A stretch of DNA of 64,000 bases from Candidatus Moraniibacteriota bacterium (lineage in GTDB: Bacteria; Patescibacteriota; Minisyncoccia; Moranbacterales; UBA1568). The DNA lies in NCBI GenBank assembly GCA_028688415.1, contig JAQTYF010000001.1, forward strand, positions 464,627 through 528,626, in the 5' to 3' direction. Numbering within the stretch: the first letter of the stretch is position 1; each line of letters begins with the position of its first letter. Below, in pieces: positions 1-64,000 of the stretch. A program made the translations under genes and the position numbers. The notes under the pieces are model-generated. The model did not search any database and was not told the DNA's origin. It worked only from the letters and a program-made list of their open reading frames with translations.

Positions 1-310
1 GAACTTCATCATAATTCCCGAACATGAGTTCGTAGATACCAAGACGGAGAATATTTCGATCGATAACCGTGATTTGATCAATAGGCCACTCTGGAGCACA
101 TTTTTCTATCAGTTTGTCGATAGTAGACCGTTCGAGAAGTGTCCCTTCCATCAAGTGTTCAGCAAAAATAGACTCTTCCATTCCAGGAGCGAACTCAGCG
201 ATGTTTCGTTTCAAAACCTCACGAGATTTGTCATCGTGCTTACCCTGAAAATCCCACTCGAAGAGGGATTGCATCGCGACTGATCTTTGAAGGTGCCTGT
301 TTGCCATTTT
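1..310 (-). CDS. nusB: Transcription antitermination factor NusB, partial (runs off window start)
   Basis: Reverse-strand translation from ATG at 308-310 gives MANRHLQRSVAMQSLFEWDFQ...IDRNILRLGIYEL, which matches NusB family signatures. No stop within the window, so it is absent from the ORF track. Confidence 0.6.
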
Positions 311-373
311 TATTGAAAAAGCTGAAGAAAATTCTTGCCTCTTTTCATTCAAAAAAGAAGGCCGCTCTTTTCC

Positions 374-586
374 TTAAGCAGCTTGTTTTGTTTTTTCGGA
401 TTTGAGTTTTGGAGCCATATCGATCATTTCTTTCCCCTTGTAGGTGCCACAAGTAGGGCAAACACGGTGAGAAAGCACACGAGCTTTGCATTTTGGGCAT
501 TCTTGGGTATTGATCAATTGGACATCATACTGCTTACGAGCACGGTCACGTCGATGATGGGTATGTCTCTGTTTTGGGTTTGCCAT
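374..586 (-). CDS. rpmF: 50S ribosomal protein L32
   Basis: 70 aa basic protein MANPKQRHTHHRRDRARK...ECPKCKARVLSHRVCPTCGTYKG, a typical L32 zinc-ribbon motif. Confidence 0.85.
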   Translation of the reverse strand: MANPKQRHTHHRRDRARKQYDVQLINTQECPKCKARVLSHRVCPTCGTYKGKEMIDMAPKLKSEKTKQAA

Positions 587-676
587 ATCAGTAGAAAATT
601 ATTAACATTCCCACTATAACATCCCTTTTCACTTTTGGCAAGAAGATGATAGACCAAATCACAAAACTCAATACAC

Positions 677-781
677 AAAAACCAAACAGAACACAAATTC
701 CAACGCTCAAAGCACAAATTCTCGTCTGCACACGTTTTGGTTCTGTGTTTTGAATATTTGTGCTTTGTTTGGTTTTTGTGC
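677..781. repeat. Imperfect AT-rich palindrome (ACACAAAAACCAAACA.. / ..TGTTTGGTTTTTGTGC)
   Basis: Arms around 677-702 and 756-781 are near reverse complements. It lies between rpmF and the duplicated rnhB end. Confidence 0.4.
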
Positions 782-796
782 TTTAAAAATTGTGTT

Positions 797-855
797 TTAT
801 CTCTTCTTCGGTTTGAGTACATTCGCGAATCGTTTATTCACATTTTCAGGAAAGA
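797..855. repeat. Direct repeat copy 1: duplicated 3-prime end of rnhB (encodes ..PENVNKRFANVLKPKKR-stop on minus strand)
   Basis: Nucleotide identity of about 38/40 with 2814-2858. Minus-strand translation reproduces the last 18 aa of RNase HII with 7 synonymous codon changes. Confidence 0.8.
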
Positions 856-2797
856 CGAGCTCATTCTTTATTCACCTTTTGGAGGAAAATGCTCTTTTAT
901 CTTTTGTACAAGATCAGGATGATAATGTTCTGCTTCTTTACTTCTCGTTTTCTGTTTTTCGAACCATTCTGGATTTGCAACTCGAAATTGTTCTACAAAT
1001 TTTTTGATAGATATATGACTTGAAGATATTTTACCCTGAAGACTTCTAGCGCTTTCCCATCCCTCCTTCTTTTGTGGAATAGATGTGAAATGTTCCATTA
1101 TTTTCTCCACTAATTCGGGATGATAATGTTCTGCTTCCATATTTCTATTTTTCTGTTTTTCGAACCATTCTGGATGTGCAACTCGAAATTGTTCTACAAA
1201 GATTGCGATAGGTTTATAATCTGAAGATATTTTATCACGAAGACCATTAGCGCTTTCCCATCCCTCCTTCTTTTGTGGAATAGATGTGAAATGTTCCATT
1301 ATTTTCTCCACTAATTCGGGATGATAATGTTCTGCTTCTTTTCCACTTGCTTTCTGTTTTTCGAACCATTCTGGATGTTCAACTCGAAATTGTTCTACAA
1401 AGATTGCGATAGGTTTATAACCTGAAGATGTTCTATTACAAAGACTGCTGGCGCTTTCCCATCCCTCCTTCTTTTGTAGAATAGATGTGAAATGTTCCAT
1501 TATTTTCTCCACTAATTCGGGATGATAATGTTCTGCTTCTTTAGAGTTCGTTTTCTGTTTTTCGAACCATTCTGGATGTTCAACTCGAAATTGTTCTGCA
1601 AATGTTTTGATAACATAGAAATCTGCGATCTTTCTGTTGTGGAAACTCCCCGCGCTTTCCCATCCTTCTTTCTTTTGTGGAACAGATGTGAAATGTTCCA
1701 TTATTTTCTGCACCAAATCAGGATGATAATGTTCTGCTTCTTTGCCTCTCGCTTTCTGTTTTTCGAACCATTCCGGATGCTCAACTCGAAATTGTTCTAC
1801 GAATGCCATGATAGATTTATAATAATCTGAAGATATTTTTCCCCTAAGACCACTGGCACTTTCCCATCCCGCCTTTTTCCGAGGCACCTCAACTCGTGGC
1901 ACAAAATCAGATTGAGGAATATTTACTGTAGTTTGTTTTTCTCCTTCATCTTTACTATTTACCTCTGCAAAAAACTCCTCTGTAAGATAAGCAACCATCT
2001 TCTTCCTCCAAAGAGGACTCTGGATGAGTCGTCTGCCTGCTTCTGGAGTCTCTTTGATCAAATCATTGAATGCATTTTTGTTTCGAACATCAAGTTGTTC
2101 AATCGGAACAGCAAGAACTTCTGTATCAAGGATATATGAAGCATTTCCTTCTTCTTCACAAAGATAGACGACTCTATTCAAAGACTCTATCAAGACTCTG
2201 TAGTAGGGGTGCTGTCGCATCATTTCATCTGTTGTGGTTCCTTCTGTAATACGGATAGATGTTTCTTCTCCTTCTTGTGAAAGAGTGTAACCAAGGTCAT
2301 TTTCGAGTATATAGAGGAGGGTAAGAAGACGTGGTATGAGTTTTTTTCGTTCCACTCCAGCACCTGATCCAGAAATAATGCCGCCTTTTCCTTCTTGAGG
2401 AGGAAGAATGACTGTGTCTCTCATCTCTGTCTGTGAAACAATGAGGTTCCGTAGCTGTGTCATAGTTTGCTCTCTTTCTGAGACAGCCTGAAGGGTTTCT
2501 GTGACATCGGGGATGTTCATTGCTTGTAGAGCTCTGTTTTCCACTTCTGCATCTACAAGAGGAATGACACTCTGTGTTTTTTTGTATTCAGTCACTGCTT
2601 TTTCAATCAATACTACAAGCTCATTTAATGTAGTATCAAAAAATGTCTGGACATTCTCAGGAGAAACTGAAGTGCTCAGTATTTTTTGATAGATTTTTTG
2701 GAGTTCTACTTTCAACTGTTCTTTGGGTGGTTGGAATTCGAATGAGGGCATAACGGATAGAAAGATATTATTAAGTTTATCATAACACAGAAAATCT
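856..2797. mobile_element. Candidate single-gene insertion between duplicated rnhB 3-prime ends
   Basis: Bounded by the direct repeats at 797-855 and 2798-2858. The only cargo is the 651-aa repeat-protein gene. No recombinase inside. Confidence 0.4.
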
Positions 2798-2823
2798 TTA
2801 CCGTTTTTTTGGCTTGAGTACAT
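868..2823 (-). CDS. Hypothetical protein with a roughly 300-aa N-terminal domain and 5-6 C-terminal tandem repeats of about 67 aa (HPEWFEKQK...EAEHYHPELVEKIMEHF...KKEGWESA)
   Basis: 651-aa ORF. DNA periodicity is about 200 bp between 870 and 1900. The first 26 nt overlap rnhB, so the true start may be the internal Met near 2751. Confidence 0.6.
   Translation of the reverse strand: MYSSQKNGKDFLCYDKLNNIFLSVMPSFEFQPPKEQLKVELQKIYQKILSTSVSPENVQTFFDTTLNELVVLIEKAVTEYKKTQSVIPLVDAEVENRALQAMNIPDVTETLQAVSEREQTMTQLRNLIVSQTEMRDTVILPPQEGKGGIISGSGAGVERKKLIPRLLTLLYILENDLGYTLSQEGEETSIRITEGTTTDEMMRQHPYYRVLIESLNRVVYLCEEEGNASYILDTEVLAVPIEQLDVRNKNAFNDLIKETPEAGRRLIQSPLWRKKMVAYLTEEFFAEVNSKDEGEKQTTVNIPQSDFVPRVEVPRKKAGWESASGLRGKISSDYYKSIMAFVEQFRVEHPEWFEKQKARGKEAEHYHPDLVQKIMEHFTSVPQKKEGWESAGSFHNRKIADFYVIKTFAEQFRVEHPEWFEKQKTNSKEAEHYHPELVEKIMEHFTSILQKKEGWESASSLCNRTSSGYKPIAIFVEQFRVEHPEWFEKQKASGKEAEHYHPELVEKIMEHFTSIPQKKEGWESANGLRDKISSDYKPIAIFVEQFRVAHPEWFEKQKNRNMEAEHYHPELVEKIMEHFTSIPQKKEGWESARSLQGKISSSHISIKKFVEQFRVANPEWFEKQKTRSKEAEHYHPDLVQKIKEHFPPKGE
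870..1900. repeat. Intragenic tandem repeats, period about 200-204 bp, about 5.5 units
   Basis: The recurring motif gctttcccatccctccttcttttgtggaatagatgtgaaatgttccattattttct.. appears near 1051, 1251, 1453, 1654 and 1856. Confidence 0.8.
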
Positions 2824-2858
2824 TCGCGAATCGTTTGTTCACATTCTCAGGAAGAGCG
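2798..2858. repeat. Direct repeat copy 2 (authentic rnhB 3-prime end)
   Basis: Matches 797-855; see copy 1. Confidence 0.8.
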
Positions 2859-3514
2859 AGAAGGACGGGGCGGAATGACATTCGATGGATAGGACACGGG
2901 CCGAGATGACGCAGGGCATCCATATGGACTTTCGTCCCATAGCCTTTGTGCTGTGCGAATCCATACCCCGGATATTCCTTGTCCGCTGTTTCGATGATGC
3001 GATCACGAGTCACTTTCGCGATGATAGATGCGGCAGCAATCGATTTCACAATACCATCCCCTCCTACCACCGCTTCTTGTGACGATGAATAACTCGGAAT
3101 AAGCTGATTACCATCAACCAAAAGATGAGTGTTTCCTACTGATTCACGAGGGAGTTGTTTCGTCAGTTGTGACACAGCGCTTTTCATCGCGAGAAATGTG
3201 GCCTGGAGAATATTCACTCGATCAATCGTTTCGGCACTGACGATGCCGACACCGACGTAAAAATATTCATGGATAAAATCAAAAAGTTCTTCCCGTTTTT
3301 TCTCAGAAAGCTTCTTGGAATCACGGATGAGTGCAAACGTTTTGGCGAGTTCCTCTGGAATCTGGAAAGAGAGGTCTCGATAGCACACTGCCCCCGCGAC
3401 GACTGGTCCTGCGAGCGGGCCCCTCCCTGCTTCATCGATGCCAATGACAAACAAGGGTGGCTGTCCATCCCCTCGTATCAGACTCTGTTCTTTATCAAAC
3501 GTTGTTTCAAACAT
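2798..3514 (-). CDS. rnhB: Ribonuclease HII
   Basis: FVIGIDEAGRGPLAGPVVAGAV catalytic motif, 238 aa. Confidence 0.9.
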   Translation of the reverse strand: MFETTFDKEQSLIRGDGQPPLFVIGIDEAGRGPLAGPVVAGAVCYRDLSFQIPEELAKTFALIRDSKKLSEKKREELFDFIHEYFYVGVGIVSAETIDRVNILQATFLAMKSAVSQLTKQLPRESVGNTHLLVDGNQLIPSYSSSQEAVVGGDGIVKSIAAASIIAKVTRDRIIETADKEYPGYGFAQHKGYGTKVHMDALRHLGPCPIHRMSFRPVLLALPENVNKRFANVLKPKKR

Positions 3515-3595
3515 ACGTCAAGTATACCGTACATCGCAGAAACTCTCAAAAGTATCTCTCTTACACTAATAGAGTGATCCATCAAAAGAATTTTC

Positions 3596-3874
3596 TCAGC
3601 ATCCTTTCCACACTGACTGAGCAAGAGCTCTCAGATCGAAAAAAGAAGTTATGATTGTGTCGATTGGGGACTGCTTTTTTCGTAATACTGAGAGCTCTTG
3701 TGAGAGGTGGAACGATGATGAAAAATTGGCTTTTGATGGATCAATACCTATGAGATAATAAGGTTTCACTTTTTTCTCGAGAGATGGTATACTTTTCTTA
3801 CAATAAATTTCTCTGCAAAACCCATGGAGTTCCTCCGGGCTATGAGAGAACTGAAAGCAATGTCTAATACCCAA
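3596..3874 (-). CDS. Hypothetical protein (92 aa)
   Basis: ORF only; no recognisable motifs. Confidence 0.3.
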   Translation of the reverse strand: MGIRHCFQFSHSPEELHGFCREIYCKKSIPSLEKKVKPYYLIGIDPSKANFSSSFHLSQELSVLRKKQSPIDTIITSFFDLRALAQSVWKGC

Positions 3875-4033
3875 TACCTAATATCTAATAACTTGCCCCG
3901 CTCTTTTTATTGCGTGGTTTTTTAATTTTCAATTTCCCCTTTTAAACGAAGTTTTTGAATTAAAAAAAATTTGATATTGAGATATTGATTAGATATTAGA
4001 AATTAGAAATTAATAATTAGAAATTAAATTGCT

Positions 4034-7000
4034 ATGCAATTTACTCATCTCCACGTTCACTCACACTATAGCCTCCTCACGGCACTCCCGAAGCTCGAGG
4101 AACTTTTGGCGCAGGCCAAAGAATACGGCATGACATCACTCGCACTTACCGACACCTCTGCTCTCTATGGTGCCGTCGAGTTCTACATGAAGGCCAAGGA
4201 AGTCGGCATCAAACCAATTTTTGGTGCAGAAATATTCGTTTGTGAGAATCTCGAAAGCAAAAACAATACAGCAGAGGATCGTCGTCGTCATCAGCTCGTA
4301 CTCCTCGTCAAGAATGAAGCTGGCTACAAGAATTTAATGAAAATCATTTCGATTGCTCAGCTCGATGGATTCTACTACAAGGCCAGAGCTGACAAAAAAC
4401 TCCTGAGACAATATCACGAGGGACTTATCGCACTCTCAGGATCACTCCAGGGAGAAGTCCCTTCGGAAGTCATCTACGGCAATCAAGAACGAGCCAAGAT
4501 GGCTGCTCTCGAATATCAGGACATATTTGGCACAGGAAATTTCTATCTCGAACTCGGACCAAATTTCGAGTATGAGAATCAGATGATTGCCAACCAAGGA
4601 CTCATCCAAATCAATCGTGAAACAGGCATTCCAATAGTTGCCGCCTCGGATGTACACTACGTCAAGAAAGAACACGCAGAAATACAAGACATTCTCCTTT
4701 GTATCCGAGACAACAAAAAAGTGACTGACAAAGAACGTTTCAGTATGATGTCGCTCGATCTCTCGATGCGCTCGGAAGAAGAAATGACTCAGATTTTCCG
4801 AGACTTTCCAGAAGCTATTACCAATACACAAGTCATCGCCGATGCTTGTGATTTCACCATTCATCTCGGAGAAAATCACCTCCCATCATTCCCTCTCCCA
4901 GAAGGTGAGACGGCAGATACATTCTTACGTAAACTCTGTGAAATAGGACTGACGAAACGTTATGAGAGACAAACCATCACCGAAGAACAAAAAAGTCGTA
5001 TGGACTATGAGCTCGGTGTTATCGAAAAAACAGGATTTGCATCTTACTTCCTCATCGTGCAAGATTTCGTCAACTGGGCAAAGGAAAATGGCGTCGTCGT
5101 CGGTCCCGGACGTGGATCGGCAGCAGGGAGCTTTGTCGCCTATCTCACAGGCATCACCGATCTTGATCCGATCAAGTATGTCCTCCTCTTCGAACGATTT
5201 TTGAACCCTGAACGTATTTCAATGCCAGATATCGATATGGACTTTGCAGATACTCGCCGTGATGATGTGCTCAATTATGTTCGTGAGAAATATGGCAATG
5301 ATCACGTCGCACAGATCATCACGTTTGGGACGATGGCAGCACGCGCTGCGATACGCGATGTCGGTCGTGCTCTCGGATTTGCCTATGACATTTGCGACAA
5401 AACTTCCAAGATGATTCCGATGTTTACTTCTATCACCAAAGCTCTTGCTGAAGTGCCAGAATTCAAAAAATGGTATGCAGAGAATGCTGATGCGAAAAAA
5501 CTAATCGACGCTGCTATGAAAGTCGAAGGTCTCGTACGTCATGCTTCGATGCACGCGTGTGGTGTCGTGATTACGAAAGACCCTGTCACAGAATACACTC
5601 CCCTCCAACGTGTATCCGGTACTCGTGTTGGTGTTGTGACGCAATATGCCAACTCGACCAAATGCGCTGCTGTCGAAAAAATTGGTTTGCTCAAGATGGA
5701 CTTTCTCGGACTCAAAAACCTCACCATTATCCAGAATGCTCTTCGTATCATCGAAAAAACACGAAACGAAGTGATCGACATCGAAAAAATTCCTATCGAT
5801 GATGCACTCACATTCAAACTCCTTCAAGAAGCACACACAACTGGTGTTTTTCAGTTGGAAAGTTCTGGGATGAAACGGTATCTCAAACAACTCAAACCGA
5901 CCATCTTCGAAGATATCATCGCAATGGTCGCCCTCTATCGTCCAGGTCCGATGGACTATATACCTGACTTCATCGGTGGCAAACATGGAACAAAGAAAAT
6001 CGAATACCTCCATCCCTCACTCGAACCGATTCTCCAAAACACATACGGTGTCGCTGTATATCAGGAACAGCTGATGCAGATCGCTCGTGAATTGGCTGGA
6101 TTCAGTTATGGTGAAGCTGACGTGCTCCGTAAAGCGGTCGGCAAAAAAATTCTCGCTCTCGTCGTCGAGCAACGAGAAAAATTCATCGATGGTTGTATCA
6201 AAAATGGAGTGCAGAAAAAAGTAGCAGAAAAAGTTTTCTCATTCATCGAGCCATTTGCTGGATACGGATTCAACCGTTCTCACGCCGCCTGTTATGCTCT
6301 CATCGGATACCAGACTGCTTATCTCAAAGCGCATTATCCAGCAGAATTCATGGCAGCGCTTCTCACTTCTGATCAGGACAACATCGAACGTATCGCCATC
6401 GAAGTACGTGAAGCCAAAGAAATCGGTATCGAAGTACTCGCTCCTCATATCAATGAAAGTTTCGGTGAATTTGCTGTAGTGGCCACCAAAGACACCACTA
6501 CCAAACGTGTCCGATTTGGACTCAATGCTATCAAAAACGTCGGGACGGTCGTTGCTGAAGAAATCGTACTCGAACGCAAACGGAACGGAAAATATATTTC
6601 GCTCGAGAATTTTGTCGAACGAGTGAAAACCAAAGATCTCAATAAAAAATCTCTCGAGGCACTCATCAAAGTCGGTGCGCTCGAAGGTTTTGGTGAGAAA
6701 AATCAACTCCTCGAGAGTATTGACGCTATCTTGCAATATGGGAAAAATCTCAAAACGATTGCTGAAACACATTCAAGCAGTCTCTTCGGAGAGATGACCA
6801 TGGAAACAAGTAAAATAAAATTGATTCCAGCTCTCATCGCTACCAAAAAAATGACGCTTGGATGGGAAAAGGAACTCCTCGGTCTCTATGTAAGCGATCA
6901 TCCCGTGAGTGAATATCGATCCTATTTCAACAAAACAACCGTATCGATACACGACCTCGAGAAACAACCCGATGACAGTCGTGTCCGTATCGGAGGAGTC

Positions 7001-7507
7001 ATCACTGATATCCGAAAAATTCTTACCAAGAAACAGAACACGATGTATTTTATCGGTCTTGAAGACATGACAGGACGCGTCGAAATCCTCGTCTTTGGGA
7101 AAACAGCCGAACGTACAGGAGATTCTTGGATAGACGGAGAGGTTGTGATCGTCGATGCTCGCATATCACAACAGGATGGTGCACTTCGTTGTATCGCCGA
7201 AGGTGTCGAAAAAATATCTGAAAGTACCCTCACTCAATTTGCCCGTGCTGAAGCTACACGAGCCAAAAGTACAACGAGAAAATCATCAGTAGAAGAAGGA
7301 AATCGCATTCTCATTACTATCAAAAAAGATGCTCCAGAAAAAATTATCGAGCATCTCTCCCAATGTCTCAAGACCATTCCAGCAGGTTCACAGAAAGTAG
7401 CCGTCAAAATTCAAAATGCTGTTATCGAAACAACATTTTCCATCGCTCCTACAAAAGAACATCTCATACAGTTACAAAATCTCGATGGTGTCGAATCTCT
7501 TTCGTAG
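4034..7507 (+). CDS. dnaE: DNA polymerase III alpha subunit
   Basis: N-terminal PHP domain (HLHVHSHYSLL), 1157 aa, polymerase core motifs. Confidence 0.95.
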   Translation: MQFTHLHVHSHYSLLTALPKLEELLAQAKEYGMTSLALTDTSALYGAVEFYMKAKEVGIKPIFGAEIFVCENLESKNNTAEDRRRHQLVLLVKNEAGYKNLMKIISIAQLDGFYYKARADKKLLRQYHEGLIALSGSLQGEVPSEVIYGNQERAKMAALEYQDIFGTGNFYLELGPNFEYENQMIANQGLIQINRETGIPIVAASDVHYVKKEHAEIQDILLCIRDNKKVTDKERFSMMSLDLSMRSEEEMTQIFRDFPEAITNTQVIADACDFTIHLGENHLPSFPLPEGETADTFLRKLCEIGLTKRYERQTITEEQKSRMDYELGVIEKTGFASYFLIVQDFVNWAKENGVVVGPGRGSAAGSFVAYLTGITDLDPIKYVLLFERFLNPERISMPDIDMDFADTRRDDVLNYVREKYGNDHVAQIITFGTMAARAAIRDVGRALGFAYDICDKTSKMIPMFTSITKALAEVPEFKKWYAENADAKKLIDAAMKVEGLVRHASMHACGVVITKDPVTEYTPLQRVSGTRVGVVTQYANSTKCAAVEKIGLLKMDFLGLKNLTIIQNALRIIEKTRNEVIDIEKIPIDDALTFKLLQEAHTTGVFQLESSGMKRYLKQLKPTIFEDIIAMVALYRPGPMDYIPDFIGGKHGTKKIEYLHPSLEPILQNTYGVAVYQEQLMQIARELAGFSYGEADVLRKAVGKKILALVVEQREKFIDGCIKNGVQKKVAEKVFSFIEPFAGYGFNRSHAACYALIGYQTAYLKAHYPAEFMAALLTSDQDNIERIAIEVREAKEIGIEVLAPHINESFGEFAVVATKDTTTKRVRFGLNAIKNVGTVVAEEIVLERKRNGKYISLENFVERVKTKDLNKKSLEALIKVGALEGFGEKNQLLESIDAILQYGKNLKTIAETHSSSLFGEMTMETSKIKLIPALIATKKMTLGWEKELLGLYVSDHPVSEYRSYFNKTTVSIHDLEKQPDDSRVRIGGVITDIRKILTKKQNTMYFIGLEDMTGRVEILVFGKTAERTGDSWIDGEVVIVDARISQQDGALRCIAEGVEKISESTLTQFARAEATRAKSTTRKSSVEEGNRILITIKKDAPEKIIEHLSQCLKTIPAGSQKVAVKIQNAVIETTFSIAPTKEHLIQLQNLDGVESLS

Positions 7508-7585
7508 TCACTTGACCTTTTGTACGAAAAACGCTATAAAAAGGTATTCTTTAACAACTTTCCACATTCTACAAGGAGCATTATC

Positions 7586-8308
7586 ATGAATAATGAACGA
7601 CCTCTCATGGCTATGACTCTGAGATCGAGACATCAGGTGCCTCGTTGGTATTCTCTCGCCTCAATTCACAATCCACATGGACTGGAACTTTTTGTTCACT
7701 TCGAGACATGGCAAAGAATGCTTTCTTTTTGTGAGACAGAAATACAACCAAAAAACTTTCAAGTAAAAACGAAGGGGTACGATCTGGTCAATGTCAAATT
7801 TCCTTTCCCTGCTGATTGGTCAGGAGATGATTGCAAATCACTTCAAAAAACTCTCTCTGTCTTATTTGGTGCGTTGGACTCTGTAAGAAAAGATACTCAA
7901 TCGGACAAGTTTCAGCTTGTCACTTACGGAATCATGCGGTCAGTCAACGAATTGAAGGGATATGTACTCGATGCCTATATTTCGTATGAAATGAAATGTC
8001 TCCTCGCAAATAATAGGGACAAGGCAAGTGAGATCGCAACTGAGGCCATGAGAAAAGCCGTACGACGTCTCCATCATCCAGTAAGGCCGGAAGAATTCAA
8101 AGCCTTCGTTGATCAAGAAGGGTTTTTATGTTTATATGTCTCTGATGGTGGTGGAACTTTCTTGGGTGCGGACTACAGAGACAGAGAGCTCTCTTCCGAC
8201 AGACCTGTCGGGTATAGCATGACAGGAGACAATATTGATTCTCCTTCTTCTCAACTCATTTTCCTCTCCGCCCTCGCTGCCATCTCTGCCTGGGGTGATG
8301 AACAATAA
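7586..8308 (+). CDS. Hypothetical protein
   Basis: The ORF spans 7520-8308; the start is probably at MNNERPL. No recognisable domain. Confidence 0.4.
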   Translation: MNNERPLMAMTLRSRHQVPRWYSLASIHNPHGLELFVHFETWQRMLSFCETEIQPKNFQVKTKGYDLVNVKFPFPADWSGDDCKSLQKTLSVLFGALDSVRKDTQSDKFQLVTYGIMRSVNELKGYVLDAYISYEMKCLLANNRDKASEIATEAMRKAVRRLHHPVRPEEFKAFVDQEGFLCLYVSDGGGTFLGADYRDRELSSDRPVGYSMTGDNIDSPSSQLIFLSALAAISAWGDEQ

Positions 8309-8385
8309 TCGGTCGAAAAAACTTTGAGAGTCTGACCAACTCTCTTTTTCTTTGCCAAAAATGAAAACTGTGACATACTATCTGG

Positions 8386-9411
8386 ATGAAAAAAATGTAT
8401 GATAAAACTATTGTGATCGTCGGACCGACGGCTTCTGGGAAGTCGGATTTGGCTATTGCTCTGGCAAAAAAATATAATGGCGAAATCATCTCCGCCGATA
8501 GTCGCCAAGTCTACCGTGGAATGGATATCGGAACGGGAAAAGTGATCCGTGACAAAGTCGTGAATCATTCTGAGCTTGTCGAAGGGTCTTCAAAAAAAGA
8601 AGTGTTCTTTTCAGAGGGAATTATTCATCATCTCCTCGATGTGGCCAGTCCTAAGAGGACATACAATGTCACCCACTTCGTCCGTGATACGAAGAAAATT
8701 ATCATTGATATTCGTAACCGAGAAAAGATACCTATTATTTGTGGTGGGACAGGATTCTGGGTGCAATCATTCATCGATGGCACTCTCTTCCCGGTCGTCA
8801 AACCAAACACACTGTTACGGAAAAAACTCAGCAAACTTTCCGCGGAAGAACTCTTTCTCTTACTCCAAAAAAAGGATCCAAGCCGGGCACAAAATATTGA
8901 TGCAAAAAATAAAGTCCGTCTCATTCGCGCTCTCGAAATCTGTGATGCTCTCGGGACAGTCCCTACTCTTCGTTGTCTTCCCCGACTTGATCGGGGATCC
9001 ATGGATTCCCGTCTTCCTGCCCGAATCGCTACGCGAATCGTTGCGGGCGGGCACGGGAATGACACAGTGATTATTGCTCTCTGTCCACCACAAGAAACAC
9101 TTCATAAAAATATCGAGGCTCGTCTCGAAAAAAGACTCGCACAGGGTATGATTGCCGAGATAGAAACACTCCGCGCAAACGGTATCAGCTGGAAGCGACT
9201 TGAAAGTTTTGGACTCGAGTACAAATATGTCGCACTTTTTCTCCAAAAGAAAATCGCCCTAGAAAAAATGAAAGAGCGTCTCAATTTTGAAATCAGACAC
9301 TATGCAAAACGTCAGATCACTTGGCTCAGGCGATGGGAGAAGATGGGTGCCACCATTCACTGGGTCACCAAGCCGAAAGAAGTTACTGAAATTCTTAAAA
9401 AAAACACATAA
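8386..9411 (+). CDS. miaA: tRNA dimethylallyltransferase
   Basis: IVGPTASGKSDLAIALA P-loop and SADSRQVYRGMDIGTGK, which is the MiaA signature. Confidence 0.9.
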   Translation: MKKMYDKTIVIVGPTASGKSDLAIALAKKYNGEIISADSRQVYRGMDIGTGKVIRDKVVNHSELVEGSSKKEVFFSEGIIHHLLDVASPKRTYNVTHFVRDTKKIIIDIRNREKIPIICGGTGFWVQSFIDGTLFPVVKPNTLLRKKLSKLSAEELFLLLQKKDPSRAQNIDAKNKVRLIRALEICDALGTVPTLRCLPRLDRGSMDSRLPARIATRIVAGGHGNDTVIIALCPPQETLHKNIEARLEKRLAQGMIAEIETLRANGISWKRLESFGLEYKYVALFLQKKIALEKMKERLNFEIRHYAKRQITWLRRWEKMGATIHWVTKPKEVTEILKKNT

Positions 9412-9617
9412 AACGTTCAGATACTTTTCTCAAAGTATCACTCACATTTTTTCACAAGAATTTTTCTGGAGGAATTGGAGGGTTTTCGAGCATGGTTCCG
9501 GTCGTTTCGACCGGATCGAAAAAACTCCATTAAGAGAAGTCCGTCGCTGGACGGACGGAATGACCTCCAGGAAGATTGCTTGTGATAGAAATGTATTACT
9601 TACAAATAGAAAAATCA

Positions 9618-9698
9618 AAAAAGTCTAAAAAGTTTTTAGATGATCCTTGTTAAAGCAGTTTTAACAAATGGCTCCCTAAAAAACTTTTTAGACTTTTT
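9618..9698. ncRNA. Structured hairpin element, family copy 1 (22-bp A/T-tract stem, 36-nt loop with an inner hairpin capped by GCAGT)
   Basis: The 5-prime stem aaaaagtctaaaaagtttttag pairs with the 3-prime stem ctaaaaaactttttagacttttt with a 1-nt bulge. The loop is atgatccttgttaaagcagttttaacaaatggctcc. It lies between convergent miaA and gatB and may simply act as a bidirectional terminator. Confidence 0.45.
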
Positions 9699-9712
9699 TC
9701 TTCTTCGGACTA

Positions 9713-9811
9713 CTTCAGTTTCTCTTTTAATACATCTGCTACAACTTTCGGATTGGCCCCGCCCGCAACGATTCGCAAGCGAAGCGTAGCGATTCGGGCA
9801 GGCTTTCCCCT
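9713..9811. pseudogene. Decayed, GC-rich duplicate of the gatB 3-prime end
   Basis: Minus-strand translation gives RGKPARIATLRLRIVAGGANPKVVADVLKEKLK-stop, compared with the real GatB C-terminus ..QVMSATKGKANPKIVQELLKKKLS-stop. Nucleotide similarity is about 70 percent over about 60 nt. Confidence 0.55.
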
Positions 9812-9850
9812 TTATTTTCTTTCCACCAGAGGTGGATCGGAAATTATCAG

Positions 9851-11332
9851 CTAGCTGAGTTTCTTCTTCAATAATTCCTGTACGATTTTCGGATTGGCCT
9901 TCCCTTTCGTAGCCGACATCACCTGCCCGATGAGAAACTGGAAAGCATTCTGCTTGCCGGCGCGATAATCAGCCACTGATTTTTCGTTGGCAGAAAGTAC
10001 TGACGAGACAATCGTCTCCAATTCTGAAGTATCGCTCATCTGAGACAGATTCAATCGTTCGATAATATGCGATGGATCATTATCTCCTCCTTTGTACATT
10101 TCCGCAAGTACTGTCTGAGCAGCACTGGAGTTTATTTTTCCTTCGGCGACAATGCCAATGAATTCTGCGTAGTTTTCTGGCGTAATTTTGATATTCGTAA
10201 TATCTTCTCCGTGCTCTGTAAAATATTTTCGTAACTCAGTGAGGACATAATTGGAAGCGAGTTTCATCGCGCGCTCAAATGGCACGGTGACTTCTCGAGA
10301 CTTGACCTTCTCAGCAAGTTCACTCGCTACTGCTTCAAAATAATTTGCGAGATGATGATCGTCTGTCAGTGTCACTACATCCGCGAGAGGGAGACCATAT
10401 TCCGTCACAAACCGATGAAGCTTCGCATCAGGCAATTCGGGCAGTGTCGCACGCAACTTCTCTACGTATTCTGAATCAAATTCAAACGGAGGAATATCTG
10501 GTTCCGGGAAATATCGATAGTCATGAGCAGATTCTTTCTTCCGCTGAGAAACAGTGAGATTTTTTGCCTCGTCCCATCCTCTGGTTTCCTGTACGAGTTT
10601 TTCTCCTGCCTCAAGCACGCTCGTCTGTCTTACAATCTCATATTCGATAGCACGTTCGACAGAACGAAATGAATTGATATTTTTCACTTCTACTTTGGTA
10701 CCAGACAATCGATCCGCTCCATCGGGATAAAGTGAGATATTCACCTCACAACGCATCTGACCCTTTTCCATATCAGCATCTGATACATCGAGATAGCGAA
10801 GTGTCTGACGGAGTTTCTGACAGAATAATCGCACATCTTTCCCTGTCGAAAAATCAGCTTCGGTGACAAGCTCCATAAGTGGTACACCAGCACGGTTAAA
10901 ATCCACCAATGTGAAATGTTCTCCCGTTGGATGCATCGACTTTCCTGTATCTTCTTCGAGATGGATACGAGTAATACGAAATGATTTCTTGGTCTCACCA
11001 TCTTCTATTTCCATCACTCCGTGTTCACAAAACGGTTCATCGTACTGAGAAATTTGATACCCCTTTGGAATATCTGGATAGAAGTAATTCTTTCGATCAA
11101 ATTTGGAATTGAGACGAAGTGTACAGCTCAAAGCGAGACCGACGCGCTGGACCGCTTCTATCGCTTTGCGATTCGGCACAGGAAGAGTTCCTGGTTGAGC
11201 AGTACAGACAGGACAAATATTGACATTTGGTACCGTCTCCACGCCGAGTCCATTTTTGCACGCACAAAACATCTTGGAAGCTGTTTTCAGCTCTGCATGA
11301 ATTTCCATTCCTATCGTAACGTTGTATTTCAT
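9851..11332 (-). CDS. gatB: Asp/Glu-tRNA amidotransferase subunit B
   Basis: MKYNVTIGMEIHAELKTASKMFC.. N-terminus with a full-length GatB/GatE fold. The ORF extends to 11350; the likely start is MKYNV. Confidence 0.9.
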   Translation of the reverse strand: MKYNVTIGMEIHAELKTASKMFCACKNGLGVETVPNVNICPVCTAQPGTLPVPNRKAIEAVQRVGLALSCTLRLNSKFDRKNYFYPDIPKGYQISQYDEPFCEHGVMEIEDGETKKSFRITRIHLEEDTGKSMHPTGEHFTLVDFNRAGVPLMELVTEADFSTGKDVRLFCQKLRQTLRYLDVSDADMEKGQMRCEVNISLYPDGADRLSGTKVEVKNINSFRSVERAIEYEIVRQTSVLEAGEKLVQETRGWDEAKNLTVSQRKKESAHDYRYFPEPDIPPFEFDSEYVEKLRATLPELPDAKLHRFVTEYGLPLADVVTLTDDHHLANYFEAVASELAEKVKSREVTVPFERAMKLASNYVLTELRKYFTEHGEDITNIKITPENYAEFIGIVAEGKINSSAAQTVLAEMYKGGDNDPSHIIERLNLSQMSDTSELETIVSSVLSANEKSVADYRAGKQNAFQFLIGQVMSATKGKANPKIVQELLKKKLS

Positions 11333-11433
11333 AAAGATATTGAGAAACACTCTTCAATTAAACAAATTCTTACACATCAATTCTAACACCATCTGCATAT
11401 TCTCTCAATCTCTCATCTTTCTCTACGAACACT

Positions 11434-11988
11434 CTACATCTCCAGTTTTTTCACCATTTCATCCACCTGTGCATAGAGTTCTTCGAGCGTTCCATCATTA
11501 TTGATGACGAAATCAGCACGTTCTTTCAAGGCACGAATCTGCGTTTCTGATTCGAGCAATGCATCTTTCTCAAATTGTGCTTCTGTCTTGATGGTGTCAT
11601 CAGTATTCTGATGTCTCTGAATCAATCGTTTGTATCGTGCTTCAGGAGAAGTCTCCACATAGACAAAATAGAAATGTTCTTCATTTTCCAAATGGATGAT
11701 ATCTGGTGATCGACGTATACCATCGACAACAACGAGTTTGTTTTCACTTTTTTCTGCCTCTGCCAATATCACCCGAGAAAATATATCCTCTCCAAAAGCT
11801 TTTCGAAGATGGAGAGAAAGTTTTGCCATATTCTCTCGATTTTGCTCCAGATACAATCGATCGAGCATATCTCGGAGTGGTTGCGAAAAACGAAGCGAGG
11901 ATGCCTGATATTTCTCTACCATATATTTTCCTACTGTATCTTTGCCGGATGCTATTTCTCCTGAAATACCCAAAATAATTTTCTGCAT
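11434..11988 (-). CDS. P-loop deoxynucleoside monophosphate kinase-like protein
   Basis: KIILGISGEIASGKDTVGKYM resembles the N-terminus of T4 dNMP kinase and CoaE. It sits in the thymidylate gene cluster. Confidence 0.5.
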   Translation of the reverse strand: MQKIILGISGEIASGKDTVGKYMVEKYQASSLRFSQPLRDMLDRLYLEQNRENMAKLSLHLRKAFGEDIFSRVILAEAEKSENKLVVVDGIRRSPDIIHLENEEHFYFVYVETSPEARYKRLIQRHQNTDDTIKTEAQFEKDALLESETQIRALKERADFVINNDGTLEELYAQVDEMVKKLEM

Positions 11989-12008
11989 ACAACTCTTTTT
12001 CTTATAAA

Positions 12009-12497
12009 TTAATTCCTCTCTCGCACAACAAATGAAAATGTATATTGACCATTATTCTGTTTTTCTTCACTCACTACTTTTGTAAAGTCGCTATAATCAG
12101 GGAAAAATGTATCAGCATCATGAACACCCACTACTTCTGTCACATACAAACGGTCAACAATGGGCAAAAATTGTTTATAGATACTCGCCCCACCGATAAT
12201 AAAAATTTCTTCTGATTCGTGCTCTTTGGCAACACTCAAAGCCTCATCAATAGAACGAACTACGAAACATCCTTCGGGCGCAAACTCTGGTGTCAACGAG
12301 AGAATGATATTCGTACGATTTGGAAGCGGTCGTCCGATAGAATGATAGGTATTTTCCCCCATCACTACGGTATGACTGGTCGTCAATTCTTTGAAGTGTT
12401 TCAGATCTTCTGGGATGTGCCACAAAAGCTGGTTATCTTTTCCGATAGCCCGCTTTTCATCTACTGCAACGATAATACTCAGCCTAGGCTTTGTCAT
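12009..12497 (-). CDS. folA: Dihydrofolate reductase
   Basis: IVAVDEKRAIGKDNQLLWHIPEDLKHFKELT...VVMGENTYHSIGRPLPNR. Confidence 0.9.
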   Translation of the reverse strand: MTKPRLSIIVAVDEKRAIGKDNQLLWHIPEDLKHFKELTTSHTVVMGENTYHSIGRPLPNRTNIILSLTPEFAPEGCFVVRSIDEALSVAKEHESEEIFIIGGASIYKQFLPIVDRLYVTEVVGVHDADTFFPDYSDFTKVVSEEKQNNGQYTFSFVVRERN

Positions 12498-12558
12498 AGA
12501 ATGCTTTTATTTCTTATAGTCACAAAAAATGGAACGAATAATATTAAAAACTTTTTAT

Positions 12559-12639
12559 ATTCAGGAGCAAGAATTTTTAGATAAACCCGTCCGAAGCAGT
12601 TTCGCCCAATGGTTTTCTAAAAAATTCTTGCTCCTGAAT
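12559..12639. ncRNA. Structured hairpin element, family copy 2
   Basis: Stem attcaggagcaagaatttttag pairs with ctaaaaaattcttgctcctgaat, with the same 1-nt T-run asymmetry as copy 1. The 36-nt loop is ataaacccgtccgaagcagtttcgcccaatggtttt. It lies between thyA and folA. Confidence 0.45.
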
Positions 12640-12723
12640 TCTCTCCTTACTGTAAATACTTTTTTTATTTTTAAGTATTCTCCTTCAAAAATTATAGTTT
12701 ACAATGACTGGACGTTGTAAATA

Positions 12724-13740
12724 TTATTTCACTTTCTTCTCAAACCCACCGATATTCGCAATTTCTCCTCGAATAGCAGGATGTGGATCATAGCCTTCGA
12801 TGATGATGTCTTCAAACACGAAATCATCGATATTTTTTCTTTCTGGATTGAGTGTCAATTTCGGGAATGGTCGCGGTTCACGAGTGAGCTGCTCTTTCAC
12901 CTGGTCGAAATGATTGCTATAGATGTGTGCATCACCAAAAAAGTGTACAAATTCCCCTGGTTTGAATCCTGTCACCTGTGCCACCATATGGAGCAACAAC
13001 GCATAACTCGCAATGTTGAACGGTACGCCGAGGAAAGTATCTGCACTTCGTTGGTAGAGTCCGAGATTGAGCGTATCATTCCCTGTTACCTGAAATTGGA
13101 ATGTTGTATGACAAAATGGTGGGACCTCATTCTCATTACCTGCTGACGCCATTGCATAGATGAAATCCGGATTCCATGCAGAAATAACATAGGATTTGCG
13201 AAACGGTTTGTCTTTCAGTCCATCGATAACCCAACCGAGTTGATCGATTTCTCTCCCGTCACTCGCTGGCCAACGTCGCCACATTCGTCCATAAATAGTG
13301 ATGAGATCACCCCATTCTCGCACAAAAGCATCATCTTCCGGAAGCGATTTCAATTTTTCAATAAACTCTTTCTGTTCCATCTGAGGAAGTCCTGTAGCAA
13401 GAGCTTGTTTGTTATACCGTTTCCATGCCCACTCGTCCCAGATATGAACATCGTTGTCGACGAGGTATTTAATATTCGAATCCCCCTTGAGAAACCAGAG
13501 GAGTTCATGAATGATACCCCGATGAAAGACCTTCTTGGTCGTGAGAAGAGGAAATCCGTCAGCCATATCATATCGCATCGAGTACCCAAAAACAGAACGG
13601 ATAGAAGGCGGTGTCACTCCTCGCTCTTTGTATTGCGCCAAAATTTCTTTCGTGAAGAATACTTCTTTGTCCGATCCTTTTTCGAGAATCGTTTTCACCA
13701 TATCGAGATATTGATATTCAGGATGTCGTTTTGTTTCCAT
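12724..13740 (-). CDS. thyA: Thymidylate synthase (long form)
   Basis: [29 protein letters not shown] and the remaining ThyA core motifs. Confidence 0.9.
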
Positions 13741-13758
13741 AGATGGTTTCGAAAAATA

Positions 13759-14319
13759 TTATTTCTTCTTTGCCTCACGTTTCTTTTCTGGTTGGAAATG
13801 TTTCCAATTGTTTTTACTGAAACGACCTACTTTTTTGTAGTTATTCTCTACAGGACTCGTCAGTGTCGAAAAAACAAACTGCGCTATTTGCATACCAGGA
13901 CGGAGGACGAGTGGTACACGATTGATATTCGATAATTCGAGAGTAAGATTCAAAAAATGTCCTGGGTTGATGAGCCCGGCGGTATTGTGTACGACGAGAC
14001 CGACACGAGCGAGACTGCTTTTTCCAGAAATTTGTATGAGGTATTTGTCACTTCCGACGAAATCACGCACTTTCCCGAGTACCGTCTCTCCAGGAAACAG
14101 ATAGAATGCCTCCCCTTCTTTCACATGATGCTCTACTGTGTGAGGGAAAACTTTTTTTACCGGATCAATAAATGGCGTATTGTGAACATCAGTCACCATA
14201 AAATCATTATCCAGAATCACATCATAACTGACCGATCCGAGACGTTTTGGATCGAAGTCTTTGATAGTAATCGTGCCGTCTTTCACTGCCTGCTTGATAT
14301 CGTGGTCAGAGAGATACAT
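13759..14319 (-). CDS. dcd: dCTP deaminase
   Basis: SYDVILDN and LIQISGKSSLARVGLVVHNTAGLINPGH. The ORF extends to 14376; the start is taken at MYLSDHDI. Confidence 0.8.
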   Translation of the reverse strand: MYLSDHDIKQAVKDGTITIKDFDPKRLGSVSYDVILDNDFMVTDVHNTPFIDPVKKVFPHTVEHHVKEGEAFYLFPGETVLGKVRDFVGSDKYLIQISGKSSLARVGLVVHNTAGLINPGHFLNLTLELSNINRVPLVLRPGMQIAQFVFSTLTSPVENNYKKVGRFSKNNWKHFQPEKKREAKKK

Positions 14320-14330
14320 AAAGGGATGTA

Positions 14331-15014
14331 TTAGGAAATAGTAAATGTCTTGTCGGTGCCATAGTACTCTGACCAATGTTCATTGTAATACGCGAACATA
14401 CGCTCGAGTCGGTCTTGTGACAATTCCTCGATACCAAGTGTTTCCATGAGTGTCCGGAGATCACGCTTCACCTGTTCTGCGGAAGTACCATCTGTCACTA
14501 TTTTTTCCAATTCTACTACATATCCGTAACCAGCATTTCTATCAATACAAGCCGTCGTATCTTGAAAGATATATTCTCTCCGATCACGAGACCATTTGGC
14601 CTGATACGTACAACCGGCTTCGAGCAAAACTCGGTCAAGTGCTTCAAGCGATAGCTCTGGTATTTCTGCTTCAAATTCTATGCGAGCTGTACCGTTGGAA
14701 CTTGTTGTATCGTCTATAGAAGCCTTGGCGACGAACAAAACTTTTTTGTTTGCTTGTCGAGTACGGAGAGAGAGATTGTTTCCTTCGTTCAGCACCTTCT
14801 TAAATGCTTCGATTTTCTTTTTGGCAATATGAGAAGTAAGAGCGATACATATCTTCTCACCATCTCCACCGACAAAATAATGATTGAGTTGGGAGCTTTT
14901 TGAAACGAGCTTCGTCGATGGATCAATACTCTGCATTTTTTGTATTAGATTGTTGGCATTTTCTTCACTACCGAGGAGAGATTTGATCTCTATTTCATAT
15001 TGCTGTACGGTCAT
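14331..15014 (-). CDS. CYTH-domain protein (triphosphate tunnel metalloenzyme family)
   Basis: N-terminal YEIEIKSLL and EFEAEIPE acidic strand motifs typical of CYTH proteins; about 227 aa. Confidence 0.55.
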   Translation of the reverse strand: MTVQQYEIEIKSLLGSEENANNLIQKMQSIDPSTKLVSKSSQLNHYFVGGDGEKICIALTSHIAKKKIEAFKKVLNEGNNLSLRTRQANKKVLFVAKASIDDTTSSNGTARIEFEAEIPELSLEALDRVLLEAGCTYQAKWSRDRREYIFQDTTACIDRNAGYGYVVELEKIVTDGTSAEQVKRDLRTLMETLGIEELSQDRLERMFAYYNEHWSEYYGTDKTFTIS

Positions 15015-15144
15015 AGTTTTCTTGAAAAAAGCAATTTAACACCCCTTTAGTATATCATATCTTCTTCTGATAAAGAAAACTCAAAAATGATATACCTTTC
15101 TACAAAAAACAGACCATTGCTGGTCTGTTTGGAGTCGAAATATA

Positions 15145-15834
15145 TTACAACTTGATTGGGAGGCTCGGACTCATTGTAGAACACAAAAAGAGAGATTTCA
15201 CAAACTTTCCTTTCATGTTTTCTGGCTTGGAGCGATCAAGGGTTTCACGAAACATCGTATAGTTCTCGAGCAATGCCTCAGGAGTAAAAGACGTTTTTCC
15301 GATAACCTGATGGATATTTCCTGTGTCATCGTTTTTGAAACTCACTTTTTTCCCTTTTTTGAGCATCTCTACTGTTTCTTTGATCTTTGGAGTGACAGTC
15401 TCTGTCTTTGGGCTTGGCATCACACCTTTTTGTCCGAGAATTTTGGCTACGAGAGCAAGCTTTGGCATCATTTCAGGCGTTGCGAGCAATACATCGAAAT
15501 CTTGGCCAGGAACGATTTTCCCATTCTTGATATCAGCAATCAATTCTTCTCCACCGATGAGGTCGGCTTTTGCTTCTTCTGCTTCTTTCTGCTTCGTACT
15601 GGTGATGACCGCTACTTTTTTACTACGACCCGTTCCTTGTGGCAGGATAAGGGTGACACGCACCATTTCATCTGATTTCTTGGTATTGATACCGAGATGA
15701 GCGTGTACTTCAATAGCTTCATCGAATTTCGTCATTTTGTGTGACTGCAAAAAAGCAAAAGCTTCTTCTGGGGTGTATGCCTTCTCTGCTTCTACTTGAG
15801 TGGCGACTCCTGTGTATTTCTTTCCTCTGTGCAT
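15145..15834 (-). CDS. rplA: 50S ribosomal protein L1
   Basis: KKYTGVATQVEAEKAYTPEEA...LGINTKKSDEMVRVTLILPQGTG. The start is taken at MHRGKKY. Confidence 0.9.
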   Translation of the reverse strand: MHRGKKYTGVATQVEAEKAYTPEEAFAFLQSHKMTKFDEAIEVHAHLGINTKKSDEMVRVTLILPQGTGRSKKVAVITSTKQKEAEEAKADLIGGEELIADIKNGKIVPGQDFDVLLATPEMMPKLALVAKILGQKGVMPSPKTETVTPKIKETVEMLKKGKKVSFKNDDTGNIHQVIGKTSFTPEALLENYTMFRETLDRSKPENMKGKFVKSLFLCSTMSPSLPIKL

Positions 15835-15905
15835 AGTATTGTACGTGGTGCAAACGAGTTTTTCATGACTCTTCCACATAATAAAAAATTATCTTCTAAA
15901 AAACA

Positions 15906-16331
15906 CTAGTCGACTACTTTGATACCCATCGAACGAGCAGATCCAGCAATGATCTTCATCGCCTGTTCGACATCATTCGCATTCAGATCTTCCATTTTTT
16001 TCTCAGCGATTTCACGAACCTGTGCCATTGTGACAGAACCAGCCTTGTCCTTGAGCGGATTAGAGGCTCCTTTGGCGACATTGGCTGCTTTCTTGAGCAA
16101 ATCAGAAGCAGGAGAGGTCTTCAGAACGAATGTGAATGTACGATCTTCGAACACAGTGATTTCAGCTGGAACGACATCTCCCATACGATCTTGAGTAGCA
16201 GCGTTAAACTTCGAACAGAAATCCTGAATATTGAGTCCGTGCTGACCAAGAGCTGGACCAACTGGTGGAGCTGGGTTTGCTTTACCGGCAGGGATCTGCA
16301 ACTTGATAACGGTTTTTATTGCCTTTGCCAT
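15906..16331 (-). CDS. rplK: 50S ribosomal protein L11
   Basis: [35 protein letters not shown]. Confidence 0.9.
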
Positions 16332-16352
16332 AATGAGTACTCTTTTGATAAA

Positions 16353-16898
16353 TTATGCTTTTCTTACTTGCAGAAAGTCCAGTTCGACAGGTGTTTCGCG
16401 ACCGAAGAGAGAAACAAACACTTTGACTTTTCCTTTCTCTTCATCTACTTCCTGGATTTTTCCATCAAAATCTTTGAATGGTCCGTCAGTGATCTTGATA
16501 GCATCGCCCACATGGACATCGATTTTGTATTTCGGTTCTGCGACACCCATACGTTTTTTGAGGGCATCGATTTCCTTAGGATCGATAGGTGTCGGGGTCG
16601 TACCAAGTCCGATGAATCCTGTCACGTTCGGAGTGTTGCGGACGACATACCACGAGGCATCAGTCACAATCATATCGACGAGCACATATCCAGGGTAGAT
16701 ACGTTCTTCGACGACGACGCGCTTCCCTCCTTTGATCTTGATCTTTTTTTCTTTGGGAACAAGGACGTCAAAAATGAGTTCTTGCATATCCATCGAATCG
16801 ATTCTTTGCTTCAGGTTACGGGTTACGTTTTCTTCGTATCCAGAATACGTATGAAGTACGTACCACGCGCGTCCGTGATGTTGTGTCTGCTTTGCCAT
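16353..16898 (-). CDS. nusG: Transcription termination/antitermination factor NusG
   Basis: WYVLHTYSGYEENV NGN domain and a C-terminal KOW (VGDAIKITDGPFKDFDGKIQEV). Confidence 0.9.
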   Translation of the reverse strand: MAKQTQHHGRAWYVLHTYSGYEENVTRNLKQRIDSMDMQELIFDVLVPKEKKIKIKGGKRVVVEERIYPGYVLVDMIVTDASWYVVRNTPNVTGFIGLGTTPTPIDPKEIDALKKRMGVAEPKYKIDVHVGDAIKITDGPFKDFDGKIQEVDEEKGKVKVFVSLFGRETPVELDFLQVRKA

Positions 16899-16953
16899 AG
16901 GAATAAAATCACCAATAACCGATCCGCTACAACGAGCGAATCAATAACTGGAC

Positions 16954-17139
16954 TTATTGAATGAGAAACTTGGTAACGAGAGTACTGAAAAAATAATCTA
17001 AACTTCCGAGGAAAAATGCGACAAAAAGACTGATGGCAATAACCAAGATGGTATACATCGTGATTTGTTTGCGAGTCGGCCAGTTCACACGCGAAAGCTC
17101 GACTTTGGCTTCACTGAGAAATGCGATCATCTTGTTCAT
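16954..17139 (-). CDS. secE: Preprotein translocase subunit SecE
   Basis: 61 aa with a single C-terminal TM helix; conserved position upstream of nusG. Confidence 0.75.
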   Translation of the reverse strand: MNKMIAFLSEAKVELSRVNWPTRKQITMYTILVIAISLFVAFFLGSLDYFFSTLVTKFLIQ

Positions 17140-17152
17140 ATCAATTTCTCTC

Positions 17153-17178
17153 TTAAAAAAAGCCCCGAGGGCTTTGTG
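17153..17178. terminator. Hairpin aagccc-cga-gggctt with flanking A/T runs
   Basis: Lies downstream of the minus-strand gene that ends at 17276. Confidence 0.4.
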
Positions 17179-17275
17179 AATATATACTATCAGAAACGGT
17201 CTGCTTTGTCAATTGACGAAATGTCTGTACTCAGAAGAAAAAAATGCCTCATATAAAGCTCCTAAGCAAATATCC

Positions 17276-17806
17276 TCAGAACAGTTCCATCTCACGGAAA
17301 AATGCTTCGTACGATTCGAGACACGACTTGGCCTCTTCACGACTCATAACAAAATCTGCTTCGTGAATGATACGATTACGAATCTGATGTGCATCGATCA
17401 ACCTTTCTCGATTCTCGATTTGTCCAGGGTGTACCGAGGCGAGTTTGTCCGCCATAGTCTCTCCTGTGTATCCCATACCAGAGACGATTTCCTCAGCAAA
17501 CGCATCCGCTTCGAGAACGGCGACCTTGTACTGGGAAGGATTGGCATCGCCGAGTCGTGCGAGAATTTTTTCCCATCGTATGATGGATTTTGATTTCGAT
17601 ATGAGGGGACGAGTGGTGCCGAACAATGTTTTCTTGATATCTCCCGATACACCGCGCAGAATGAGAAGCATCACAACATCAGCAAATAACACAACGACAT
17701 AAACGAAAAGAAAAAACTTGATTGCTTTGACGACAATAGAGGCAGAAAGAAAAATATTCAAATTTTTCCAAAAATCCAACGCGAGAGCGAGCCAATCAAT
17801 TTCCAT
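17276..17806 (-). CDS. Hypothetical membrane-anchored protein
   Basis: N-terminal TM segments with a soluble C-terminal domain; no recognisable family. Confidence 0.4.
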   Translation of the reverse strand: MEIDWLALALDFWKNLNIFLSASIVVKAIKFFLFVYVVVLFADVVMLLILRGVSGDIKKTLFGTTRPLISKSKSIIRWEKILARLGDANPSQYKVAVLEADAFAEEIVSGMGYTGETMADKLASVHPGQIENRERLIDAHQIRNRIIHEADFVMSREEAKSCLESYEAFFREMELF

Positions 17807-17814
17807 AAACGTTT

Positions 17815-19275
17815 TTATTTACTTTTTTTGTATTCTTTCTCGAACGCATCCGCCATACAAAGAAGGGTTTCTTCATCGAACCATTTTCCCTGGAGTTGTC
17901 CTCCTATAGGGAGTTCTTTTCCTTCTTCAGTCACTGTACCGATAGGAAAAGAAATCGCTGGCACCCCTGTCAGATTGGCGGTGATGGTATAGATATCGCC
18001 GAGATACATTTTGATTGGATCAGCGGATTTGTCTCCGATCTTGAATGCTGGCTCAGGAGCGGTCGGAGAAAAAATAAAATCTACTTGTTCGAACGCTTTT
18101 TCGAAATCTTGTTTGAGGAGTGCACGTACTTTCTGTGCCTTGAGATAATACGCATCATAGTATCCTGCTGACAGACTATAGGTACCGAGCATGATACGAC
18201 GTTTCACTTCTGGGCCAAACCCATGACGACGCGTATCGAGATACGTCTCGAGGAGTGTGCTCGTCTGTTCCGCCGAATCCTTCTCATCATTGATAGAAAG
18301 TCCATAACGAATACCATCATAACGAGCGAAGTTTGAACTCACTTCACACGGCTGAATGATATAGTAGGTCGGAAGAGCATACGAACTGTGAGGAAGTGAT
18401 ATCTCGATAATTTCCACACCGAGAGCGGTAAAATGTTTGATCGCAGTATCACAGAGTGCTCGAATTCTCGGATCGAGATCGGAAGAAAAATATTCTTTGG
18501 GAATACCAATTTTCTTCCCACGCACATCACCTCCGAGATAGTCCTCGTATTTCTTCTCATGTCCACTGTCAGCAGTGGTCGCATCGTGTGGATCGTGTCC
18601 GGCAATACGAGAGAGGACTATAGCGACATCTTCTACTGTTTGTCCGATGGGACCAATCTGATCCAGACTCGATGCTCCTGCCATCAACCCATAACGACTC
18701 ACTCTACCATATGTTGGTTTCAGTCCGACGACACCGCAGAAAGAAGCTGGCTGACGGATAGAACCACCTGTATCTGATCCGAGTGCCCACACCGCCTCTC
18801 CTGCTGCAACAGCCGCAGCTGATCCTCCTGATGTCCCTCCTGGCACACGAGTGAGATCATGAGGATTTTTAGTAATCTGATAGGCGCTATTTTCTGTCGA
18901 AGAACCGAGAGCAAATTCGTCCATATTGGTCTTTCCGAGTACTGACACGTGTACTGATTTCAGTTTGGCGATGACTGTTGCGTCATATGGAGCGATGTAG
19001 TTATCGAGAATTTTGGAAGCCGATGTCGTACGAATACCTTCAATCAAAATATTGTCTTTGATAGCTCCAGGGATACCTGCGAGAAGATCAATTGTTTCTC
19101 CGCGTTTCAATTGCTCATCGACAAAAGAAGCCTCCTTGAGCATCTGTTCTTCGAGCACGGTCAAATAAGCAAGAATCTCACCATCTTTTTCTTTGATGAT
19201 TTTCAGATACTGCTTGGCCAGATCAACCGCAGTGATTTCCCCTGCAACAAGTTTGTTGTGTAATAGACGAATCAT
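17815..19275 (-). CDS. gatA: Glu-tRNA(Gln) amidotransferase subunit A
   Basis: Amidase signature GGSSGGSAAAVAAGE; 486 aa. Confidence 0.9.
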   Translation of the reverse strand: MIRLLHNKLVAGEITAVDLAKQYLKIIKEKDGEILAYLTVLEEQMLKEASFVDEQLKRGETIDLLAGIPGAIKDNILIEGIRTTSASKILDNYIAPYDATVIAKLKSVHVSVLGKTNMDEFALGSSTENSAYQITKNPHDLTRVPGGTSGGSAAAVAAGEAVWALGSDTGGSIRQPASFCGVVGLKPTYGRVSRYGLMAGASSLDQIGPIGQTVEDVAIVLSRIAGHDPHDATTADSGHEKKYEDYLGGDVRGKKIGIPKEYFSSDLDPRIRALCDTAIKHFTALGVEIIEISLPHSSYALPTYYIIQPCEVSSNFARYDGIRYGLSINDEKDSAEQTSTLLETYLDTRRHGFGPEVKRRIMLGTYSLSAGYYDAYYLKAQKVRALLKQDFEKAFEQVDFIFSPTAPEPAFKIGDKSADPIKMYLGDIYTITANLTGVPAISFPIGTVTEEGKELPIGGQLQGKWFDEETLLCMADAFEKEYKKSK

Positions 19276-19283
19276 ACGAACAT

Positions 19284-19571
19284 TTAGAAAACTGATTTTA
19301 CTTTGACAAATCCATCTTTTTTCGCTGGAACATTGTTCATAATATGTGTTCTTCCAGTATCACCAAAATCTTCACATACATCACTTCGCATCACATCTGT
19401 CCTCCCGGTGATATGTCCGATAGGGACGACGTCATCTGTCGGAAGCGTCTCGAGTTCACGGAAAAAATCAAAAACAGCCGACAAATCCTTCTGATATTTC
19501 GGTAATTCTTCCTCTGTCAGTCCGATACGACTGAGGAGTGCCACTTTTTTTACTTCTTCTTCGGTCAACAT
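19284..19571 (-). CDS. gatC: Glu-tRNA(Gln) amidotransferase subunit C
   Basis: 95 aa; LTEEEVKKVALLSRIGLTEEEL. Confidence 0.85.
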   Translation of the reverse strand: MLTEEEVKKVALLSRIGLTEEELPKYQKDLSAVFDFFRELETLPTDDVVPIGHITGRTDVMRSDVCEDFGDTGRTHIMNNVPAKKDGFVKVKSVF

Positions 19572-19688
19572 AATTCTGAAATAATTTTCAATTTCTAATT
19601 TTCAATTTTCAAACAATGATACAATTCTCCAGTTTCGAAATTAATTCATTAAAAATTGTTTAGAAATTAAAAATTGTAAATTGAAAAT

Positions 19689-21845
19689 TTACGTTTCTAA
19701 TAATTTCTTTAACTCGTCTTCATTGAGAATATTTATACCGAGCTTCTTTGCATTGACATATTTGCTTCCTGGATTCTCCCCTGCCACGACATAGTCTGTT
19801 TTTCGACTGACCGTAGACGAGACTGTTCCTCCTTTTTCTTTAATAATAGCCTTCAACTCATCTCTTGTAAAGGAAGCGAGTTCTCCTGTCAGAACAAATA
19901 CTTTCCCAGAAAAAATCTGTGTCGAGAGATCGTGTTTTTCTGGCACAACGATCTCGACTTCTTGCTCTCTCAGTGTTTCCAAGAGTTCTTGATTCCTTGT
20001 ATCACCGAACCATTCTACGAGACTCTGAGCACTTTTGATTCCGATACCGTCTACCGACAACCATGCCTCTTCTGTTATCTCAGGAAAATATTTGATAATA
20101 TCTGAAAGGTTTTTGATTTGAAAATGCAAAGACTGTTTCATCGTAGCATCGACAATGAGATTTGCCGTCTCTTCTCCGACATAACGTATACCGAGTGCGA
20201 AGAGCAATTTATCAAATGGTACTTGCTTGGCATTCTGTATCGCTCGTGCCAGCTTCTCTGCTGATTTGTCCCCAAAACGTTCGAGCGGTGAGAGATCTCC
20301 TGCGGTCAGAGAAAAAATATCACCGATGTTTTTGATGAGACCTTCTTGCAAGAGCACTTCGACAATTTTTTCTCCCAAACCGACAATATTCAATCCTTTC
20401 TTCGAAACACTGTGGATAATTTGTTCTCGCTCGATAGCAAAACAGCGTGGATTCGTACAATACAGAGCAGCACTCATATCATTCGTTCCCATCACCATAC
20501 GTTCCACTCTACTTTCACATATCGGACATTTTTCTGGTGCGACGATTATTGTTTCCTTCCCAGTACGGAGACTCTCTATCACCGAAACAATTTCTGGGAT
20601 GATATCTCCAGCTTTTTGGATGATCACGGTATCACCGATACGCACACCCAGGCGATCAATCTCATCGAAATTATGGAGTGTCGCCCGACTCACGACTGAT
20701 CCTGCGACACGAACTGGTCTCAGATGTGCGACTGGAGTGAGTGCACCTGTCCGTCCGATCTGTACCTGTACATCTTGGATAATCGTCGTCGCTTGCTCGG
20801 CAGGAAATTTGTATGCGACACCAAACCGTGGTGATTTCCCACGATAACCGAGAGCGTCCTGCAGATTCTTGGCATTCACTTTGATGACAATACCATCGAG
20901 CGCGTACGGAACGCTCTCTCGTTTTATATTCCACTCTTCGTAATACGCTTCGACATCTGCCGTTGTCTGGCATACTCGATATTCTCTATTCACATGAAAT
21001 CCGAGTTCTTGCAAAAGTAAGAGTTCTGCTTCCTGTGTCTTGGGAAACGGTATTCCTATTATTGCATCGATATCATAGACAAAGGCATCGAGTTTCCGTC
21101 CTGCGATCACTCGTGAATCGAGCTGACGAAGAGACCCTGCTGCCGCATTACGAGGATTGGCAAACAGTGGCTCATCTTTTGCTCTGCGTTCGTTATTGAT
21201 ACGGATGAGCTCATCTTTAGAGAGCCACACCTCACCAACAACCGTGATATCGATCGGGCGAGTGAGTGTGAGTGGTATATGTTCGATCGTTCGCAAGTTG
21301 GCTGTCACATCTTCTCCTATCTCCCCGTCTCCGCGTGTCGCTCCTCGAACCAATATTCCCTTCTCATAGGTGAGGACTGCTTTCAATCCATCGATTTTCA
21401 ATTCACAGACATACTGAGGAACAGAATTTCTAATTTCCAACCCGTCTGTCGAACGGACAGGTTTCCAATTTCTAACTTCCTTATTCAAAAAACGCTTGAT
21501 ACGCTCATCCCAAGCCCTAAGTTCCGCAAAATCAAAAACATCATCGAACGACCATTGTCTGTTCTGATGTTTCACTTTTTGAAAGGAGGTGAGAGGCTCT
21601 GCTCCGACTCTCTCTGTCGGACTATTGGTACGTTTCAGTGATGGAAACGCTTGTTCGAGAGTAGCGAGCTCTGACAAGAGAGAATCGTACGCTTCATCAG
21701 AAATCGTCGGTTGATCGAGCGTGTGATAGAGACGCCGATGTCGTTCGATTTCCTGCGAGAGATTGTGTATGCGAAGGAGAGCTTCTTTCTGAGTTATTTT
21801 TCGTATCATAGCTCCAGTATACCCCAGTATCAGGAGAAAATCCAT
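19689..21845 (-). CDS. ligA: NAD-dependent DNA ligase
   Basis: KIDGLK adenylation motif, OB fold, zinc finger, HhH and a C-terminal BRCT. The start may be the internal Met at about 21809. Confidence 0.9.
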   Translation of the reverse strand: MDFLLILGYTGAMIRKITQKEALLRIHNLSQEIERHRRLYHTLDQPTISDEAYDSLLSELATLEQAFPSLKRTNSPTERVGAEPLTSFQKVKHQNRQWSFDDVFDFAELRAWDERIKRFLNKEVRNWKPVRSTDGLEIRNSVPQYVCELKIDGLKAVLTYEKGILVRGATRGDGEIGEDVTANLRTIEHIPLTLTRPIDITVVGEVWLSKDELIRINNERRAKDEPLFANPRNAAAGSLRQLDSRVIAGRKLDAFVYDIDAIIGIPFPKTQEAELLLLQELGFHVNREYRVCQTTADVEAYYEEWNIKRESVPYALDGIVIKVNAKNLQDALGYRGKSPRFGVAYKFPAEQATTIIQDVQVQIGRTGALTPVAHLRPVRVAGSVVSRATLHNFDEIDRLGVRIGDTVIIQKAGDIIPEIVSVIESLRTGKETIIVAPEKCPICESRVERMVMGTNDMSAALYCTNPRCFAIEREQIIHSVSKKGLNIVGLGEKIVEVLLQEGLIKNIGDIFSLTAGDLSPLERFGDKSAEKLARAIQNAKQVPFDKLLFALGIRYVGEETANLIVDATMKQSLHFQIKNLSDIIKYFPEITEEAWLSVDGIGIKSAQSLVEWFGDTRNQELLETLREQEVEIVVPEKHDLSTQIFSGKVFVLTGELASFTRDELKAIIKEKGGTVSSTVSRKTDYVVAGENPGSKYVNAKKLGINILNEDELKKLLET

Positions 21846-21855
21846 CGTGTGTCGC

Positions 21856-22413
21856 CTAGTTCTGCACTCCGCTTATCTGATAATCTCGGAGAGAAACTGT
21901 CGTCTGGAGATGTGTCGGAGCAGCCTGACCTGAGTCAACAAAAAGAGAAATGGTCACCTTGCCAACTCTTGGAGAGTTGCTTGATCGTCGAACATAAAAA
22001 CGACCCCTTGTGATATGGCTGACAATAGAAGTGCTTGTACTATAGCCTCCTCCGTTACAATTACCAAGAGTCGTCCCTGGTTTACTCCGTACACTCAGTG
22101 TTCCTGCGTCTGCACTTATCGTATACCTAAAACAGAGCTTTTGAGAATAATCAAAAAATCTTATACTCGTATTATTGCCATTCAAAGTCGAATTAGAGAC
22201 AGATGCTGTACGAAGCTCCTTGGCCATTGTGTTCAATGCAAACTGAGCCGATTCAATATCGGACTGCAAGCGTTTCTGCTCACGATACCCGACGAATGCT
22301 CGTGTGAAAATCTGTGAAGTCGCCCCGATAACGAGAGTAAAAATAAACATCGCTACAAGCATTTCTACGAGCGAGAATCCTCGATATGGTTTTGTTAGAA
22401 ACATCTTTCTCAT
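21856..22413 (-). CDS. Prepilin-type N-terminal cleavage/methylation domain protein (pseudopilin)
   Basis: RGFSLVEMLVAMFIF class III signal peptide. Confidence 0.7.
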   Translation of the reverse strand: MRKMFLTKPYRGFSLVEMLVAMFIFTLVIGATSQIFTRAFVGYREQKRLQSDIESAQFALNTMAKELRTASVSNSTLNGNNTSIRFFDYSQKLCFRYTISADAGTLSVRSKPGTTLGNCNGGGYSTSTSIVSHITRGRFYVRRSSNSPRVGKVTISLFVDSGQAAPTHLQTTVSLRDYQISGVQN

Positions 22414-22416
22414 ACG

Positions 22417-23025
22417 TTATGGTCTCCAATTATTGAGTGTTATTTTTGTATAAACACATTTCTTGAGCATGGTACAGTCTGTTATATTTCCATTATTCCC
22501 ATTTGCTGCCTGAAACATACCTGTCTGATTATATCCCCAATAGACGAAACTCGTCACGTCAGCAGATTCTGATCCTACTGTACTGTCTGTAAAGTTGATA
22601 TATATGTATCGATAGAATTTCCCATTTGCGTTATGAAGAAAAAAACCATCGTTATTTGTCTGGAGAGAATATTTGGTTTCTGGATTGATAGTAGTATCAT
22701 GATTCAAATTATCATTATACTGATCATCGTAATCGATATAATAATGTGGCTCTGTATTATCTTTACTGAAATGAGCAAAAACATCAGTCTGGTCTTGCAC
22801 AAACCCATTATCACGTACATTGCGTATGAGCTCGGCCCCTTCCTGAGCGAGGAGGGTTGCAGTGATGATATTTCGGCTCTCGATCGACTCACGAAGACTG
22901 TTTGCGATGAGACTCACAACCGTGAGAATACCCATAGAGAGAACAAACAAAGCAAGAATCACTTCGGGAAGGAGAAATCCTCTCGTCAATCGTTGTTTTT
23001 TTTGTATTTGTATTTGCTCTGACAT
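22417..23025 (-). CDS. Pseudopilin / minor pilin
   Basis: TRGFLLPEVILALFVL prepilin N-terminus. Confidence 0.7.
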   Translation of the reverse strand: MSEQIQIQKKQRLTRGFLLPEVILALFVLSMGILTVVSLIANSLRESIESRNIITATLLAQEGAELIRNVRDNGFVQDQTDVFAHFSKDNTEPHYYIDYDDQYNDNLNHDTTINPETKYSLQTNNDGFFLHNANGKFYRYIYINFTDSTVGSESADVTSFVYWGYNQTGMFQAANGNNGNITDCTMLKKCVYTKITLNNWRP

Positions 23026-23038
23026 ACTCCTAGGAGTT

Positions 23039-23533
23039 TTATGGACACGATGACTTATCCTCTATCTTCCCGTCAGCAGAGACACAGACATAATAACGAT
23101 TGTCTCCCTTGGAAAATATCACAGCACCTACTGATGATGGCACTCCTCGTGGCAGGACGAATGTGATAGAAGATGTCCCGCTTAGCCCCACACCATTTTT
23201 CAGCGTGTATGTAGTGATAAGCTCAGCTGTTCCAGTCCCACAGGCAATAGCAGACAATGTATATTGAGTACTAGAAATCTGAGATACCAAAAAAGAGCAG
23301 GTATTGGTACCAGCTACATTCGCTTGTTTGCCTGTCAGAGCATAATTCTGAGCTTCACGGACGACGCTCGCAAACTCTCGCGCATTGGTCTCGAGCTCTC
23401 GCTGTGTCTTGGCACCGCTATTTATCCCGCTTATTGCTACCGAAGTCAGGATAGAAACAATAGCTATCGTCACGATCACTTCTATCAATGTGAATCCTGA
23501 CCATCTCTGCGTATGAGCACCAGCATTCTGCAT
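23039..23533 (-). CDS. Pseudopilin / minor pilin
   Basis: SGFTLIEVIVTIAIVSIL prepilin N-terminus. Confidence 0.7.
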   Translation of the reverse strand: MQNAGAHTQRWSGFTLIEVIVTIAIVSILTSVAISGINSGAKTQRELETNAREFASVVREAQNYALTGKQANVAGTNTCSFLVSQISSTQYTLSAIACGTGTAELITTYTLKNGVGLSGTSSITFVLPRGVPSSVGAVIFSKGDNRYYVCVSADGKIEDKSSCP

Positions 23534-23595
23534 AATATTACGTTCAAAAATATTTTTATTTTCTTTTTCTGCTCTTCTATTCTATCAGAAAACCA

Positions 23596-24384
23596 CTAAA
23601 TCACAAACAATGAAAAGAAAGGGAAAAACTTGGCACTAAAAAGAATGAGTATGATTCCTGCGGTGAGGAATGGAGCAAACGGTATCTGACTCTTCATCCC
23701 CTTCTTCTGGAGCGCAATAGCGACGAGACCGACGAGCGCCCCGAGACCAAACGATAATGTGAGCATCGGAAGAACGAGTGGCAATCCGACGATGAGTCCC
23801 GCGACCGCACCGAGCCACACATCTCCCCATCCCATCCATGTCTCGTGCGACATCCACACAAGAAGGAAGAAGAATCCCCCGATGACGAATGCACCGAGAA
23901 GCCCGTACCAGAGCGATGAAGCGAGGAACGCCTCTCCCGAAAGGAGAAATGTCTGCACGAGATAGAGAAGTGTGGCGACCGCACTCACACCAAGTACTAT
24001 CATCGGTATTTCCATAAAACGGAGATCATACGCTCCGATGACGAGGAGACAACTCACCGTCACAACAAGCCAGAGCGTTTCAGAGAGAGCTGATCCGACG
24101 AGCGGGTCGAAGAACAGATATCCGATCAGACCAAATACAATACCCGTCAGAAGCTCGAGAGCAGGATACTGCCAAGAAATCCGCGTTTCACAGTCTCGGC
24201 ACGAGCCACGGAGTACAATGAAACTCACGAGAGGAATGTTGTCATACCAGCGTATCTGATGTTTGCACTGGCGACAAAACGACCGTCCCATGAGCGTCTC
24301 GGCATCTCGCAATCGATACACAAGCACATTGAGAAAGCTCCCGATGATGAGTCCAAAAACAAAAAAGATGAAGAAAAAATTCAT
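23596..24384 (-). CDS. pilD: Prepilin peptidase (A24 family)
   Basis: Polytopic membrane protein with an N-terminal CxxC...CxxC zinc-binding region (CRQCKH...CRDCE). Confidence 0.85.
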   Translation of the reverse strand: MNFFFIFFVFGLIIGSFLNVLVYRLRDAETLMGRSFCRQCKHQIRWYDNIPLVSFIVLRGSCRDCETRISWQYPALELLTGIVFGLIGYLFFDPLVGSALSETLWLVVTVSCLLVIGAYDLRFMEIPMIVLGVSAVATLLYLVQTFLLSGEAFLASSLWYGLLGAFVIGGFFFLLVWMSHETWMGWGDVWLGAVAGLIVGLPLVLPMLTLSFGLGALVGLVAIALQKKGMKSQIPFAPFLTAGIILILFSAKFFPFFSLFVI

Positions 24385-24570
24385 AGGAAATATTTAATAT
24401 CATTATTTATTCTCAGTATATCACTGAAATAATATCAATGATATAGAGAACGTCCTTAGTCTTCTTTATTCTTGGACGACGTATTACATTTTGAACATAA
24501 AAGATTCTACTCAATAAATGTGCTAAGATCATTTCTTTCTTTTTATATCTTATATCATCATATTATAGAT

Positions 24571-24610
24571 AAAAAAAACAGCCCATCATAGATGGGACTG
24601 TTCTAAAAAA
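24571..24610. terminator. Rho-independent terminator downstream of the pilin gene
   Basis: aaaaaaaacagcccatcatagatgggactgttctaaaaaa: a GC stem flanked by A and T runs. Confidence 0.6.
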
Positions 24611-24622
24611 GTGCTCGATTTT

Positions 24623-25006
24623 TTAACAAGCATTTGTGTATGTGATGCCTGTATTGGTAATATGCGTCAATCCACAAGCCGTATTCACGGCCGATACAAC
24701 TGGAGAAACGGTAACATCAAAAACACCACTACCACTCACGCCACAATCAGCTGTAGAACCACCTGTGACTATGACCCCTACGGTATGATTCGAAGTTACT
24801 GGAAGATTAGCGGCTGTTAAAACAGCGGTATCACATGCAATAGTTAATCCAGGAATAGCTCCTGATACTTCTGATTTGAAAGATGCTACTTGAGCTTTGA
24901 CACGAGCTCCAGACAAACTCACCAACACAACTGAGGCGAGAATACCAATGATGGCAATAACGATGAGGAGTTCGATAAGGGTAAAACCCTTCAATACTTT
25001 TTTCAT
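24623..25006 (-). CDS. Type IV pilin (PilA-like), paralog 1
   Basis: [24 protein letters not shown]-terminus; 127 aa; C-terminal Cys pair. Confidence 0.8.
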
Positions 25007-25033
25007 ACAATTACTTTTATTTTTTAGATATAC

Positions 25034-25414
25034 TTATGGACAATTGGTAAAATCAGGACCACTTCCTGTGGTGTTGACATTGATATCTGCGCCTGTGCAA
25101 CCGGTAAGAGTAGCAAAAGGAGCGATACCTGTAATCGTAATTTGTCCATCGCCTGTAGGCCCACAATCGTTGAGATCAATTGAGGCTCCTGCCCAGTTTG
25201 TTGTAGCAGTATCAGCAGGTAGAGCAATCAATGCATCATCACAAGCAGAAATAAAACCAGGAACAGCTCCAGTCACTTCTGATTTGAAAGATGCCTTCTG
25301 AGCCTTTGCTCTTGCTCCAGACAAGCTCACCAACACAACTGAGGCGAGAATACCAATGATGGCAATAACGATGAGGAGTTCGATAAGGGTAAAACCCTTC
25401 TTTATATTTTTCAT
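25034..25414 (-). CDS. Type IV pilin (PilA-like), paralog 2
   Basis: Same N-terminal 36 aa as paralog 1, with a divergent C-terminal globular domain. Confidence 0.8.
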   Translation of the reverse strand: MKNIKKGFTLIELLIVIAIIGILASVVLVSLSGARAKAQKASFKSEVTGAVPGFISACDDALIALPADTATTNWAGASIDLNDCGPTGDGQITITGIAPFATLTGCTGADINVNTTGSGPDFTNCP

Positions 25415-25546
25415 ATTCTCACCTCCTTTCTTTTTATGTTTTTATTTTTTGTGTGAAATTTTTCATTCATACACTTGTTTTCAGTATACATTTTTTCGGA
25501 AATATTGTAAACCCACACACCAATCATATTTCAATTTTGTCAACCC

Positions 25547-26755
25547 TTACAATTGACCAGCGACATTGTAGATCGGCATGAGCACACCGACAACCAATAT
25601 ACCGACACCGATACCGAGGAGCACGATCATTACTGGTTCCATCAGTGAGGTGAGGTTCTTGGTCGTCGTATCTACTTCTTGGTTATAGAATGTTCCGACG
25701 CTATTCAATACCTGTGGGAGTGTTCCTGATTCTTCACCGATACGGATCATTTGAGCGACGATCATCGGCATATCTCTCGCTTGCAAGAAAGAAGTACTCA
25801 TCGATCCTCCTACTTTGACATCTTCGGCTGCTTTGAGAATCATCTCTTTGTATACATGATTCCCGACGACATCTGCGACGATGATGAGCGATCGTACGAC
25901 AGGGATACCACTCACGAGGAGAGCACTCAGGTTCTCTGCAAAACGGGTGATATAGATATTACGAAGGAGTCCTCCTACTACAGGAATCTTGAGGGCGATG
26001 ATCTGCCACTCATATTTCCCTTCATCGGTCTTCAGATAGTACACGATACCGCCTATGAGAGCTGCAATAAGGAAAAGAGTCCCTATCCAATACTCGCTCA
26101 TAAAGTCTCCGAAATTGATGAGTACCTTGGTATACCATGGAATAGGAACGTTGAGATCCTTGATCATCACGGTGATTTTCGGGAGGATGAATGTCACGAC
26201 GAGAAATCCGACGATGAACGCAAAAGAAAGAACGAAGGCTGGATAGTACAGAGCACTCTTTATCTTGGACGTGAGCTCATAATTTTTCTGGATACTCTGA
26301 GCGACAAACTCGAGAGACTGTCGCAGGTTGCCCGATACTTCTCCGGCACGGATCATACTGACTGTGAGTGAAGAAAAGACGTCCTCATGTTTTCCGAGAG
26401 CGTCAGAGAACGACGCACCATCCTTGATATCATTACCGATTTCGTTGATGATAATTCGCAAATACTGATTTTCTGATTGTTCACCGATAGTTTGGAGAGA
26501 GAGGACAATGGAAACGCGTGCCTCGACGAGTGTCGCCAACTGACGAAAGAAAATCATCAATTCCTTCTGACTGACACCGTTCAACATTTTTGCAAAATTT
26601 TTCCCGAAAAAATCAACGGTTTTGTCCTCTGCAATCGTGATTGGTGTATACCCATTCTTCTCGAGAATCTTGGCAGCGAGATCCTGACTGATCGCTTCGA
26701 TCACCCCTTCACGTATCTGCCCTGCATCGTTCTTGGCTTTGAATAAAAATTTCAT
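25547..26755 (-). CDS. pilC: Type IV pilus assembly platform protein PilC (GspF family)
   Basis: 402 aa with two GspF repeats and 3 TM segments. Confidence 0.9.
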   Translation of the reverse strand: MKFLFKAKNDAGQIREGVIEAISQDLAAKILEKNGYTPITIAEDKTVDFFGKNFAKMLNGVSQKELMIFFRQLATLVEARVSIVLSLQTIGEQSENQYLRIIINEIGNDIKDGASFSDALGKHEDVFSSLTVSMIRAGEVSGNLRQSLEFVAQSIQKNYELTSKIKSALYYPAFVLSFAFIVGFLVVTFILPKITVMIKDLNVPIPWYTKVLINFGDFMSEYWIGTLFLIAALIGGIVYYLKTDEGKYEWQIIALKIPVVGGLLRNIYITRFAENLSALLVSGIPVVRSLIIVADVVGNHVYKEMILKAAEDVKVGGSMSTSFLQARDMPMIVAQMIRIGEESGTLPQVLNSVGTFYNQEVDTTTKNLTSLMEPVMIVLLGIGVGILVVGVLMPIYNVAGQL

Positions 26756-26795
26756 ATACTCGTGCTTAGTATTTTAATAACAACACAACTTCTTT

Positions 26796-27875
26796 CTATT
26801 CTTTACTCATAAGCATCTGGAGATAATCACGATTCTTCGCAAAAGAGAAGGCATCATCCACACTGATCAACCCTTTTCTCACATAATCAGCCAAAACACG
26901 ATCGAGTGATATCATCCCCTCTTTCAGTCCTGTTTCGATCACTGAGTCGATCTGATTGATCTTGTTCTCGCGTATGAGGTTTTCTACTGCATGGTTCCTA
27001 AACATCAGTTCTACGGCAGGTATACGTCCACCGCCGATACGAGGGATCAATCGTTGTGAGACAACACCGAGAAGCACACTCGCCAACTGGAAACGAATCT
27101 GGTTCTGCTGGTGTGATGGGAAAACGTCGATAATACGATCGATGGTCTGTGTACTGTCATTGGTATGGAGAGTTGCAAAGATGAGGTGTCCTGTCTCGGC
27201 AGCGGTCATCGCAGTACTGATGGTTTCGAGATCACGGAGCTCACCGAGGAGTACTACGTTCACGTCTTCACGAAAAATAGCTCGGAGTGCATCGGGAAAA
27301 CTCTTGGCATCACGTCCGATCTCACGCTGGTTGATGATACATCGGTCCTGATTATAGACAAACTCGATCGGGTCTTCGATAGTGACGATGTGTTTTTCTT
27401 GATTGTGATTGATATAATCAATGAGAGCAGCGAGTGTCGTCGATTTACCATGGCCGACTGGACCCGTGATGAGCACCAACCCTTGGGAATACTTGGCAAA
27501 TTCGTAGAGAGACTCTGGGATACTCAATTCTTCGAGGTTACGCAATCGATCCATCACGAACCGCATGGTAATACTGATATATCCTTTCTGAAGAAAGACG
27601 TTCGTACGAAAACGGATCGTGTCATCGAGACTATAGGAAAAGTCTGTCTGTCCGAGAGAGACGAGCTCTTGTTTTTTTTCTTCGGTCAAGAGAATTCCAC
27701 TCAGTGCCTTGGTATCAGCAGGAGTCAGGATGGTCTCTTCTCCGACTGGACGGAGTTTGCCATCGATACGAAATGTCGGGTAACGACCGACCACAAGATG
27801 TAAATCAGAAGCTCCCTGCTGACCCATCAGGAGGAGAAGTTTCTTCAATCGTTGTTCTACGTCTAGAGTATCCAT
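26796..27875 (-). CDS. pilT: Type IV pilus retraction ATPase PilT
   Basis: 359 aa; Walker A GPVGHGKSTT, Asp box, His box LHTNDST. Confidence 0.85.
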   Translation of the reverse strand: MDTLDVEQRLKKLLLLMGQQGASDLHLVVGRYPTFRIDGKLRPVGEETILTPADTKALSGILLTEEKKQELVSLGQTDFSYSLDDTIRFRTNVFLQKGYISITMRFVMDRLRNLEELSIPESLYEFAKYSQGLVLITGPVGHGKSTTLAALIDYINHNQEKHIVTIEDPIEFVYNQDRCIINQREIGRDAKSFPDALRAIFREDVNVVLLGELRDLETISTAMTAAETGHLIFATLHTNDSTQTIDRIIDVFPSHQQNQIRFQLASVLLGVVSQRLIPRIGGGRIPAVELMFRNHAVENLIRENKINQIDSVIETGLKEGMISLDRVLADYVRKGLISVDDAFSFAKNRDYLQMLMSKE

Positions 27876-27917
27876 TTTTTTATTTTTTATCAGATATCAC
27901 GTTGTTTTCTTTTGTCT

Positions 27918-29588
27918 CTATTCTTCATCGACGAGAATCGATCCCTGTGTCACGCGTTCGATTTCTTCGAGTGAAGTGATTTTTTTGAGAGCCACGAGGA
28001 TACCATTCTGTTTCATCGTTGTCATACCCTGATTGATAGCTGCTTGTCGCGTCTCCCCTTCATTTCCTTTTTTATCAGAGATGATCGCACGCATTATATT
28101 GTCTACTTCTATAACCTCATAAATAGCGATACGTCCCTTGTATCCGGATTGGTTGCATTTTTCACACCCTTTTCCTCTCGCGAATACCATTTCTTGCTTT
28201 TTATCGAAACCGAATGCGACTATTTCCTCAAGAGGAATAGCTTCGAACAATTCTCGAATATACTTTTCTTGTTCTGGGGAAGGGAAAAACTCTTCTTTGC
28301 AGTGTTCGCACAGACGACGTACGAGGCGCTGAGCCGCCACGACTTGGAGGGCCGAGGCCAGGAGGAATGGTTCCATCCCCATATCGATCAGACGTGGAAT
28401 AGAACCTAGTGCATCATTCGTATGGAGCGTCGAAAAAACGAGGTGTCCTGTGAGAGCAGCGTGAATCACGAGTTCTGCCGTCTCCACATCACGGATTTCT
28501 CCCACCATGATCACGTTTGGATCTTGACGGAGGATAGATCGGAGTCCACTCGCAAACGTATAACCGATTTCTGGTTTGATCTGACTCTGATTGATTCCTT
28601 CAACATAGTATTCAACAGGATCTTCGAGAGTGACGATATTGCGATCTTCCTTATTCAAAGTTTGCAAAAAGGAATAGAGTGTTGTCGTCTTTCCTGAACC
28701 AGTCGGTCCAGTGAGGAGAACAACTCCGTATGGTTCTTGTATACGTTTTTCGAGAACAGTACGATTTCTTCCCCAAAGTCCGAGTTCTTCCATATCCGTC
28801 GAGTTCGCACTCTTGTCGAGAACACGCATCACGATTTTTTCTCCTTCGACAACAGGAAGACTGGATACACGTAAATCGATAGAGGTACCATCCTGTTTAT
28901 CGAATTGGAAACGACCATCTTGTGGTTTACGCTTCTCATCTATCTTGAGATTGGCCAGAATCTTGATACGAGCGATCACTGCCCGACCTATTTCTATAGG
29001 AAAAATAAGCTGTGACTGGAGGATACCGTCCACACGAAAACGAACACGAAAATTATTCTCGATAGGTTCGATATGGATATCGCTCGCTCTCCCGTCGATA
29101 GATTTTTGGACAATGGTTTCGACAAGGTTGGCAATAGGAGCATCCTGAAATCCTTCGACAGCAACACCTTCTCGACTCTGTCTGGCAGTCCCTTGAATAT
29201 TTTCATCTGCATTTTTTTTGAGAGAGACAATAGCATCTCTCAGTGCTATATCCGCACTCGTATAATATTTGGCAATTTCAGCAAAAATTTTCTTTGAAAC
29301 AAGTGTGATCTGTATAGTGATATGCTCTTTCTCGGCAAGAAAACGGAGTACATTCAAAGCCTCATAATCTTCCGGATCTACCATGGCGATAGAAAGTGCA
29401 GACTTGGTTTTCTTGAAGGGAACCATCTGATACCTTCTTGCAGTATCTTCGGGAATGAGAGCGAGGATTGTCTTGTCCAATTCTCTCGGAATAACAGACA
29501 GAAGAGCAATGCCGAGTTTTTTAGCACGTTCGGCGAGCTCTGTCTCTTCGACATCGAGTGTTTGTGATGTTGCTGTAGCTTCTGGCAT
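27918..29588 (-). CDS. pilB: Type IV pilus assembly ATPase PilB (GspE family)
   Basis: 556 aa; GPTGSGKTTT Walker A; tetracysteine CEHC...CEKC. Confidence 0.9.
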   Translation of the reverse strand: MPEATATSQTLDVEETELAERAKKLGIALLSVIPRELDKTILALIPEDTARRYQMVPFKKTKSALSIAMVDPEDYEALNVLRFLAEKEHITIQITLVSKKIFAEIAKYYTSADIALRDAIVSLKKNADENIQGTARQSREGVAVEGFQDAPIANLVETIVQKSIDGRASDIHIEPIENNFRVRFRVDGILQSQLIFPIEIGRAVIARIKILANLKIDEKRKPQDGRFQFDKQDGTSIDLRVSSLPVVEGEKIVMRVLDKSANSTDMEELGLWGRNRTVLEKRIQEPYGVVLLTGPTGSGKTTTLYSFLQTLNKEDRNIVTLEDPVEYYVEGINQSQIKPEIGYTFASGLRSILRQDPNVIMVGEIRDVETAELVIHAALTGHLVFSTLHTNDALGSIPRLIDMGMEPFLLASALQVVAAQRLVRRLCEHCKEEFFPSPEQEKYIRELFEAIPLEEIVAFGFDKKQEMVFARGKGCEKCNQSGYKGRIAIYEVIEVDNIMRAIISDKKGNEGETRQAAINQGMTTMKQNGILVALKKITSLEEIERVTQGSILVDEE

Positions 29589-29601
29589 AATAAACGCAGA
29601 T

Positions 29602-30342
29602 TTATTGGAAAGGATTTGGTTTGCCAGATGGCGTCTTCTGAAGGGCGGGAATATCAGTAATAAGACTCTTGAGAGTACTTATCTCAGCGAGTTTCAATTC
29701 ACCATTCGTAAAGAGAGGCATATCAAGAGCAGACGAAACAGTTTTTTTAGGAAGGAAACCATACACCACTGAAAAAGTACCTTTCAGGTTTCCTGATGCC
29801 ACCTCAGGAGATGTCGATTCTTTCTTTTCTTCTTCTATAGAAAAGAATTGCATCTCTTGGTAACGATTCATATGATTCATCAGAGCAAAAAATGTCTTGA
29901 TATTCTCATACGATCCATTCGCAGAACCAGTAAACGATATTTTCTTCGGTTGAAAAACCGTCTTCGGAGCGACGGAGGTATCATCGACAGGCAGACTGTC
30001 TTCTTCAAGAGTGGCATCTTTTGCAACTACTTCGACTTTCATATCTGAAATGTAGAGACCTCTCTGTGTCGCGAGAAAACTGAAAGCATCGATGAATTGC
30101 TCCTGATCCATCTTGAGAGGGAGATACTGAAAGAAAAAATCTTCCGTCTCTTTCTCTTGGTCGATCAGTTGATCAAATCGTGTGATATTTGACGATACAG
30201 CACTGGCAATAGCAAGTTTCTCGTCTACCGAAGCAATAGCGTCTCTTTTTGTCAGAATATCATCGAAAGAAGGCTTGATATAGAGAATGGCAACAATAAC
30301 CGAAAGGAGGAGGAAAAATGGGAGAAGAAGTATTTTGATCAT
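29602..30342 (-). CDS. pilO: PilO-like pilus assembly protein
   Basis: N-terminal TM plus coiled coil; positioned after pilN. Confidence 0.45.
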   Translation of the reverse strand: MIKILLLPFFLLLSVIVAILYIKPSFDDILTKRDAIASVDEKLAIASAVSSNITRFDQLIDQEKETEDFFFQYLPLKMDQEQFIDAFSFLATQRGLYISDMKVEVVAKDATLEEDSLPVDDTSVAPKTVFQPKKISFTGSANGSYENIKTFFALMNHMNRYQEMQFFSIEEEKKESTSPEVASGNLKGTFSVVYGFLPKKTVSSALDMPLFTNGELKLAEISTLKSLITDIPALQKTPSGKPNPFQ

Positions 30343-30351
30343 AGATATAAA

Positions 30352-30867
30352 TTAAAGGGTTATTTTGAAAGTAAACTGCACAATCCCTTCTTTTCTCTCT
30401 AGTGATTCAACGGCAACATCCCGGGCCAGCCCATTTGTTTTGAAACTCGCAATTTGTTGGGCTATGTATTTGAAATCATCTGTCTCACCTTCTATCGAAA
30501 CAGACCCTGTCTCCTTGTTGAATTCATATTTTGTCAAACGGATATTTGAAATAACAGAAGATTCGAGCTGATTCAATATCTCATCCGTATTTACAGCAGT
30601 TTTTATTTGATCTCGAGCAAAAGTCACACGAGCATCCAGTGCAGCGATCCGATCCACTTTCGCTCCTTTAATATCCTGAGAGTTTGTCGCAAGGAGAGTT
30701 TGTTTTTCAGAAAACGTTTTATCCAATGATTTGATATAGAATTGCATCCCACCCCATACTGCCAAAAGGAGAAAGAATACAAAAATAATAAGAGACGAGC
30801 TATTGAAAAACCGTGACGTTTCCCTGCTCCGCTCTGGCACTGATGATGAGAGATTGATCCCTTCCAT
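30352..30867 (-). CDS. pilN: PilN-like pilus assembly protein
   Basis: Single TM after a short cytoplasmic N-terminus; positioned after pilM. Confidence 0.55.
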   Translation of the reverse strand: MEGINLSSSVPERSRETSRFFNSSSLIIFVFFLLLAVWGGMQFYIKSLDKTFSEKQTLLATNSQDIKGAKVDRIAALDARVTFARDQIKTAVNTDEILNQLESSVISNIRLTKYEFNKETGSVSIEGETDDFKYIAQQIASFKTNGLARDVAVESLERKEGIVQFTFKITL

Positions 30868-30928
30868 TTTTTTATGTTTTATTATTTTGATTTAGATATG
30901 AAAAAAAATGAGAACAATTCTTTTTACT

Positions 30929-32053
30929 TCATAATTTTTTTGTAAATATATCTTTGAAAGAAAATTTCTTTTTTGTCATGAGAGGATTTTCGGTATTTTC
31001 TTTCTCTGCTGAGAGAGCGTCAACTCCTGCAAGAGCAAGTCCGACTGCTACAGAGAAGGATGTGCCGAGCTCTTGAATCTGAGTTTCGAGTGCTGAATCA
31101 TATTGGATACGTTGCCAAGGATTACCCATCACCACAGGCAGATGCAGTAGTTCAGTATAATAGTCGACAATACCAGCAAAATGCGCTGTCCCACCCGAAA
31201 GAAATACTTTCTCACATTTTGTTTCGGGGTGTTTCACTTGATATGACTCGAGCATCCGCAGAGCTTCGTTCCCGATGGATTGCAACGAAAGAAAAGAGAG
31301 GCTCGTTCCTTGGGAAGTAAAGAAATTTTTTCCACTCTTTTTCAATGATTCGGCTCGTTCATTCGTCACGCCGAGACTCTCCTGTATGACATGAGTCACG
31401 TCTCTCCCGCCAGTATCGAGATTGCGACTGATTTTCACTATGCCATTGTCCACCAAGATGAGATTGGTCGCGCGAGAACCGATATCGATAATAAGAAACA
31501 CGCCCTTTTCATTCCCGACAATTGATCGTGTCAGAGAAAATGTTTCGAGTTCGAGTGTGTCTATTTTCAGGCCAGTTTCTATCGCATATCGCTCATAACG
31601 TGCAATTTCTTTGTTGAGAGCTGATACGAGCAGAACTTCCATTTGTTTTCCTTTGTCAGGAGTATCCACGACACCGATCACTTTCCAGCTCAGAGCGATT
31701 TCATCCAAAGATGAAGGGATGTATTTTCGTGCTTCAAAGCGTACGGCTTCTTTGAGCTCTGACTCTTCCATAAGAGGAAGCTCAACAAAAAATATCAGTC
31801 CTGAAAAAGCAGGCATCGCCATGTATGCCGACACACTTTCTGGTTTCATATTCTGCTGTAACGTCTTCAGATAGTCGATGGTCTGTTGTTCATACGAGAC
31901 AGCCGGATCGTCACCGACAGATTGATTGACATAGACCTGTCCGTAATTGACGAGTACAGGTTGATTATTTTTGAGAGAAAGTTCCACAGCTTTTATCGAA
32001 CCCGTTCCGAAATCAATACCGAGGAAATGAGGTGTTCCAAAACCAAATGCCAT
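30929..32053 (-). CDS. pilM: Type IV pilus assembly ATPase-fold protein PilM
   Basis: Actin-like fold with FLGIDFGTGSIKAVEL. The ORF extends to 32098; the start is taken at MAFGFG. Confidence 0.8.
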   Translation of the reverse strand: MAFGFGTPHFLGIDFGTGSIKAVELSLKNNQPVLVNYGQVYVNQSVGDDPAVSYEQQTIDYLKTLQQNMKPESVSAYMAMPAFSGLIFFVELPLMEESELKEAVRFEARKYIPSSLDEIALSWKVIGVVDTPDKGKQMEVLLVSALNKEIARYERYAIETGLKIDTLELETFSLTRSIVGNEKGVFLIIDIGSRATNLILVDNGIVKISRNLDTGGRDVTHVIQESLGVTNERAESLKKSGKNFFTSQGTSLSFLSLQSIGNEALRMLESYQVKHPETKCEKVFLSGGTAHFAGIVDYYTELLHLPVVMGNPWQRIQYDSALETQIQELGTSFSVAVGLALAGVDALSAEKENTENPLMTKKKFSFKDIFTKKL

Positions 32054-32300
32054 ATATGTGTATTTATATTTTCTTTCTACAAAAATACTATAGCACATTT
32101 TGAGAAAGAACCAAAATATTTCTCCATCCTTCTCATCATGTCATTCTCTCTCCATTTTCCATACAAAAAATGCTTTCTCTTCTCTTGTGAAAGAGCACAA
32201 GAAAACAAGAAGACTGACATTGACATATCGCTTGAGAAAAAATAGAATAGATGTACTCTATTTATCTCATAGAGAGTATGTATGATTTCCATAAAAATGT

Positions 32301-34781
32301 ATGTTTGAAACGAATTTCAGCCAAAAATTGACACTCCACGCGAAACACAGTCTGAAAGAGGCTCGTGATATTGCTCGTTTCACCCGACACAACACGATAG
32401 AACCAGAACACCTCCTCATTGCTCTCTTTCTCGAACAGACGAGTCTCGGGAGCATACTTCTCGAAAATATGGGTTTCGAGAAAGAATCTCTTGCCAAACT
32501 CTGTTTCAAGAAAAAAACAGGCGGAAAAATACTTCCTGAATCAACCGTCATACCACTCTCTTCATCGGTCAAAGATATTCTTCGTCGTTCCTATGCTCTC
32601 GCCAATCAATTCCATTATCCCTATGTTGGTACGGAACACCTCGCTTTTGCCCTTTTTGAATCAGAAGAAAAAAATGCACTCGAAAAAATACTCGTGACAC
32701 TTCACATCAGTCGAGCCAAGATACAATCTACATTCAAAGCGCACCTCAATTTCGATCATTTTCCTCAACTCGCCAAAATGCTCGATCTTCCTGACAATCT
32801 CCTGACCAAACAAACCACTTCCAGAGGCCTCACTCCATTTCTCGATCAGTACGCTGTCGATATGGCCAAAGGGTCAGTCTATGCGAGCGATATCCTCATC
32901 GGACGAGAGAATGAGACTGACCGCATCATACAAATACTCACTCGGAAACAGAAGAACAACCCCCTCCTTATCGGTGAGCCAGGTGTCGGAAAGACAGCTC
33001 TCGTAGCCGCTCTCGCCAAGATGATCTCGTCTGGTGGTGCTCCTCATTCACTTCATGGCAAACGTATTCTCCTCCTCGACCTCACACTCGTCGTGGCAGG
33101 GACCAATTTCCGTGGCGAATTCGAATCGCGTCTCAAAGAAATCCTGCGTGAAGCAATGCAAAACAAAAACATCATTCTTTTCATCGATGAGATACATACG
33201 ATTGTCGGAGCGGGCAATACGAGCGGTGGCCTCGATGCAGCGAACATACTCAAACCTGCTCTCTCTCGTGGCGAAATCCAAGTGATAGGAGCGACCACTT
33301 TTGCTGAATACAAGCGTCATATCGAAAAAGATCCTGCGCTCGATCGTCGTTTTCAGTCTGTCATCGTCGCAGAACCAACCGTCGAAGAAACCAAAGAAAT
33401 TCTCTGGAATATCAAAAAAAGTTACGAGGACTTTCATCACATCGCTCTCTCAAAGGATGTGATCGATACCGCTGTCGATATGAGTGTTCGGTTCATCCCT
33501 GATCGTTTCTTGCCAGACAAAGCGCTCGATATCATCGATGAGGCATCTGCTCTCGCCAAGCAAAAACGTGAAGCTTCCGAAACTATCAAACTCTTGATGG
33601 AACTCGAGGAAGAACTCATCACCACAAAAGAACTCAAGGAATCACTCATCCAAGGTGAGAAATACGATGATGCTGGTAAGTGGCTCGCTCGAGAAAAAAC
33701 TCTTCAGAAAAAAATCGCTGGACTCCAAGTAGCACACAAACACCATCCAGAAAGTGAGCGTGTCGTAGTCACTCTCGAGCACATTCTCAAAACCGTCTCA
33801 CATATGGCACATATTCCTTTTGCGAAACTTGCCAAAGAAAATCCGCGCCAGAAACTCACTCATATACAGAAGGCTCTCGGACAATACCTCGTCGGTCAGG
33901 CAGAAGTGAGTCAGGCGCTCGAACAAACACTGACTCGATCACTTTCGAATATCGGTGACCCTGATCGTCCTCTTGGATCATTCCTCTTCCTTGGTCCTAC
34001 AGGAGTCGGCAAGACACTCACTGCCAAAATTCTCGCTCGGGAATTCTTCGGTGATGAAAACAATCTCATCCGTCTCGATATGAGCGAGTTTATGGAACGT
34101 CACAGTGTCGCACAGATTCTCGGTGCTCCCGCAGGATATATCGGGTATGGTGAAGGCGGAAAATTGACCGAACAAGTCCGTCGTAAACCCTATTCTGTCA
34201 TATTATTCGATGAAATCGAAAAAGCACATCCCGATATCTTCAATATTCTCCTTCAGATCTTAGACGAAGGGGTACTTACCGATGCCGAAGGACGCAAGGT
34301 GAGCTTCCGTAACACGCTTATTGTACTCACATCCAATATTGGTACGAGCTCTTTCACGCAGACCGCTCGTATCGGTTTTGCCAAGAATATCAATACTTCA
34401 GATCTCCACGAACAATTCGATTCAATCAAACGCGAGGTACTGAACACTCTCAAGAAAGAACTTCGTCCAGAACTCCTCGCTCGTCTCGACCACACGCTTG
34501 TGTTTAATGCCCTGAGTGAAAAAGCAGTCGAACAGGTTGTCGCTCTCGAACTCTCCTCACTTGTCAGACGACTCGAAAAACAAGGTATCACACTCACCTA
34601 TCCTCGATCGCTCGAACAGTATATTGCCAAGAAAAGCTTTGCGCCAGAACAAGGTGCTCGTCTCGTCAAGAAAAATATACAGGATATAGTAGAAAGAAGT
34701 ATTGCGACGAGACTCCTCGATATGCCTAACAAAAAAACACTTCGTCTTTCGTTGAAAAAAGATTCTGTTTTGTGCATCTAA
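32301..34781 (+). CDS. clpC: Clp/Hsp100 family AAA+ chaperone ATPase (ClpC/ClpB-like)
   Basis: Clp_N repeats and two AAA modules (GEPGVGKTA, GPTGVGKT); 826 aa. Confidence 0.85.
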   Translation: MFETNFSQKLTLHAKHSLKEARDIARFTRHNTIEPEHLLIALFLEQTSLGSILLENMGFEKESLAKLCFKKKTGGKILPESTVIPLSSSVKDILRRSYALANQFHYPYVGTEHLAFALFESEEKNALEKILVTLHISRAKIQSTFKAHLNFDHFPQLAKMLDLPDNLLTKQTTSRGLTPFLDQYAVDMAKGSVYASDILIGRENETDRIIQILTRKQKNNPLLIGEPGVGKTALVAALAKMISSGGAPHSLHGKRILLLDLTLVVAGTNFRGEFESRLKEILREAMQNKNIILFIDEIHTIVGAGNTSGGLDAANILKPALSRGEIQVIGATTFAEYKRHIEKDPALDRRFQSVIVAEPTVEETKEILWNIKKSYEDFHHIALSKDVIDTAVDMSVRFIPDRFLPDKALDIIDEASALAKQKREASETIKLLMELEEELITTKELKESLIQGEKYDDAGKWLAREKTLQKKIAGLQVAHKHHPESERVVVTLEHILKTVSHMAHIPFAKLAKENPRQKLTHIQKALGQYLVGQAEVSQALEQTLTRSLSNIGDPDRPLGSFLFLGPTGVGKTLTAKILAREFFGDENNLIRLDMSEFMERHSVAQILGAPAGYIGYGEGGKLTEQVRRKPYSVILFDEIEKAHPDIFNILLQILDEGVLTDAEGRKVSFRNTLIVLTSNIGTSSFTQTARIGFAKNINTSDLHEQFDSIKREVLNTLKKELRPELLARLDHTLVFNALSEKAVEQVVALELSSLVRRLEKQGITLTYPRSLEQYIAKKSFAPEQGARLVKKNIQDIVERSIATRLLDMPNKKTLRLSLKKDSVLCI

Positions 34782-35521
34782 CTATTGCTTCATTTTTTCG
34801 TTCTCCTGCCTTCAGGACATTCTGGGACTCGTGTCTCGATACATTCTTCCCTGTTTTTTGTCTGGGCTGTGGCGCATACGGGACTGCTCTCTGCGATCAC
34901 TGTCTCCAGATATTTCCCCGTCGACTAGAACAACGATGTCCGACATGTGTACGAAATACGACACCACGAGGAGAGGTCTGCTTCGACTGTGTCGGAAAAA
35001 GCGCTCTCGACGGACTCTTCGCTGGATCGATCTACCGATTTCCTCTTGTATCTCACACGCTTCATACGTTCAAATACCGATTTATTGCGCCTCTCGCCTC
35101 CTCGCTCGGTACCTGGCTCGCAGAGAGGGTACAAGAGACCAATCTTCCCCTCCCTGATGCCATCATCCCTGTCCCACTCCATCCCAGACGACTGCGATTT
35201 CGTGGGTTCAATCAGTCCCTCCTCATCGCAGAAGTACTCGCGGATACACTCACTCCGGGTCTCGATACTCTGGTACTCGCAAACGTATTGCTCCGCACCC
35301 GATATACCAAACCACAGATGAAGACGCAAAGTAAAGAAGAGCGTCAGGGTAATCTCACGGGAGCATTCACGATCGCCCCAGAATATACATCACTCATACA
35401 AGACAAATCCATCTGGCTCATCGATGATGTCTCGACAACAGGTACAACTCTCGAAGAATGTGCTCTCGTCCTCAAAAAATCTGGTGCCAAGAGTGTTTTC
35501 GGTATTGTTCTCGCACGCTAA
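34772..35521 (+). CDS. comFC: ComF family phosphoribosyltransferase-domain protein
   Basis: N-terminal Cys-rich zinc finger and C-terminal PRTase motif LIDDVSTTGTTL. Confidence 0.75.
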   Translation: MHLTIASFFRSPAFRTFWDSCLDTFFPVFCLGCGAYGTALCDHCLQIFPRRLEQRCPTCVRNTTPRGEVCFDCVGKSALDGLFAGSIYRFPLVSHTLHTFKYRFIAPLASSLGTWLAERVQETNLPLPDAIIPVPLHPRRLRFRGFNQSLLIAEVLADTLTPGLDTLVLANVLLRTRYTKPQMKTQSKEERQGNLTGAFTIAPEYTSLIQDKSIWLIDDVSTTGTTLEECALVLKKSGAKSVFGIVLAR

Positions 35522-35524
35522 AAC

Positions 35525-35559
35525 AAAAAAGTTACGTAATGAATTACGTAACTTTTTTT
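35525..35559. terminator. Bidirectional intrinsic terminator
   Basis: aaaaaagttacgtaat-gaa-ttacgtaactttttt: a perfect 13-bp stem flanked by A6 and T7. Confidence 0.7.
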
Positions 35560-35580
35560 ATGAGAGATTGAAAAGGAGAA

Positions 35581-36333
35581 CTAGTATTCGACGAAGTACT
35601 GAATTTTCGCTTTTTCTTTGAGATCATTCACCCATTTCTCTGCCTCTGTATTGAATTTTTGTCCTTTCAGTTGTTCGCGCACTTGATTCTTCATATCTTC
35701 TGAATTTGTTCCTTTCGGCAGAAGCGTCTTATTTTCTTCGAGATATGTGTTGATTTCTTCATCACTTACCGCCACTTTGTCCGCCAACACCTGCTCCAAT
35801 TGTTTACTGATGATGATCTGATCACGGAGCTCTGTCACTGTCATTCCTTGTGAAGCAAGTGCTTCTTCGAGTGTTCCTCCTTGTGTAGATACCTGATCTT
35901 CTATTTTCTTCATTTCTGCATCGATATCCGCATCACTCACCACGATTCCTGCTTTCTTGATTTCTCCATCAATAAGTTTCTTGGTGATCATCGTTTCCAC
36001 AATACTCTTTCCTGCCTTGCTTTCGAGTTCCTTCACGACACTGAGACGGCTGATCGGACTTCCATTGACTGTTGCTACGACAAATACTCCTCGATACATA
36101 TAGAAAGCAAGAGAAAACACAGCAAAGATAGCAATCACTACAACGAAACTCTTCGTCGTACGGCTCGTCCCTGCGACAAAGTCTTTCCATTCCTGCATTT
36201 TCATCACCAAAGTTTTTTTCGATTCCGAAGATTTTGTATCAAAACTTTCTTCCTCGATTCTTTCTGTTTTTGGTGTTTCTACCACTTCTGTTTCTGGTTT
36301 CTTTACTTCTTCTTTGATTGTTTCATTTTCCAT
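35581..36333 (-). CDS. SurA-N/PpiC-like chaperone domain protein (membrane anchored)
   Basis: N-terminal acidic low-complexity region, a TM helix, then a SurA_N-like helical domain. Confidence 0.45.
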   Translation of the reverse strand: MENETIKEEVKKPETEVVETPKTERIEEESFDTKSSESKKTLVMKMQEWKDFVAGTSRTTKSFVVVIAIFAVFSLAFYMYRGVFVVATVNGSPISRLSVVKELESKAGKSIVETMITKKLIDGEIKKAGIVVSDADIDAEMKKIEDQVSTQGGTLEEALASQGMTVTELRDQIIISKQLEQVLADKVAVSDEEINTYLEENKTLLPKGTNSEDMKNQVREQLKGQKFNTEAEKWVNDLKEKAKIQYFVEY

Positions 36334-36474
36334 AACCGTATCTGCTAAAAAAATTAATCTGATTTACTTAAAAAAAGAAAAGATAGCGTTTCTTCTTTGA
36401 TGTATTTTAGCATAAAATGAAAAAGGTGTCATTCAATAAAAATCAAGTCGCAAACGGTCTATGCTCAGCATTAT

Positions 36475-38346
36475 CTAACGAATATTGTCCAATAGTTGAT
36501 TAAAGTCTGTGCCAATCCATCGCTTTACCTCCTTCCCCTCGCTACCAAGAAGAATCAGTGTTGTTTGAAGGGTTACCTTATGCTTTATTTTCATTTCACG
36601 ATCCTTATCAAAATCAACCTTCACAACAATTACATCCTGAGGCAATTCATTCAAACGCTCACGGATTTCCTGGTCAAGAACGACACAATTCGAACACCAC
36701 GTCGTAGCAGCGAAGAAAAGCACTACTCTACCTGATTGCTTCGCAAAGACATACGACTCTGGTGAATAGTCCACATACTGCAGATGATTTGCGAAAACCT
36801 GATTCTTCAAATCTGGGCGCACAGCAGAGAGAGTGACGTCATCTTGTTCGATAGAAGCGGTATATAACACAAACACAAACCCGAAGACGATCACTCCAAG
36901 AGCTAATAATCGGGAAGTACGAGTTTGTTTCATATGAAAGAGAAATGCGAGAAGTTTCTTCGATTGATCAGTGAGTTTTCTGCTCATAAATTGGAGTGCG
37001 ATCGATCGGTTGATGCGTGTTGCAGTCGGATACGGATACACCTTATTCAAAAACTTCTTCAAACTTAGCTTATTCGCTTGAGCGAACATGAGCTCTTGCG
37101 TGAGTTCTCCTGCATTATGCGCTACCATCGTACCGCCCAGCACAATTCCTTTTCTAGAAACAAAAAGTTTCATCTTCCCCTGTACATATTCATCTACAAT
37201 CGCACGATCATCACTTAAGAAATCACTTTTCAAAACATCATAATCCACCGATCGTTCTCTTAAAGTCTTCTCATCGAGTCCAAAAGTGGCAATTTCCGGA
37301 CTCGTATACGTCACCCAGGCCATCGCATCGGCATTGAGTTTCTTCGGTATTGGAGAAAAAAAGTTTTTGATAATGAGCGACGCATGAAGCTCTGCTGCAT
37401 GGGTAAACATATGCCCTCCCGCCACATCACCACATACAAGAACACCTTTATTCGTCGTTCGTAAATATGAATCAACAATAAGTCCGCCTCGATCATTGAC
37501 TTCTATGCCAGCTGATTCGAGGTTCAGCCCATCGAGATTCAATTCTCGTCCGATAGAAACAAGCAGTGCATCTGCGAGGATTTCACGCGTTTCACCTACT
37601 TCATTACTCACCACGAGTACCTTGCCATCTTTCACTGCTTTTGGTCTATAGCCGAGCAAGAAATCCACTCCGTCTTTTTCAAGTCGTTCTCTCAGCACCG
37701 AAACCATCTCAGGATCTTCTTTATCGAGCAGACCTGATCCGACAACCGTTACTTTGGTTCCTAAAAGAGCGAGTGATTGTCCGAGTTCAATACCGATTGG
37801 ACCAGCGCCAATTACAACGAGTCTCTCTGGTAAAGTATTCAGTGAAAAAATAGTTTCATTCGTGAATACTTTCATCAATTCTATTCCAGGAATACTTAAT
37901 TGACGCGGACGAGATCCTGTCGCAAGGATAATTTTTTTACCACAATACTGTTTACCTGCAACTTCGATTGTTTCGCTGTCAACAAACTGCGCCTTCCCCA
38001 ATACAACAGTCATACCAAGCTTGCGAAAATGATCCGCGTTTTCATGTGTACGGATAGTTTCTTGTTTCTTAGAGACATACTCCATCACTTTCTTCACATC
38101 AATAGCTCCAGATATTGTGAGTCCAAACTTCTTAGCCTCTCTGCCATCATGTACCAATCGTGCAACATGTATCAGCGCTTTGGATGGCACACAACCGAAG
38201 TTCAAACAATCTCCTCCAATAGATCGGTCTTCTTTATCGACGAGCAGTACAGAGAATCCAACGCGATTCATAAATCCAGCGATATTGAGTCCACCTGAGC
38301 CAGCACCAATAACAATTACATCAAATGTATTAGAATTTTTTTTCAT
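36475..38346 (-). CDS. Class I pyridine nucleotide-disulfide oxidoreductase fused to a C-terminal TM segment and thioredoxin-like domain
   Basis: FAD site VIVIGAGSGG, redox disulfide GGDCLNFGCVPSK, a hydrophobic helix LLALGVIVFGFVFVLY, then the Trx motif ATTWCSNCVVL. Confidence 0.75.
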   Translation of the reverse strand: MKKNSNTFDVIVIGAGSGGLNIAGFMNRVGFSVLLVDKEDRSIGGDCLNFGCVPSKALIHVARLVHDGREAKKFGLTISGAIDVKKVMEYVSKKQETIRTHENADHFRKLGMTVVLGKAQFVDSETIEVAGKQYCGKKIILATGSRPRQLSIPGIELMKVFTNETIFSLNTLPERLVVIGAGPIGIELGQSLALLGTKVTVVGSGLLDKEDPEMVSVLRERLEKDGVDFLLGYRPKAVKDGKVLVVSNEVGETREILADALLVSIGRELNLDGLNLESAGIEVNDRGGLIVDSYLRTTNKGVLVCGDVAGGHMFTHAAELHASLIIKNFFSPIPKKLNADAMAWVTYTSPEIATFGLDEKTLRERSVDYDVLKSDFLSDDRAIVDEYVQGKMKLFVSRKGIVLGGTMVAHNAGELTQELMFAQANKLSLKKFLNKVYPYPTATRINRSIALQFMSRKLTDQSKKLLAFLFHMKQTRTSRLLALGVIVFGFVFVLYTASIEQDDVTLSAVRPDLKNQVFANHLQYVDYSPESYVFAKQSGRVVLFFAATTWCSNCVVLDQEIRERLNELPQDVIVVKVDFDKDREMKIKHKVTLQTTLILLGSEGKEVKRWIGTDFNQLLDNIR

Positions 38347-38956
38347 AAAATTTTCCTACGTAGGTTAATAAAACAATACCAATAAGAGCAAACAATACAT
38401 TTACTGGACTCAACATTCGAAGAGACTCTCCGAAATACACAAACAAAAATGTTCCCGGAATCATTCCAAAGAATGATCCTACGATGTACTGTTTCAAAGA
38501 AACGCTCGTCAAACCAAAAAGAAAATTTAAAACATTAAAAGGAAAGAGGGGTATGAGCCGAAGAGCAATAACCGTTGCAAGTGGCTTTCTTTCTAATCTT
38601 TCTTCATAGATTTTGAGAGTCGGATATTTGGCGAGAAGCATATTCTGCACATATTCTCTCAGAGTATATCGTGCCAAAAGAAAAGCGAGTGTCGCTCCCA
38701 AAGTATTGCCTACGAGCGCCGTGATGGTTCCGAGTAAATTGCCGAGCAATGAACCAGACAGAAGCGTGAGTGGCGTTCCAGGAAAACCAATGACAGCAAA
38801 CAGACCTTTTAATACAATAAGCGTACCAATTGTCATCATAATATTTCCAACACTCTGAGCTTCCAAATTTTTTACAAAAGACAACACTTCTATCCGATAC
38901 AGAAATGTCAGTAGTGAAAGCATGGCGACTACTATAATCAGTATAATCTTTTTCAT
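38330..38956 (-). CDS. DedA/TVP38 family membrane protein
   Basis: SNARE-associated-type core motif; 208 aa polytopic. Confidence 0.65.
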   Translation of the reverse strand: MKKIILIIVVAMLSLLTFLYRIEVLSFVKNLEAQSVGNIMMTIGTLIVLKGLFAVIGFPGTPLTLLSGSLLGNLLGTITALVGNTLGATLAFLLARYTLREYVQNMLLAKYPTLKIYEERLERKPLATVIALRLIPLFPFNVLNFLFGLTSVSLKQYIVGSFFGMIPGTFLFVYFGESLRMLSPVNVLFALIGIVLLTYVGKFYEKKF

Positions 38957-39600
38957 ATTTTCTTTTGAATAATTGATTGTCGTATCATATACACTACCAT
39001 CAGAAATGCGCCTATCTCGACGAGAACAATCATCTGAGAACCAATCGGAAGTGTACCTGCATAAGAAAAAAGAATCGCAAACGGAGTCACTCCTATCAAT
39101 GTAGAAAGAAAAAAGAGACGATGAGACAAGGATGAGAATAATCCGATACCATAAGAGAGCACATCAACAGGAACGATCATTCGAAGGAACACAATAGTCC
39201 AAAAAATATTTTTCTGAGAAAGTTGTTTCTCAAAATTTGTAATTTTCTCCAATGAAATAAACTTTTTCACAAACAAACGCCCATATCTTCGGGAGAGAAA
39301 AAAAGCAATTTGCGAACCCATAGTCCACCCGATGACAGAGAGTACGCTGGTTATTTGAAAGCCCCATACACTTACAGCAATCGGTATGAGAGGAAGCGTA
39401 GAGACTGGGGCGAACACGATAGCGAGTCCTGTAATGAAAACGTAGCTGACCATACCAAAAACTCCCTGATACTTTACAATATTTTGAATATCATTTTGAT
39501 ATGTCTGTGCAAATATGGTGGCTATAACGAAAAAAATCACAACAACAAGAAAACCAATTGTTGCACCGATTATTTTTTTATTGAAGAACTTCTCTAACAT
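38953..39600 (-). CDS. DedA/TVP38 family membrane protein (second paralog)
   Basis: 215 aa polytopic; tandem with the previous gene. Confidence 0.6.
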   Translation of the reverse strand: MLEKFFNKKIIGATIGFLVVVIFFVIATIFAQTYQNDIQNIVKYQGVFGMVSYVFITGLAIVFAPVSTLPLIPIAVSVWGFQITSVLSVIGWTMGSQIAFFLSRRYGRLFVKKFISLEKITNFEKQLSQKNIFWTIVFLRMIVPVDVLSYGIGLFSSLSHRLFFLSTLIGVTPFAILFSYAGTLPIGSQMIVLVEIGAFLMVVYMIRQSIIQKKI

Positions 39601-39650
39601 ATCCCTTCCCTATTATTTCCTATATTGTACCCTATCGACATTTCAACATT

Positions 39651-40367
39651 TCAACGGAGAAATTTAGTTTCGATTTGACTCACATCAAAATAACCCTGTT
39701 CGATAAGGAACGATTCCGCTTCTTTGTCCCATCCGAATATGATAGCCAATCCAACAAAAATAAGGATTCCTCCTAATATCTTCTTGAATTTTCCTTGCGG
39801 ATCAGAAGCCCATTTCATCTTACCAATCGCCCTCTGACCGAAAAACGCAACAAGTAGCAGTACCACCGAAAGACCAACTGCATACGCTATGAGATTAGCA
39901 ATCCCAACAGCAAAACTCTGTGGCAATACTATAGCAACTATCAGTGCGTATGTCGGACTACAGCTCGAAAAAACTGGACCGAGCGCCATACCAACCAATA
40001 CCCCGCCCCACCTCCCGCTGTGCTGATGCGAATCATGCAGAAGGTTTTGTGATCGATTACCAAAACCAAAAGCAGTCTCGATCTTCCCCCACAACTGAGG
40101 GAAGAACGTAACAAAACCAAAAACAAGAACAATGCCACCAGAAATTCCTTTCCAGACTTCCGGAGGCACAGCAATCAGAGCAGTACTCGACTTCAAAAGT
40201 AATGTAAAAAGAACAATCGATAGTGCGAGTGATCCTGTAACAATAAACGGTCTCAGACGATCACGATCTACCACTGATCCGCCGATAATCACAGGAAGTA
40301 CAGGGAGTACGCACGGTGCTAAAATTGTGAGTACTCCTGCTAGAAATGAGAAAAAAAGAATTTCCAT
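39651..40367 (-). CDS. ccdA: Cytochrome c-type biogenesis / thiol-disulfide transmembrane electron transfer protein CcdA (DsbD family)
   Basis: LAGVLTILAPCVLPVLPV with the second Cys in SSCSPTYALIV. Confidence 0.8.
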   Translation of the reverse strand: MEILFFSFLAGVLTILAPCVLPVLPVIIGGSVVDRDRLRPFIVTGSLALSIVLFTLLLKSSTALIAVPPEVWKGISGGIVLVFGFVTFFPQLWGKIETAFGFGNRSQNLLHDSHQHSGRWGGVLVGMALGPVFSSCSPTYALIVAIVLPQSFAVGIANLIAYAVGLSVVLLLVAFFGQRAIGKMKWASDPQGKFKKILGGILIFVGLAIIFGWDKEAESFLIEQGYFDVSQIETKFLR

Positions 40368-40368
40368 A

Positions 40369-40902
40369 TTATTCTATTTCACGTACAAGATCATTCAGTG
40401 TCACCGAGCCACCCCACTTCGCAATTTCTTTCCCGTCCGCATCGACTTGCACAATCGTGTGTTGCATCACAACGCCATATTTCTTTTTTAAATCAGTATA
40501 TTTGTCATAATCAACATCCAAGATAGTCACATTTGCCGGAATCTCATTTAGATGCGCACGAATATCAGCATCGAGAGCTTTACACGAAGGACACCAAGAT
40601 GCTCTGAAGAAGAGTGCTACTTTCCCGTCATTAGCCTTGACCAATTTGACTGGATCATACACTTCATATGAACCAACGCCTTGGTTCACTGTCTCTACTA
40701 CTGCTTCCGACTCTTCAGTTTCGATCACGACGCTTTGCTGATTTTCTTGTTTTACAACGTTTTTAATAGGAGTATTTTTTCTCGCAAGAAATATGTACCC
40801 ACCAGCTACTATCAGTACGAGTACTATTCCTACGAACATTTTATCATGTACACACATTCCTACTTTTTCTTGACACCCACTCATTGGACAAACTTTAGAC
40901 AT
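40369..40902 (-). CDS. Membrane-anchored thioredoxin-like protein (TlpA/ResA-like)
   Basis: N-terminal CPMSGC..C.H, a TM helix, and the Trx motif FFRASWCPSCK. The Trx domain is paralogous to the C-terminus of the 36475-38346 protein. Confidence 0.7.
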   Translation of the reverse strand: MSKVCPMSGCQEKVGMCVHDKMFVGIVLVLIVAGGYIFLARKNTPIKNVVKQENQQSVVIETEESEAVVETVNQGVGSYEVYDPVKLVKANDGKVALFFRASWCPSCKALDADIRAHLNEIPANVTILDVDYDKYTDLKKKYGVVMQHTIVQVDADGKEIAKWGGSVTLNDLVREIE

Positions 40903-40937
40903 ACTCTTTTATTTTAAAAAATTATTTATATTTTCAA

Positions 40938-41258
40938 TTATTTTTTATCAACTTTCAACAACTGCACCATTCGCTGTACCTCTTTTTCATCCTTGATTTC
41001 ATAACACACCATCTGCCCTGTCTTGACTCGATAGACAAGTCCAACTCGCTCAAGGATTTTGAGCTGTTGAGAAACTGCAGAAACAGTGATATCAAATATG
41101 GCTGCAACTTCAGTGACACAGAGTTCTTTATAATCCATCAGAAGACGGAAAATACGAAACCTGCCTGGATCGCCCAAAGCCTCGAAGATGAGCTGGGTAC
41201 GATTATCGTTTTTCGCCATTTCTTGCTTTACTCTCATCAATTCCTCTTTGGTTAACAT
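40938..41258 (-). CDS. ArsR/SmtB family transcriptional regulator
   Basis: wHTH EALGDPGRFRIFRLL...ELCVTEVAAIF...VSQQLKIL. Confidence 0.8.
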   Translation of the reverse strand: MLTKEELMRVKQEMAKNDNRTQLIFEALGDPGRFRIFRLLMDYKELCVTEVAAIFDITVSAVSQQLKILERVGLVYRVKTGQMVCYEIKDEKEVQRMVQLLKVDKK

Positions 41259-41370
41259 AACATTATATTAAGTATTTACTTAACTACTAAATATAATAAC
41301 AAAAAGGAAAAGAGCTGTCAAAAAAAATTTATTTGCTGAGGAAAGCGATCGAAAATTGAAAAGCAGTCAC

Positions 41371-41757
41371 TTACTTTTTTCTTGTTAGCTCTTCCGTACG
41401 AAAAATAATCATCTTTTTTATCAATGCATAAGGAATCGTTTTATTGAGCGGAAACTGAACCGAACCCTTTGCACTCTTATATATTGCTAATTCCTCCTTG
41501 AATGCTTCTATCCCTGATGGGGTCGGATAAAATCCAATATGACTGTCAAATGCGGAAAAATGTACGAGATTTTTTCCATTCAATTTGAATGTGGGAATAC
41601 CATAAGCAATCACTTCTTGTACGTCCGGTACTACTTCTCTGACGATAGCACGTATTTTTTGCAAAATAACTTGGATATCTTTCGGATATTTTGTGATGAA
41701 CGCATCGACACTTTCCATCTTTTCCATATTGTTCAATTTTTTACATTTTTGAAACAC
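41371..41757 (-). CDS. DUF1801 (YdhG-like) protein
   Basis: 128 aa with a YdhG-like pattern. Confidence 0.5.
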   Translation of the reverse strand: MFQKCKKLNNMEKMESVDAFITKYPKDIQVILQKIRAIVREVVPDVQEVIAYGIPTFKLNGKNLVHFSAFDSHIGFYPTPSGIEAFKEELAIYKSAKGSVQFPLNKTIPYALIKKMIIFRTEELTRKK

Positions 41758-41773
41758 AAAATAAAAAAACTCT

Positions 41774-42256
41774 TTACGGCTTATCCCTACCTACAAATCT
41801 TTCTTTGCCAAGCAAAAAATTTATTGCTCTTACTATATTTCTATCAAGACTCTTTTCTGTTTTTAAATTGCTCAAGTATCTGACTATTTCATGTTTCTTC
41901 GATGGAGATAAACTTTCAAAAACATTTTTTGCTTCAACGTTGCTACCGAGTGACTGAATAAATTTCTGTGGCGGAATAATTTCCCTACTTTCAGGATCAA
42001 ATGTGATCGTTAATTCTACAGTTTCACTGATCCGCTGAGGAGAATTTTTGAGCATCGTTGTGTTGATATAGAGTCTCCATTCACCAGCATATTTTACCAA
42101 AGTCTGCTTGTAGGGTTTTCCATTGATAGTTCCTTTGATAGGAATGTGTCCTCTCTCTTTTTTGGCTTGATCGAATATATCCTGCAAAATATCTTCAGGT
42201 ACGGAAACAAACGGATTCACTCCAATAATCTTTATTTCTGCTTTGAATTTTTTCAT
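41774..42256 (-). CDS. DUF1905 / YdeI-like protein
   Basis: 160 aa with a DUF1905-like N-terminus. Confidence 0.45.
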   Translation of the reverse strand: MKKFKAEIKIIGVNPFVSVPEDILQDIFDQAKKERGHIPIKGTINGKPYKQTLVKYAGEWRLYINTTMLKNSPQRISETVELTITFDPESREIIPPQKFIQSLGSNVEAKNVFESLSPSKKHEIVRYLSNLKTEKSLDRNIVRAINFLLGKERFVGRDKP

Positions 42257-42285
42257 ATCGTAGAGATTGCCGTCTTATTCCTTTT

Positions 42286-42810
42286 TTATTGTCTGGCCAA
42301 ATATCTAGCAGTATTCACATTTCTCACCGTCATAAACTGATAAAGTTTGTGGCTAATTATCTTATTCAGATGGCTCTTGTTATAATTTTTCCTATCAACA
42401 TTCCAAAAAATCGCCCCTTTGACATAACGGATGTCCATAAATTCTTTTTTGATTGGCAGATCATCTATGGTTTTCTTCGAATCAATTTCTGGGAATAGGT
42501 AAGCAATATCGGATCGCTGTGTGATATCATTTTTCCAGTTTTTTGGTATCGATTCGACTATCTGTATCATTTCCTTTTCTGTCTTGATAAGGATTGTGGC
42601 ATCAAAACCGAATTCTTTTTTAAAATTCAATTTCAGTTTTTTGCATATTTCTTGTTGTTTATCTTTCCCTTCAAAAATAACATTGCCTGAGTTTATATAG
42701 GTTGAAACGTTGTCATAGCCCAAAGATTCAAAAAGCACCTTAAGTTTTTTCATATCAACCCTGCGTTCTTTTCCGGCGTTTATTCCTCTGAGTAATGCAA
42801 TATATTTCAT
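42286..42810 (-). CDS. DUF1697 protein
   Basis: MKYIALLRGINAGKERRV N-terminus characteristic of DUF1697. Confidence 0.55.
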   Translation of the reverse strand: MKYIALLRGINAGKERRVDMKKLKVLFESLGYDNVSTYINSGNVIFEGKDKQQEICKKLKLNFKKEFGFDATILIKTEKEMIQIVESIPKNWKNDITQRSDIAYLFPEIDSKKTIDDLPIKKEFMDIRYVKGAIFWNVDRKNYNKSHLNKIISHKLYQFMTVRNVNTARYLARQ

Positions 42811-42821
42811 AATTTATTCCA

Positions 42822-44027
42822 TTAAATCATCGACACGTTTTTATAAGCACCCGATTGATACCTACGAGCTATATATAAATATAGCGGAAAAAGTATCACA
42901 AGGAAAATAATTCCTGAATATAAAAATCCGTATTGATAGGATACGCGCTCGATTATGAATCCAACTCCAAAACTTGAAACTACCGAAACAGCCTGATCAA
43001 TTTGTGAACCCGTTGACAACAATGTGGCCTTAAATTTACTTGATTTAATAATATCAAGTCGATAACCCTCATCAATTTTACTTAACCCCCAATGGAATGC
43101 GTTTATGATAATAAAAGCGGTTACAACAACCCACCAACTTGATATCATTCCCAAAACAAGAATTAAAAGAGTATAAATAACAAGTTGAAACCCATAAAAA
43201 GAAGGTAAGGTAAAATATTTTTTAATCTTTCCGCTATACGCAAGCATAAGCGAAGCAAATGCTCTCCCTATACCAAAGAATACCCCGAACCAAATTACAG
43301 GTATTTCAAGAAATGTCTGATAAGGGGCACGGAACCCTCCAATACTAAACAATGTTCCACCAATAATTCCCGAAAACAAAGCAATGCTAAAAAAGTTAAG
43401 GTGATATCCTTCTTGTAATACCTGTCTGAAATTTGTCGCCCCAATTTCTTCAATGTGTTCCTGAGGGACAGGAGGTACCACCAAGGAAATTGCTACCAAT
43501 AATCCAATCACATCAATAACAAAAGCAATCAGAAATGGTGTTTTGTAACTTATGCTCACTAAAAATGGTACCAGCACCATAAATATTATCGGCACCGCAA
43601 ATCCTATAGAACTGATTTTTCCCATCACTCTTGCATAGTCGTGTTCTCTTTTAAGACCTTGTAAAGTTTCGTGCATAAAGGCACTACCTGTACCACTTTG
43701 AAAAGCGGCACTCGCACTCAAAAAAATTGCGCCGAGTATCAAGAAGGAAATGTTATTCGCAAAAAGAAAAAAGACTGTTGACATCAACATCAATACTCGA
43801 GAAATAACTAGCGTTAGTTTATGTCCGATTTTATCAGACATATATCCGCTGGGAATTTCAAAAAGAAAACCAGAAAGACTCCCTGCAAGCAAAATTGTTC
43901 CAATTATTTTTGGTGTTACGTCTGGTATGGTCAGATAGTACGCTCCCAAAACCGCAACAAAAATTCTTTTATTGGCGATTAACAATATGGTGTATTTCCA
44001 AATATTACTTTGTAGATTTTTTTCCAT
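42822..44027 (-). CDS. MFS transporter
   Basis: 401 aa with about 12 TM segments. Confidence 0.7.
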   Translation of the reverse strand: MEKNLQSNIWKYTILLIANKRIFVAVLGAYYLTIPDVTPKIIGTILLAGSLSGFLFEIPSGYMSDKIGHKLTLVISRVLMLMSTVFFLFANNISFLILGAIFLSASAAFQSGTGSAFMHETLQGLKREHDYARVMGKISSIGFAVPIIFMVLVPFLVSISYKTPFLIAFVIDVIGLLVAISLVVPPVPQEHIEEIGATNFRQVLQEGYHLNFFSIALFSGIIGGTLFSIGGFRAPYQTFLEIPVIWFGVFFGIGRAFASLMLAYSGKIKKYFTLPSFYGFQLVIYTLLILVLGMISSWWVVVTAFIIINAFHWGLSKIDEGYRLDIIKSSKFKATLLSTGSQIDQAVSVVSSFGVGFIIERVSYQYGFLYSGIIFLVILFPLYLYIARRYQSGAYKNVSMI

Positions 44028-44029
44028 AT

Positions 44030-44100
44030 TTATTTCAATAATTCGCCAACTGATACTCCAAGCGTATTAGCTAGTTTTTCTATCGGGAAAGAAGATTCCA
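44030..44100 (-). pseudogene. Remnant of an XRE-family HTH gene C-terminus
   Basis: Encodes MESSFPIEKLANTLGVSVGELLK-stop, which resembles the C-terminus of the XRE protein at 49774-49971 (ISKALEVSVDELIK-stop). Confidence 0.35.
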
Positions 44101-44205
44101 TAGATTCTGTTCTTACTTTCACAGTCAGTATATAAACTTCTCACAAAACGGTCAAAGAAAAGGAAAAAAACCTCTTTGTAGAGATTTTTTCAGATTCGGG
44201 AATTC

Positions 44206-44278
44206 TTGGCGGGAATGCGTTTGTGTCGGCGCGAAGCTATGACCCCATTTCGGCTTCAGATTCCGATTTCCAATTTTG
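44206..44278. repeat. Diverged copy of the 116-bp unit found at 50328-50447 and 51853-51968
   Basis: About 60 percent identity, same orientation as the 51853-51968 copy, and contiguous with the left inverted repeat. Confidence 0.5.
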
Positions 44279-44500
44279 GCGGTGCATATTGGACGAAGTT
44301 CGAATGTATTTCGCCAAAAACCCTGAGTAAGAAAGCGGAAGCCGTCCCCACCGTAGTCCTGAAGCCTCGGGACTCCCCATCAGAAAAACCTTTCTTTGCA
44401 TTTCGGATTTGCGCGCGCCGGATCTTTTCTTCTCTTAAGGAAAAGAAAGCTTTTCTGATGAGGACTGCTCTTTGGAGCAGTGCGGTGGGGAACGGCTGCT
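44279..44500. repeat. Left arm of the 222-bp inverted repeat
   Basis: Reverse complement of 50108-50330 with a single mismatch (221/222). It is GC-rich relative to the surroundings. Confidence 0.9.
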
Positions 44501-44628
44501 ATTGGTACGTCGCCAAGATGGAAATAAACGAGCTTGTAGTTATTCTATCACATCAGACAATATTGAATTTGCTCATTTCTCCATCTTGGCGACGGTACCA
44601 TCCAAGTGAATGGTATTGCGATGACAAT

Positions 44629-45114
44629 TTATTTGCCGAGTTCAACTCGTCTTTTGATATATGAAGTTTGCTTCCTGTACGAGAACAAAAACATCACAAA
44701 AAGCACTGTAAGCAAAATATTTATGCTGTACTTTTCCAAAAATAGACATCGGTAGGAAAATAATTCGTACGCTTTTGCTACCATAAACAAGAAGAACATC
44801 GAAACGAAAGTACGGTACATGTTATTTGTCTCCGAAAATTCCTCAATTTTCGGATCCACTTTTGCGACAGCAACAAAATCAGAATACGACGCAAACTTAA
44901 GAAAGGAAATCCATTTCAAGATAGGCTCAATAGCCAAAGACCCAAACCTACTTATAACGAGACCAACGAAGTAGTAGACGAACGCTCCGATAACCAGATT
45001 TTCTTGTGTGAAAGAATAGGGTGTAAAGCGTTCCAACACTACAACGAAAAGAACACCAGGAAGTAGGTAGTTGAATAGATTATAGGACGTTATCTTGTCT
45101 AAAACTTTTTCCAT
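44629..45114 (-). CDS. Hypothetical 4-TM membrane protein
   Basis: Hydrophobic profile only. Confidence 0.4.
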   Translation of the reverse strand: MEKVLDKITSYNLFNYLLPGVLFVVVLERFTPYSFTQENLVIGAFVYYFVGLVISRFGSLAIEPILKWISFLKFASYSDFVAVAKVDPKIEEFSETNNMYRTFVSMFFLFMVAKAYELFSYRCLFLEKYSINILLTVLFVMFLFSYRKQTSYIKRRVELGK

Positions 45115-45117
45115 AAG

Positions 45118-46170
45118 TTACTCATCTACTTGATTAAAGAAGGTTTCCGGTGCGAGAGGCCCCCAACCATCTCTTTGTGGAGCATCTGCACTAGGATGAC
45201 AAATTGTTTTTCCGTTCCTTGTAGAGCCAGGATTGCAATTTCGACGTATAAGCGCATTGATTACCTTACGTGATGGATGTTTAGGATCGCCCTGTGGTGG
45301 ACACGAGATAAACGCATGAACCGGCATAAGTCGATTCAGTATAGTCGGCCCAAGATTACGTTTACTGCCATGATGTGGAACATCGAGGAAGTCTATTTTA
45401 TTCAAAGAGACATTATTTGCTTCCGCAAAATCAATAGCCCTGCCAAGTGCATCCTTTCCAGCGTCACCAGTAAAAAGGAATTTTTTTCCATCAACGACAA
45501 GCAGTAACACCAAACTGGAATTATTTTCGTGGCTTGTATCTAGGTAGTCGTCTGATAGGGTTTCGATATGCAGTTCCTCCGCGATCCAACCAACTGCCTC
45601 TTTCACCGCACCGATGAACTGTTCAATTTTGTGTTCATCCTTCACTTCTGGTGTCACACCGAAATTAGCAAGGAGTTGCTGGTAATACTCTTCGGTAGGT
45701 CCCAAAATATATAGCCCGTCATGCACCTGTTCTCCCGCGAATGGCTGAACGACCACTACACCCTTCTCAGTGGCCATATCAACGAGATCCGAGAGCATTG
45801 AAAGTGATTTCTCAAGTCGCGTCTCCAGACCCTTTTGTGTCACAGACATGTTCGTCATTTTCTGGATTGCTTTAGTGTAATCCCAAGGACAATGGGCAAC
45901 CAACTTACCGACGGTTAAGTTTTCGAAAACCTCTGAAAGACCAGAGATATGGTCGTTGTGAAGATGTGATGCAACAACAAGGTCAACATATGTCGTTCCA
46001 TAATGTATCTTGATGTGCTCGACAAGTGCCTTGCCCGAATCCTTTGTACCTCCATCTATAACTACAACATTCTGTGTTGTAGGCGAACTGAAATCTCCAT
46101 ACCGAATTGCGATTGCATCACCGCCTTTTTCTCCGATCCCAACTGGGATGTAATCAATCTCATATGCCAT
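45118..46170 (-). CDS. MBL-fold metallo-hydrolase (ComEC C-terminal domain-like)
   Basis: ASHLHNDHISGL (HxHxDH) and VPHHGSKRN motifs. Confidence 0.65.
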   Translation of the reverse strand: MAYEIDYIPVGIGEKGGDAIAIRYGDFSSPTTQNVVVIDGGTKDSGKALVEHIKIHYGTTYVDLVVASHLHNDHISGLSEVFENLTVGKLVAHCPWDYTKAIQKMTNMSVTQKGLETRLEKSLSMLSDLVDMATEKGVVVVQPFAGEQVHDGLYILGPTEEYYQQLLANFGVTPEVKDEHKIEQFIGAVKEAVGWIAEELHIETLSDDYLDTSHENNSSLVLLLVVDGKKFLFTGDAGKDALGRAIDFAEANNVSLNKIDFLDVPHHGSKRNLGPTILNRLMPVHAFISCPPQGDPKHPSRKVINALIRRNCNPGSTRNGKTICHPSADAPQRDGWGPLAPETFFNQVDE

Positions 46171-46245
46171 ATGTTTTTTGTATAATTTGAACTTGTTTAG
46201 GTTAACATTAGGTATTATAATTTAGGTATGGTATACTAGTCAAGT

Positions 46246-46854
46246 ATGAGAATAGAACAGCCATCAAAACGGCAGGCCGAAATACTTGAATTCGTATCTT
46301 TTTTTCGTCAAAAAAAAGGCTACGCCCCTTCTCTGACCGAAATAGCAGCGCATTTTGACGTGTCTGTGCCAACAGTACACCAACATATTGCGTATCTACG
46401 CAAGAAGAACCTTCTCTCGACCGAGAAGGGAAAACAAAGGTCTATACAAGCATTCAACGACCATAATCGTGGCGTCGTTGAAATTCCGCTTATGGGGATT
46501 ATTGCCGCAGGCGGACCGATTGAGGCCATCAGAGACCCTCGTCCTATAGAAGTTCCAAAAAGCATGCTTTCCGCAGGATCGGATTATTATGCCTTGAAAG
46601 TCGCGGGCGTAAGCATGATCGAAGACGGTATTTTTGACGGTGATATCGTTATCGTTCGGGATCAGCCAACGGTTGAAAACGGAGAAAAAGCAGTCGCTTA
46701 CCTACCAGATCAAGATGCGGTTACTCTAAAAAGAATCTATCACGAAAAAAATCGAATCAAACTTGTTCCCGCAAATCAAAAGATGGAACCTTTTTATGAG
46801 ACAAATGTAGAAATTCAAGGAAAGGTTGTTGGTGTGTTGAGAACTGAAAAATAA
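46246..46854 (+). CDS. lexA: LexA repressor (S24 peptidase family)
   Basis: N-terminal wHTH (LTEIAAHFDVSVPTVHQHIAYLRKKNLL), cleavage site AAG, and catalytic GVSM...K of the S24 domain. Confidence 0.8.
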   Translation: MRIEQPSKRQAEILEFVSFFRQKKGYAPSLTEIAAHFDVSVPTVHQHIAYLRKKNLLSTEKGKQRSIQAFNDHNRGVVEIPLMGIIAAGGPIEAIRDPRPIEVPKSMLSAGSDYYALKVAGVSMIEDGIFDGDIVIVRDQPTVENGEKAVAYLPDQDAVTLKRIYHEKNRIKLVPANQKMEPFYETNVEIQGKVVGVLRTEK

Positions 46855-46869
46855 GGCCAAAAAATATCC

Positions 46870-47745
46870 TTATTTTTGCTCTAAAAACTTTCTCAATTCC
46901 TCCTGTCTTTCCTTAAATCCACCAAATTCTCTTTGAAAGTCGGTCTTTTTGTAAAGCTGATATACAAATCCCTTCTCCGTCAAAATTACTCGCGAGTCGC
47001 CATCATTGGAGTTTTCTATTTCTGAATCAAACAACCTTTTTTCTACGTTTTTCTTTTTTGCAAACAACCCCTTAAAAACTTCCCTGCTCATATCAGAAAC
47101 AAACTTATCAAGACCGTTGGCCAAAGCGTTACTTTTCTCAGTGATCTTTTCTTCTAAAGACAGGAGATCCTTCCTCTCATCTTCTATGATGGCTTCATCC
47201 TTCATCAGACTAAGCATAGAATAGCTGCTTAGCTTTCTCTGATATTCCAACAAATCTTCAGCGAAGATTATCTCAAGATCAAAGAGAAACTTCGACTCCC
47301 TATCTATCTTTTCAGAAAACAACGCTTTCCAAAATTGGAAAAATTCGTAGAATATTTGAAAATCAGCCTGAAGATTACTTACTTTTTTACTAAGTTCCTT
47401 GCTATTTCGCTGGAGAGTTTCCGTAGGATAATCATCTGTATTTTTCGGATTACTTTTCTCAAGGAAAAAAGAATTCGTTACAAAAGGACTCAGAGCATAA
47501 AAAGACTTATGTAGTCCATCGACGAGCAAATTTGTTATTTTTTCATGGACATCTAGTTTTTTCTTAAAAGAAATTTCTCTCGTCAAAATAAAATACGTAA
47601 CAAAAAAACCAAATATCAATACAAATGATTGAAACAAAGATGAAAACGCATCCCAATTAAAAGAACTTTCGCTGTTTGAAAAAATCAAGCCGGAAAACAC
47701 GGCTTGAAGTATAAGAATTAATACGAGTAGGATTTTCTCAAACAT
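46870..47745 (-). CDS. Hypothetical membrane-anchored coiled-coil protein
   Basis: Two N-terminal TM segments and a long predicted coiled coil. Confidence 0.4.
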   Translation of the reverse strand: MFEKILLVLILILQAVFSGLIFSNSESSFNWDAFSSLFQSFVLIFGFFVTYFILTREISFKKKLDVHEKITNLLVDGLHKSFYALSPFVTNSFFLEKSNPKNTDDYPTETLQRNSKELSKKVSNLQADFQIFYEFFQFWKALFSEKIDRESKFLFDLEIIFAEDLLEYQRKLSSYSMLSLMKDEAIIEDERKDLLSLEEKITEKSNALANGLDKFVSDMSREVFKGLFAKKKNVEKRLFDSEIENSNDGDSRVILTEKGFVYQLYKKTDFQREFGGFKERQEELRKFLEQK

Positions 47746-47964
47746 ATCGTATTAGTAGGTTACGCATATTTATTATATTGCGTAAGTTCCTTTTTCGAAA
47801 TCTTCCAAATAACTTTCAACTTCTTGAGGAAGTTTTGCAAAAATAGATCAAAGATCAGTCGAGAGCCGTCCTCGGCCAGATTATTATTTCTTCAGAAGCT
47901 TTCTGCATTTTCACACAAATTTATTGGACATATTTATAAAAATACAGCGCTATTACAAAACTTA

Positions 47965-48618
47965 TCATTCTTTAACAACCATCCATTTTTTCTTTTCATC
48001 GCCATACATCACAAAATATATCATCCGCTGTATAACGCCAAAATAGATTGGAAATAGGATGAACCAACTAAAAAATGACACTACCCAACCTACAATCGTA
48101 ATCAGCCTATGCGAAATATGATCATGTCTCACCTGCGGATAAATTAATCTCCACGCCATAAGAATAAATTCCTTAAATCCAATTTTATCCATTGACTCTC
48201 TATTTTTTGCTTTTTGTATTAAAATAATTAGCCGTACAATATCAAAAAATATTCCAAAAAAAACAAAAGTGATAACTACACCCCATATGGGGAAAAAATA
48301 TAAAAATGGCACCCCCACAATAATCCATAAAATTGCAACTCCAAAAAACAAAGATATCAAATTACTATCAAATTTGAATTCTTGAGCATCAAGCGTTGCA
48401 AGTTTTTTAACATTTCTTATTATCCAGTAGCCAATAGAGCTCAATGATAATCCAGCAAAAATAACCCAGATTAAAATATCAGTGAATTTTGAATCTCCTT
48501 TTAAAACAATAAAATAAAAAGCAAGCGAGAGAATAATAATTCCAATGCCTACTATCAATGCTGAGCTTGCAATAAAATGCATACGTGAATACATTTTTTG
48601 AATTCTTTCATTGATCAT
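47965..48618 (-). CDS. Hypothetical polytopic membrane protein
   Basis: Hydrophobic profile only. Confidence 0.4.
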   Translation of the reverse strand: MINERIQKMYSRMHFIASSALIVGIGIIILSLAFYFIVLKGDSKFTDILIWVIFAGLSLSSIGYWIIRNVKKLATLDAQEFKFDSNLISLFFGVAILWIIVGVPFLYFFPIWGVVITFVFFGIFFDIVRLIILIQKAKNRESMDKIGFKEFILMAWRLIYPQVRHDHISHRLITIVGWVVSFFSWFILFPIYFGVIQRMIYFVMYGDEKKKWMVVKE

Positions 48619-48651
48619 ATGTTAAAAAATTTTAATAATTATTAATTGTTA

Positions 48652-49764
48652 CTATTTTTTGCACTGTTTCTGATAATATGGGATTGATTTTACAAAATTC
48701 AATGCTTTTTCATCTATAAGATCTCCCTCATTTTTTGCTATGACCAGTAGAGTTTGAAACAATTGCGCAACTTCCTGAGTTTTTGTCATTCTCGATTGTA
48801 AAGATTTTTCTTCCTCATCATTTAATACATGGTAAACAAACCTTCCCTCTGAAATAAATGCGCTCGCTTCTGCCCTATAACATCCATCTTCAGAATTAAC
48901 ATCTTCATTATTAGCATACTGAAAAACATGAGTTAATTCATGACGCAATAAAACTGCAGTCAATAAATCATCTTTTATGCTGTATTTAGGAGAAACTTTT
49001 ATCAAATATTCATCTAGTGAATGCATAGGAGAAAAAACAAAAACTCCTTCTGCACCATTAATTTCCTTGCTAGATTCTGAATATTCAATTTTGAGACAAT
49101 TTTTGATGCTTTCTAAGCGACCTGACTCCTCGATATTCCCGCGATTTCTGTATCTCTGTTCAATAAGACTTAGCGACCGCTTAAACTCTTCTGACATTTC
49201 ATATCCACTTTCTCTAATACAATAAATAGGTGTTTCATTAAAAACAATCAGCCATTCGTTGTTAATTTTGATAAATTTTCTATATATTCTTTTTGGGTAA
49301 TCCTTATCAGCTAAGTTAAAAATGCTTGTTTCATCAACATGTCCTATATCATTTTTTATAATCACCTTATTTACTTCTACGGTTTTTCCTTTCTTTAAAT
49401 CATTTAAAAATATTTTAGATCTTTCATCTTCTGGATTTTGTTGTGCATACTCAATTAGTCGTTGCAATACTGATTCCTGCGAATATATAGCACCTCGTTT
49501 TTCGATATATTTTTCTCTACTTATTTTATGCTTAGACTCTGGCGATAAATAAGAATCATATATTTTTCCAAAATCATTATTGCTTTCCAATTCAAATATT
49601 TCATTGAATCTTTTGACAAGCTTATCTTCATCACTGATGCTTATTGATTGCTCCTGTTTGTTTTTTAAAAAAGAAAAATTTTCTAATTCATAAAGTTTAA
49701 TATAAACGCCTAAAGCCACTATCAACACTACACTTATTAGGATAACTATCAATTTTTTATTCAT
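48652..49764 (-). CDS. Putative zinc metallopeptidase (HExxH) with an N-terminal TM anchor
   Basis: LRHELTHVFQY motif. Co-oriented with and adjacent to the XRE HTH gene, an ImmR/ImmA-like arrangement. Confidence 0.45.
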   Translation of the reverse strand: MNKKLIVILISVVLIVALGVYIKLYELENFSFLKNKQEQSISISDEDKLVKRFNEIFELESNNDFGKIYDSYLSPESKHKISREKYIEKRGAIYSQESVLQRLIEYAQQNPEDERSKIFLNDLKKGKTVEVNKVIIKNDIGHVDETSIFNLADKDYPKRIYRKFIKINNEWLIVFNETPIYCIRESGYEMSEEFKRSLSLIEQRYRNRGNIEESGRLESIKNCLKIEYSESSKEINGAEGVFVFSPMHSLDEYLIKVSPKYSIKDDLLTAVLLRHELTHVFQYANNEDVNSEDGCYRAEASAFISEGRFVYHVLNDEEEKSLQSRMTKTQEVAQLFQTLLVIAKNEGDLIDEKALNFVKSIPYYQKQCKK

Positions 49765-49773
49765 AAATTTATT

Positions 49774-49971
49774 TTATTTGATTAACTCATCAACACTAAC
49801 CTCAAGCGCTTTAGAAATCTTCTTGAGCGTATCAAGTGTTGGATTTTGGTTTTTACCAACTTCAATCTTGATGATTGTGTTATTGGCAACATCAGCCAAT
49901 CGTGCCAGTTTTTCTTGTGATAATCCCTTGGCTTCTCGTAACTTCCTCAGATTTTTTGTTATATTTGACAT
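49774..49971 (-). CDS. XRE-family HTH transcriptional regulator
   Basis: LREAKGLSQEKLARLADVANNTIIKIEVGK, a classic Cro/C1 HTH; 65 aa. Confidence 0.75.
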   Translation of the reverse strand: MSNITKNLRKLREAKGLSQEKLARLADVANNTIIKIEVGKNQNPTLDTLKKISKALEVSVDELIK

Positions 49972-50107
49972 ACTTATATTATAGTAGTAGAATTATAGTG
50001 TTAGTACTATTTCTTTTCTATTACTTTGATGCTACACCAAAATTTCAGACAAATCAAACTAAATGACTTTTTATGTTATTAGTAAAAATCTATTCCGATC
50101 GTAAATC

Positions 50108-50330
50108 AGCAGCCGTTCCCCGCCGCACTGCTCCAAAGAGCAGTCCTCATCAGAAAAGCTTTCTTTTCCTTAAGAGAAGAAAAGATCCGGCGCGCGCAAA
50201 TCCGAAATGCAAAGAAAGGTTTTTCTGATGGGGAGTCCCGAGGCTTCAGGACTACGGTGGGGACGGCTTCCGCTTTCTTACTCAGGGTTTTTGGCGAAAT
50301 ACATTCGAACTTCGTCCAATATGCACCGCA
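50108..50330. repeat. Right arm of the 222-bp inverted repeat
   Basis: Reverse complement of 44279-44500. Confidence 0.9.
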
Positions 50331-50447
50331 AAAATTCGGAATTCAAAACTGGAGAAGAAATAGCGTCGACGCGTAGCGCCGTCTGTTCTGCATTCCCCCC
50401 ACGAAATCCCCAATCTGAAAGGATTCGCCACGCGGAGCGGGGCTCCT
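50328..50447. repeat. 116-120 bp unit, inverted relative to the copy at 51853-51968
   Basis: About 95 percent identity to the reverse complement of 51853-51968. It is contiguous with the right inverted-repeat arm, so 50108-50447 forms one roughly 340-bp unit. Confidence 0.85.
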
Positions 50448-50466
50448 CGTTTGCCAATGCAATCTT

Positions 50467-52005
50467 ATGAATCACACCAGAAAGTTCTTTATCTATACAC
50501 GAAAGAGTACCGATACGGAAGATCGGCAGGTCAGAAGCATTTCGGATCAACTGGCCGAACTCAAAGAATTGGCGGTAAAAGAAAATATCGAGGTTGTTGA
50601 TGTCTTTGTGGAAAAACAGACCGCCAAAGTCCCCGGCCGACCAGTCTTTAATGAAATGCTTCTACGTATCGAAGCAAATGAAGCGAGCGGGATTTTATCG
50701 TGGCATCCCGATCGTTTGGCTCGAAACTCCGTAGATGGTGGCAAGATCATCTATTTGCTCGATACGGGAAAAATAACCGAACTGAAATTTCCAACGTTCT
50801 GGTGTGATCCGACACCGCAAGGAAAGTTCATGCTCTCCATCGCTTTTTCCCAATCCAAGTATTACGTGGACAATTTGAGTGAAAATATCAAGCGTGGGCA
50901 CCGCAACAAAGTGAAGGATGGTATCTGGCCTCAAATGGCTCCTCTGGGGTATGTAAACGTCAAAGGAAGAGGTATTGCGCCACATCCAGAGCTTGCGCCC
51001 CTCATATGCAAGGCATTTGAGGCCTACGCCACAGGCAACTTCACTTTGCGTCAGATTCGCGAAAAGTTTAACGCGCTTGGATTGAAAGGAAAAAGTACAG
51101 AGCTTTCAGTGTCGAACTATCAGACGATTCTCCATAACCCTATCTACTGCGGATTGATCCGCTACAATGGCGAAATCTACGAAGGTAAGTACGAGCCGAT
51201 TATCCCAAAGAAACTTTTTGATCTCTGTCAGGAAGTGATGACAAGAAAGAGCAAGCCGAAAGGCAAAGGTTTGAAAACATATTTGTATCGAGGATTTTTC
51301 CGTTGCGGAGAATGCGGGTGTTTCATTACAACCGAAACACAAAAAGGTCATAACTATTTGCGATGTACGAAACGGAAAAATCCTTGTTTGCAAAAATATG
51401 TCCGTGAAGAACTCATCACTTCTCAAATTAAAGAAGAAATCAAAAAAGTTTCTTTGCCACTCGATTGGGCAAATTGGATGATTGTCGAAAATGAAAAAGA
51501 CCGACAATCAGAAAATCAACCAAGCGAGCTTTTTGCTCAAAAAACCAAAGATGAAATTTCTCTTTTGGATTCTAAAATTGAGAAGCTGATGACTGCGTAT
51601 TTAGAGAGTGTGCTTTCATTGGAAGAATATCGAACAATGAAAAGCAAGCTGGTCAATCAAAAACAGCTTCTCAAAGAGAAATTGGCTGCTTTTGAGCAAA
51701 AAGCGAATAATCGGTTCGAACTCACTAACAAGTTTCTAAAACTCAATCTGGAAGCCAAGGAATTGGCAAACGAGCGAACAGACGAAGAAAATCTTCATCT
51801 GTTCAAAAAGATCGGTTCGAACTTTATTTTGGAAGCTCGAACCATATCTTTTGAGCCCCGCTCCGCGTGGCGCATCCTCTCAGATCGGGGATTTCGTGGG
51901 GGGAACGCAGAACAGACGGCGCTACGCGTCGACGCTATTTCTTCTCCAATTTTGAATTCCGAATTTTTGCGGAGAGGGAGGGATTCGAACCCTCGAGAGT
52001 TGTAA
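50467..52005 (+). CDS. Large serine recombinase (resolvase catalytic domain, recombinase domain, zinc ribbon, coiled coil)
   Basis: YTRKSTDTEDRQ (catalytic Ser), DRLARN, recombinase domain, CGECGC...C..C zinc ribbon. The ORF reads through the repeat at 51853-51968 and into the tRNA, so the true 3-prime end is uncertain. Confidence 0.85.
   Translation: MNHTRKFFIYTRKSTDTEDRQVRSISDQLAELKELAVKENIEVVDVFVEKQTAKVPGRPVFNEMLLRIEANEASGILSWHPDRLARNSVDGGKIIYLLDTGKITELKFPTFWCDPTPQGKFMLSIAFSQSKYYVDNLSENIKRGHRNKVKDGIWPQMAPLGYVNVKGRGIAPHPELAPLICKAFEAYATGNFTLRQIREKFNALGLKGKSTELSVSNYQTILHNPIYCGLIRYNGEIYEGKYEPIIPKKLFDLCQEVMTRKSKPKGKGLKTYLYRGFFRCGECGCFITTETQKGHNYLRCTKRKNPCLQKYVREELITSQIKEEIKKVSLPLDWANWMIVENEKDRQSENQPSELFAQKTKDEISLLDSKIEKLMTAYLESVLSLEEYRTMKSKLVNQKQLLKEKLAAFEQKANNRFELTNKFLKLNLEAKELANERTDEENLHLFKKIGSNFILEARTISFEPRSAWRILSDRGFRGGNAEQTALRVDAISSPILNSEFLRRGRDSNPREL
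51853..51968. repeat. 116-bp unit immediately 3-prime of tRNA-Ser(GCU)
   Basis: Inverted copy of 50328-50447. Confidence 0.85.
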
Positions 52006-52056
52006 CACTCTACCACGTTAGCAGTGTGGGGCCTTCAGCCGCTCGGCCACCTCTCC
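51970..52056 (-). tRNA. tRNA-Ser (anticodon GCU), long variable arm
   Basis: Reverse complement reads GGAGAGGTGGCCGAGCGGCTGAAGGC..CTGCTAA..GAGGGTTCGAATCCCTCCCTCTCC, with the same layout as E. coli tRNA-Ser(GCU). Confidence 0.8.
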
Positions 52057-52069
52057 TTTTTTGCTTTAT

Positions 52070-53098
52070 CTAAGCCATTTTATATCTTTCCAAGTGTTTC
52101 GGATTATGTGTCCCGACGACCTGAAAATACTTTTCGACATCCTTCCTCGCTTCTATACGTATATCCCAACCATTTTTCATTATGCGGTGTTTGATACCTA
52201 AAATCAAGAGGATCTCACTCGCTGACTGGAGAAGCGGATGTGATCGACTGGTAAAACCAATCTTTTTGTAACAATATCTCTTCCCTTTTGAGAGGTACTT
52301 ATGCAGTATAATACAACCATCAGTATCAATCAAGCCACGCAGGCAAGCAATGGAATAGCACTGATTTTTCTTTACCCATAACGGAATGTCGACTTGTTGC
52401 TTTACTTTGTTCCCCTGCTTCAATCCTAGTTCATCAATAAGATACGTGATGAGAGCAGTTCGTGAGACCATAATACGTTCAGCAAGAAATTTCTTATTCA
52501 GACAAACCCCAAAAGAAACCTCAAAAAGATTGTTGATTAATTGCTGAACAAATATTGAGTACTTTTTATCGGTTAGAGTGTTGAGGGTAATTGTAAATTG
52601 ATGTTTACTTATTCCTCCGTCTCCGAGCATTATTCCGACAAACTCAGCGAGGTCTTCTGACGGTGTCGGTCTCTTGAAAGGAAGTGCTTGAGTAATTTTT
52701 GATGGGTTGAGATGTCCTTCTTTTTCCCACCATTCTCGCCACTTCGTTTTGCGATATTCGGGGTCACCTCCTACGATGCCGTATTTCTTCAGAACTGCTT
52801 TTCCTCCAGCTGATGAACCTTGCTTGGTATACCAATAAGCATCTTTGATAACAATGTTTTCCGGCATTTCTCTTTTTCTTTTCTTGCAAATCTGCTCGAC
52901 AGCAAAAAGTGACATCGAAATTTTTTCATTCCTCCAATCATTGAGATTGCGCACGCTCGTCCCAGCGACTTCCGCTAATTTTTCCCACGTACCAAAAAAT
53001 TCTTCTTTCGATTGCAAAAGAAACTCTTTTTGTTTTCCTTTTGGAAATATAACTCTTTTAGAATTCAACTGTTCAGCCATATCTCCATAATAGCACAA
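52070..53098 (-). CDS. Free-standing double-motif LAGLIDADG endonuclease-like protein with an N-terminal HTH-like extension
   Basis: Motif 1 EFVGIMLGDGGIS and motif 2 LRGLIDTDGCII, spaced about 100 aa apart as in single-chain LAGLIDADG enzymes. Confidence 0.6.
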   Translation of the reverse strand: MCYYGDMAEQLNSKRVIFPKGKQKEFLLQSKEEFFGTWEKLAEVAGTSVRNLNDWRNEKISMSLFAVEQICKKRKREMPENIVIKDAYWYTKQGSSAGGKAVLKKYGIVGGDPEYRKTKWREWWEKEGHLNPSKITQALPFKRPTPSEDLAEFVGIMLGDGGISKHQFTITLNTLTDKKYSIFVQQLINNLFEVSFGVCLNKKFLAERIMVSRTALITYLIDELGLKQGNKVKQQVDIPLWVKKNQCYSIACLRGLIDTDGCIILHKYLSKGKRYCYKKIGFTSRSHPLLQSASEILLILGIKHRIMKNGWDIRIEARKDVEKYFQVVGTHNPKHLERYKMA

Positions 53099-53163
53099 AA
53101 CGTATGTATTCCAAAAAAAATTGTTTTCTCTGCTATACTAAAGAGAACCAATATGTACCACCT

Positions 53164-53766
53164 ATGAAAACACGATGTCAGTGGGTGCCGGAGGGAGATG
53201 CACTCTATGAAAAATATCACGATGAAGAATGGGGTGTCCGCACGTATGATGATCGGAGACTATTCGAGTTTCTCGTGCTCGAGAGTGCGCAGGCCGGTCT
53301 CTCGTGGGCGACGATTCTCAAAAGACGATCAGGATACAAGAAAGCCTTCGTCAATTTTGATCCGAAGAAAGTGGCAAAGTTCACTCGTCGTGATATCGAG
53401 AGACTCTCGAAAGATGCTTCTATCATCAGACATCGCCTCAAAATAGAATCAGCGGTGAGCAATGCGAGACTCTTCCTCGAAGTACAGAAGGAATATGGAT
53501 CGTTCGCCAACTATCTCGCTCAGTTCCTGAACCCTTATCAAGACAAGAAAAAGAAACGCTCTTTCGCAGATGTTCCTCTCTTCACAGAGGAAGCAGAAAT
53601 GCTTGCCAAAGATTTGAAGAAACGTGGGTTCAAATTCTTTGGTCCGCTCATCGGTTATGCATATATGCAGGCGATCGGTATGGTGAACGATCACACGACT
53701 GACTGCTTCCGATACAACGAAATCGAAAAAGAGAAGGATTTACTTAGCGGTCCAACCGCTAAGTAA
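53164..53766 (+). CDS. tag: DNA-3-methyladenine glycosylase I
   Basis: CQWVPEGDALYEKYHDEEWGVRTYDDRRLFEFLVLESAQAGLSW. The ORF spans 53104-53766; the start is taken at MKTRCQW. Confidence 0.85.
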   Translation: MKTRCQWVPEGDALYEKYHDEEWGVRTYDDRRLFEFLVLESAQAGLSWATILKRRSGYKKAFVNFDPKKVAKFTRRDIERLSKDASIIRHRLKIESAVSNARLFLEVQKEYGSFANYLAQFLNPYQDKKKKRSFADVPLFTEEAEMLAKDLKKRGFKFFGPLIGYAYMQAIGMVNDHTTDCFRYNEIEKEKDLLSGPTAK

Positions 53767-53780
53767 ATAAAAGGAAATAA

Positions 53781-53817
53781 AAAAAACAACCCCGATCGCT
53801 CAAGGTTGTTTTTTTGG
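53781..53817. terminator. Bidirectional intrinsic terminator between tag and the RRM gene
   Basis: aaaaaacaacc..ggttgttttttt. Confidence 0.6.
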
Positions 53818-53855
53818 ATTGCATCAAGAGAGTTGCCTACCTCGATGCATCGCTA

Positions 53856-54182
53856 CTACCAACGGCTTGCGCCCTGATCATTGCTTCCGCTGTTGTTGTA
53901 ACTGCGGTTGCCACCAGTGCGAGGAGCACGCTCTTCCATAGGACGAGCTTCGTTGACAGTGAGTGTACGTCCGTCGAGTTCTTTGCCATTCCAGAGAGCG
54001 ATAGCTTTTTGAGCATCTTCTTCTGAAGCCATCTCAACAAATGCGAAACCGCGTGAGCGACCTGTCATTTTGTCGATGATGATTTTGGCAGAAACGACTG
54101 CACCTGCTTGAGCAAAAGCTGCTTGCAGAGCATCCTCGGTAGAACCGTAGGAAACGCCACCAACATACAATTTGGTTGCCAT
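53856..54182 (-). CDS. RRM-type glycine-rich RNA-binding protein
   Basis: KLYVGGVSYGSTEDAL (RNP2) and RGFAFVEM (RNP1). Confidence 0.85.
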   Translation of the reverse strand: MATKLYVGGVSYGSTEDALQAAFAQAGAVVSAKIIIDKMTGRSRGFAFVEMASEEDAQKAIALWNGKELDGRTLTVNEARPMEERAPRTGGNRSYNNSGSNDQGASRW

Positions 54183-54370
54183 ATTCGAATCTACTAACCT
54201 GATTACTGTGTAAGGTGACCTTTCCCAGAGCCTGCAAAACAGGCTCCCTCTGGCTCTACTGCGAACATTCGAGATTTGGCAACCTCTGTCGTCGAGCGTT
54301 ACTCCAGAAAGAAAAACTTACAACACATCTATTGTAGCACAAAGAACAGAAAAAAGCAAGAGAAAAGGCT

Positions 54371-54571
54371 CTAATCAGAGGAACAGCGTCCATTTGTTAC
54401 CTGGATATCCAGCCGATTCAAAGCAATGACAGCCTGTTCTAGCGTCTCCCCTGCCTGCACCGTCATTTCTATCGTATCATCATTGATTTTCTTCACACCA
54501 AAACGTGCGATAAGTTCCTCGGTCGATGAAGAGAGAGGTGTGATGAGATCAAAAAGGAATGTTTTTTTCAT
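54371..54571 (-). CDS. Small hypothetical protein at the 3-prime end of the Ehr-like operon
   Basis: The ORF spans 54371-54688; the start is taken at MKKTFLFD to avoid overlap. Confidence 0.3.
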   Translation of the reverse strand: MKKTFLFDLITPLSSSTEELIARFGVKKINDDTIEMTVQAGETLEQAVIALNRLDIQVTNGRCSSD

Positions 54572-54593
54572 ACGCGTTCTCCTATTATAGACA

Positions 54594-56153
54594 CTACAAA
54601 TCATTTCCCGAATAGGAAAGATTGAAACTTTTGTTGATAAGTGGGAAATCTGGAACAACATTGTCGAAACCAGCACTCCGAAGAGCATTCCAGTTCACAA
54701 ACGACGGGTCCCGAGGAAACACACGACTCACTCGTCCGTCACTATCAGTGGTGATGAAATACATAATCTCTCCTCGCCAACCCTCTACCGCACTCAGTGC
54801 AAGAGCGTTCTTCTGAAGAACAATCGGCTCTGTGACATCCGCACGAATCAGTCCGAGAGGAAGAGTTTCGAGAAGAGAGGTAATAATATGGAACGATGTG
54901 TATACTTCTTTCACGCGTATATGGAATCGAGCGAATGCGTCACCCTCTGATTCGATAGGGATATCACCAAGAGAAACCATAGTGTATCCTGCATACGGAT
55001 AGTCCCATCGTGTGTCTTGTACGATACCGCTCGCTCGTCCTGCAACACCGATGATACCCATATCGCTCGCTACATCACTGACGAGTGTGCCGGTCTCTCT
55101 CATACGATTGAGAAGTGATGTACTGTTCTCTGCGACATCAATAATCTCTGTAAAATCTCGTTTAAGAGACTGTATCTCTTCTCCGAGCAGATGCTGTTGT
55201 TCTGGTGTCATGTCCCGAGTCACACCACCGACGACATTGACCCCGCGAAGAAACCGGCTTCCTGTCAATCGTTCATTGATACGAAGCACTGTCTCTCGAA
55301 TCCTCGCACCCTGAGCCCCACCAAAATTAAATCCTGTATCCATCATCATCGCTCCGATATCTCCGAAATGATTCGCGAGTCGTTCGAGCTCTGCATAGAT
55401 CACTCGAAGGGCGAGACCGCGTATTGGTACGGATATCGCTCCCAGTTGCTCGATTGCCTGACAGAATGCAAATGAATGAGAAAAAGAACTGTCTCCAGAT
55501 ATTTTTTCAGAAAGACGTACCTGATCACTCATTGACAACGCTTCGAACAATTTCTCAGTGCCTTTGTGAGTAAATCCAAGACGAGCTTCAAGAAGAACAA
55601 TACTCTCCCCTGCTACACTAAAACGGAAATGTCCCGGCTCGATAATCCCCGCATGAATCGGACCAACGGGAATTTCATAAATACCCTCTCCGGATACTTC
55701 CTGAAAATCGTATCTCCCACTCACTCTCTCTGGTCTCGTCTGCATATCAAAATCCAGGCGGAGCGGGAATACGTCCTCTGGCCAATGCTCATGCAAGATG
55801 AGTGATCGCAGATCGGGATGATCGACTGGGGTCAGTCCAAAAAAAGTATGTACACGTCGTTCATAATTCCATGCCGAATGAATGAATGGTGCGAGTGAAG
55901 GAAAATCCGTGGTATCACGGAGGAGAGTCGAAAGAACAACAAAGGAATGCTGTTTTGCATCACCAAAGACATACCAAAGATTGAAACCGTTTTGTGTTTC
56001 ACGTTCGTCCGTAGCAGTCATCAGTTTGAATACGAGATGATCTTTTTCTACAAGATCAATCGCTGTTTGTACGATATCAACAACCGGTACTTCTACAACA
56101 GTCATCGTACCAACAGTCATTGTTTTGAAATTTTTCGAAAATGAATAGGTCAT
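54594..56153 (-). CDS. Ehr-type NuoC/NuoD-like fused large subunit lacking NiFe-ligand cysteines
   Basis: GPIHAGIIEPGHFRF resembles HycE/EchE. KISGDS stands where RICGIC is expected, and DPSFVNW stands at the C-terminal DPCxxC position. Confidence 0.8.
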   Translation of the reverse strand: MTYSFSKNFKTMTVGTMTVVEVPVVDIVQTAIDLVEKDHLVFKLMTATDERETQNGFNLWYVFGDAKQHSFVVLSTLLRDTTDFPSLAPFIHSAWNYERRVHTFFGLTPVDHPDLRSLILHEHWPEDVFPLRLDFDMQTRPERVSGRYDFQEVSGEGIYEIPVGPIHAGIIEPGHFRFSVAGESIVLLEARLGFTHKGTEKLFEALSMSDQVRLSEKISGDSSFSHSFAFCQAIEQLGAISVPIRGLALRVIYAELERLANHFGDIGAMMMDTGFNFGGAQGARIRETVLRINERLTGSRFLRGVNVVGGVTRDMTPEQQHLLGEEIQSLKRDFTEIIDVAENSTSLLNRMRETGTLVSDVASDMGIIGVAGRASGIVQDTRWDYPYAGYTMVSLGDIPIESEGDAFARFHIRVKEVYTSFHIITSLLETLPLGLIRADVTEPIVLQKNALALSAVEGWRGEIMYFITTDSDGRVSRVFPRDPSFVNWNALRSAGFDNVVPDFPLINKSFNLSYSGNDL

Positions 56154-56163
56154 AGAAAGTGTG

Positions 56164-57615
56164 TTAGTAATGAGCTACGACATCATCTATCAGTGTCTGG
56201 AGAAATGTCGGAAGCGTAAAACTCAAGACAATAATGAGAATCACGAAAAAAATCTGAGGAATAACAAGCCAGATATTTTTTTCTCCATGTTCTTGATCTC
56301 CTTCTTGCTCTGTACTCTCGGAAAGAAACATCGCAGTAATGTGCCGAAGGAAACCAATGAACACAAGTGTCATAAAGAAAATAGCAGAAAAAGTAACATA
56401 CGGATGTTCTGCAATACCTGCAGAAAGAATATAAATCTTGCTCAAGAATATCCCAAACGGCGGTGTCCCTGTCACGATAAGAAAACCAAGGATGAAAAGC
56501 ACACTCGTGACAGGGATGACGCGCAAGGCATTCTTTACATTACCTATTTTTGCCGATCCATACGTAAGGAGGAGATTGCCTGCAGAGAAAAACATCACGA
56601 CTTTCACACAGGAATGATAGATCATGTGAAGCACTGCACCGAGCACTCCGAGTCCCCCGAAACCAAAACCAAGAGCGATGATACCAGCGTTTTCGATACT
56701 CGAATAGGCGAGAAGACGTTTGTAATTTCTCGCGTTGAACATGATAAGTGCAGCGACAACAATAGAGAGGAGACCAAAGACAAGGAAGAGTTGATGAGAG
56801 AATGACTGTCCGACAACAGCATCGGTGATTCTCTGAAATCGAAGAATAACAAAAAATGCGACTGGGAGGAGCGCTCCAGCAAGCAATGCCCCGAGTGGTG
56901 CAGGAGCTTTACTATACGCATCTGGCTTCCACGTGTGCATCGGAGCGAGTCCTACTTTGGTTCCATAACCGATGAGCACAAAAACAAAAGCGATCTTGGC
57001 AATAAGCGGATCGAGATGATCGGTATTTGAAAGGAGATCACTCCACCCAATAAAACCGCCATTAAGTGTCGATGGAACAGATGTGAAATAGAGCATCGTC
57101 CCAAAAAATCCGAGGAGGAGACCAACAGCATTGATAATGAGATATTTCCAAGCACCTTCGATAGATGATGGTTTGTTATAAAAACTGATGAGAAATGCTG
57201 TCGAGAGTGTCGTCGCTTCGATAGCGATCCAAGCAAAGATAGGACTCGTGGCTGTCGTTGCTAGATACATCGCCACAAGAAAGACAAAGAGAAGTACAAA
57301 ATATTCCTTCACTCGTGTGAAACCGACAATCCCCTTCTTGGTTTCTTGATTGAAATAGGCAACCGAATAGAGAGATGTCGCACATCCAATACAACCGATA
57401 ATAAGGATGATGATCGCTCCAAGGGCGTCCACCGAAAAGAAGAGAGAAGATGTATAGATACCCTCATTCGCAACCGAGAGAGCAATAAGGAAAGAATACA
57501 CCAATACAACGACGCTCGAAAAAATAGAAAGGAGTTCGATGACACGTCGATTCTTGATCAAGACAAGAAGAAGAGAAGTAATAAAAAGTGTCGAAAGAAG
57601 AAGTATGAGGTACAT
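56164..57615 (-). CDS. NuoN/NuoM (MrpD-type antiporter-like) membrane subunit
   Basis: 483 aa with about 14 TM segments and antiporter-like repeats. Confidence 0.75.
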   Translation of the reverse strand: MYLILLLSTLFITSLLLVLIKNRRVIELLSIFSSVVVLVYSFLIALSVANEGIYTSSLFFSVDALGAIIILIIGCIGCATSLYSVAYFNQETKKGIVGFTRVKEYFVLLFVFLVAMYLATTATSPIFAWIAIEATTLSTAFLISFYNKPSSIEGAWKYLIINAVGLLLGFFGTMLYFTSVPSTLNGGFIGWSDLLSNTDHLDPLIAKIAFVFVLIGYGTKVGLAPMHTWKPDAYSKAPAPLGALLAGALLPVAFFVILRFQRITDAVVGQSFSHQLFLVFGLLSIVVAALIMFNARNYKRLLAYSSIENAGIIALGFGFGGLGVLGAVLHMIYHSCVKVVMFFSAGNLLLTYGSAKIGNVKNALRVIPVTSVLFILGFLIVTGTPPFGIFLSKIYILSAGIAEHPYVTFSAIFFMTLVFIGFLRHITAMFLSESTEQEGDQEHGEKNIWLVIPQIFFVILIIVLSFTLPTFLQTLIDDVVAHY

Positions 57616-57618
57616 AGA

Positions 57619-58266
57619 TTAATCTGTTAAATTTTTCATAGTCGTTACATCGTGTGATCGAAAGTGTTTGTAAATCATCGAAACAAAGACCGTCGCGATC
57701 ATAATCCACACAAAAATATTAAAGAGTATTCCTATCTGCAAGTTCGGAGATTGTTCAAGTCCGGCAAAAATGATGAATACGACGATACTGTTTTCGAGAG
57801 ACAATATGCTCAGGATTTGAGAGAGAGCTTCTTTGCGATTGACGATGAGGAAGAGTGCAATGAAAATTGACGAAAGTGTGAGAGAAAGCAAGACTTGATG
57901 TTCTGGGACGATATGTGTGAGAGGAAGGAACTTGTTCGAGTGTGCCATAAATGTCAGTACGGCAATCAAGATGAGAGTGATAGGCATATTCAAATAGGTA
58001 TTCACCGAAAAAGAAAGATTGTTTTTTCGTATCAGTCGGAAGAAGAACATCGGTGCAAGTACTACTTTGATCACAAAAGTAAAAAGCACCATCAGAAGAA
58101 TAGAAGCATTTCCTGTCTCGAGAAAAGAAGAGAAGAAAAGAAGAGCGAGGACGAATGATTGTACACCAAATGCAACCACTGCGACAAAATTCTTTTTTGT
58201 CAGATGCATTACGACGAGTGTGAGAAATATCACATCAACAAGAAATTGGAGAAAAAGTATACTCAT
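57619..58266 (-). CDS. HyfE/NuoK-like small membrane subunit
   Basis: 215 aa polytopic; position in the operon. Confidence 0.5.
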   Translation of the reverse strand: MSILFLQFLVDVIFLTLVVMHLTKKNFVAVVAFGVQSFVLALLFFSSFLETGNASILLMVLFTFVIKVVLAPMFFFRLIRKNNLSFSVNTYLNMPITLILIAVLTFMAHSNKFLPLTHIVPEHQVLLSLTLSSIFIALFLIVNRKEALSQILSILSLENSIVVFIIFAGLEQSPNLQIGILFNIFVWIMIATVFVSMIYKHFRSHDVTTMKNLTD

Positions 58267-59195
58267 AAAGAATGGACGAGGCCGATAGCCACAGCGTTAA
58301 GGATGAACGATGCTACGAGGAGATCAGGGAGACGGAAAAATCGAAACTTCGCCATACTTGATTCTATCAGAGCGATGACAATACAAAATACAAACAATTT
58401 CAGAAGGAGCGCTCCAATACCGATCAGAAGAGCGCTCATCGACACGCTCGAAGAGAGACCGATAGGAAAGAAAATATTCGCCCCAAGGGCAAAGAACACG
58501 ACAAGCTTGTTCGCTGATGCCCATTCCATCAGTGCGAGACGTTTACCTGAATATTCGAGAATCATTGCCTCGTGAATCATCGTAAGCTCGAGATGCGTCG
58601 CAGGATTGTCGAATGGAAAACGTGCCGTCTCTGCAAGGAGAACAATGAAAAATCCTGAGAATGCAAGTACAACAGGAATAAAGTATTGTCCATTATGAAA
58701 AAGCGGATGAGAGGCGATATCAAAAAGATCAGTCGTCCCCGCCATGAGTGCGAGTGTCAAAAGTGAGAAAATAAATCCCCCTTCAGCGAGAGCTGAAAGA
58801 GTCATCTCGCGACTCGAGCCAAACCCTCCGAAAGCTCCTCCAATATCCATACCAGAAAGAGCGAGGAAGAACGTTCCGAGAGCGAGTGCGTAGACAATTA
58901 CAAGTGCATCACTTGTAAGAGAGAGTCCTGACACAAGAGAGAAGAGAGGTATGTTCCAACCGACAAAGATCGTCACAGTAAAGACGATGAATGGTGCAAC
59001 AAAAAATATCCATGAAGCATCTCTACTCACACGTTCATCTTTGTGGAACAGCTTCCAGAGGTCTCGATATGGCTGTACGATACTGGCGCCCTGTCTGTTT
59101 TGCAACCTCGCCTTGATTTTTTTGATCACACCGACACACAGAGGTGAAACCACTGGAACAAACAAACCTTGAAGAAGAAAAAGAAAGAATGTCAT
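58263..59195 (-). CDS. NuoH/HycD-like membrane subunit
   Basis: QPYRDLWKLFHKDE motif typical of NuoH/HycD. Confidence 0.8.
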   Translation of the reverse strand: MTFFLFLLQGLFVPVVSPLCVGVIKKIKARLQNRQGASIVQPYRDLWKLFHKDERVSRDASWIFFVAPFIVFTVTIFVGWNIPLFSLVSGLSLTSDALVIVYALALGTFFLALSGMDIGGAFGGFGSSREMTLSALAEGGFIFSLLTLALMAGTTDLFDIASHPLFHNGQYFIPVVLAFSGFFIVLLAETARFPFDNPATHLELTMIHEAMILEYSGKRLALMEWASANKLVVFFALGANIFFPIGLSSSVSMSALLIGIGALLLKLFVFCIVIALIESSMAKFRFFRLPDLLVASFILNAVAIGLVHSL

Positions 59196-59198
59196 AGG

Positions 59199-61250
59199 TT
59201 AGAGCACAACAAATAAAGAAAGAATCAACGCAAGAAAAATATATGAAATATACATATTGATATTGCCTCCCTGAATAGTTTTGGAACGGAGAGATGCTTC
59301 GTCAATCATTTTCTGAAGCGGTTGATAGAAATGCGTCAGATAAATATTACCGACACTCATCGTCACTGTTCGAGATTTCGGTATATAACGACTCTTGGCG
59401 TCATGGTATTTGACTGTTTGTTGGATACTTGGCTTCAAAACATTTTTGAACACAAGAATGATCGAGCGAGCAAAACCAGTCGTCGTAATCTCCATCCGCG
59501 TATCGAGATGTGTCCCACAGTCCCATGTGTCCCCAAATGATATTTTCTGAGTGCTATTGATACCGAATCGTACAAGAAGAAAAACTCCAAAAAGAATAAT
59601 CGCCAAAAAAGAAAATATTGCTGGTGCTGATACGAGAGCAAATCCGTCAGTCAATTGAAGTGTCTGCATAGACGATACAGAGACAAACACTTTCACATTG
59701 TGAAAAATATCAAGACGCTGTCCGACGAAAGCAATCGTTTCTGTCACGAACCCCGCAAAAAGACCGAAAAGTATGGAGAGGAATGCGAGTCCTCCCATCG
59801 CGAGACGCATCGAGAGTACTGACTCTTTTACGTGCATCACTTCTTTACTTCGAGGTCGGGCGAGAAATATCCCTGCGAATGCTTTCACAAAACATGTGAG
59901 TGCGAGACCTCCTGTGAAAGCAAGTGATCCCGCTGCCAGCACGAAAATAAATTGGAGAGAAAAAGAAAGTGTCGCAATCCCCTGAAACAATGATTGGAAC
60001 GTCAACCATTCACTGAAAAATCCATTGAAGGGAGGGAGGGCAGATATCGCCATCGAACCAATAAGAAAGAAGAGTGCTGTCTGTGGCATGTACCGGATGA
60101 GCCCTCCATATTCTTCCATATTCTTCGTGTGCATCTGATCAATGACCGAACCAGCACCGAGGAAAAGGAGGGATTTGAAAAGTGCATGATTGATCGTATG
60201 GAACAGTCCTGCAATCAGTCCAAGGAGGGCGAGTGATTTCATATCGAGAGCATAGAACGTGATCGAACTTCCGATACCGAGTAAGATGATTCCAATATTT
60301 TCGATACTATGATATGCGAGAAGTCTTTTGATATCATGTTCGGTTAGTGCATAGAGCACACCAAGGATCGATGACACCATACCGATCACGAGTACGACCT
60401 CTCCCCACCAGAGAGGTACTGGTGCGAGCACATCGAGGAAGAGACGAATCATCATATAAATACCTGTCTTGATCATCACGCCCGACATCATCGCGGACAC
60501 ATGAGAGGGAGCGGCTGGGTGTGCGGCAGGGAGCCAGATGTGAAACGGGATAATACCCGCCTTGGTCCCAAACCCGATAAGAGCACAGGCAAACATCGCA
60601 TTCTGAATCATCTGTGGTATGAGTGCATGATGCAGTTTGATCACGTCAAACTGAAATGATCCAGTATATTTGTACGCCATGAGAAAAAACGCAATGATGA
60701 ATGCGGTGCCGACATACGTCATAATGAGATACAAAAATCCTGCTTTCACATTGCTCGCATCACGACGATCATACACCACGAGAAAATATGATGCGATGGA
60801 CATTGTCTCCCATGCAATGAGAAAGAAGAGCGCATTGGAGGTCGTCACGACGAGAAGCAAACTTCCCAGAAGAATATGGTAGAGAAATCCAAGTACTCCG
60901 ATACTGTATTTTCCATAATAATGCTTCACATACCCGAATCCATAGAGGGAGCAGAAGAAACCAACGAGAGAAATAGCAAATATGAAAAAAGCTGACAACA
61001 TATCAATACGAAGAGAGAACTGCAAAAATACAAATGATGTCTGAAAAAGTGAAAACGACATTTCTCGTCCTTGTATCAACATTAGAAGAGAAAAAATAAT
61101 TCCCACGAGAGAACCGAACAAAGCAAAAAAACTACTCCAAACATTGGCCCATGTATCATGATTGCGAAACACAAGTGATCCGATCGCTCCCACAGCAAAA
61201 ACAGAAAGTAATACGAGGAATCCTGCTTGCGATGAAATGAAGGCAATCAT
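59199..61250 (-). CDS. NuoL/HyfB-like antiporter-type membrane subunit
   Basis: 683 aa; WLPAAHPAAPSHVSAMMSGVMIKTG core. Confidence 0.8.
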   Translation of the reverse strand: MIAFISSQAGFLVLLSVFAVGAIGSLVFRNHDTWANVWSSFFALFGSLVGIIFSLLMLIQGREMSFSLFQTSFVFLQFSLRIDMLSAFFIFAISLVGFFCSLYGFGYVKHYYGKYSIGVLGFLYHILLGSLLLVVTTSNALFFLIAWETMSIASYFLVVYDRRDASNVKAGFLYLIMTYVGTAFIIAFFLMAYKYTGSFQFDVIKLHHALIPQMIQNAMFACALIGFGTKAGIIPFHIWLPAAHPAAPSHVSAMMSGVMIKTGIYMMIRLFLDVLAPVPLWWGEVVLVIGMVSSILGVLYALTEHDIKRLLAYHSIENIGIILLGIGSSITFYALDMKSLALLGLIAGLFHTINHALFKSLLFLGAGSVIDQMHTKNMEEYGGLIRYMPQTALFFLIGSMAISALPPFNGFFSEWLTFQSLFQGIATLSFSLQFIFVLAAGSLAFTGGLALTCFVKAFAGIFLARPRSKEVMHVKESVLSMRLAMGGLAFLSILFGLFAGFVTETIAFVGQRLDIFHNVKVFVSVSSMQTLQLTDGFALVSAPAIFSFLAIILFGVFLLVRFGINSTQKISFGDTWDCGTHLDTRMEITTTGFARSIILVFKNVLKPSIQQTVKYHDAKSRYIPKSRTVTMSVGNIYLTHFYQPLQKMIDEASLRSKTIQGGNINMYISYIFLALILSLFVVL

Positions 61251-61262
61251 AATATGTCTGAA

Positions 61263-61802
61263 TTATTTCGATGATTCATGCTCTATTGTCTGTAGAATAT
61301 TGAGGAGAGCACACAAAATTTTCTTGGGTGATGGCGGATCCCCAGGAATATGATAGTTCACAGGTATTACAGCATCCACACCTCCGACCACGGCATACGA
61401 GTTGCGGAATATCCCACCAGAGAGAGCGTCGTCCCCTACTGCCACGACGATTTTTGGATCTGGAGTAGCATCGTATGCGGACTTCACTGCCTCAGCCATA
61501 TTGCGTGTGATCGGACCAGTCACGAGAAGCATATCAGCATGTCGTGGAGACGCGACAAAATGAATGCCGAATCGTTCGACATCATAGAAACTATTCGAGA
61601 GTGCGACGAGCTCCTGTTCACACGCATTGTCCGAACCTCCATCCACCTGTCGTATAGCGAGTGATCCTCCGAAGAGTCGTTTCACAGAATTTTGTATTTG
61701 TTCACCGACGACGACAATATCTGCATCCTCGAGATCTGTTCGATCATCGATAGCAATAATATTGTTTTTGGTACGAAATATTTTCAAGAAAAGATTCATC
61801 AT
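61263..61802 (-). CDS. NuoB-like small subunit lacking FeS-ligand cysteines
   Basis: At the positions of the NuoB CCxxE, GxCxxxGG and PGCPP motifs it reads SDNACEQE, GDDALSGG and PGDPPSP. Confidence 0.75.
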   Translation of the reverse strand: MMNLFLKIFRTKNNIIAIDDRTDLEDADIVVVGEQIQNSVKRLFGGSLAIRQVDGGSDNACEQELVALSNSFYDVERFGIHFVASPRHADMLLVTGPITRNMAEAVKSAYDATPDPKIVVAVGDDALSGGIFRNSYAVVGGVDAVIPVNYHIPGDPPSPKKILCALLNILQTIEHESSK

Positions 61803-61915
61803 ATCTGTTTGTCATTCTTATCCCTATTCAATCAAAACGACAAAGAAGTCTGCCTCTAGAGTATAAACGGATTTTTATTTTTTTCAAAGAAGTTGATATT
61901 TCTCTCAATTCCACT

Positions 61916-61932
61916 GCGGAAGCGGTGAGATT
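61916..61932. repeat. 17-bp direct repeat of the tRNA-Ser(UGA) 3-prime end (att-like)
   Basis: gcggaagcggtgagatt, identical to 61958-61974 inside the tRNA. Confidence 0.7.
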
Positions 61933-61958
61933 TGTTTTATTTTCTTATCCAGTCAAAG

Positions 61959-62045
61959 CGGAAGCGGTGAGATTCGAACTCACGATACCCTTCCGGGTAT
62001 GATAGTTTTCAAGACTATTGCCTTCAACCGCTCGGCCACGCTTCC
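61959..62045 (-). tRNA. tRNA-Ser (anticodon UGA), long variable arm
   Basis: Reverse complement reads GGAAGCGTGGCCGAGCGGTTGAAGGCAATAGTCTTGAAAACTAT..GGTATCGTGAGTTCGAATCTCACCGCTTCCG. Confidence 0.8.
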
Positions 62046-62238
62046 GCTTTGACAAGATATAATTTAGTTTTTCAGCCAGAGGCTGATCAGCCCTGGGCTG
62101 GGACCACGCTTCCAGATTTTATTCTTTTCTTATGGTAGCAAGTGATCGCATATTTGTACAGATAGGATCTCATTTACCCATTCGATCAGCATCCTCTCAG
62201 AACTGTGCTATACTGAGAGTAAATAATTTCAATTTTCT

Positions 62239-62757
62239 ATGCAATATTCATCCTCATCACAGTCTCGAGAAGAAAAACCTGTTTCTTCGGCATATGGTCA
62301 AGTCCTCCTCCACTGGAGATCTCCCGAGCATGAGCCACTTGATCTCGGACCACGCTCCTCTATCGTAGTCACTGTTCTTCTCGTCTGTATTATTGCCTAC
62401 GCTCTCTATACCAATAGTCCACTGATGGCTATTACCTTTATCTTGATCGGTATCGTCGGGTACCTGATGCTCTATCGAGAACCGAGTATTCTCGACTTCA
62501 TGCTCACAAGTAAAGGCATCATCGCTGGGAAAGAATTTTATGAGTATGATACTCTTGAATCTTTCTTCCTTTACACAGAACCTCCTTTCGAAAATATATT
62601 AAGCATTCAAACAGAAGGAAAACTCGTTCCATACGTCCACATTCCCGTAATGAATGTCGATACAGACAAATTGCGAGATATTCTCGATGAGTTTGTTCCC
62701 GAAGAAAAGCACGAACCCGGACTAGTTGACACATTGGAGAAATTACTGCATATTTAG
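62239..62757 (+). CDS. Hypothetical membrane protein
   Basis: Two TM helices; no recognisable family. Confidence 0.4.
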   Translation: MQYSSSSQSREEKPVSSAYGQVLLHWRSPEHEPLDLGPRSSIVVTVLLVCIIAYALYTNSPLMAITFILIGIVGYLMLYREPSILDFMLTSKGIIAGKEFYEYDTLESFFLYTEPPFENILSIQTEGKLVPYVHIPVMNVDTDKLRDILDEFVPEEKHEPGLVDTLEKLLHI

Positions 62758-62858
62758 AGGTACTTTCCTCCTGTATCCAAAAGGAAGGTATATGTGTTTT
62801 TGCGCTTGTTCCGTTCCATCCGCCAGCTGGCGGAGGCGGATCAGTGGATAGTAAATAT

Positions 62859-62931
62859 GCGCTTGTAGCTCAGTGGATAGAGCATCTGGTTGCGGTCCAG
62901 AGGGTCGCAGGTTCGATTCCTGCCAAGCGCA
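62859..62931 (+). tRNA. tRNA-Arg (anticodon GCG)
   Basis: GCGCTTGTAGCTCAGTGGATAGAGCATCTGGTTGCGGTCCAGAGGGTCGCAGGTTCGATTCCTGCCAAGCGCA: a cloverleaf with a TTGCGGT anticodon loop. Confidence 0.7.
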
Positions 62932-63132
62932 CATTAAGTGAAACGAAATGGGAGATTGGAATAAGCCAACTGCTTGGCTTATGGAAGGAATCGAACGCCG
63001 GAATGATATTCCGTCAGCAGACGAAATCATGAGGCGATGCCCAGACAAACTTTTGTGTCGACAAAAGTTTAGTCGAGGGAGTTTCCTGCTAAGCTCTAAC
63101 AATAAAATCTGTCAGGAAATTTACTTGTGACA

Positions 63133-63152
63133 GATTCCTGCCAAGCGCACAT
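63133..63152. repeat. 20-bp direct repeat of the tRNA-Arg 3-prime end (att-like)
   Basis: gattcctgccaagcgcacat, identical to 62915-62934. Confidence 0.7.
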
Positions 63153-63345
63153 CATAATAAGAAAGAACTCAAGCTGGGTTCTTTTTTATAATGCATCCTC
63201 AATCATACAAGATAAACGTTTCTCATTATACTTGACTTTTGATACCGCCTATACCATAGTAATGACGTATCAGAATCACAAGAAACTGTTACTTTTTACG
63301 ATAATAATGTCGTAGAAAATTGTACCTTTACAAGGAGTAGAAATA

Positions 63346-63585
63346 ATGAAAGATTTCTTTTATCGTACAGCCTCCTACGCCGTCGCGTCCTGCGCTGGAT
63401 TTACTGTTGTCAACTTTGGTGTTCAGTTTTTGGCCGATATTCCCCAATGGAACGTGGCCATCCATCTTACTCTCTTTGAATTTTTCATTACCGTCATGGT
63501 ATGGACCATATTGGTGGTGTTGAAAATTTTCTGGCAGCCATCCAATGAGTATCCATCACCCGATGAATACCCGATGGAGCGTTAA
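63346..63585 (+). CDS. Small hypothetical membrane protein
   Basis: 79 aa with two hydrophobic helices. Confidence 0.3.
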   Translation: MKDFFYRTASYAVASCAGFTVVNFGVQFLADIPQWNVAIHLTLFEFFITVMVWTILVVLKIFWQPSNEYPSPDEYPMER

Positions 63586-63679
63586 AAAGAATATGGTAAG
63601 AAAACTTGCATTCTGACTGTGCTTTGGTGCGAATTGTTGTCTAGCAATCCGTTTATGTAAACAAATTCTTCTAGGAGAT

Positions 63680-64000
63680 TTATGATGGTTTTCCTCGTCT
63701 TTGCTCTCTTTATCATCATGGGGCTATTCTTTGGTTCTTTGCCGTTGTTTGGCCCAATTATTCTTGGGTTTTTAGCTAGTTCTATTAATTCGCGTTTCAA
63801 ACAAAAGTCACGAGATGAAGGGATTTCAAAACAATATATTCAGCTTATTTTGATGGTAAGTATCATCTGTTTCTTTATCGGAGTCTCGATTGGAAGCTTT
63901 TTTGCATTCGGTGACGAGAGTGTGGAGATGGGTTTGGACAAGATGGAGATGGTGTATTGGCAAGGAGGATTATTTCTTCTCGTGTACTTCTTTGCACGCA
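63680..64000 (+). CDS. Hypothetical membrane protein, partial (runs off window end)
   Basis: ATG at 63680 begins MMVFLVFALFIIMGLFFGSL...; there is no stop within the window. Confidence 0.3.

Follow-up and report, generated by a model that had tools for sequence, protein, structure and literature searches.

The 64,000-nt stretch of Candidatus Moraniibacteriota DNA analysed here (the window) carries genes for a membrane complex of six subunits that belongs to the energy-converting-hydrogenase-related (Ehr) family, and for one small lineage-specific protein. Its architecture is that of Hyf/hydrogenase-4 minus HyfA, HyfD and HyfH. Alignments to solved structures and to hydrogenases agree with the earlier note that the complex lacks NiFe ligands and, in effect, FeS ligands. 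It belongs to a derived Ehr sub-clade in which the NiFe cysteines, lost in all Ehr, have been followed by the proximal cluster. Related to respiratory complex I and to membrane hydrogenases, and well conserved, the complex of this tiny-genome bacterium has no metal-cofactor sites; in many related genomes its genes directly follow those of the ATP synthase. As the best fit to the evidence we tentatively propose a redox-independent proton/cation antiporter or gradient converter that would work with the ATPase.

The operon was confirmed on the minus strand, small gene included, at 54371..61802, with gaps of –4 to 22 nt between genes. It opens with a NuoB/HyfI/HycG-like small subunit of 179 aa (61263..61802; PF01058, 1.8e-26), followed by a 683-aa HyfB/HycC/NuoL-like antiporter-type subunit (59199..61250; NF005086, hydrogenase 4 subunit B, 3.3e-193; HycC 7z0s_C, 2.2e-76), a 310-aa NuoH/HyfC/HycD-like subunit (58263..59195; PF00146, 1.1e-42), a 215-aa HyfE-like subunit with a NuoK-like C-terminal half (57619..58266; NF008556, 2.5e-13; PF00420, 1.4e-07), a 483-aa HyfF/NuoN-like antiporter-type subunit (56164..57615; NF005044, 3.2e-121) and a 519-aa fused NuoC+NuoD or HyfG/HycE-like large subunit (54594..56153; PF00329 and PF00346; HycE 7z0s_E, 1.9e-72). 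Profile matches and coordinates thus bear out the NuoB-, NuoL-, NuoH-, HyfE-, NuoN- and fused NuoC/D-like subunits that had been read from this DNA before. Upstream of the first gene, on the same strand, lies the best promoter-like site of the region (61860..61887; TTGAAA, a 16-nt spacer, TATACT), a consensus match only, at 10 of 12 positions; in total, promoter-like sites are not more numerous than in shuffled sequence.

Of the seven genes counted previously, the six core genes are real, while the seventh, a small ORF, does not belong to the core set and had been given the wrong start. Translation should begin at 54571, downstream of AGGAG, and not at 54688, giving a 66-aa product (54371..54571, minus strand) 22 nt past the large-subunit gene. 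In two related loci (L081 and L082) the small gene occupies the equivalent place, and the RRM gene that comes after it in the window comes after it there too; the large subunit of L081 is 76% identical to that of the window and the small protein 65%. The gene is absent from 80 GTDB loci, and the protein has two matches among 5.8 billion proteins and seven among 1.84 billion cluster representatives. Its predicted fold, beta-alpha-beta-beta-alpha-beta (pLDDT 88.9), has no specific structural match, and Pfam gave none for the protein. We conclude that it is a narrow-lineage gene kept only in very close relatives.

Cofactor ligands of the large and small subunits were checked residue by residue against the solved HycE, MbhL, Nqo4, MbhJ and HycG, as well as against five true hydrogenases of the same operon architecture. 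The equivalent of the L1 motif (RxCGxCxxxH) is KISGDSSFSH (55476..55505, minus strand): ERICG[AV]C of hydrogenases aligns with EKISGDS, both cysteines being replaced by serine (S219 and S222), and the previous reading of KISGDS in place of RICGIC is correct. Over 30 diverse relatives K217, S219, G220, D221, S222, S223, F224 and H226 of this motif are invariant; I218 and S225 are not. The second motif had been misplaced. DPSFVNW (54690-54710), taken for the DPCxxC equivalent, was rejected as a ligand motif, since its counterparts are RSASYCNW in true hydrogenases and RAPSFVNL in Nqo4, neither of which bears ligands. The true equivalent of L2 ((D/E)(P/L)CxxC) is NLSYSG at the C-terminus (54606..54623, minus strand), which aligns with ELCY[AS]C of hydrogenases and has S513 and G516 for the cysteines. 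The four NiFe ligand columns read SSSG in 119 of the 121 closest sequences.

The small subunit, 100% identical to an NCBI protein named as Candidatus Moranbacteria (Patescibacteria), the group to which the window's genome belongs, has its best PDB matches in MbhJ (1.5e-31) and HycG (2.5e-30). Its former cluster ligands are D58, C61, D125 and D155. Residue alignment places the first two in SDNACEQE (61611..61634, minus strand), the counterpart of hydrogenase SCNGCxxE and complex I CCxxE, where GSCNGC has become GSDNAC: the first cysteine is now D58 and the second is kept as C61. In GDDALSGG (61413..61436, minus strand), the counterpart of GACxxxGG, D125 replaces the third cysteine (VGAC to VGDD), and in PGDPP (61332..61346, minus strand), the counterpart of PGCPP, D155 replaces the fourth. 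The claim that the NuoB-like cysteines are replaced therefore stands for three of the four, all now Asp, but not for C61. The alignments confirmed the other ligand losses. The 121 closest sequences read DCDD (78), DCDN (40), DIDD (2) or DADD (1), with D58 and D125 invariant and C61 present in 118. Across the wider FeS-less clade the pattern varies (TCDD, TEGD, SEGD, DCGD), and some members have no Cys at any ligand position (TEGD, SEGD, SEAN, DVEN). Because of this variation a fixed metal or sensor site in the NuoB-like subunit would not be general.

In a comparison sample of 159 related loci, 102 keep all four [4Fe-4S] cysteines and correspond to ordinary Ehr, and 56, the window included, form a distinct sub-clade without them. 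When true group-4 hydrogenases serve as the root of the tree, the window sequence falls within Ehr, so its assignment as an Ehr-type complex holds. The proximal [4Fe-4S] site of the NuoB-like subunit, the only cofactor site left in Ehr, is now D-C-D-D/N in this sub-clade. Its non-CPR members come from Firestonebacteria, Endomicrobiales, Fibrobacteria, Thermoleophilia and Bdellovibrionales.

Despite its lack of cofactors, the peripheral arm is under strong selection. Conservation reaches 1.37 bits per residue in the NuoB-like and 1.25 in the NuoC/D-like subunit, at 0.96–1.30 for the membrane subunits. The large subunit is 58–66% identical across nearly all of the best 120 relatives, which by source name belong to several candidate phyla, and the small subunit about 70% across its best 120. 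The membrane arm retains the residues of an ion path. In the HyfB-like subunit E148, K230, H237, H244, K261, H351, H355, K359 and E414 are common to the FeS-less clade, ordinary Ehr and true hydrogenases; in the NuoH-like subunit E130, E138, E189, R192, D196, H201, E203, H208, E209 and E214 are kept in all groups, while E54 and D59 of the first cytoplasmic loop occur only in the FeS-less clade. K67 and E158 of the HyfE-like subunit are conserved, as are E133, K220, H227, H330, H334 and K338 of the HyfF-like subunit, whose TM12 position holds either Lys or Glu (K393 in the window). Both antiporter-like subunits thus keep the TM5 Glu, TM7 Lys, TM8 Lys, TM11 His/His/Lys and TM12 Glu or Lys. These charges, the acidic chain of the NuoH-like subunit and the HyfE Glu are as fully conserved as in true hydrogenases.

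Of the 31 FeS-less loci that have 3 kb or more of flank, 11 carry F1Fo ATP synthase genes next to the operon; the 83 FeS-containing loci show no such case (Fisher P = 1.3e-7, a value that overstates the case because the linked loci share phylogeny and are not independent). The gap between atpC and the NuoB-like gene is 9, 12, 78, 130 or 132 nt in five loci. The linkage is absent in non-CPR members of the sub-clade, and no ATP synthase genes lie within 10 kb of the operon in the window's own genome. The neighbouring ATPase c-subunits do not have the Gln/Ser/Thr motif by which c-rings bind Na+, which points to a proton-coupled ATPase. The operon is otherwise a self-contained six-gene unit. Among ORFs of at least 150 aa in the 64-kb window we found neither respiratory genes, as previously remarked, nor a hyp maturation set (hypA-F), which the earlier note had named as evidence that would count against it; no NiFe maturation protease was found nearby.

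Having lost every metal-cofactor site, the complex most probably translocates ions by a mechanism that does not involve redox chemistry. A redox-driven pump is impossible for want of an electron-carrying site, and an ion pump of any kind would have to draw on a source of energy that is not encoded. Mechanistically, this leaves an antiporter or gradient converter; of the former suggestion of an ion pump or antiporter, the second half fits best. What we infer, in ion and direction as well as in principle, is secondary antiport of protons and a cation (Na+ or K+) through the two Mrp/NuoL-type subunits and the NuoH/HyfE channel, with the proton gradient supplied by the F1Fo ATPase in a fermentative host. 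The retained peripheral arm would then be a cytoplasmic cap, gate or ion/pH sensor and not an electron input module. Against antiport, the complex has no MrpB/E/F/G-type small subunits, unlike true Mrp antiporters.

An arm of 700 residues under strong selection also seems more than a passive cap should require, and its invariant pocket hints at ligand binding or catalysis. It is conceivable, if rather unlikely, that the former NiFe pocket binds a small molecule in a non-redox reaction coupled to proton movement via the membrane arm, much as CO2 hydration is by cyanobacterial NDH-1 Cup modules or DabA/DabB; either the gradient could power the reaction, or the reaction could power the export of ions. 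Over 30 diverse relatives the pocket is largely invariant (the L1 residues listed above as such, together with E172, H175, R177 and most of the C-terminal PDFPLINKSFNLSYSGNDL). E172 is the Glu that belongs to the proton pathway in hydrogenases and has been retained, all Ehr have D221 where true hydrogenases have Ala/Val, and conservation in the peripheral arm equals or exceeds that in the membrane arm. Yet the pocket has no recognisable catalytic metal site (a carbonic-anhydrase-type His/Cys/Asp triad), no conserved neighbour gene hints at a substrate, and FeS-containing Ehr have the same pocket, which leaves the loss of the cluster unexplained.

A redox enzyme, in which the Asp/Cys set binds an unconventional redox metal or a separate partner delivers electrons at the subunit interface, seems improbable. 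Single Asp ligands to [4Fe-4S] clusters do occur in other proteins, and the invariance of D58 and D125 and near-invariance of C61 in close relatives would suit such a site. Pairing with formate dehydrogenase has been proposed for FeS-containing Ehr (PMC6349859). Against this, the ligand pattern degenerates to Cys-free forms elsewhere in the clade, the operon encodes neither a NuoI/HycF-type nor any other FeS subunit, 13 FeS-less loci with flanks revealed no conserved gene for a redox partner, and the quinone-binding Tyr of NuoD is Gly in the window's large subunit. To our knowledge, three carboxylates plus one thiol are not a known FeS ligand set, and quinones and electron-transport chains are generally missing from CPR bacteria. 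We give a similarly low probability to an accessory module, physically associated with the ATPase, that regulates, anchors or ion-feeds it and is no independent transporter. Such a role would match the linkage, exclusive to the FeS-less clade, and the fact that in several relatives the operon and the atp genes seem to be transcribed as one unit (9–12 nt gaps in L097 and L098), but over half of the loci are unlinked, the window's genome included, we know of no ATP synthase with such a partner, and the full set of proton-path residues argues for transport activity of its own. A decaying, functionless relic of a hydrogenase or Ehr complex, as the loss of all cofactor ligands might suggest, is highly improbable and effectively refuted by six intact reading frames, thousands of homologues at about 60–70% identity, invariant motifs, tight operon spacing and 16 synonymous against 10 nonsynonymous codon differences from a 98%-identical relative in the large-subunit gene.

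Among known systems, ordinary Ehr have the same six subunit types and a large subunit without NiFe cysteines, with ISGD(S/T/E) and NLSY(S/A)G motifs; PMC10284858, PMC10432482 and PMC6349859 do not establish their function. They differ in keeping the four small-subunit cysteines, in gene order (B-L-H-E-N-CD in the window, L-H-E-N-CD-B in many Ehr) and in having no ATP synthase linkage. Jaffe et al. (2020) described a monophyletic CPR group in Ehr with no L1/L2 cysteines in the large subunits and inferred that it cannot interact with H2 (PMC7304191); this is very probably the gene family of the window. Their paper covered the large-subunit L1/L2 regions, and small-subunit cluster loss, non-CPR members and ATP synthase linkage are not reported there. 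The statement that cofactor-less Ehr had been described thus holds for NiFe-cysteine loss, CPR clade included, and not for FeS loss: in the searchable literature we saw neither the FeS-less sub-clade nor its ATP synthase link described.

Hydrogenase-4/FHL-2 (HyfA-J) and E. coli FHL-1 (HycB-G, PDB 7Z0S) supply the best matches for every window subunit (HyfB, HyfC, HyfE, HyfF, HyfG/HycE, HyfI/HycG) and share the fused NuoC+D large subunit and the hydrogenase-type GPxHxxxxEPGHFR motif. The window complex differs from them in having no NiFe site, FeS cluster, HyfA, HyfD, ferredoxin-like HyfH/HycF or formate dehydrogenase, and in that neither maturation genes nor a protease lie close to it. MBS/MBX of Pyrococcus furiosus (PDB 6U8Y) is similar in that the MBS large subunit also lacks NiFe cysteines. 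Mrp (Mnh/Pha/Sha) antiporters share with the window complex two MrpA/MrpD-type subunits with the full conserved Lys/Glu/His set and the absence of redox cofactors, and the same working mode is proposed here, but, besides having the small subunits missing from the window complex, they have no peripheral arm and no NuoH-like subunit. A precedent comes from deactive mitochondrial complex I, whose membrane arm is reported to run as a Na+/H+ antiporter when uncoupled from the redox domain (PMC3464577). Unlike the window complex, both MBS/MBX and mitochondrial complex I retain FeS clusters and are redox enzymes in the active state.

The minus strand from 61802 to 54371 carries a tightly packed operon (gaps between genes of –4 to 22 nt) with a putative promoter-like site, a consensus match only, just 5′ of its first gene. 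Its six core genes, all on this strand, encode in order a NuoB/HyfI/HycG-like small subunit (179 aa), an antiporter-type subunit like HyfB/HycC/NuoL (683 aa), which scores 643.8 bits with the model for 'hydrogenase 4 subunit B', NuoH/HyfC-like (310 aa), HyfE-like (215 aa) and HyfF/NuoN-like (483 aa) subunits, and a large subunit of 519 aa, a NuoC+NuoD/HyfG/HycE-like fusion whose closest relative of solved structure is E. coli HycE (1.9e-72). All six were assigned by Pfam, NCBIfam and PDB sequence searches. The NuoL/HyfB-, NuoH/HyfC-, HyfE-, HyfF- and NuoB-like set is that of an Ehr operon. The NuoB-like protein is 100% identical to an NCBI protein of Candidatus Moranbacteria, a phylum of the Parcubacteria/Patescibacteria group, and the entire operon is 100% identical in DNA to a contig of assembly GCA_028699965.1.

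To score the metal sites, operon proteins were aligned residue by residue with the solved HycE, MbhL and Nqo4, and with a second reference set of five true hydrogenases of the same operon architecture, including those of Thermincola ferriacetica and Ectobacillus funiculus. The ERICG[AV]C motif (L1) of true hydrogenases reads EKISGDS in the window, with S219 and S222 at the cysteine positions, as the earlier note had seen in placing KISGDS where RICGIC would be. At the extreme C-terminus ELCY[AS]C is replaced by NLSYSG (S513, G516). All four NiFe-ligand columns are Cys in the true hydrogenases of this alignment and none is Cys in the window; the four large-subunit cysteines of group 4 [NiFe] hydrogenases (L1 RxCGxCxxxH, L2 DPCxxC) are thus missing from a group-4-type large subunit, as is typical of Ehr. 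The ligand columns follow the pattern S[STENM]SG or AESG in 78 of 83 related large subunits. The conclusion of the earlier note that there is no NiFe site therefore holds, with one of its four supporting items misassigned: DPSFVNW, taken there for the L2 equivalent, sits 25 residues upstream of NLSYSG; its counterparts are RSASYCNW in hydrogenases and RAPSFVNL in Nqo4, and it is not a ligand motif. In our reading of the Nqo4 alignment, the quinone-binding Tyr position of NuoD (presumably Tyr87 of Nqo4) is occupied by a glycine (G220), as in hydrogenases.

The small subunit has lost its cluster site. GSCNGC has become GSDNAC, VGAC has become VGDD and PGCPP has become PGDPP, so that the four cysteines holding the proximal [4Fe-4S] cluster in group 4 hydrogenases correspond to D58, C61, D125 and D155. 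Replacement of all these cysteines had been proposed; the alignment bears this out for three, each now Asp, and shows that the second is retained as C61. The N2-type [4Fe-4S] site, typical of Ehr without being a formal requirement, is accordingly absent. Among the 121 small subunits closest to that of the window the ligand pattern is DCDD in 78, DCDN in 40, DIDD in two and DADD in one, D58 and D125 being invariant, and more distant members of the FeS-less clade show TCDD, DCGD, TEGD, SEGD and others. On a speculative geometric argument, the exchange of cubane thiolates for carboxylates at this four-ligand site could have created a cation or proton site; an AlphaFold2 model of the NuoB-like subunit (32 close homologues) was unusable (mean pLDDT 47). 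No electron can be delivered to, or stored in, the complex.

All canonical charged residues of the membrane arm are conserved, at the level seen in true hydrogenases. They comprise E148, K230, H237, H244, K261, H351, H355, K359 and E414 of the NuoL-like (L) subunit; E133, K220, H227, H330, H334 and K338 of the NuoN-like (N) subunit, in which TM12 carries Lys or Glu; an acidic/His chain in the NuoH-like subunit (E130, E138, E189, D196, H201, E203, H208, E209, E214); and K67 and E158 of the HyfE-like subunit. Thus, the ion-translocation apparatus appears intact. The peripheral subunits, devoid of cofactors, are conserved at least as well as the membrane subunits (1.37 and 1.25 versus 0.96–1.30 bits per residue). 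The residues of the former NiFe pocket vary little among 30 diverse relatives; those concerned are K217, S219, G220, D221, S222, S223, F224, H226, E172 of the hydrogenase proton path, H175, R177 and the greater part of the C-terminal PDFPLINKSFNLSYSGNDL.

The family is very large, with at least 8000 candidates in each of two database searches; the best 120 large subunits are mostly 58–66% identical to the query, and the best 120 small subunits about 70%. We compared 80 loci from species-representative genomes and 80 from metagenomes, scoring the ligand columns in each. The large subunit is without cysteine ligands in nearly all of them, the outgroup being the five true hydrogenases. Small subunits fall into two kinds: 102 loci have all four cysteines (ordinary Ehr), found in Nitrospira, ammonia-oxidising archaea, Acidobacteriota, Verrucomicrobiota, Rokubacteria, Firmicutes and methanotrophs, and 56, including the clade of the window, have at most one. 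Neighbour joining, with the true hydrogenases as root, puts the window and its relatives inside the Ehr radiation. Provisionally, as the tree carries no support values, the FeS-less sequences form one clade nested in FeS-containing Ehr, with a long-branch exception, locus L065, outside it. The clade is mostly patescibacterial (Moran-, Magasanikii-, Falkow-, Davies- and Saccharibacteria, Gracilibacteria) and extends to MAGs of Firestonebacteria, Endomicrobiales, Fibrobacteria, Thermoleophilia and Bdellovibrionales. Very few positions separate it from ordinary Ehr. Among them are two acidic residues of the NuoH-like subunit, E54 and D59, located in its first cytoplasmic loop, which, by motif comparison with NuoH, probably faces the peripheral arm. 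Elsewhere among the compared loci, one FeS-containing-type Ehr from Rokubacteria has three of the four small-subunit cysteines (P-C-C-C) and may represent an intermediate state of cluster loss. Two complete, paralogous Ehr operons stand in tandem in Nitrospirota; they differ in large-subunit motif (SSSG in one, STSG in the other), and each small subunit has four Cys.

F1Fo ATP synthase genes lie beside the operon in 11 of 31 FeS-less loci that have 3 kb of flank or more and in 10 of 22 with at least 6 kb, compared with none of 83 FeS-containing loci (Fisher P = 1.3e-7, which overstates independence since loci share ancestry). Immediate upstream, same-strand placement of these genes was noted in L096, L097, L098, L105, L106, L133, L136, L165, L007, L012 and L065, and also in L006, L095 and L118. 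The complex is genetically tied to the ATPase in a third or more of the related loci. The usual order is c ... alpha-gamma-beta-epsilon and then, on this same strand, the NuoB-like gene, and the small gaps between atpC and that gene (9 nt in L097, 12 in L098, 78 in L133, 130 in L105, 132 in L096) suggest a single transcription unit. Linked members vary in ligand pattern (DCDD, DADD, DCDN, TCDD, TEGD, SEGD). Linkage is absent from the non-CPR members of the clade, and in the window's own genome no ATP synthase lies within 10 kb of the operon. Na+-binding c-rings are marked by a Gln/Ser/Thr motif; the c-subunits adjoining the operon in relatives read ...AFAEA(V/I)AIYALV, without these residues, which suggests that the neighbouring ATPase is proton-coupled. 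The ATP synthase apart, gene contexts vary among relatives, and no conserved redox partner gene was found next to the operon.

The operon had been described as containing seven genes, one of them a small ORF. This gene is real, lineage-specific and outside the core, the conserved unit being six genes. First listed as 105 aa and overlapping the end of the large-subunit gene, it has a plausible start at ATG 54571 with AGGAG upstream, giving 66 aa (54371–54571, minus strand), in agreement with public gene calls. In a relative with 76% identity in the large subunit, the small gene stands at the same position (protein 65% identical) and precedes the same RRM-protein gene; the gene is absent from all 80 GTDB loci. 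We rejected it as a core subunit, since homology searches in two very large protein collections returned almost no relatives, only a handful of close ones. The protein is confidently predicted to fold as a beta-alpha-beta-beta-alpha-beta domain. A fold search with this model gave only generic ferredoxin-like/HMA-type matches (best E = 0.027); the HMA CxxC motif is missing, and the fold points to no particular function. Its residues 22–44 match 15 separate stretches of a 1442-aa protein (P0243), by sequence a repeat protein with this short motif in common.

No hyp maturation or endopeptidase gene was found among ORFs of at least 150 aa in the 64-kb window or up to 10 kb upstream of the operon; the earlier note had regarded hypA–F nearby as incompatible with its reading. 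Respiratory genes, as it had remarked, and further hydrogenase genes are likewise absent among window ORFs of this size. Elsewhere the window encodes the housekeeping functions expected of such a genome: DnaE, GatA/B, LigA, ClpB, a type IV pilus cluster, ThyA/DHFR and LexA. Downstream of the operon, 188 nt away and not separated from it by any terminator-like site, is a gene for an RRM-type RNA-binding protein (53856–54182); it is followed by a strong terminator-like hairpin (53815–53780) and is syntenic in the close relatives L081 and L082. A free-standing LAGLIDADG-domain protein gene (52070–53098) stands between tRNA-Ser(GCT) (51969–52056) and a 3-methyladenine glycosylase gene, an arrangement also found in L082. 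A large serine recombinase gene (50467–52005) is flanked by a 120-nt inverted repeat (50326–50445 and 51853–51972, 96% complementary) whose right arm ends at this tRNA; the segment may be invertible or mobile and have inserted at the tRNA. The adjoining stretch 48001–50000 has a G+C of 0.30 versus about 0.42 elsewhere and may be foreign DNA; in it and just upstream (46870–49764) are three ORFs (291, 217 and 370 aa) without Pfam match. Thiol-redox and membrane genes cluster at 36475–40902: a pyridine nucleotide-disulfide oxidoreductase fused to a thioredoxin domain, a thioredoxin-like protein, two VTT/DedA-family proteins and a DsbD-like membrane protein.

The founding Ehr paper is reportedly that of Marreiros et al. 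(2013, BBA). Ehr are described as group-4-hydrogenase relatives without NiFe ligands and with no function assigned (PMC6349859, PMC10284858, PMC10432482, PMC7894505). A CPR-specific Ehr clade without the L1/L2 cysteines has been published from an examination of the large subunit only (Jaffe et al. 2020, PMC7304191); the gene cluster as such is therefore already known, and an Ehr in a CPR genome is no surprise. In the full-text literature searched we did not find small-subunit cluster loss as a clade-defining trait, the spread of the FeS-less clade beyond CPR, or the association of its operon with ATP synthase genes; the founding paper may mention them.

A complex that has intact proton paths but neither a redox centre nor a partner enzyme cannot be a primary pump. 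The simplest working model, which we favour tentatively from sequence, casts it as a machine of Mrp type, either a secondary proton/cation antiporter or a gradient converter. The host organisms ferment and must energise the membrane by the ATPase, whose proton gradient would drive Na+ export (or K+ exchange) and pH control through the complex, with the peripheral arm capping or gating it or sensing cytoplasmic ions or pH. A possible but rather doubtful view is that of a natural 'redox-free complex I', a complete L-shaped machine without redox cofactors in which ion or proton binding gates or drives the antiporter modules. It would draw on the intact, strongly selected peripheral arm, the full proton-path chemistry and the presumed co-transcription with F1Fo ATP synthase in many Patescibacteria, and would place the binding site in the Asp-lined former N2 site or the former NiFe pocket. 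The strongest rival to antiport, in itself unlikely, is a non-redox reaction or ligand binding in the invariant former NiFe pocket, coupled to the gradient; it explains conservation of the pocket better than the antiporter model does. Cryptic redox activity is improbable, and an accessory role for the ATP synthase, to which the linked loci would speak, seems just as improbable. A decaying relic is ruled out, or very nearly so, by the largely invariant pocket in the 30 relatives and by the excess of synonymous over nonsynonymous codon changes (16 versus 10) relative to a 98%-identical relative.

Patescibacteria are not known to have electron-transport chains, and the complex bears on how they manage membrane potential and ion balance alongside the ATP synthase, as well as on Ehr function in environmentally important nitrifiers and metal reducers. 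If the 'redox-free complex I' view is true, then, since the FeS-less clade is nested in ordinary Ehr with almost no other clade-specific changes, Ehr generally (in Nitrospira, ammonia-oxidising archaea, Geobacter and others) would not be electron-driven pumps, and the single cluster of ordinary Ehr would be structural or regulatory. How a signal passes from the quinone/N2 site to the distant antiporter-like subunits is a complex I puzzle of long standing, for which a widespread natural relative with the whole architecture and no redox centre offers a ready-made test object. Ion transport by the complex would mean that coupling through the NuoH/NuoB/NuoD interface can be powered by something besides electron transfer. 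For the coupling problem and for Ehr function in general, a fully cofactor-free and strongly conserved machine of complex I type with ties to ATP synthase would serve as a useful natural experiment.

The complex differs from complex I itself in having neither the quinone-site Tyr of NuoD nor the N2 ligands of NuoB, and Pfam and NCBIfam searches revealed no homologues of NuoA, I, E, F or G in the operon. There is a precedent for antiport by such machinery: complex I cut off from its redox domain acts as a Na+/H+ antiporter (PMC3464577). With Mrp the complex shares the MrpA/MrpD-type TM5 Glu, TM7 Lys and TM12 Lys/Glu (E148, K230 and E414 of the L subunit; E133, K220 and K393 of the N subunit). 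In contrast to Mrp, which has the small subunits MrpB, C, E, F and G and no peripheral arm, its sole small membrane subunit is HyfE-like, and it retains peripheral NuoB- and NuoCD-like subunits.
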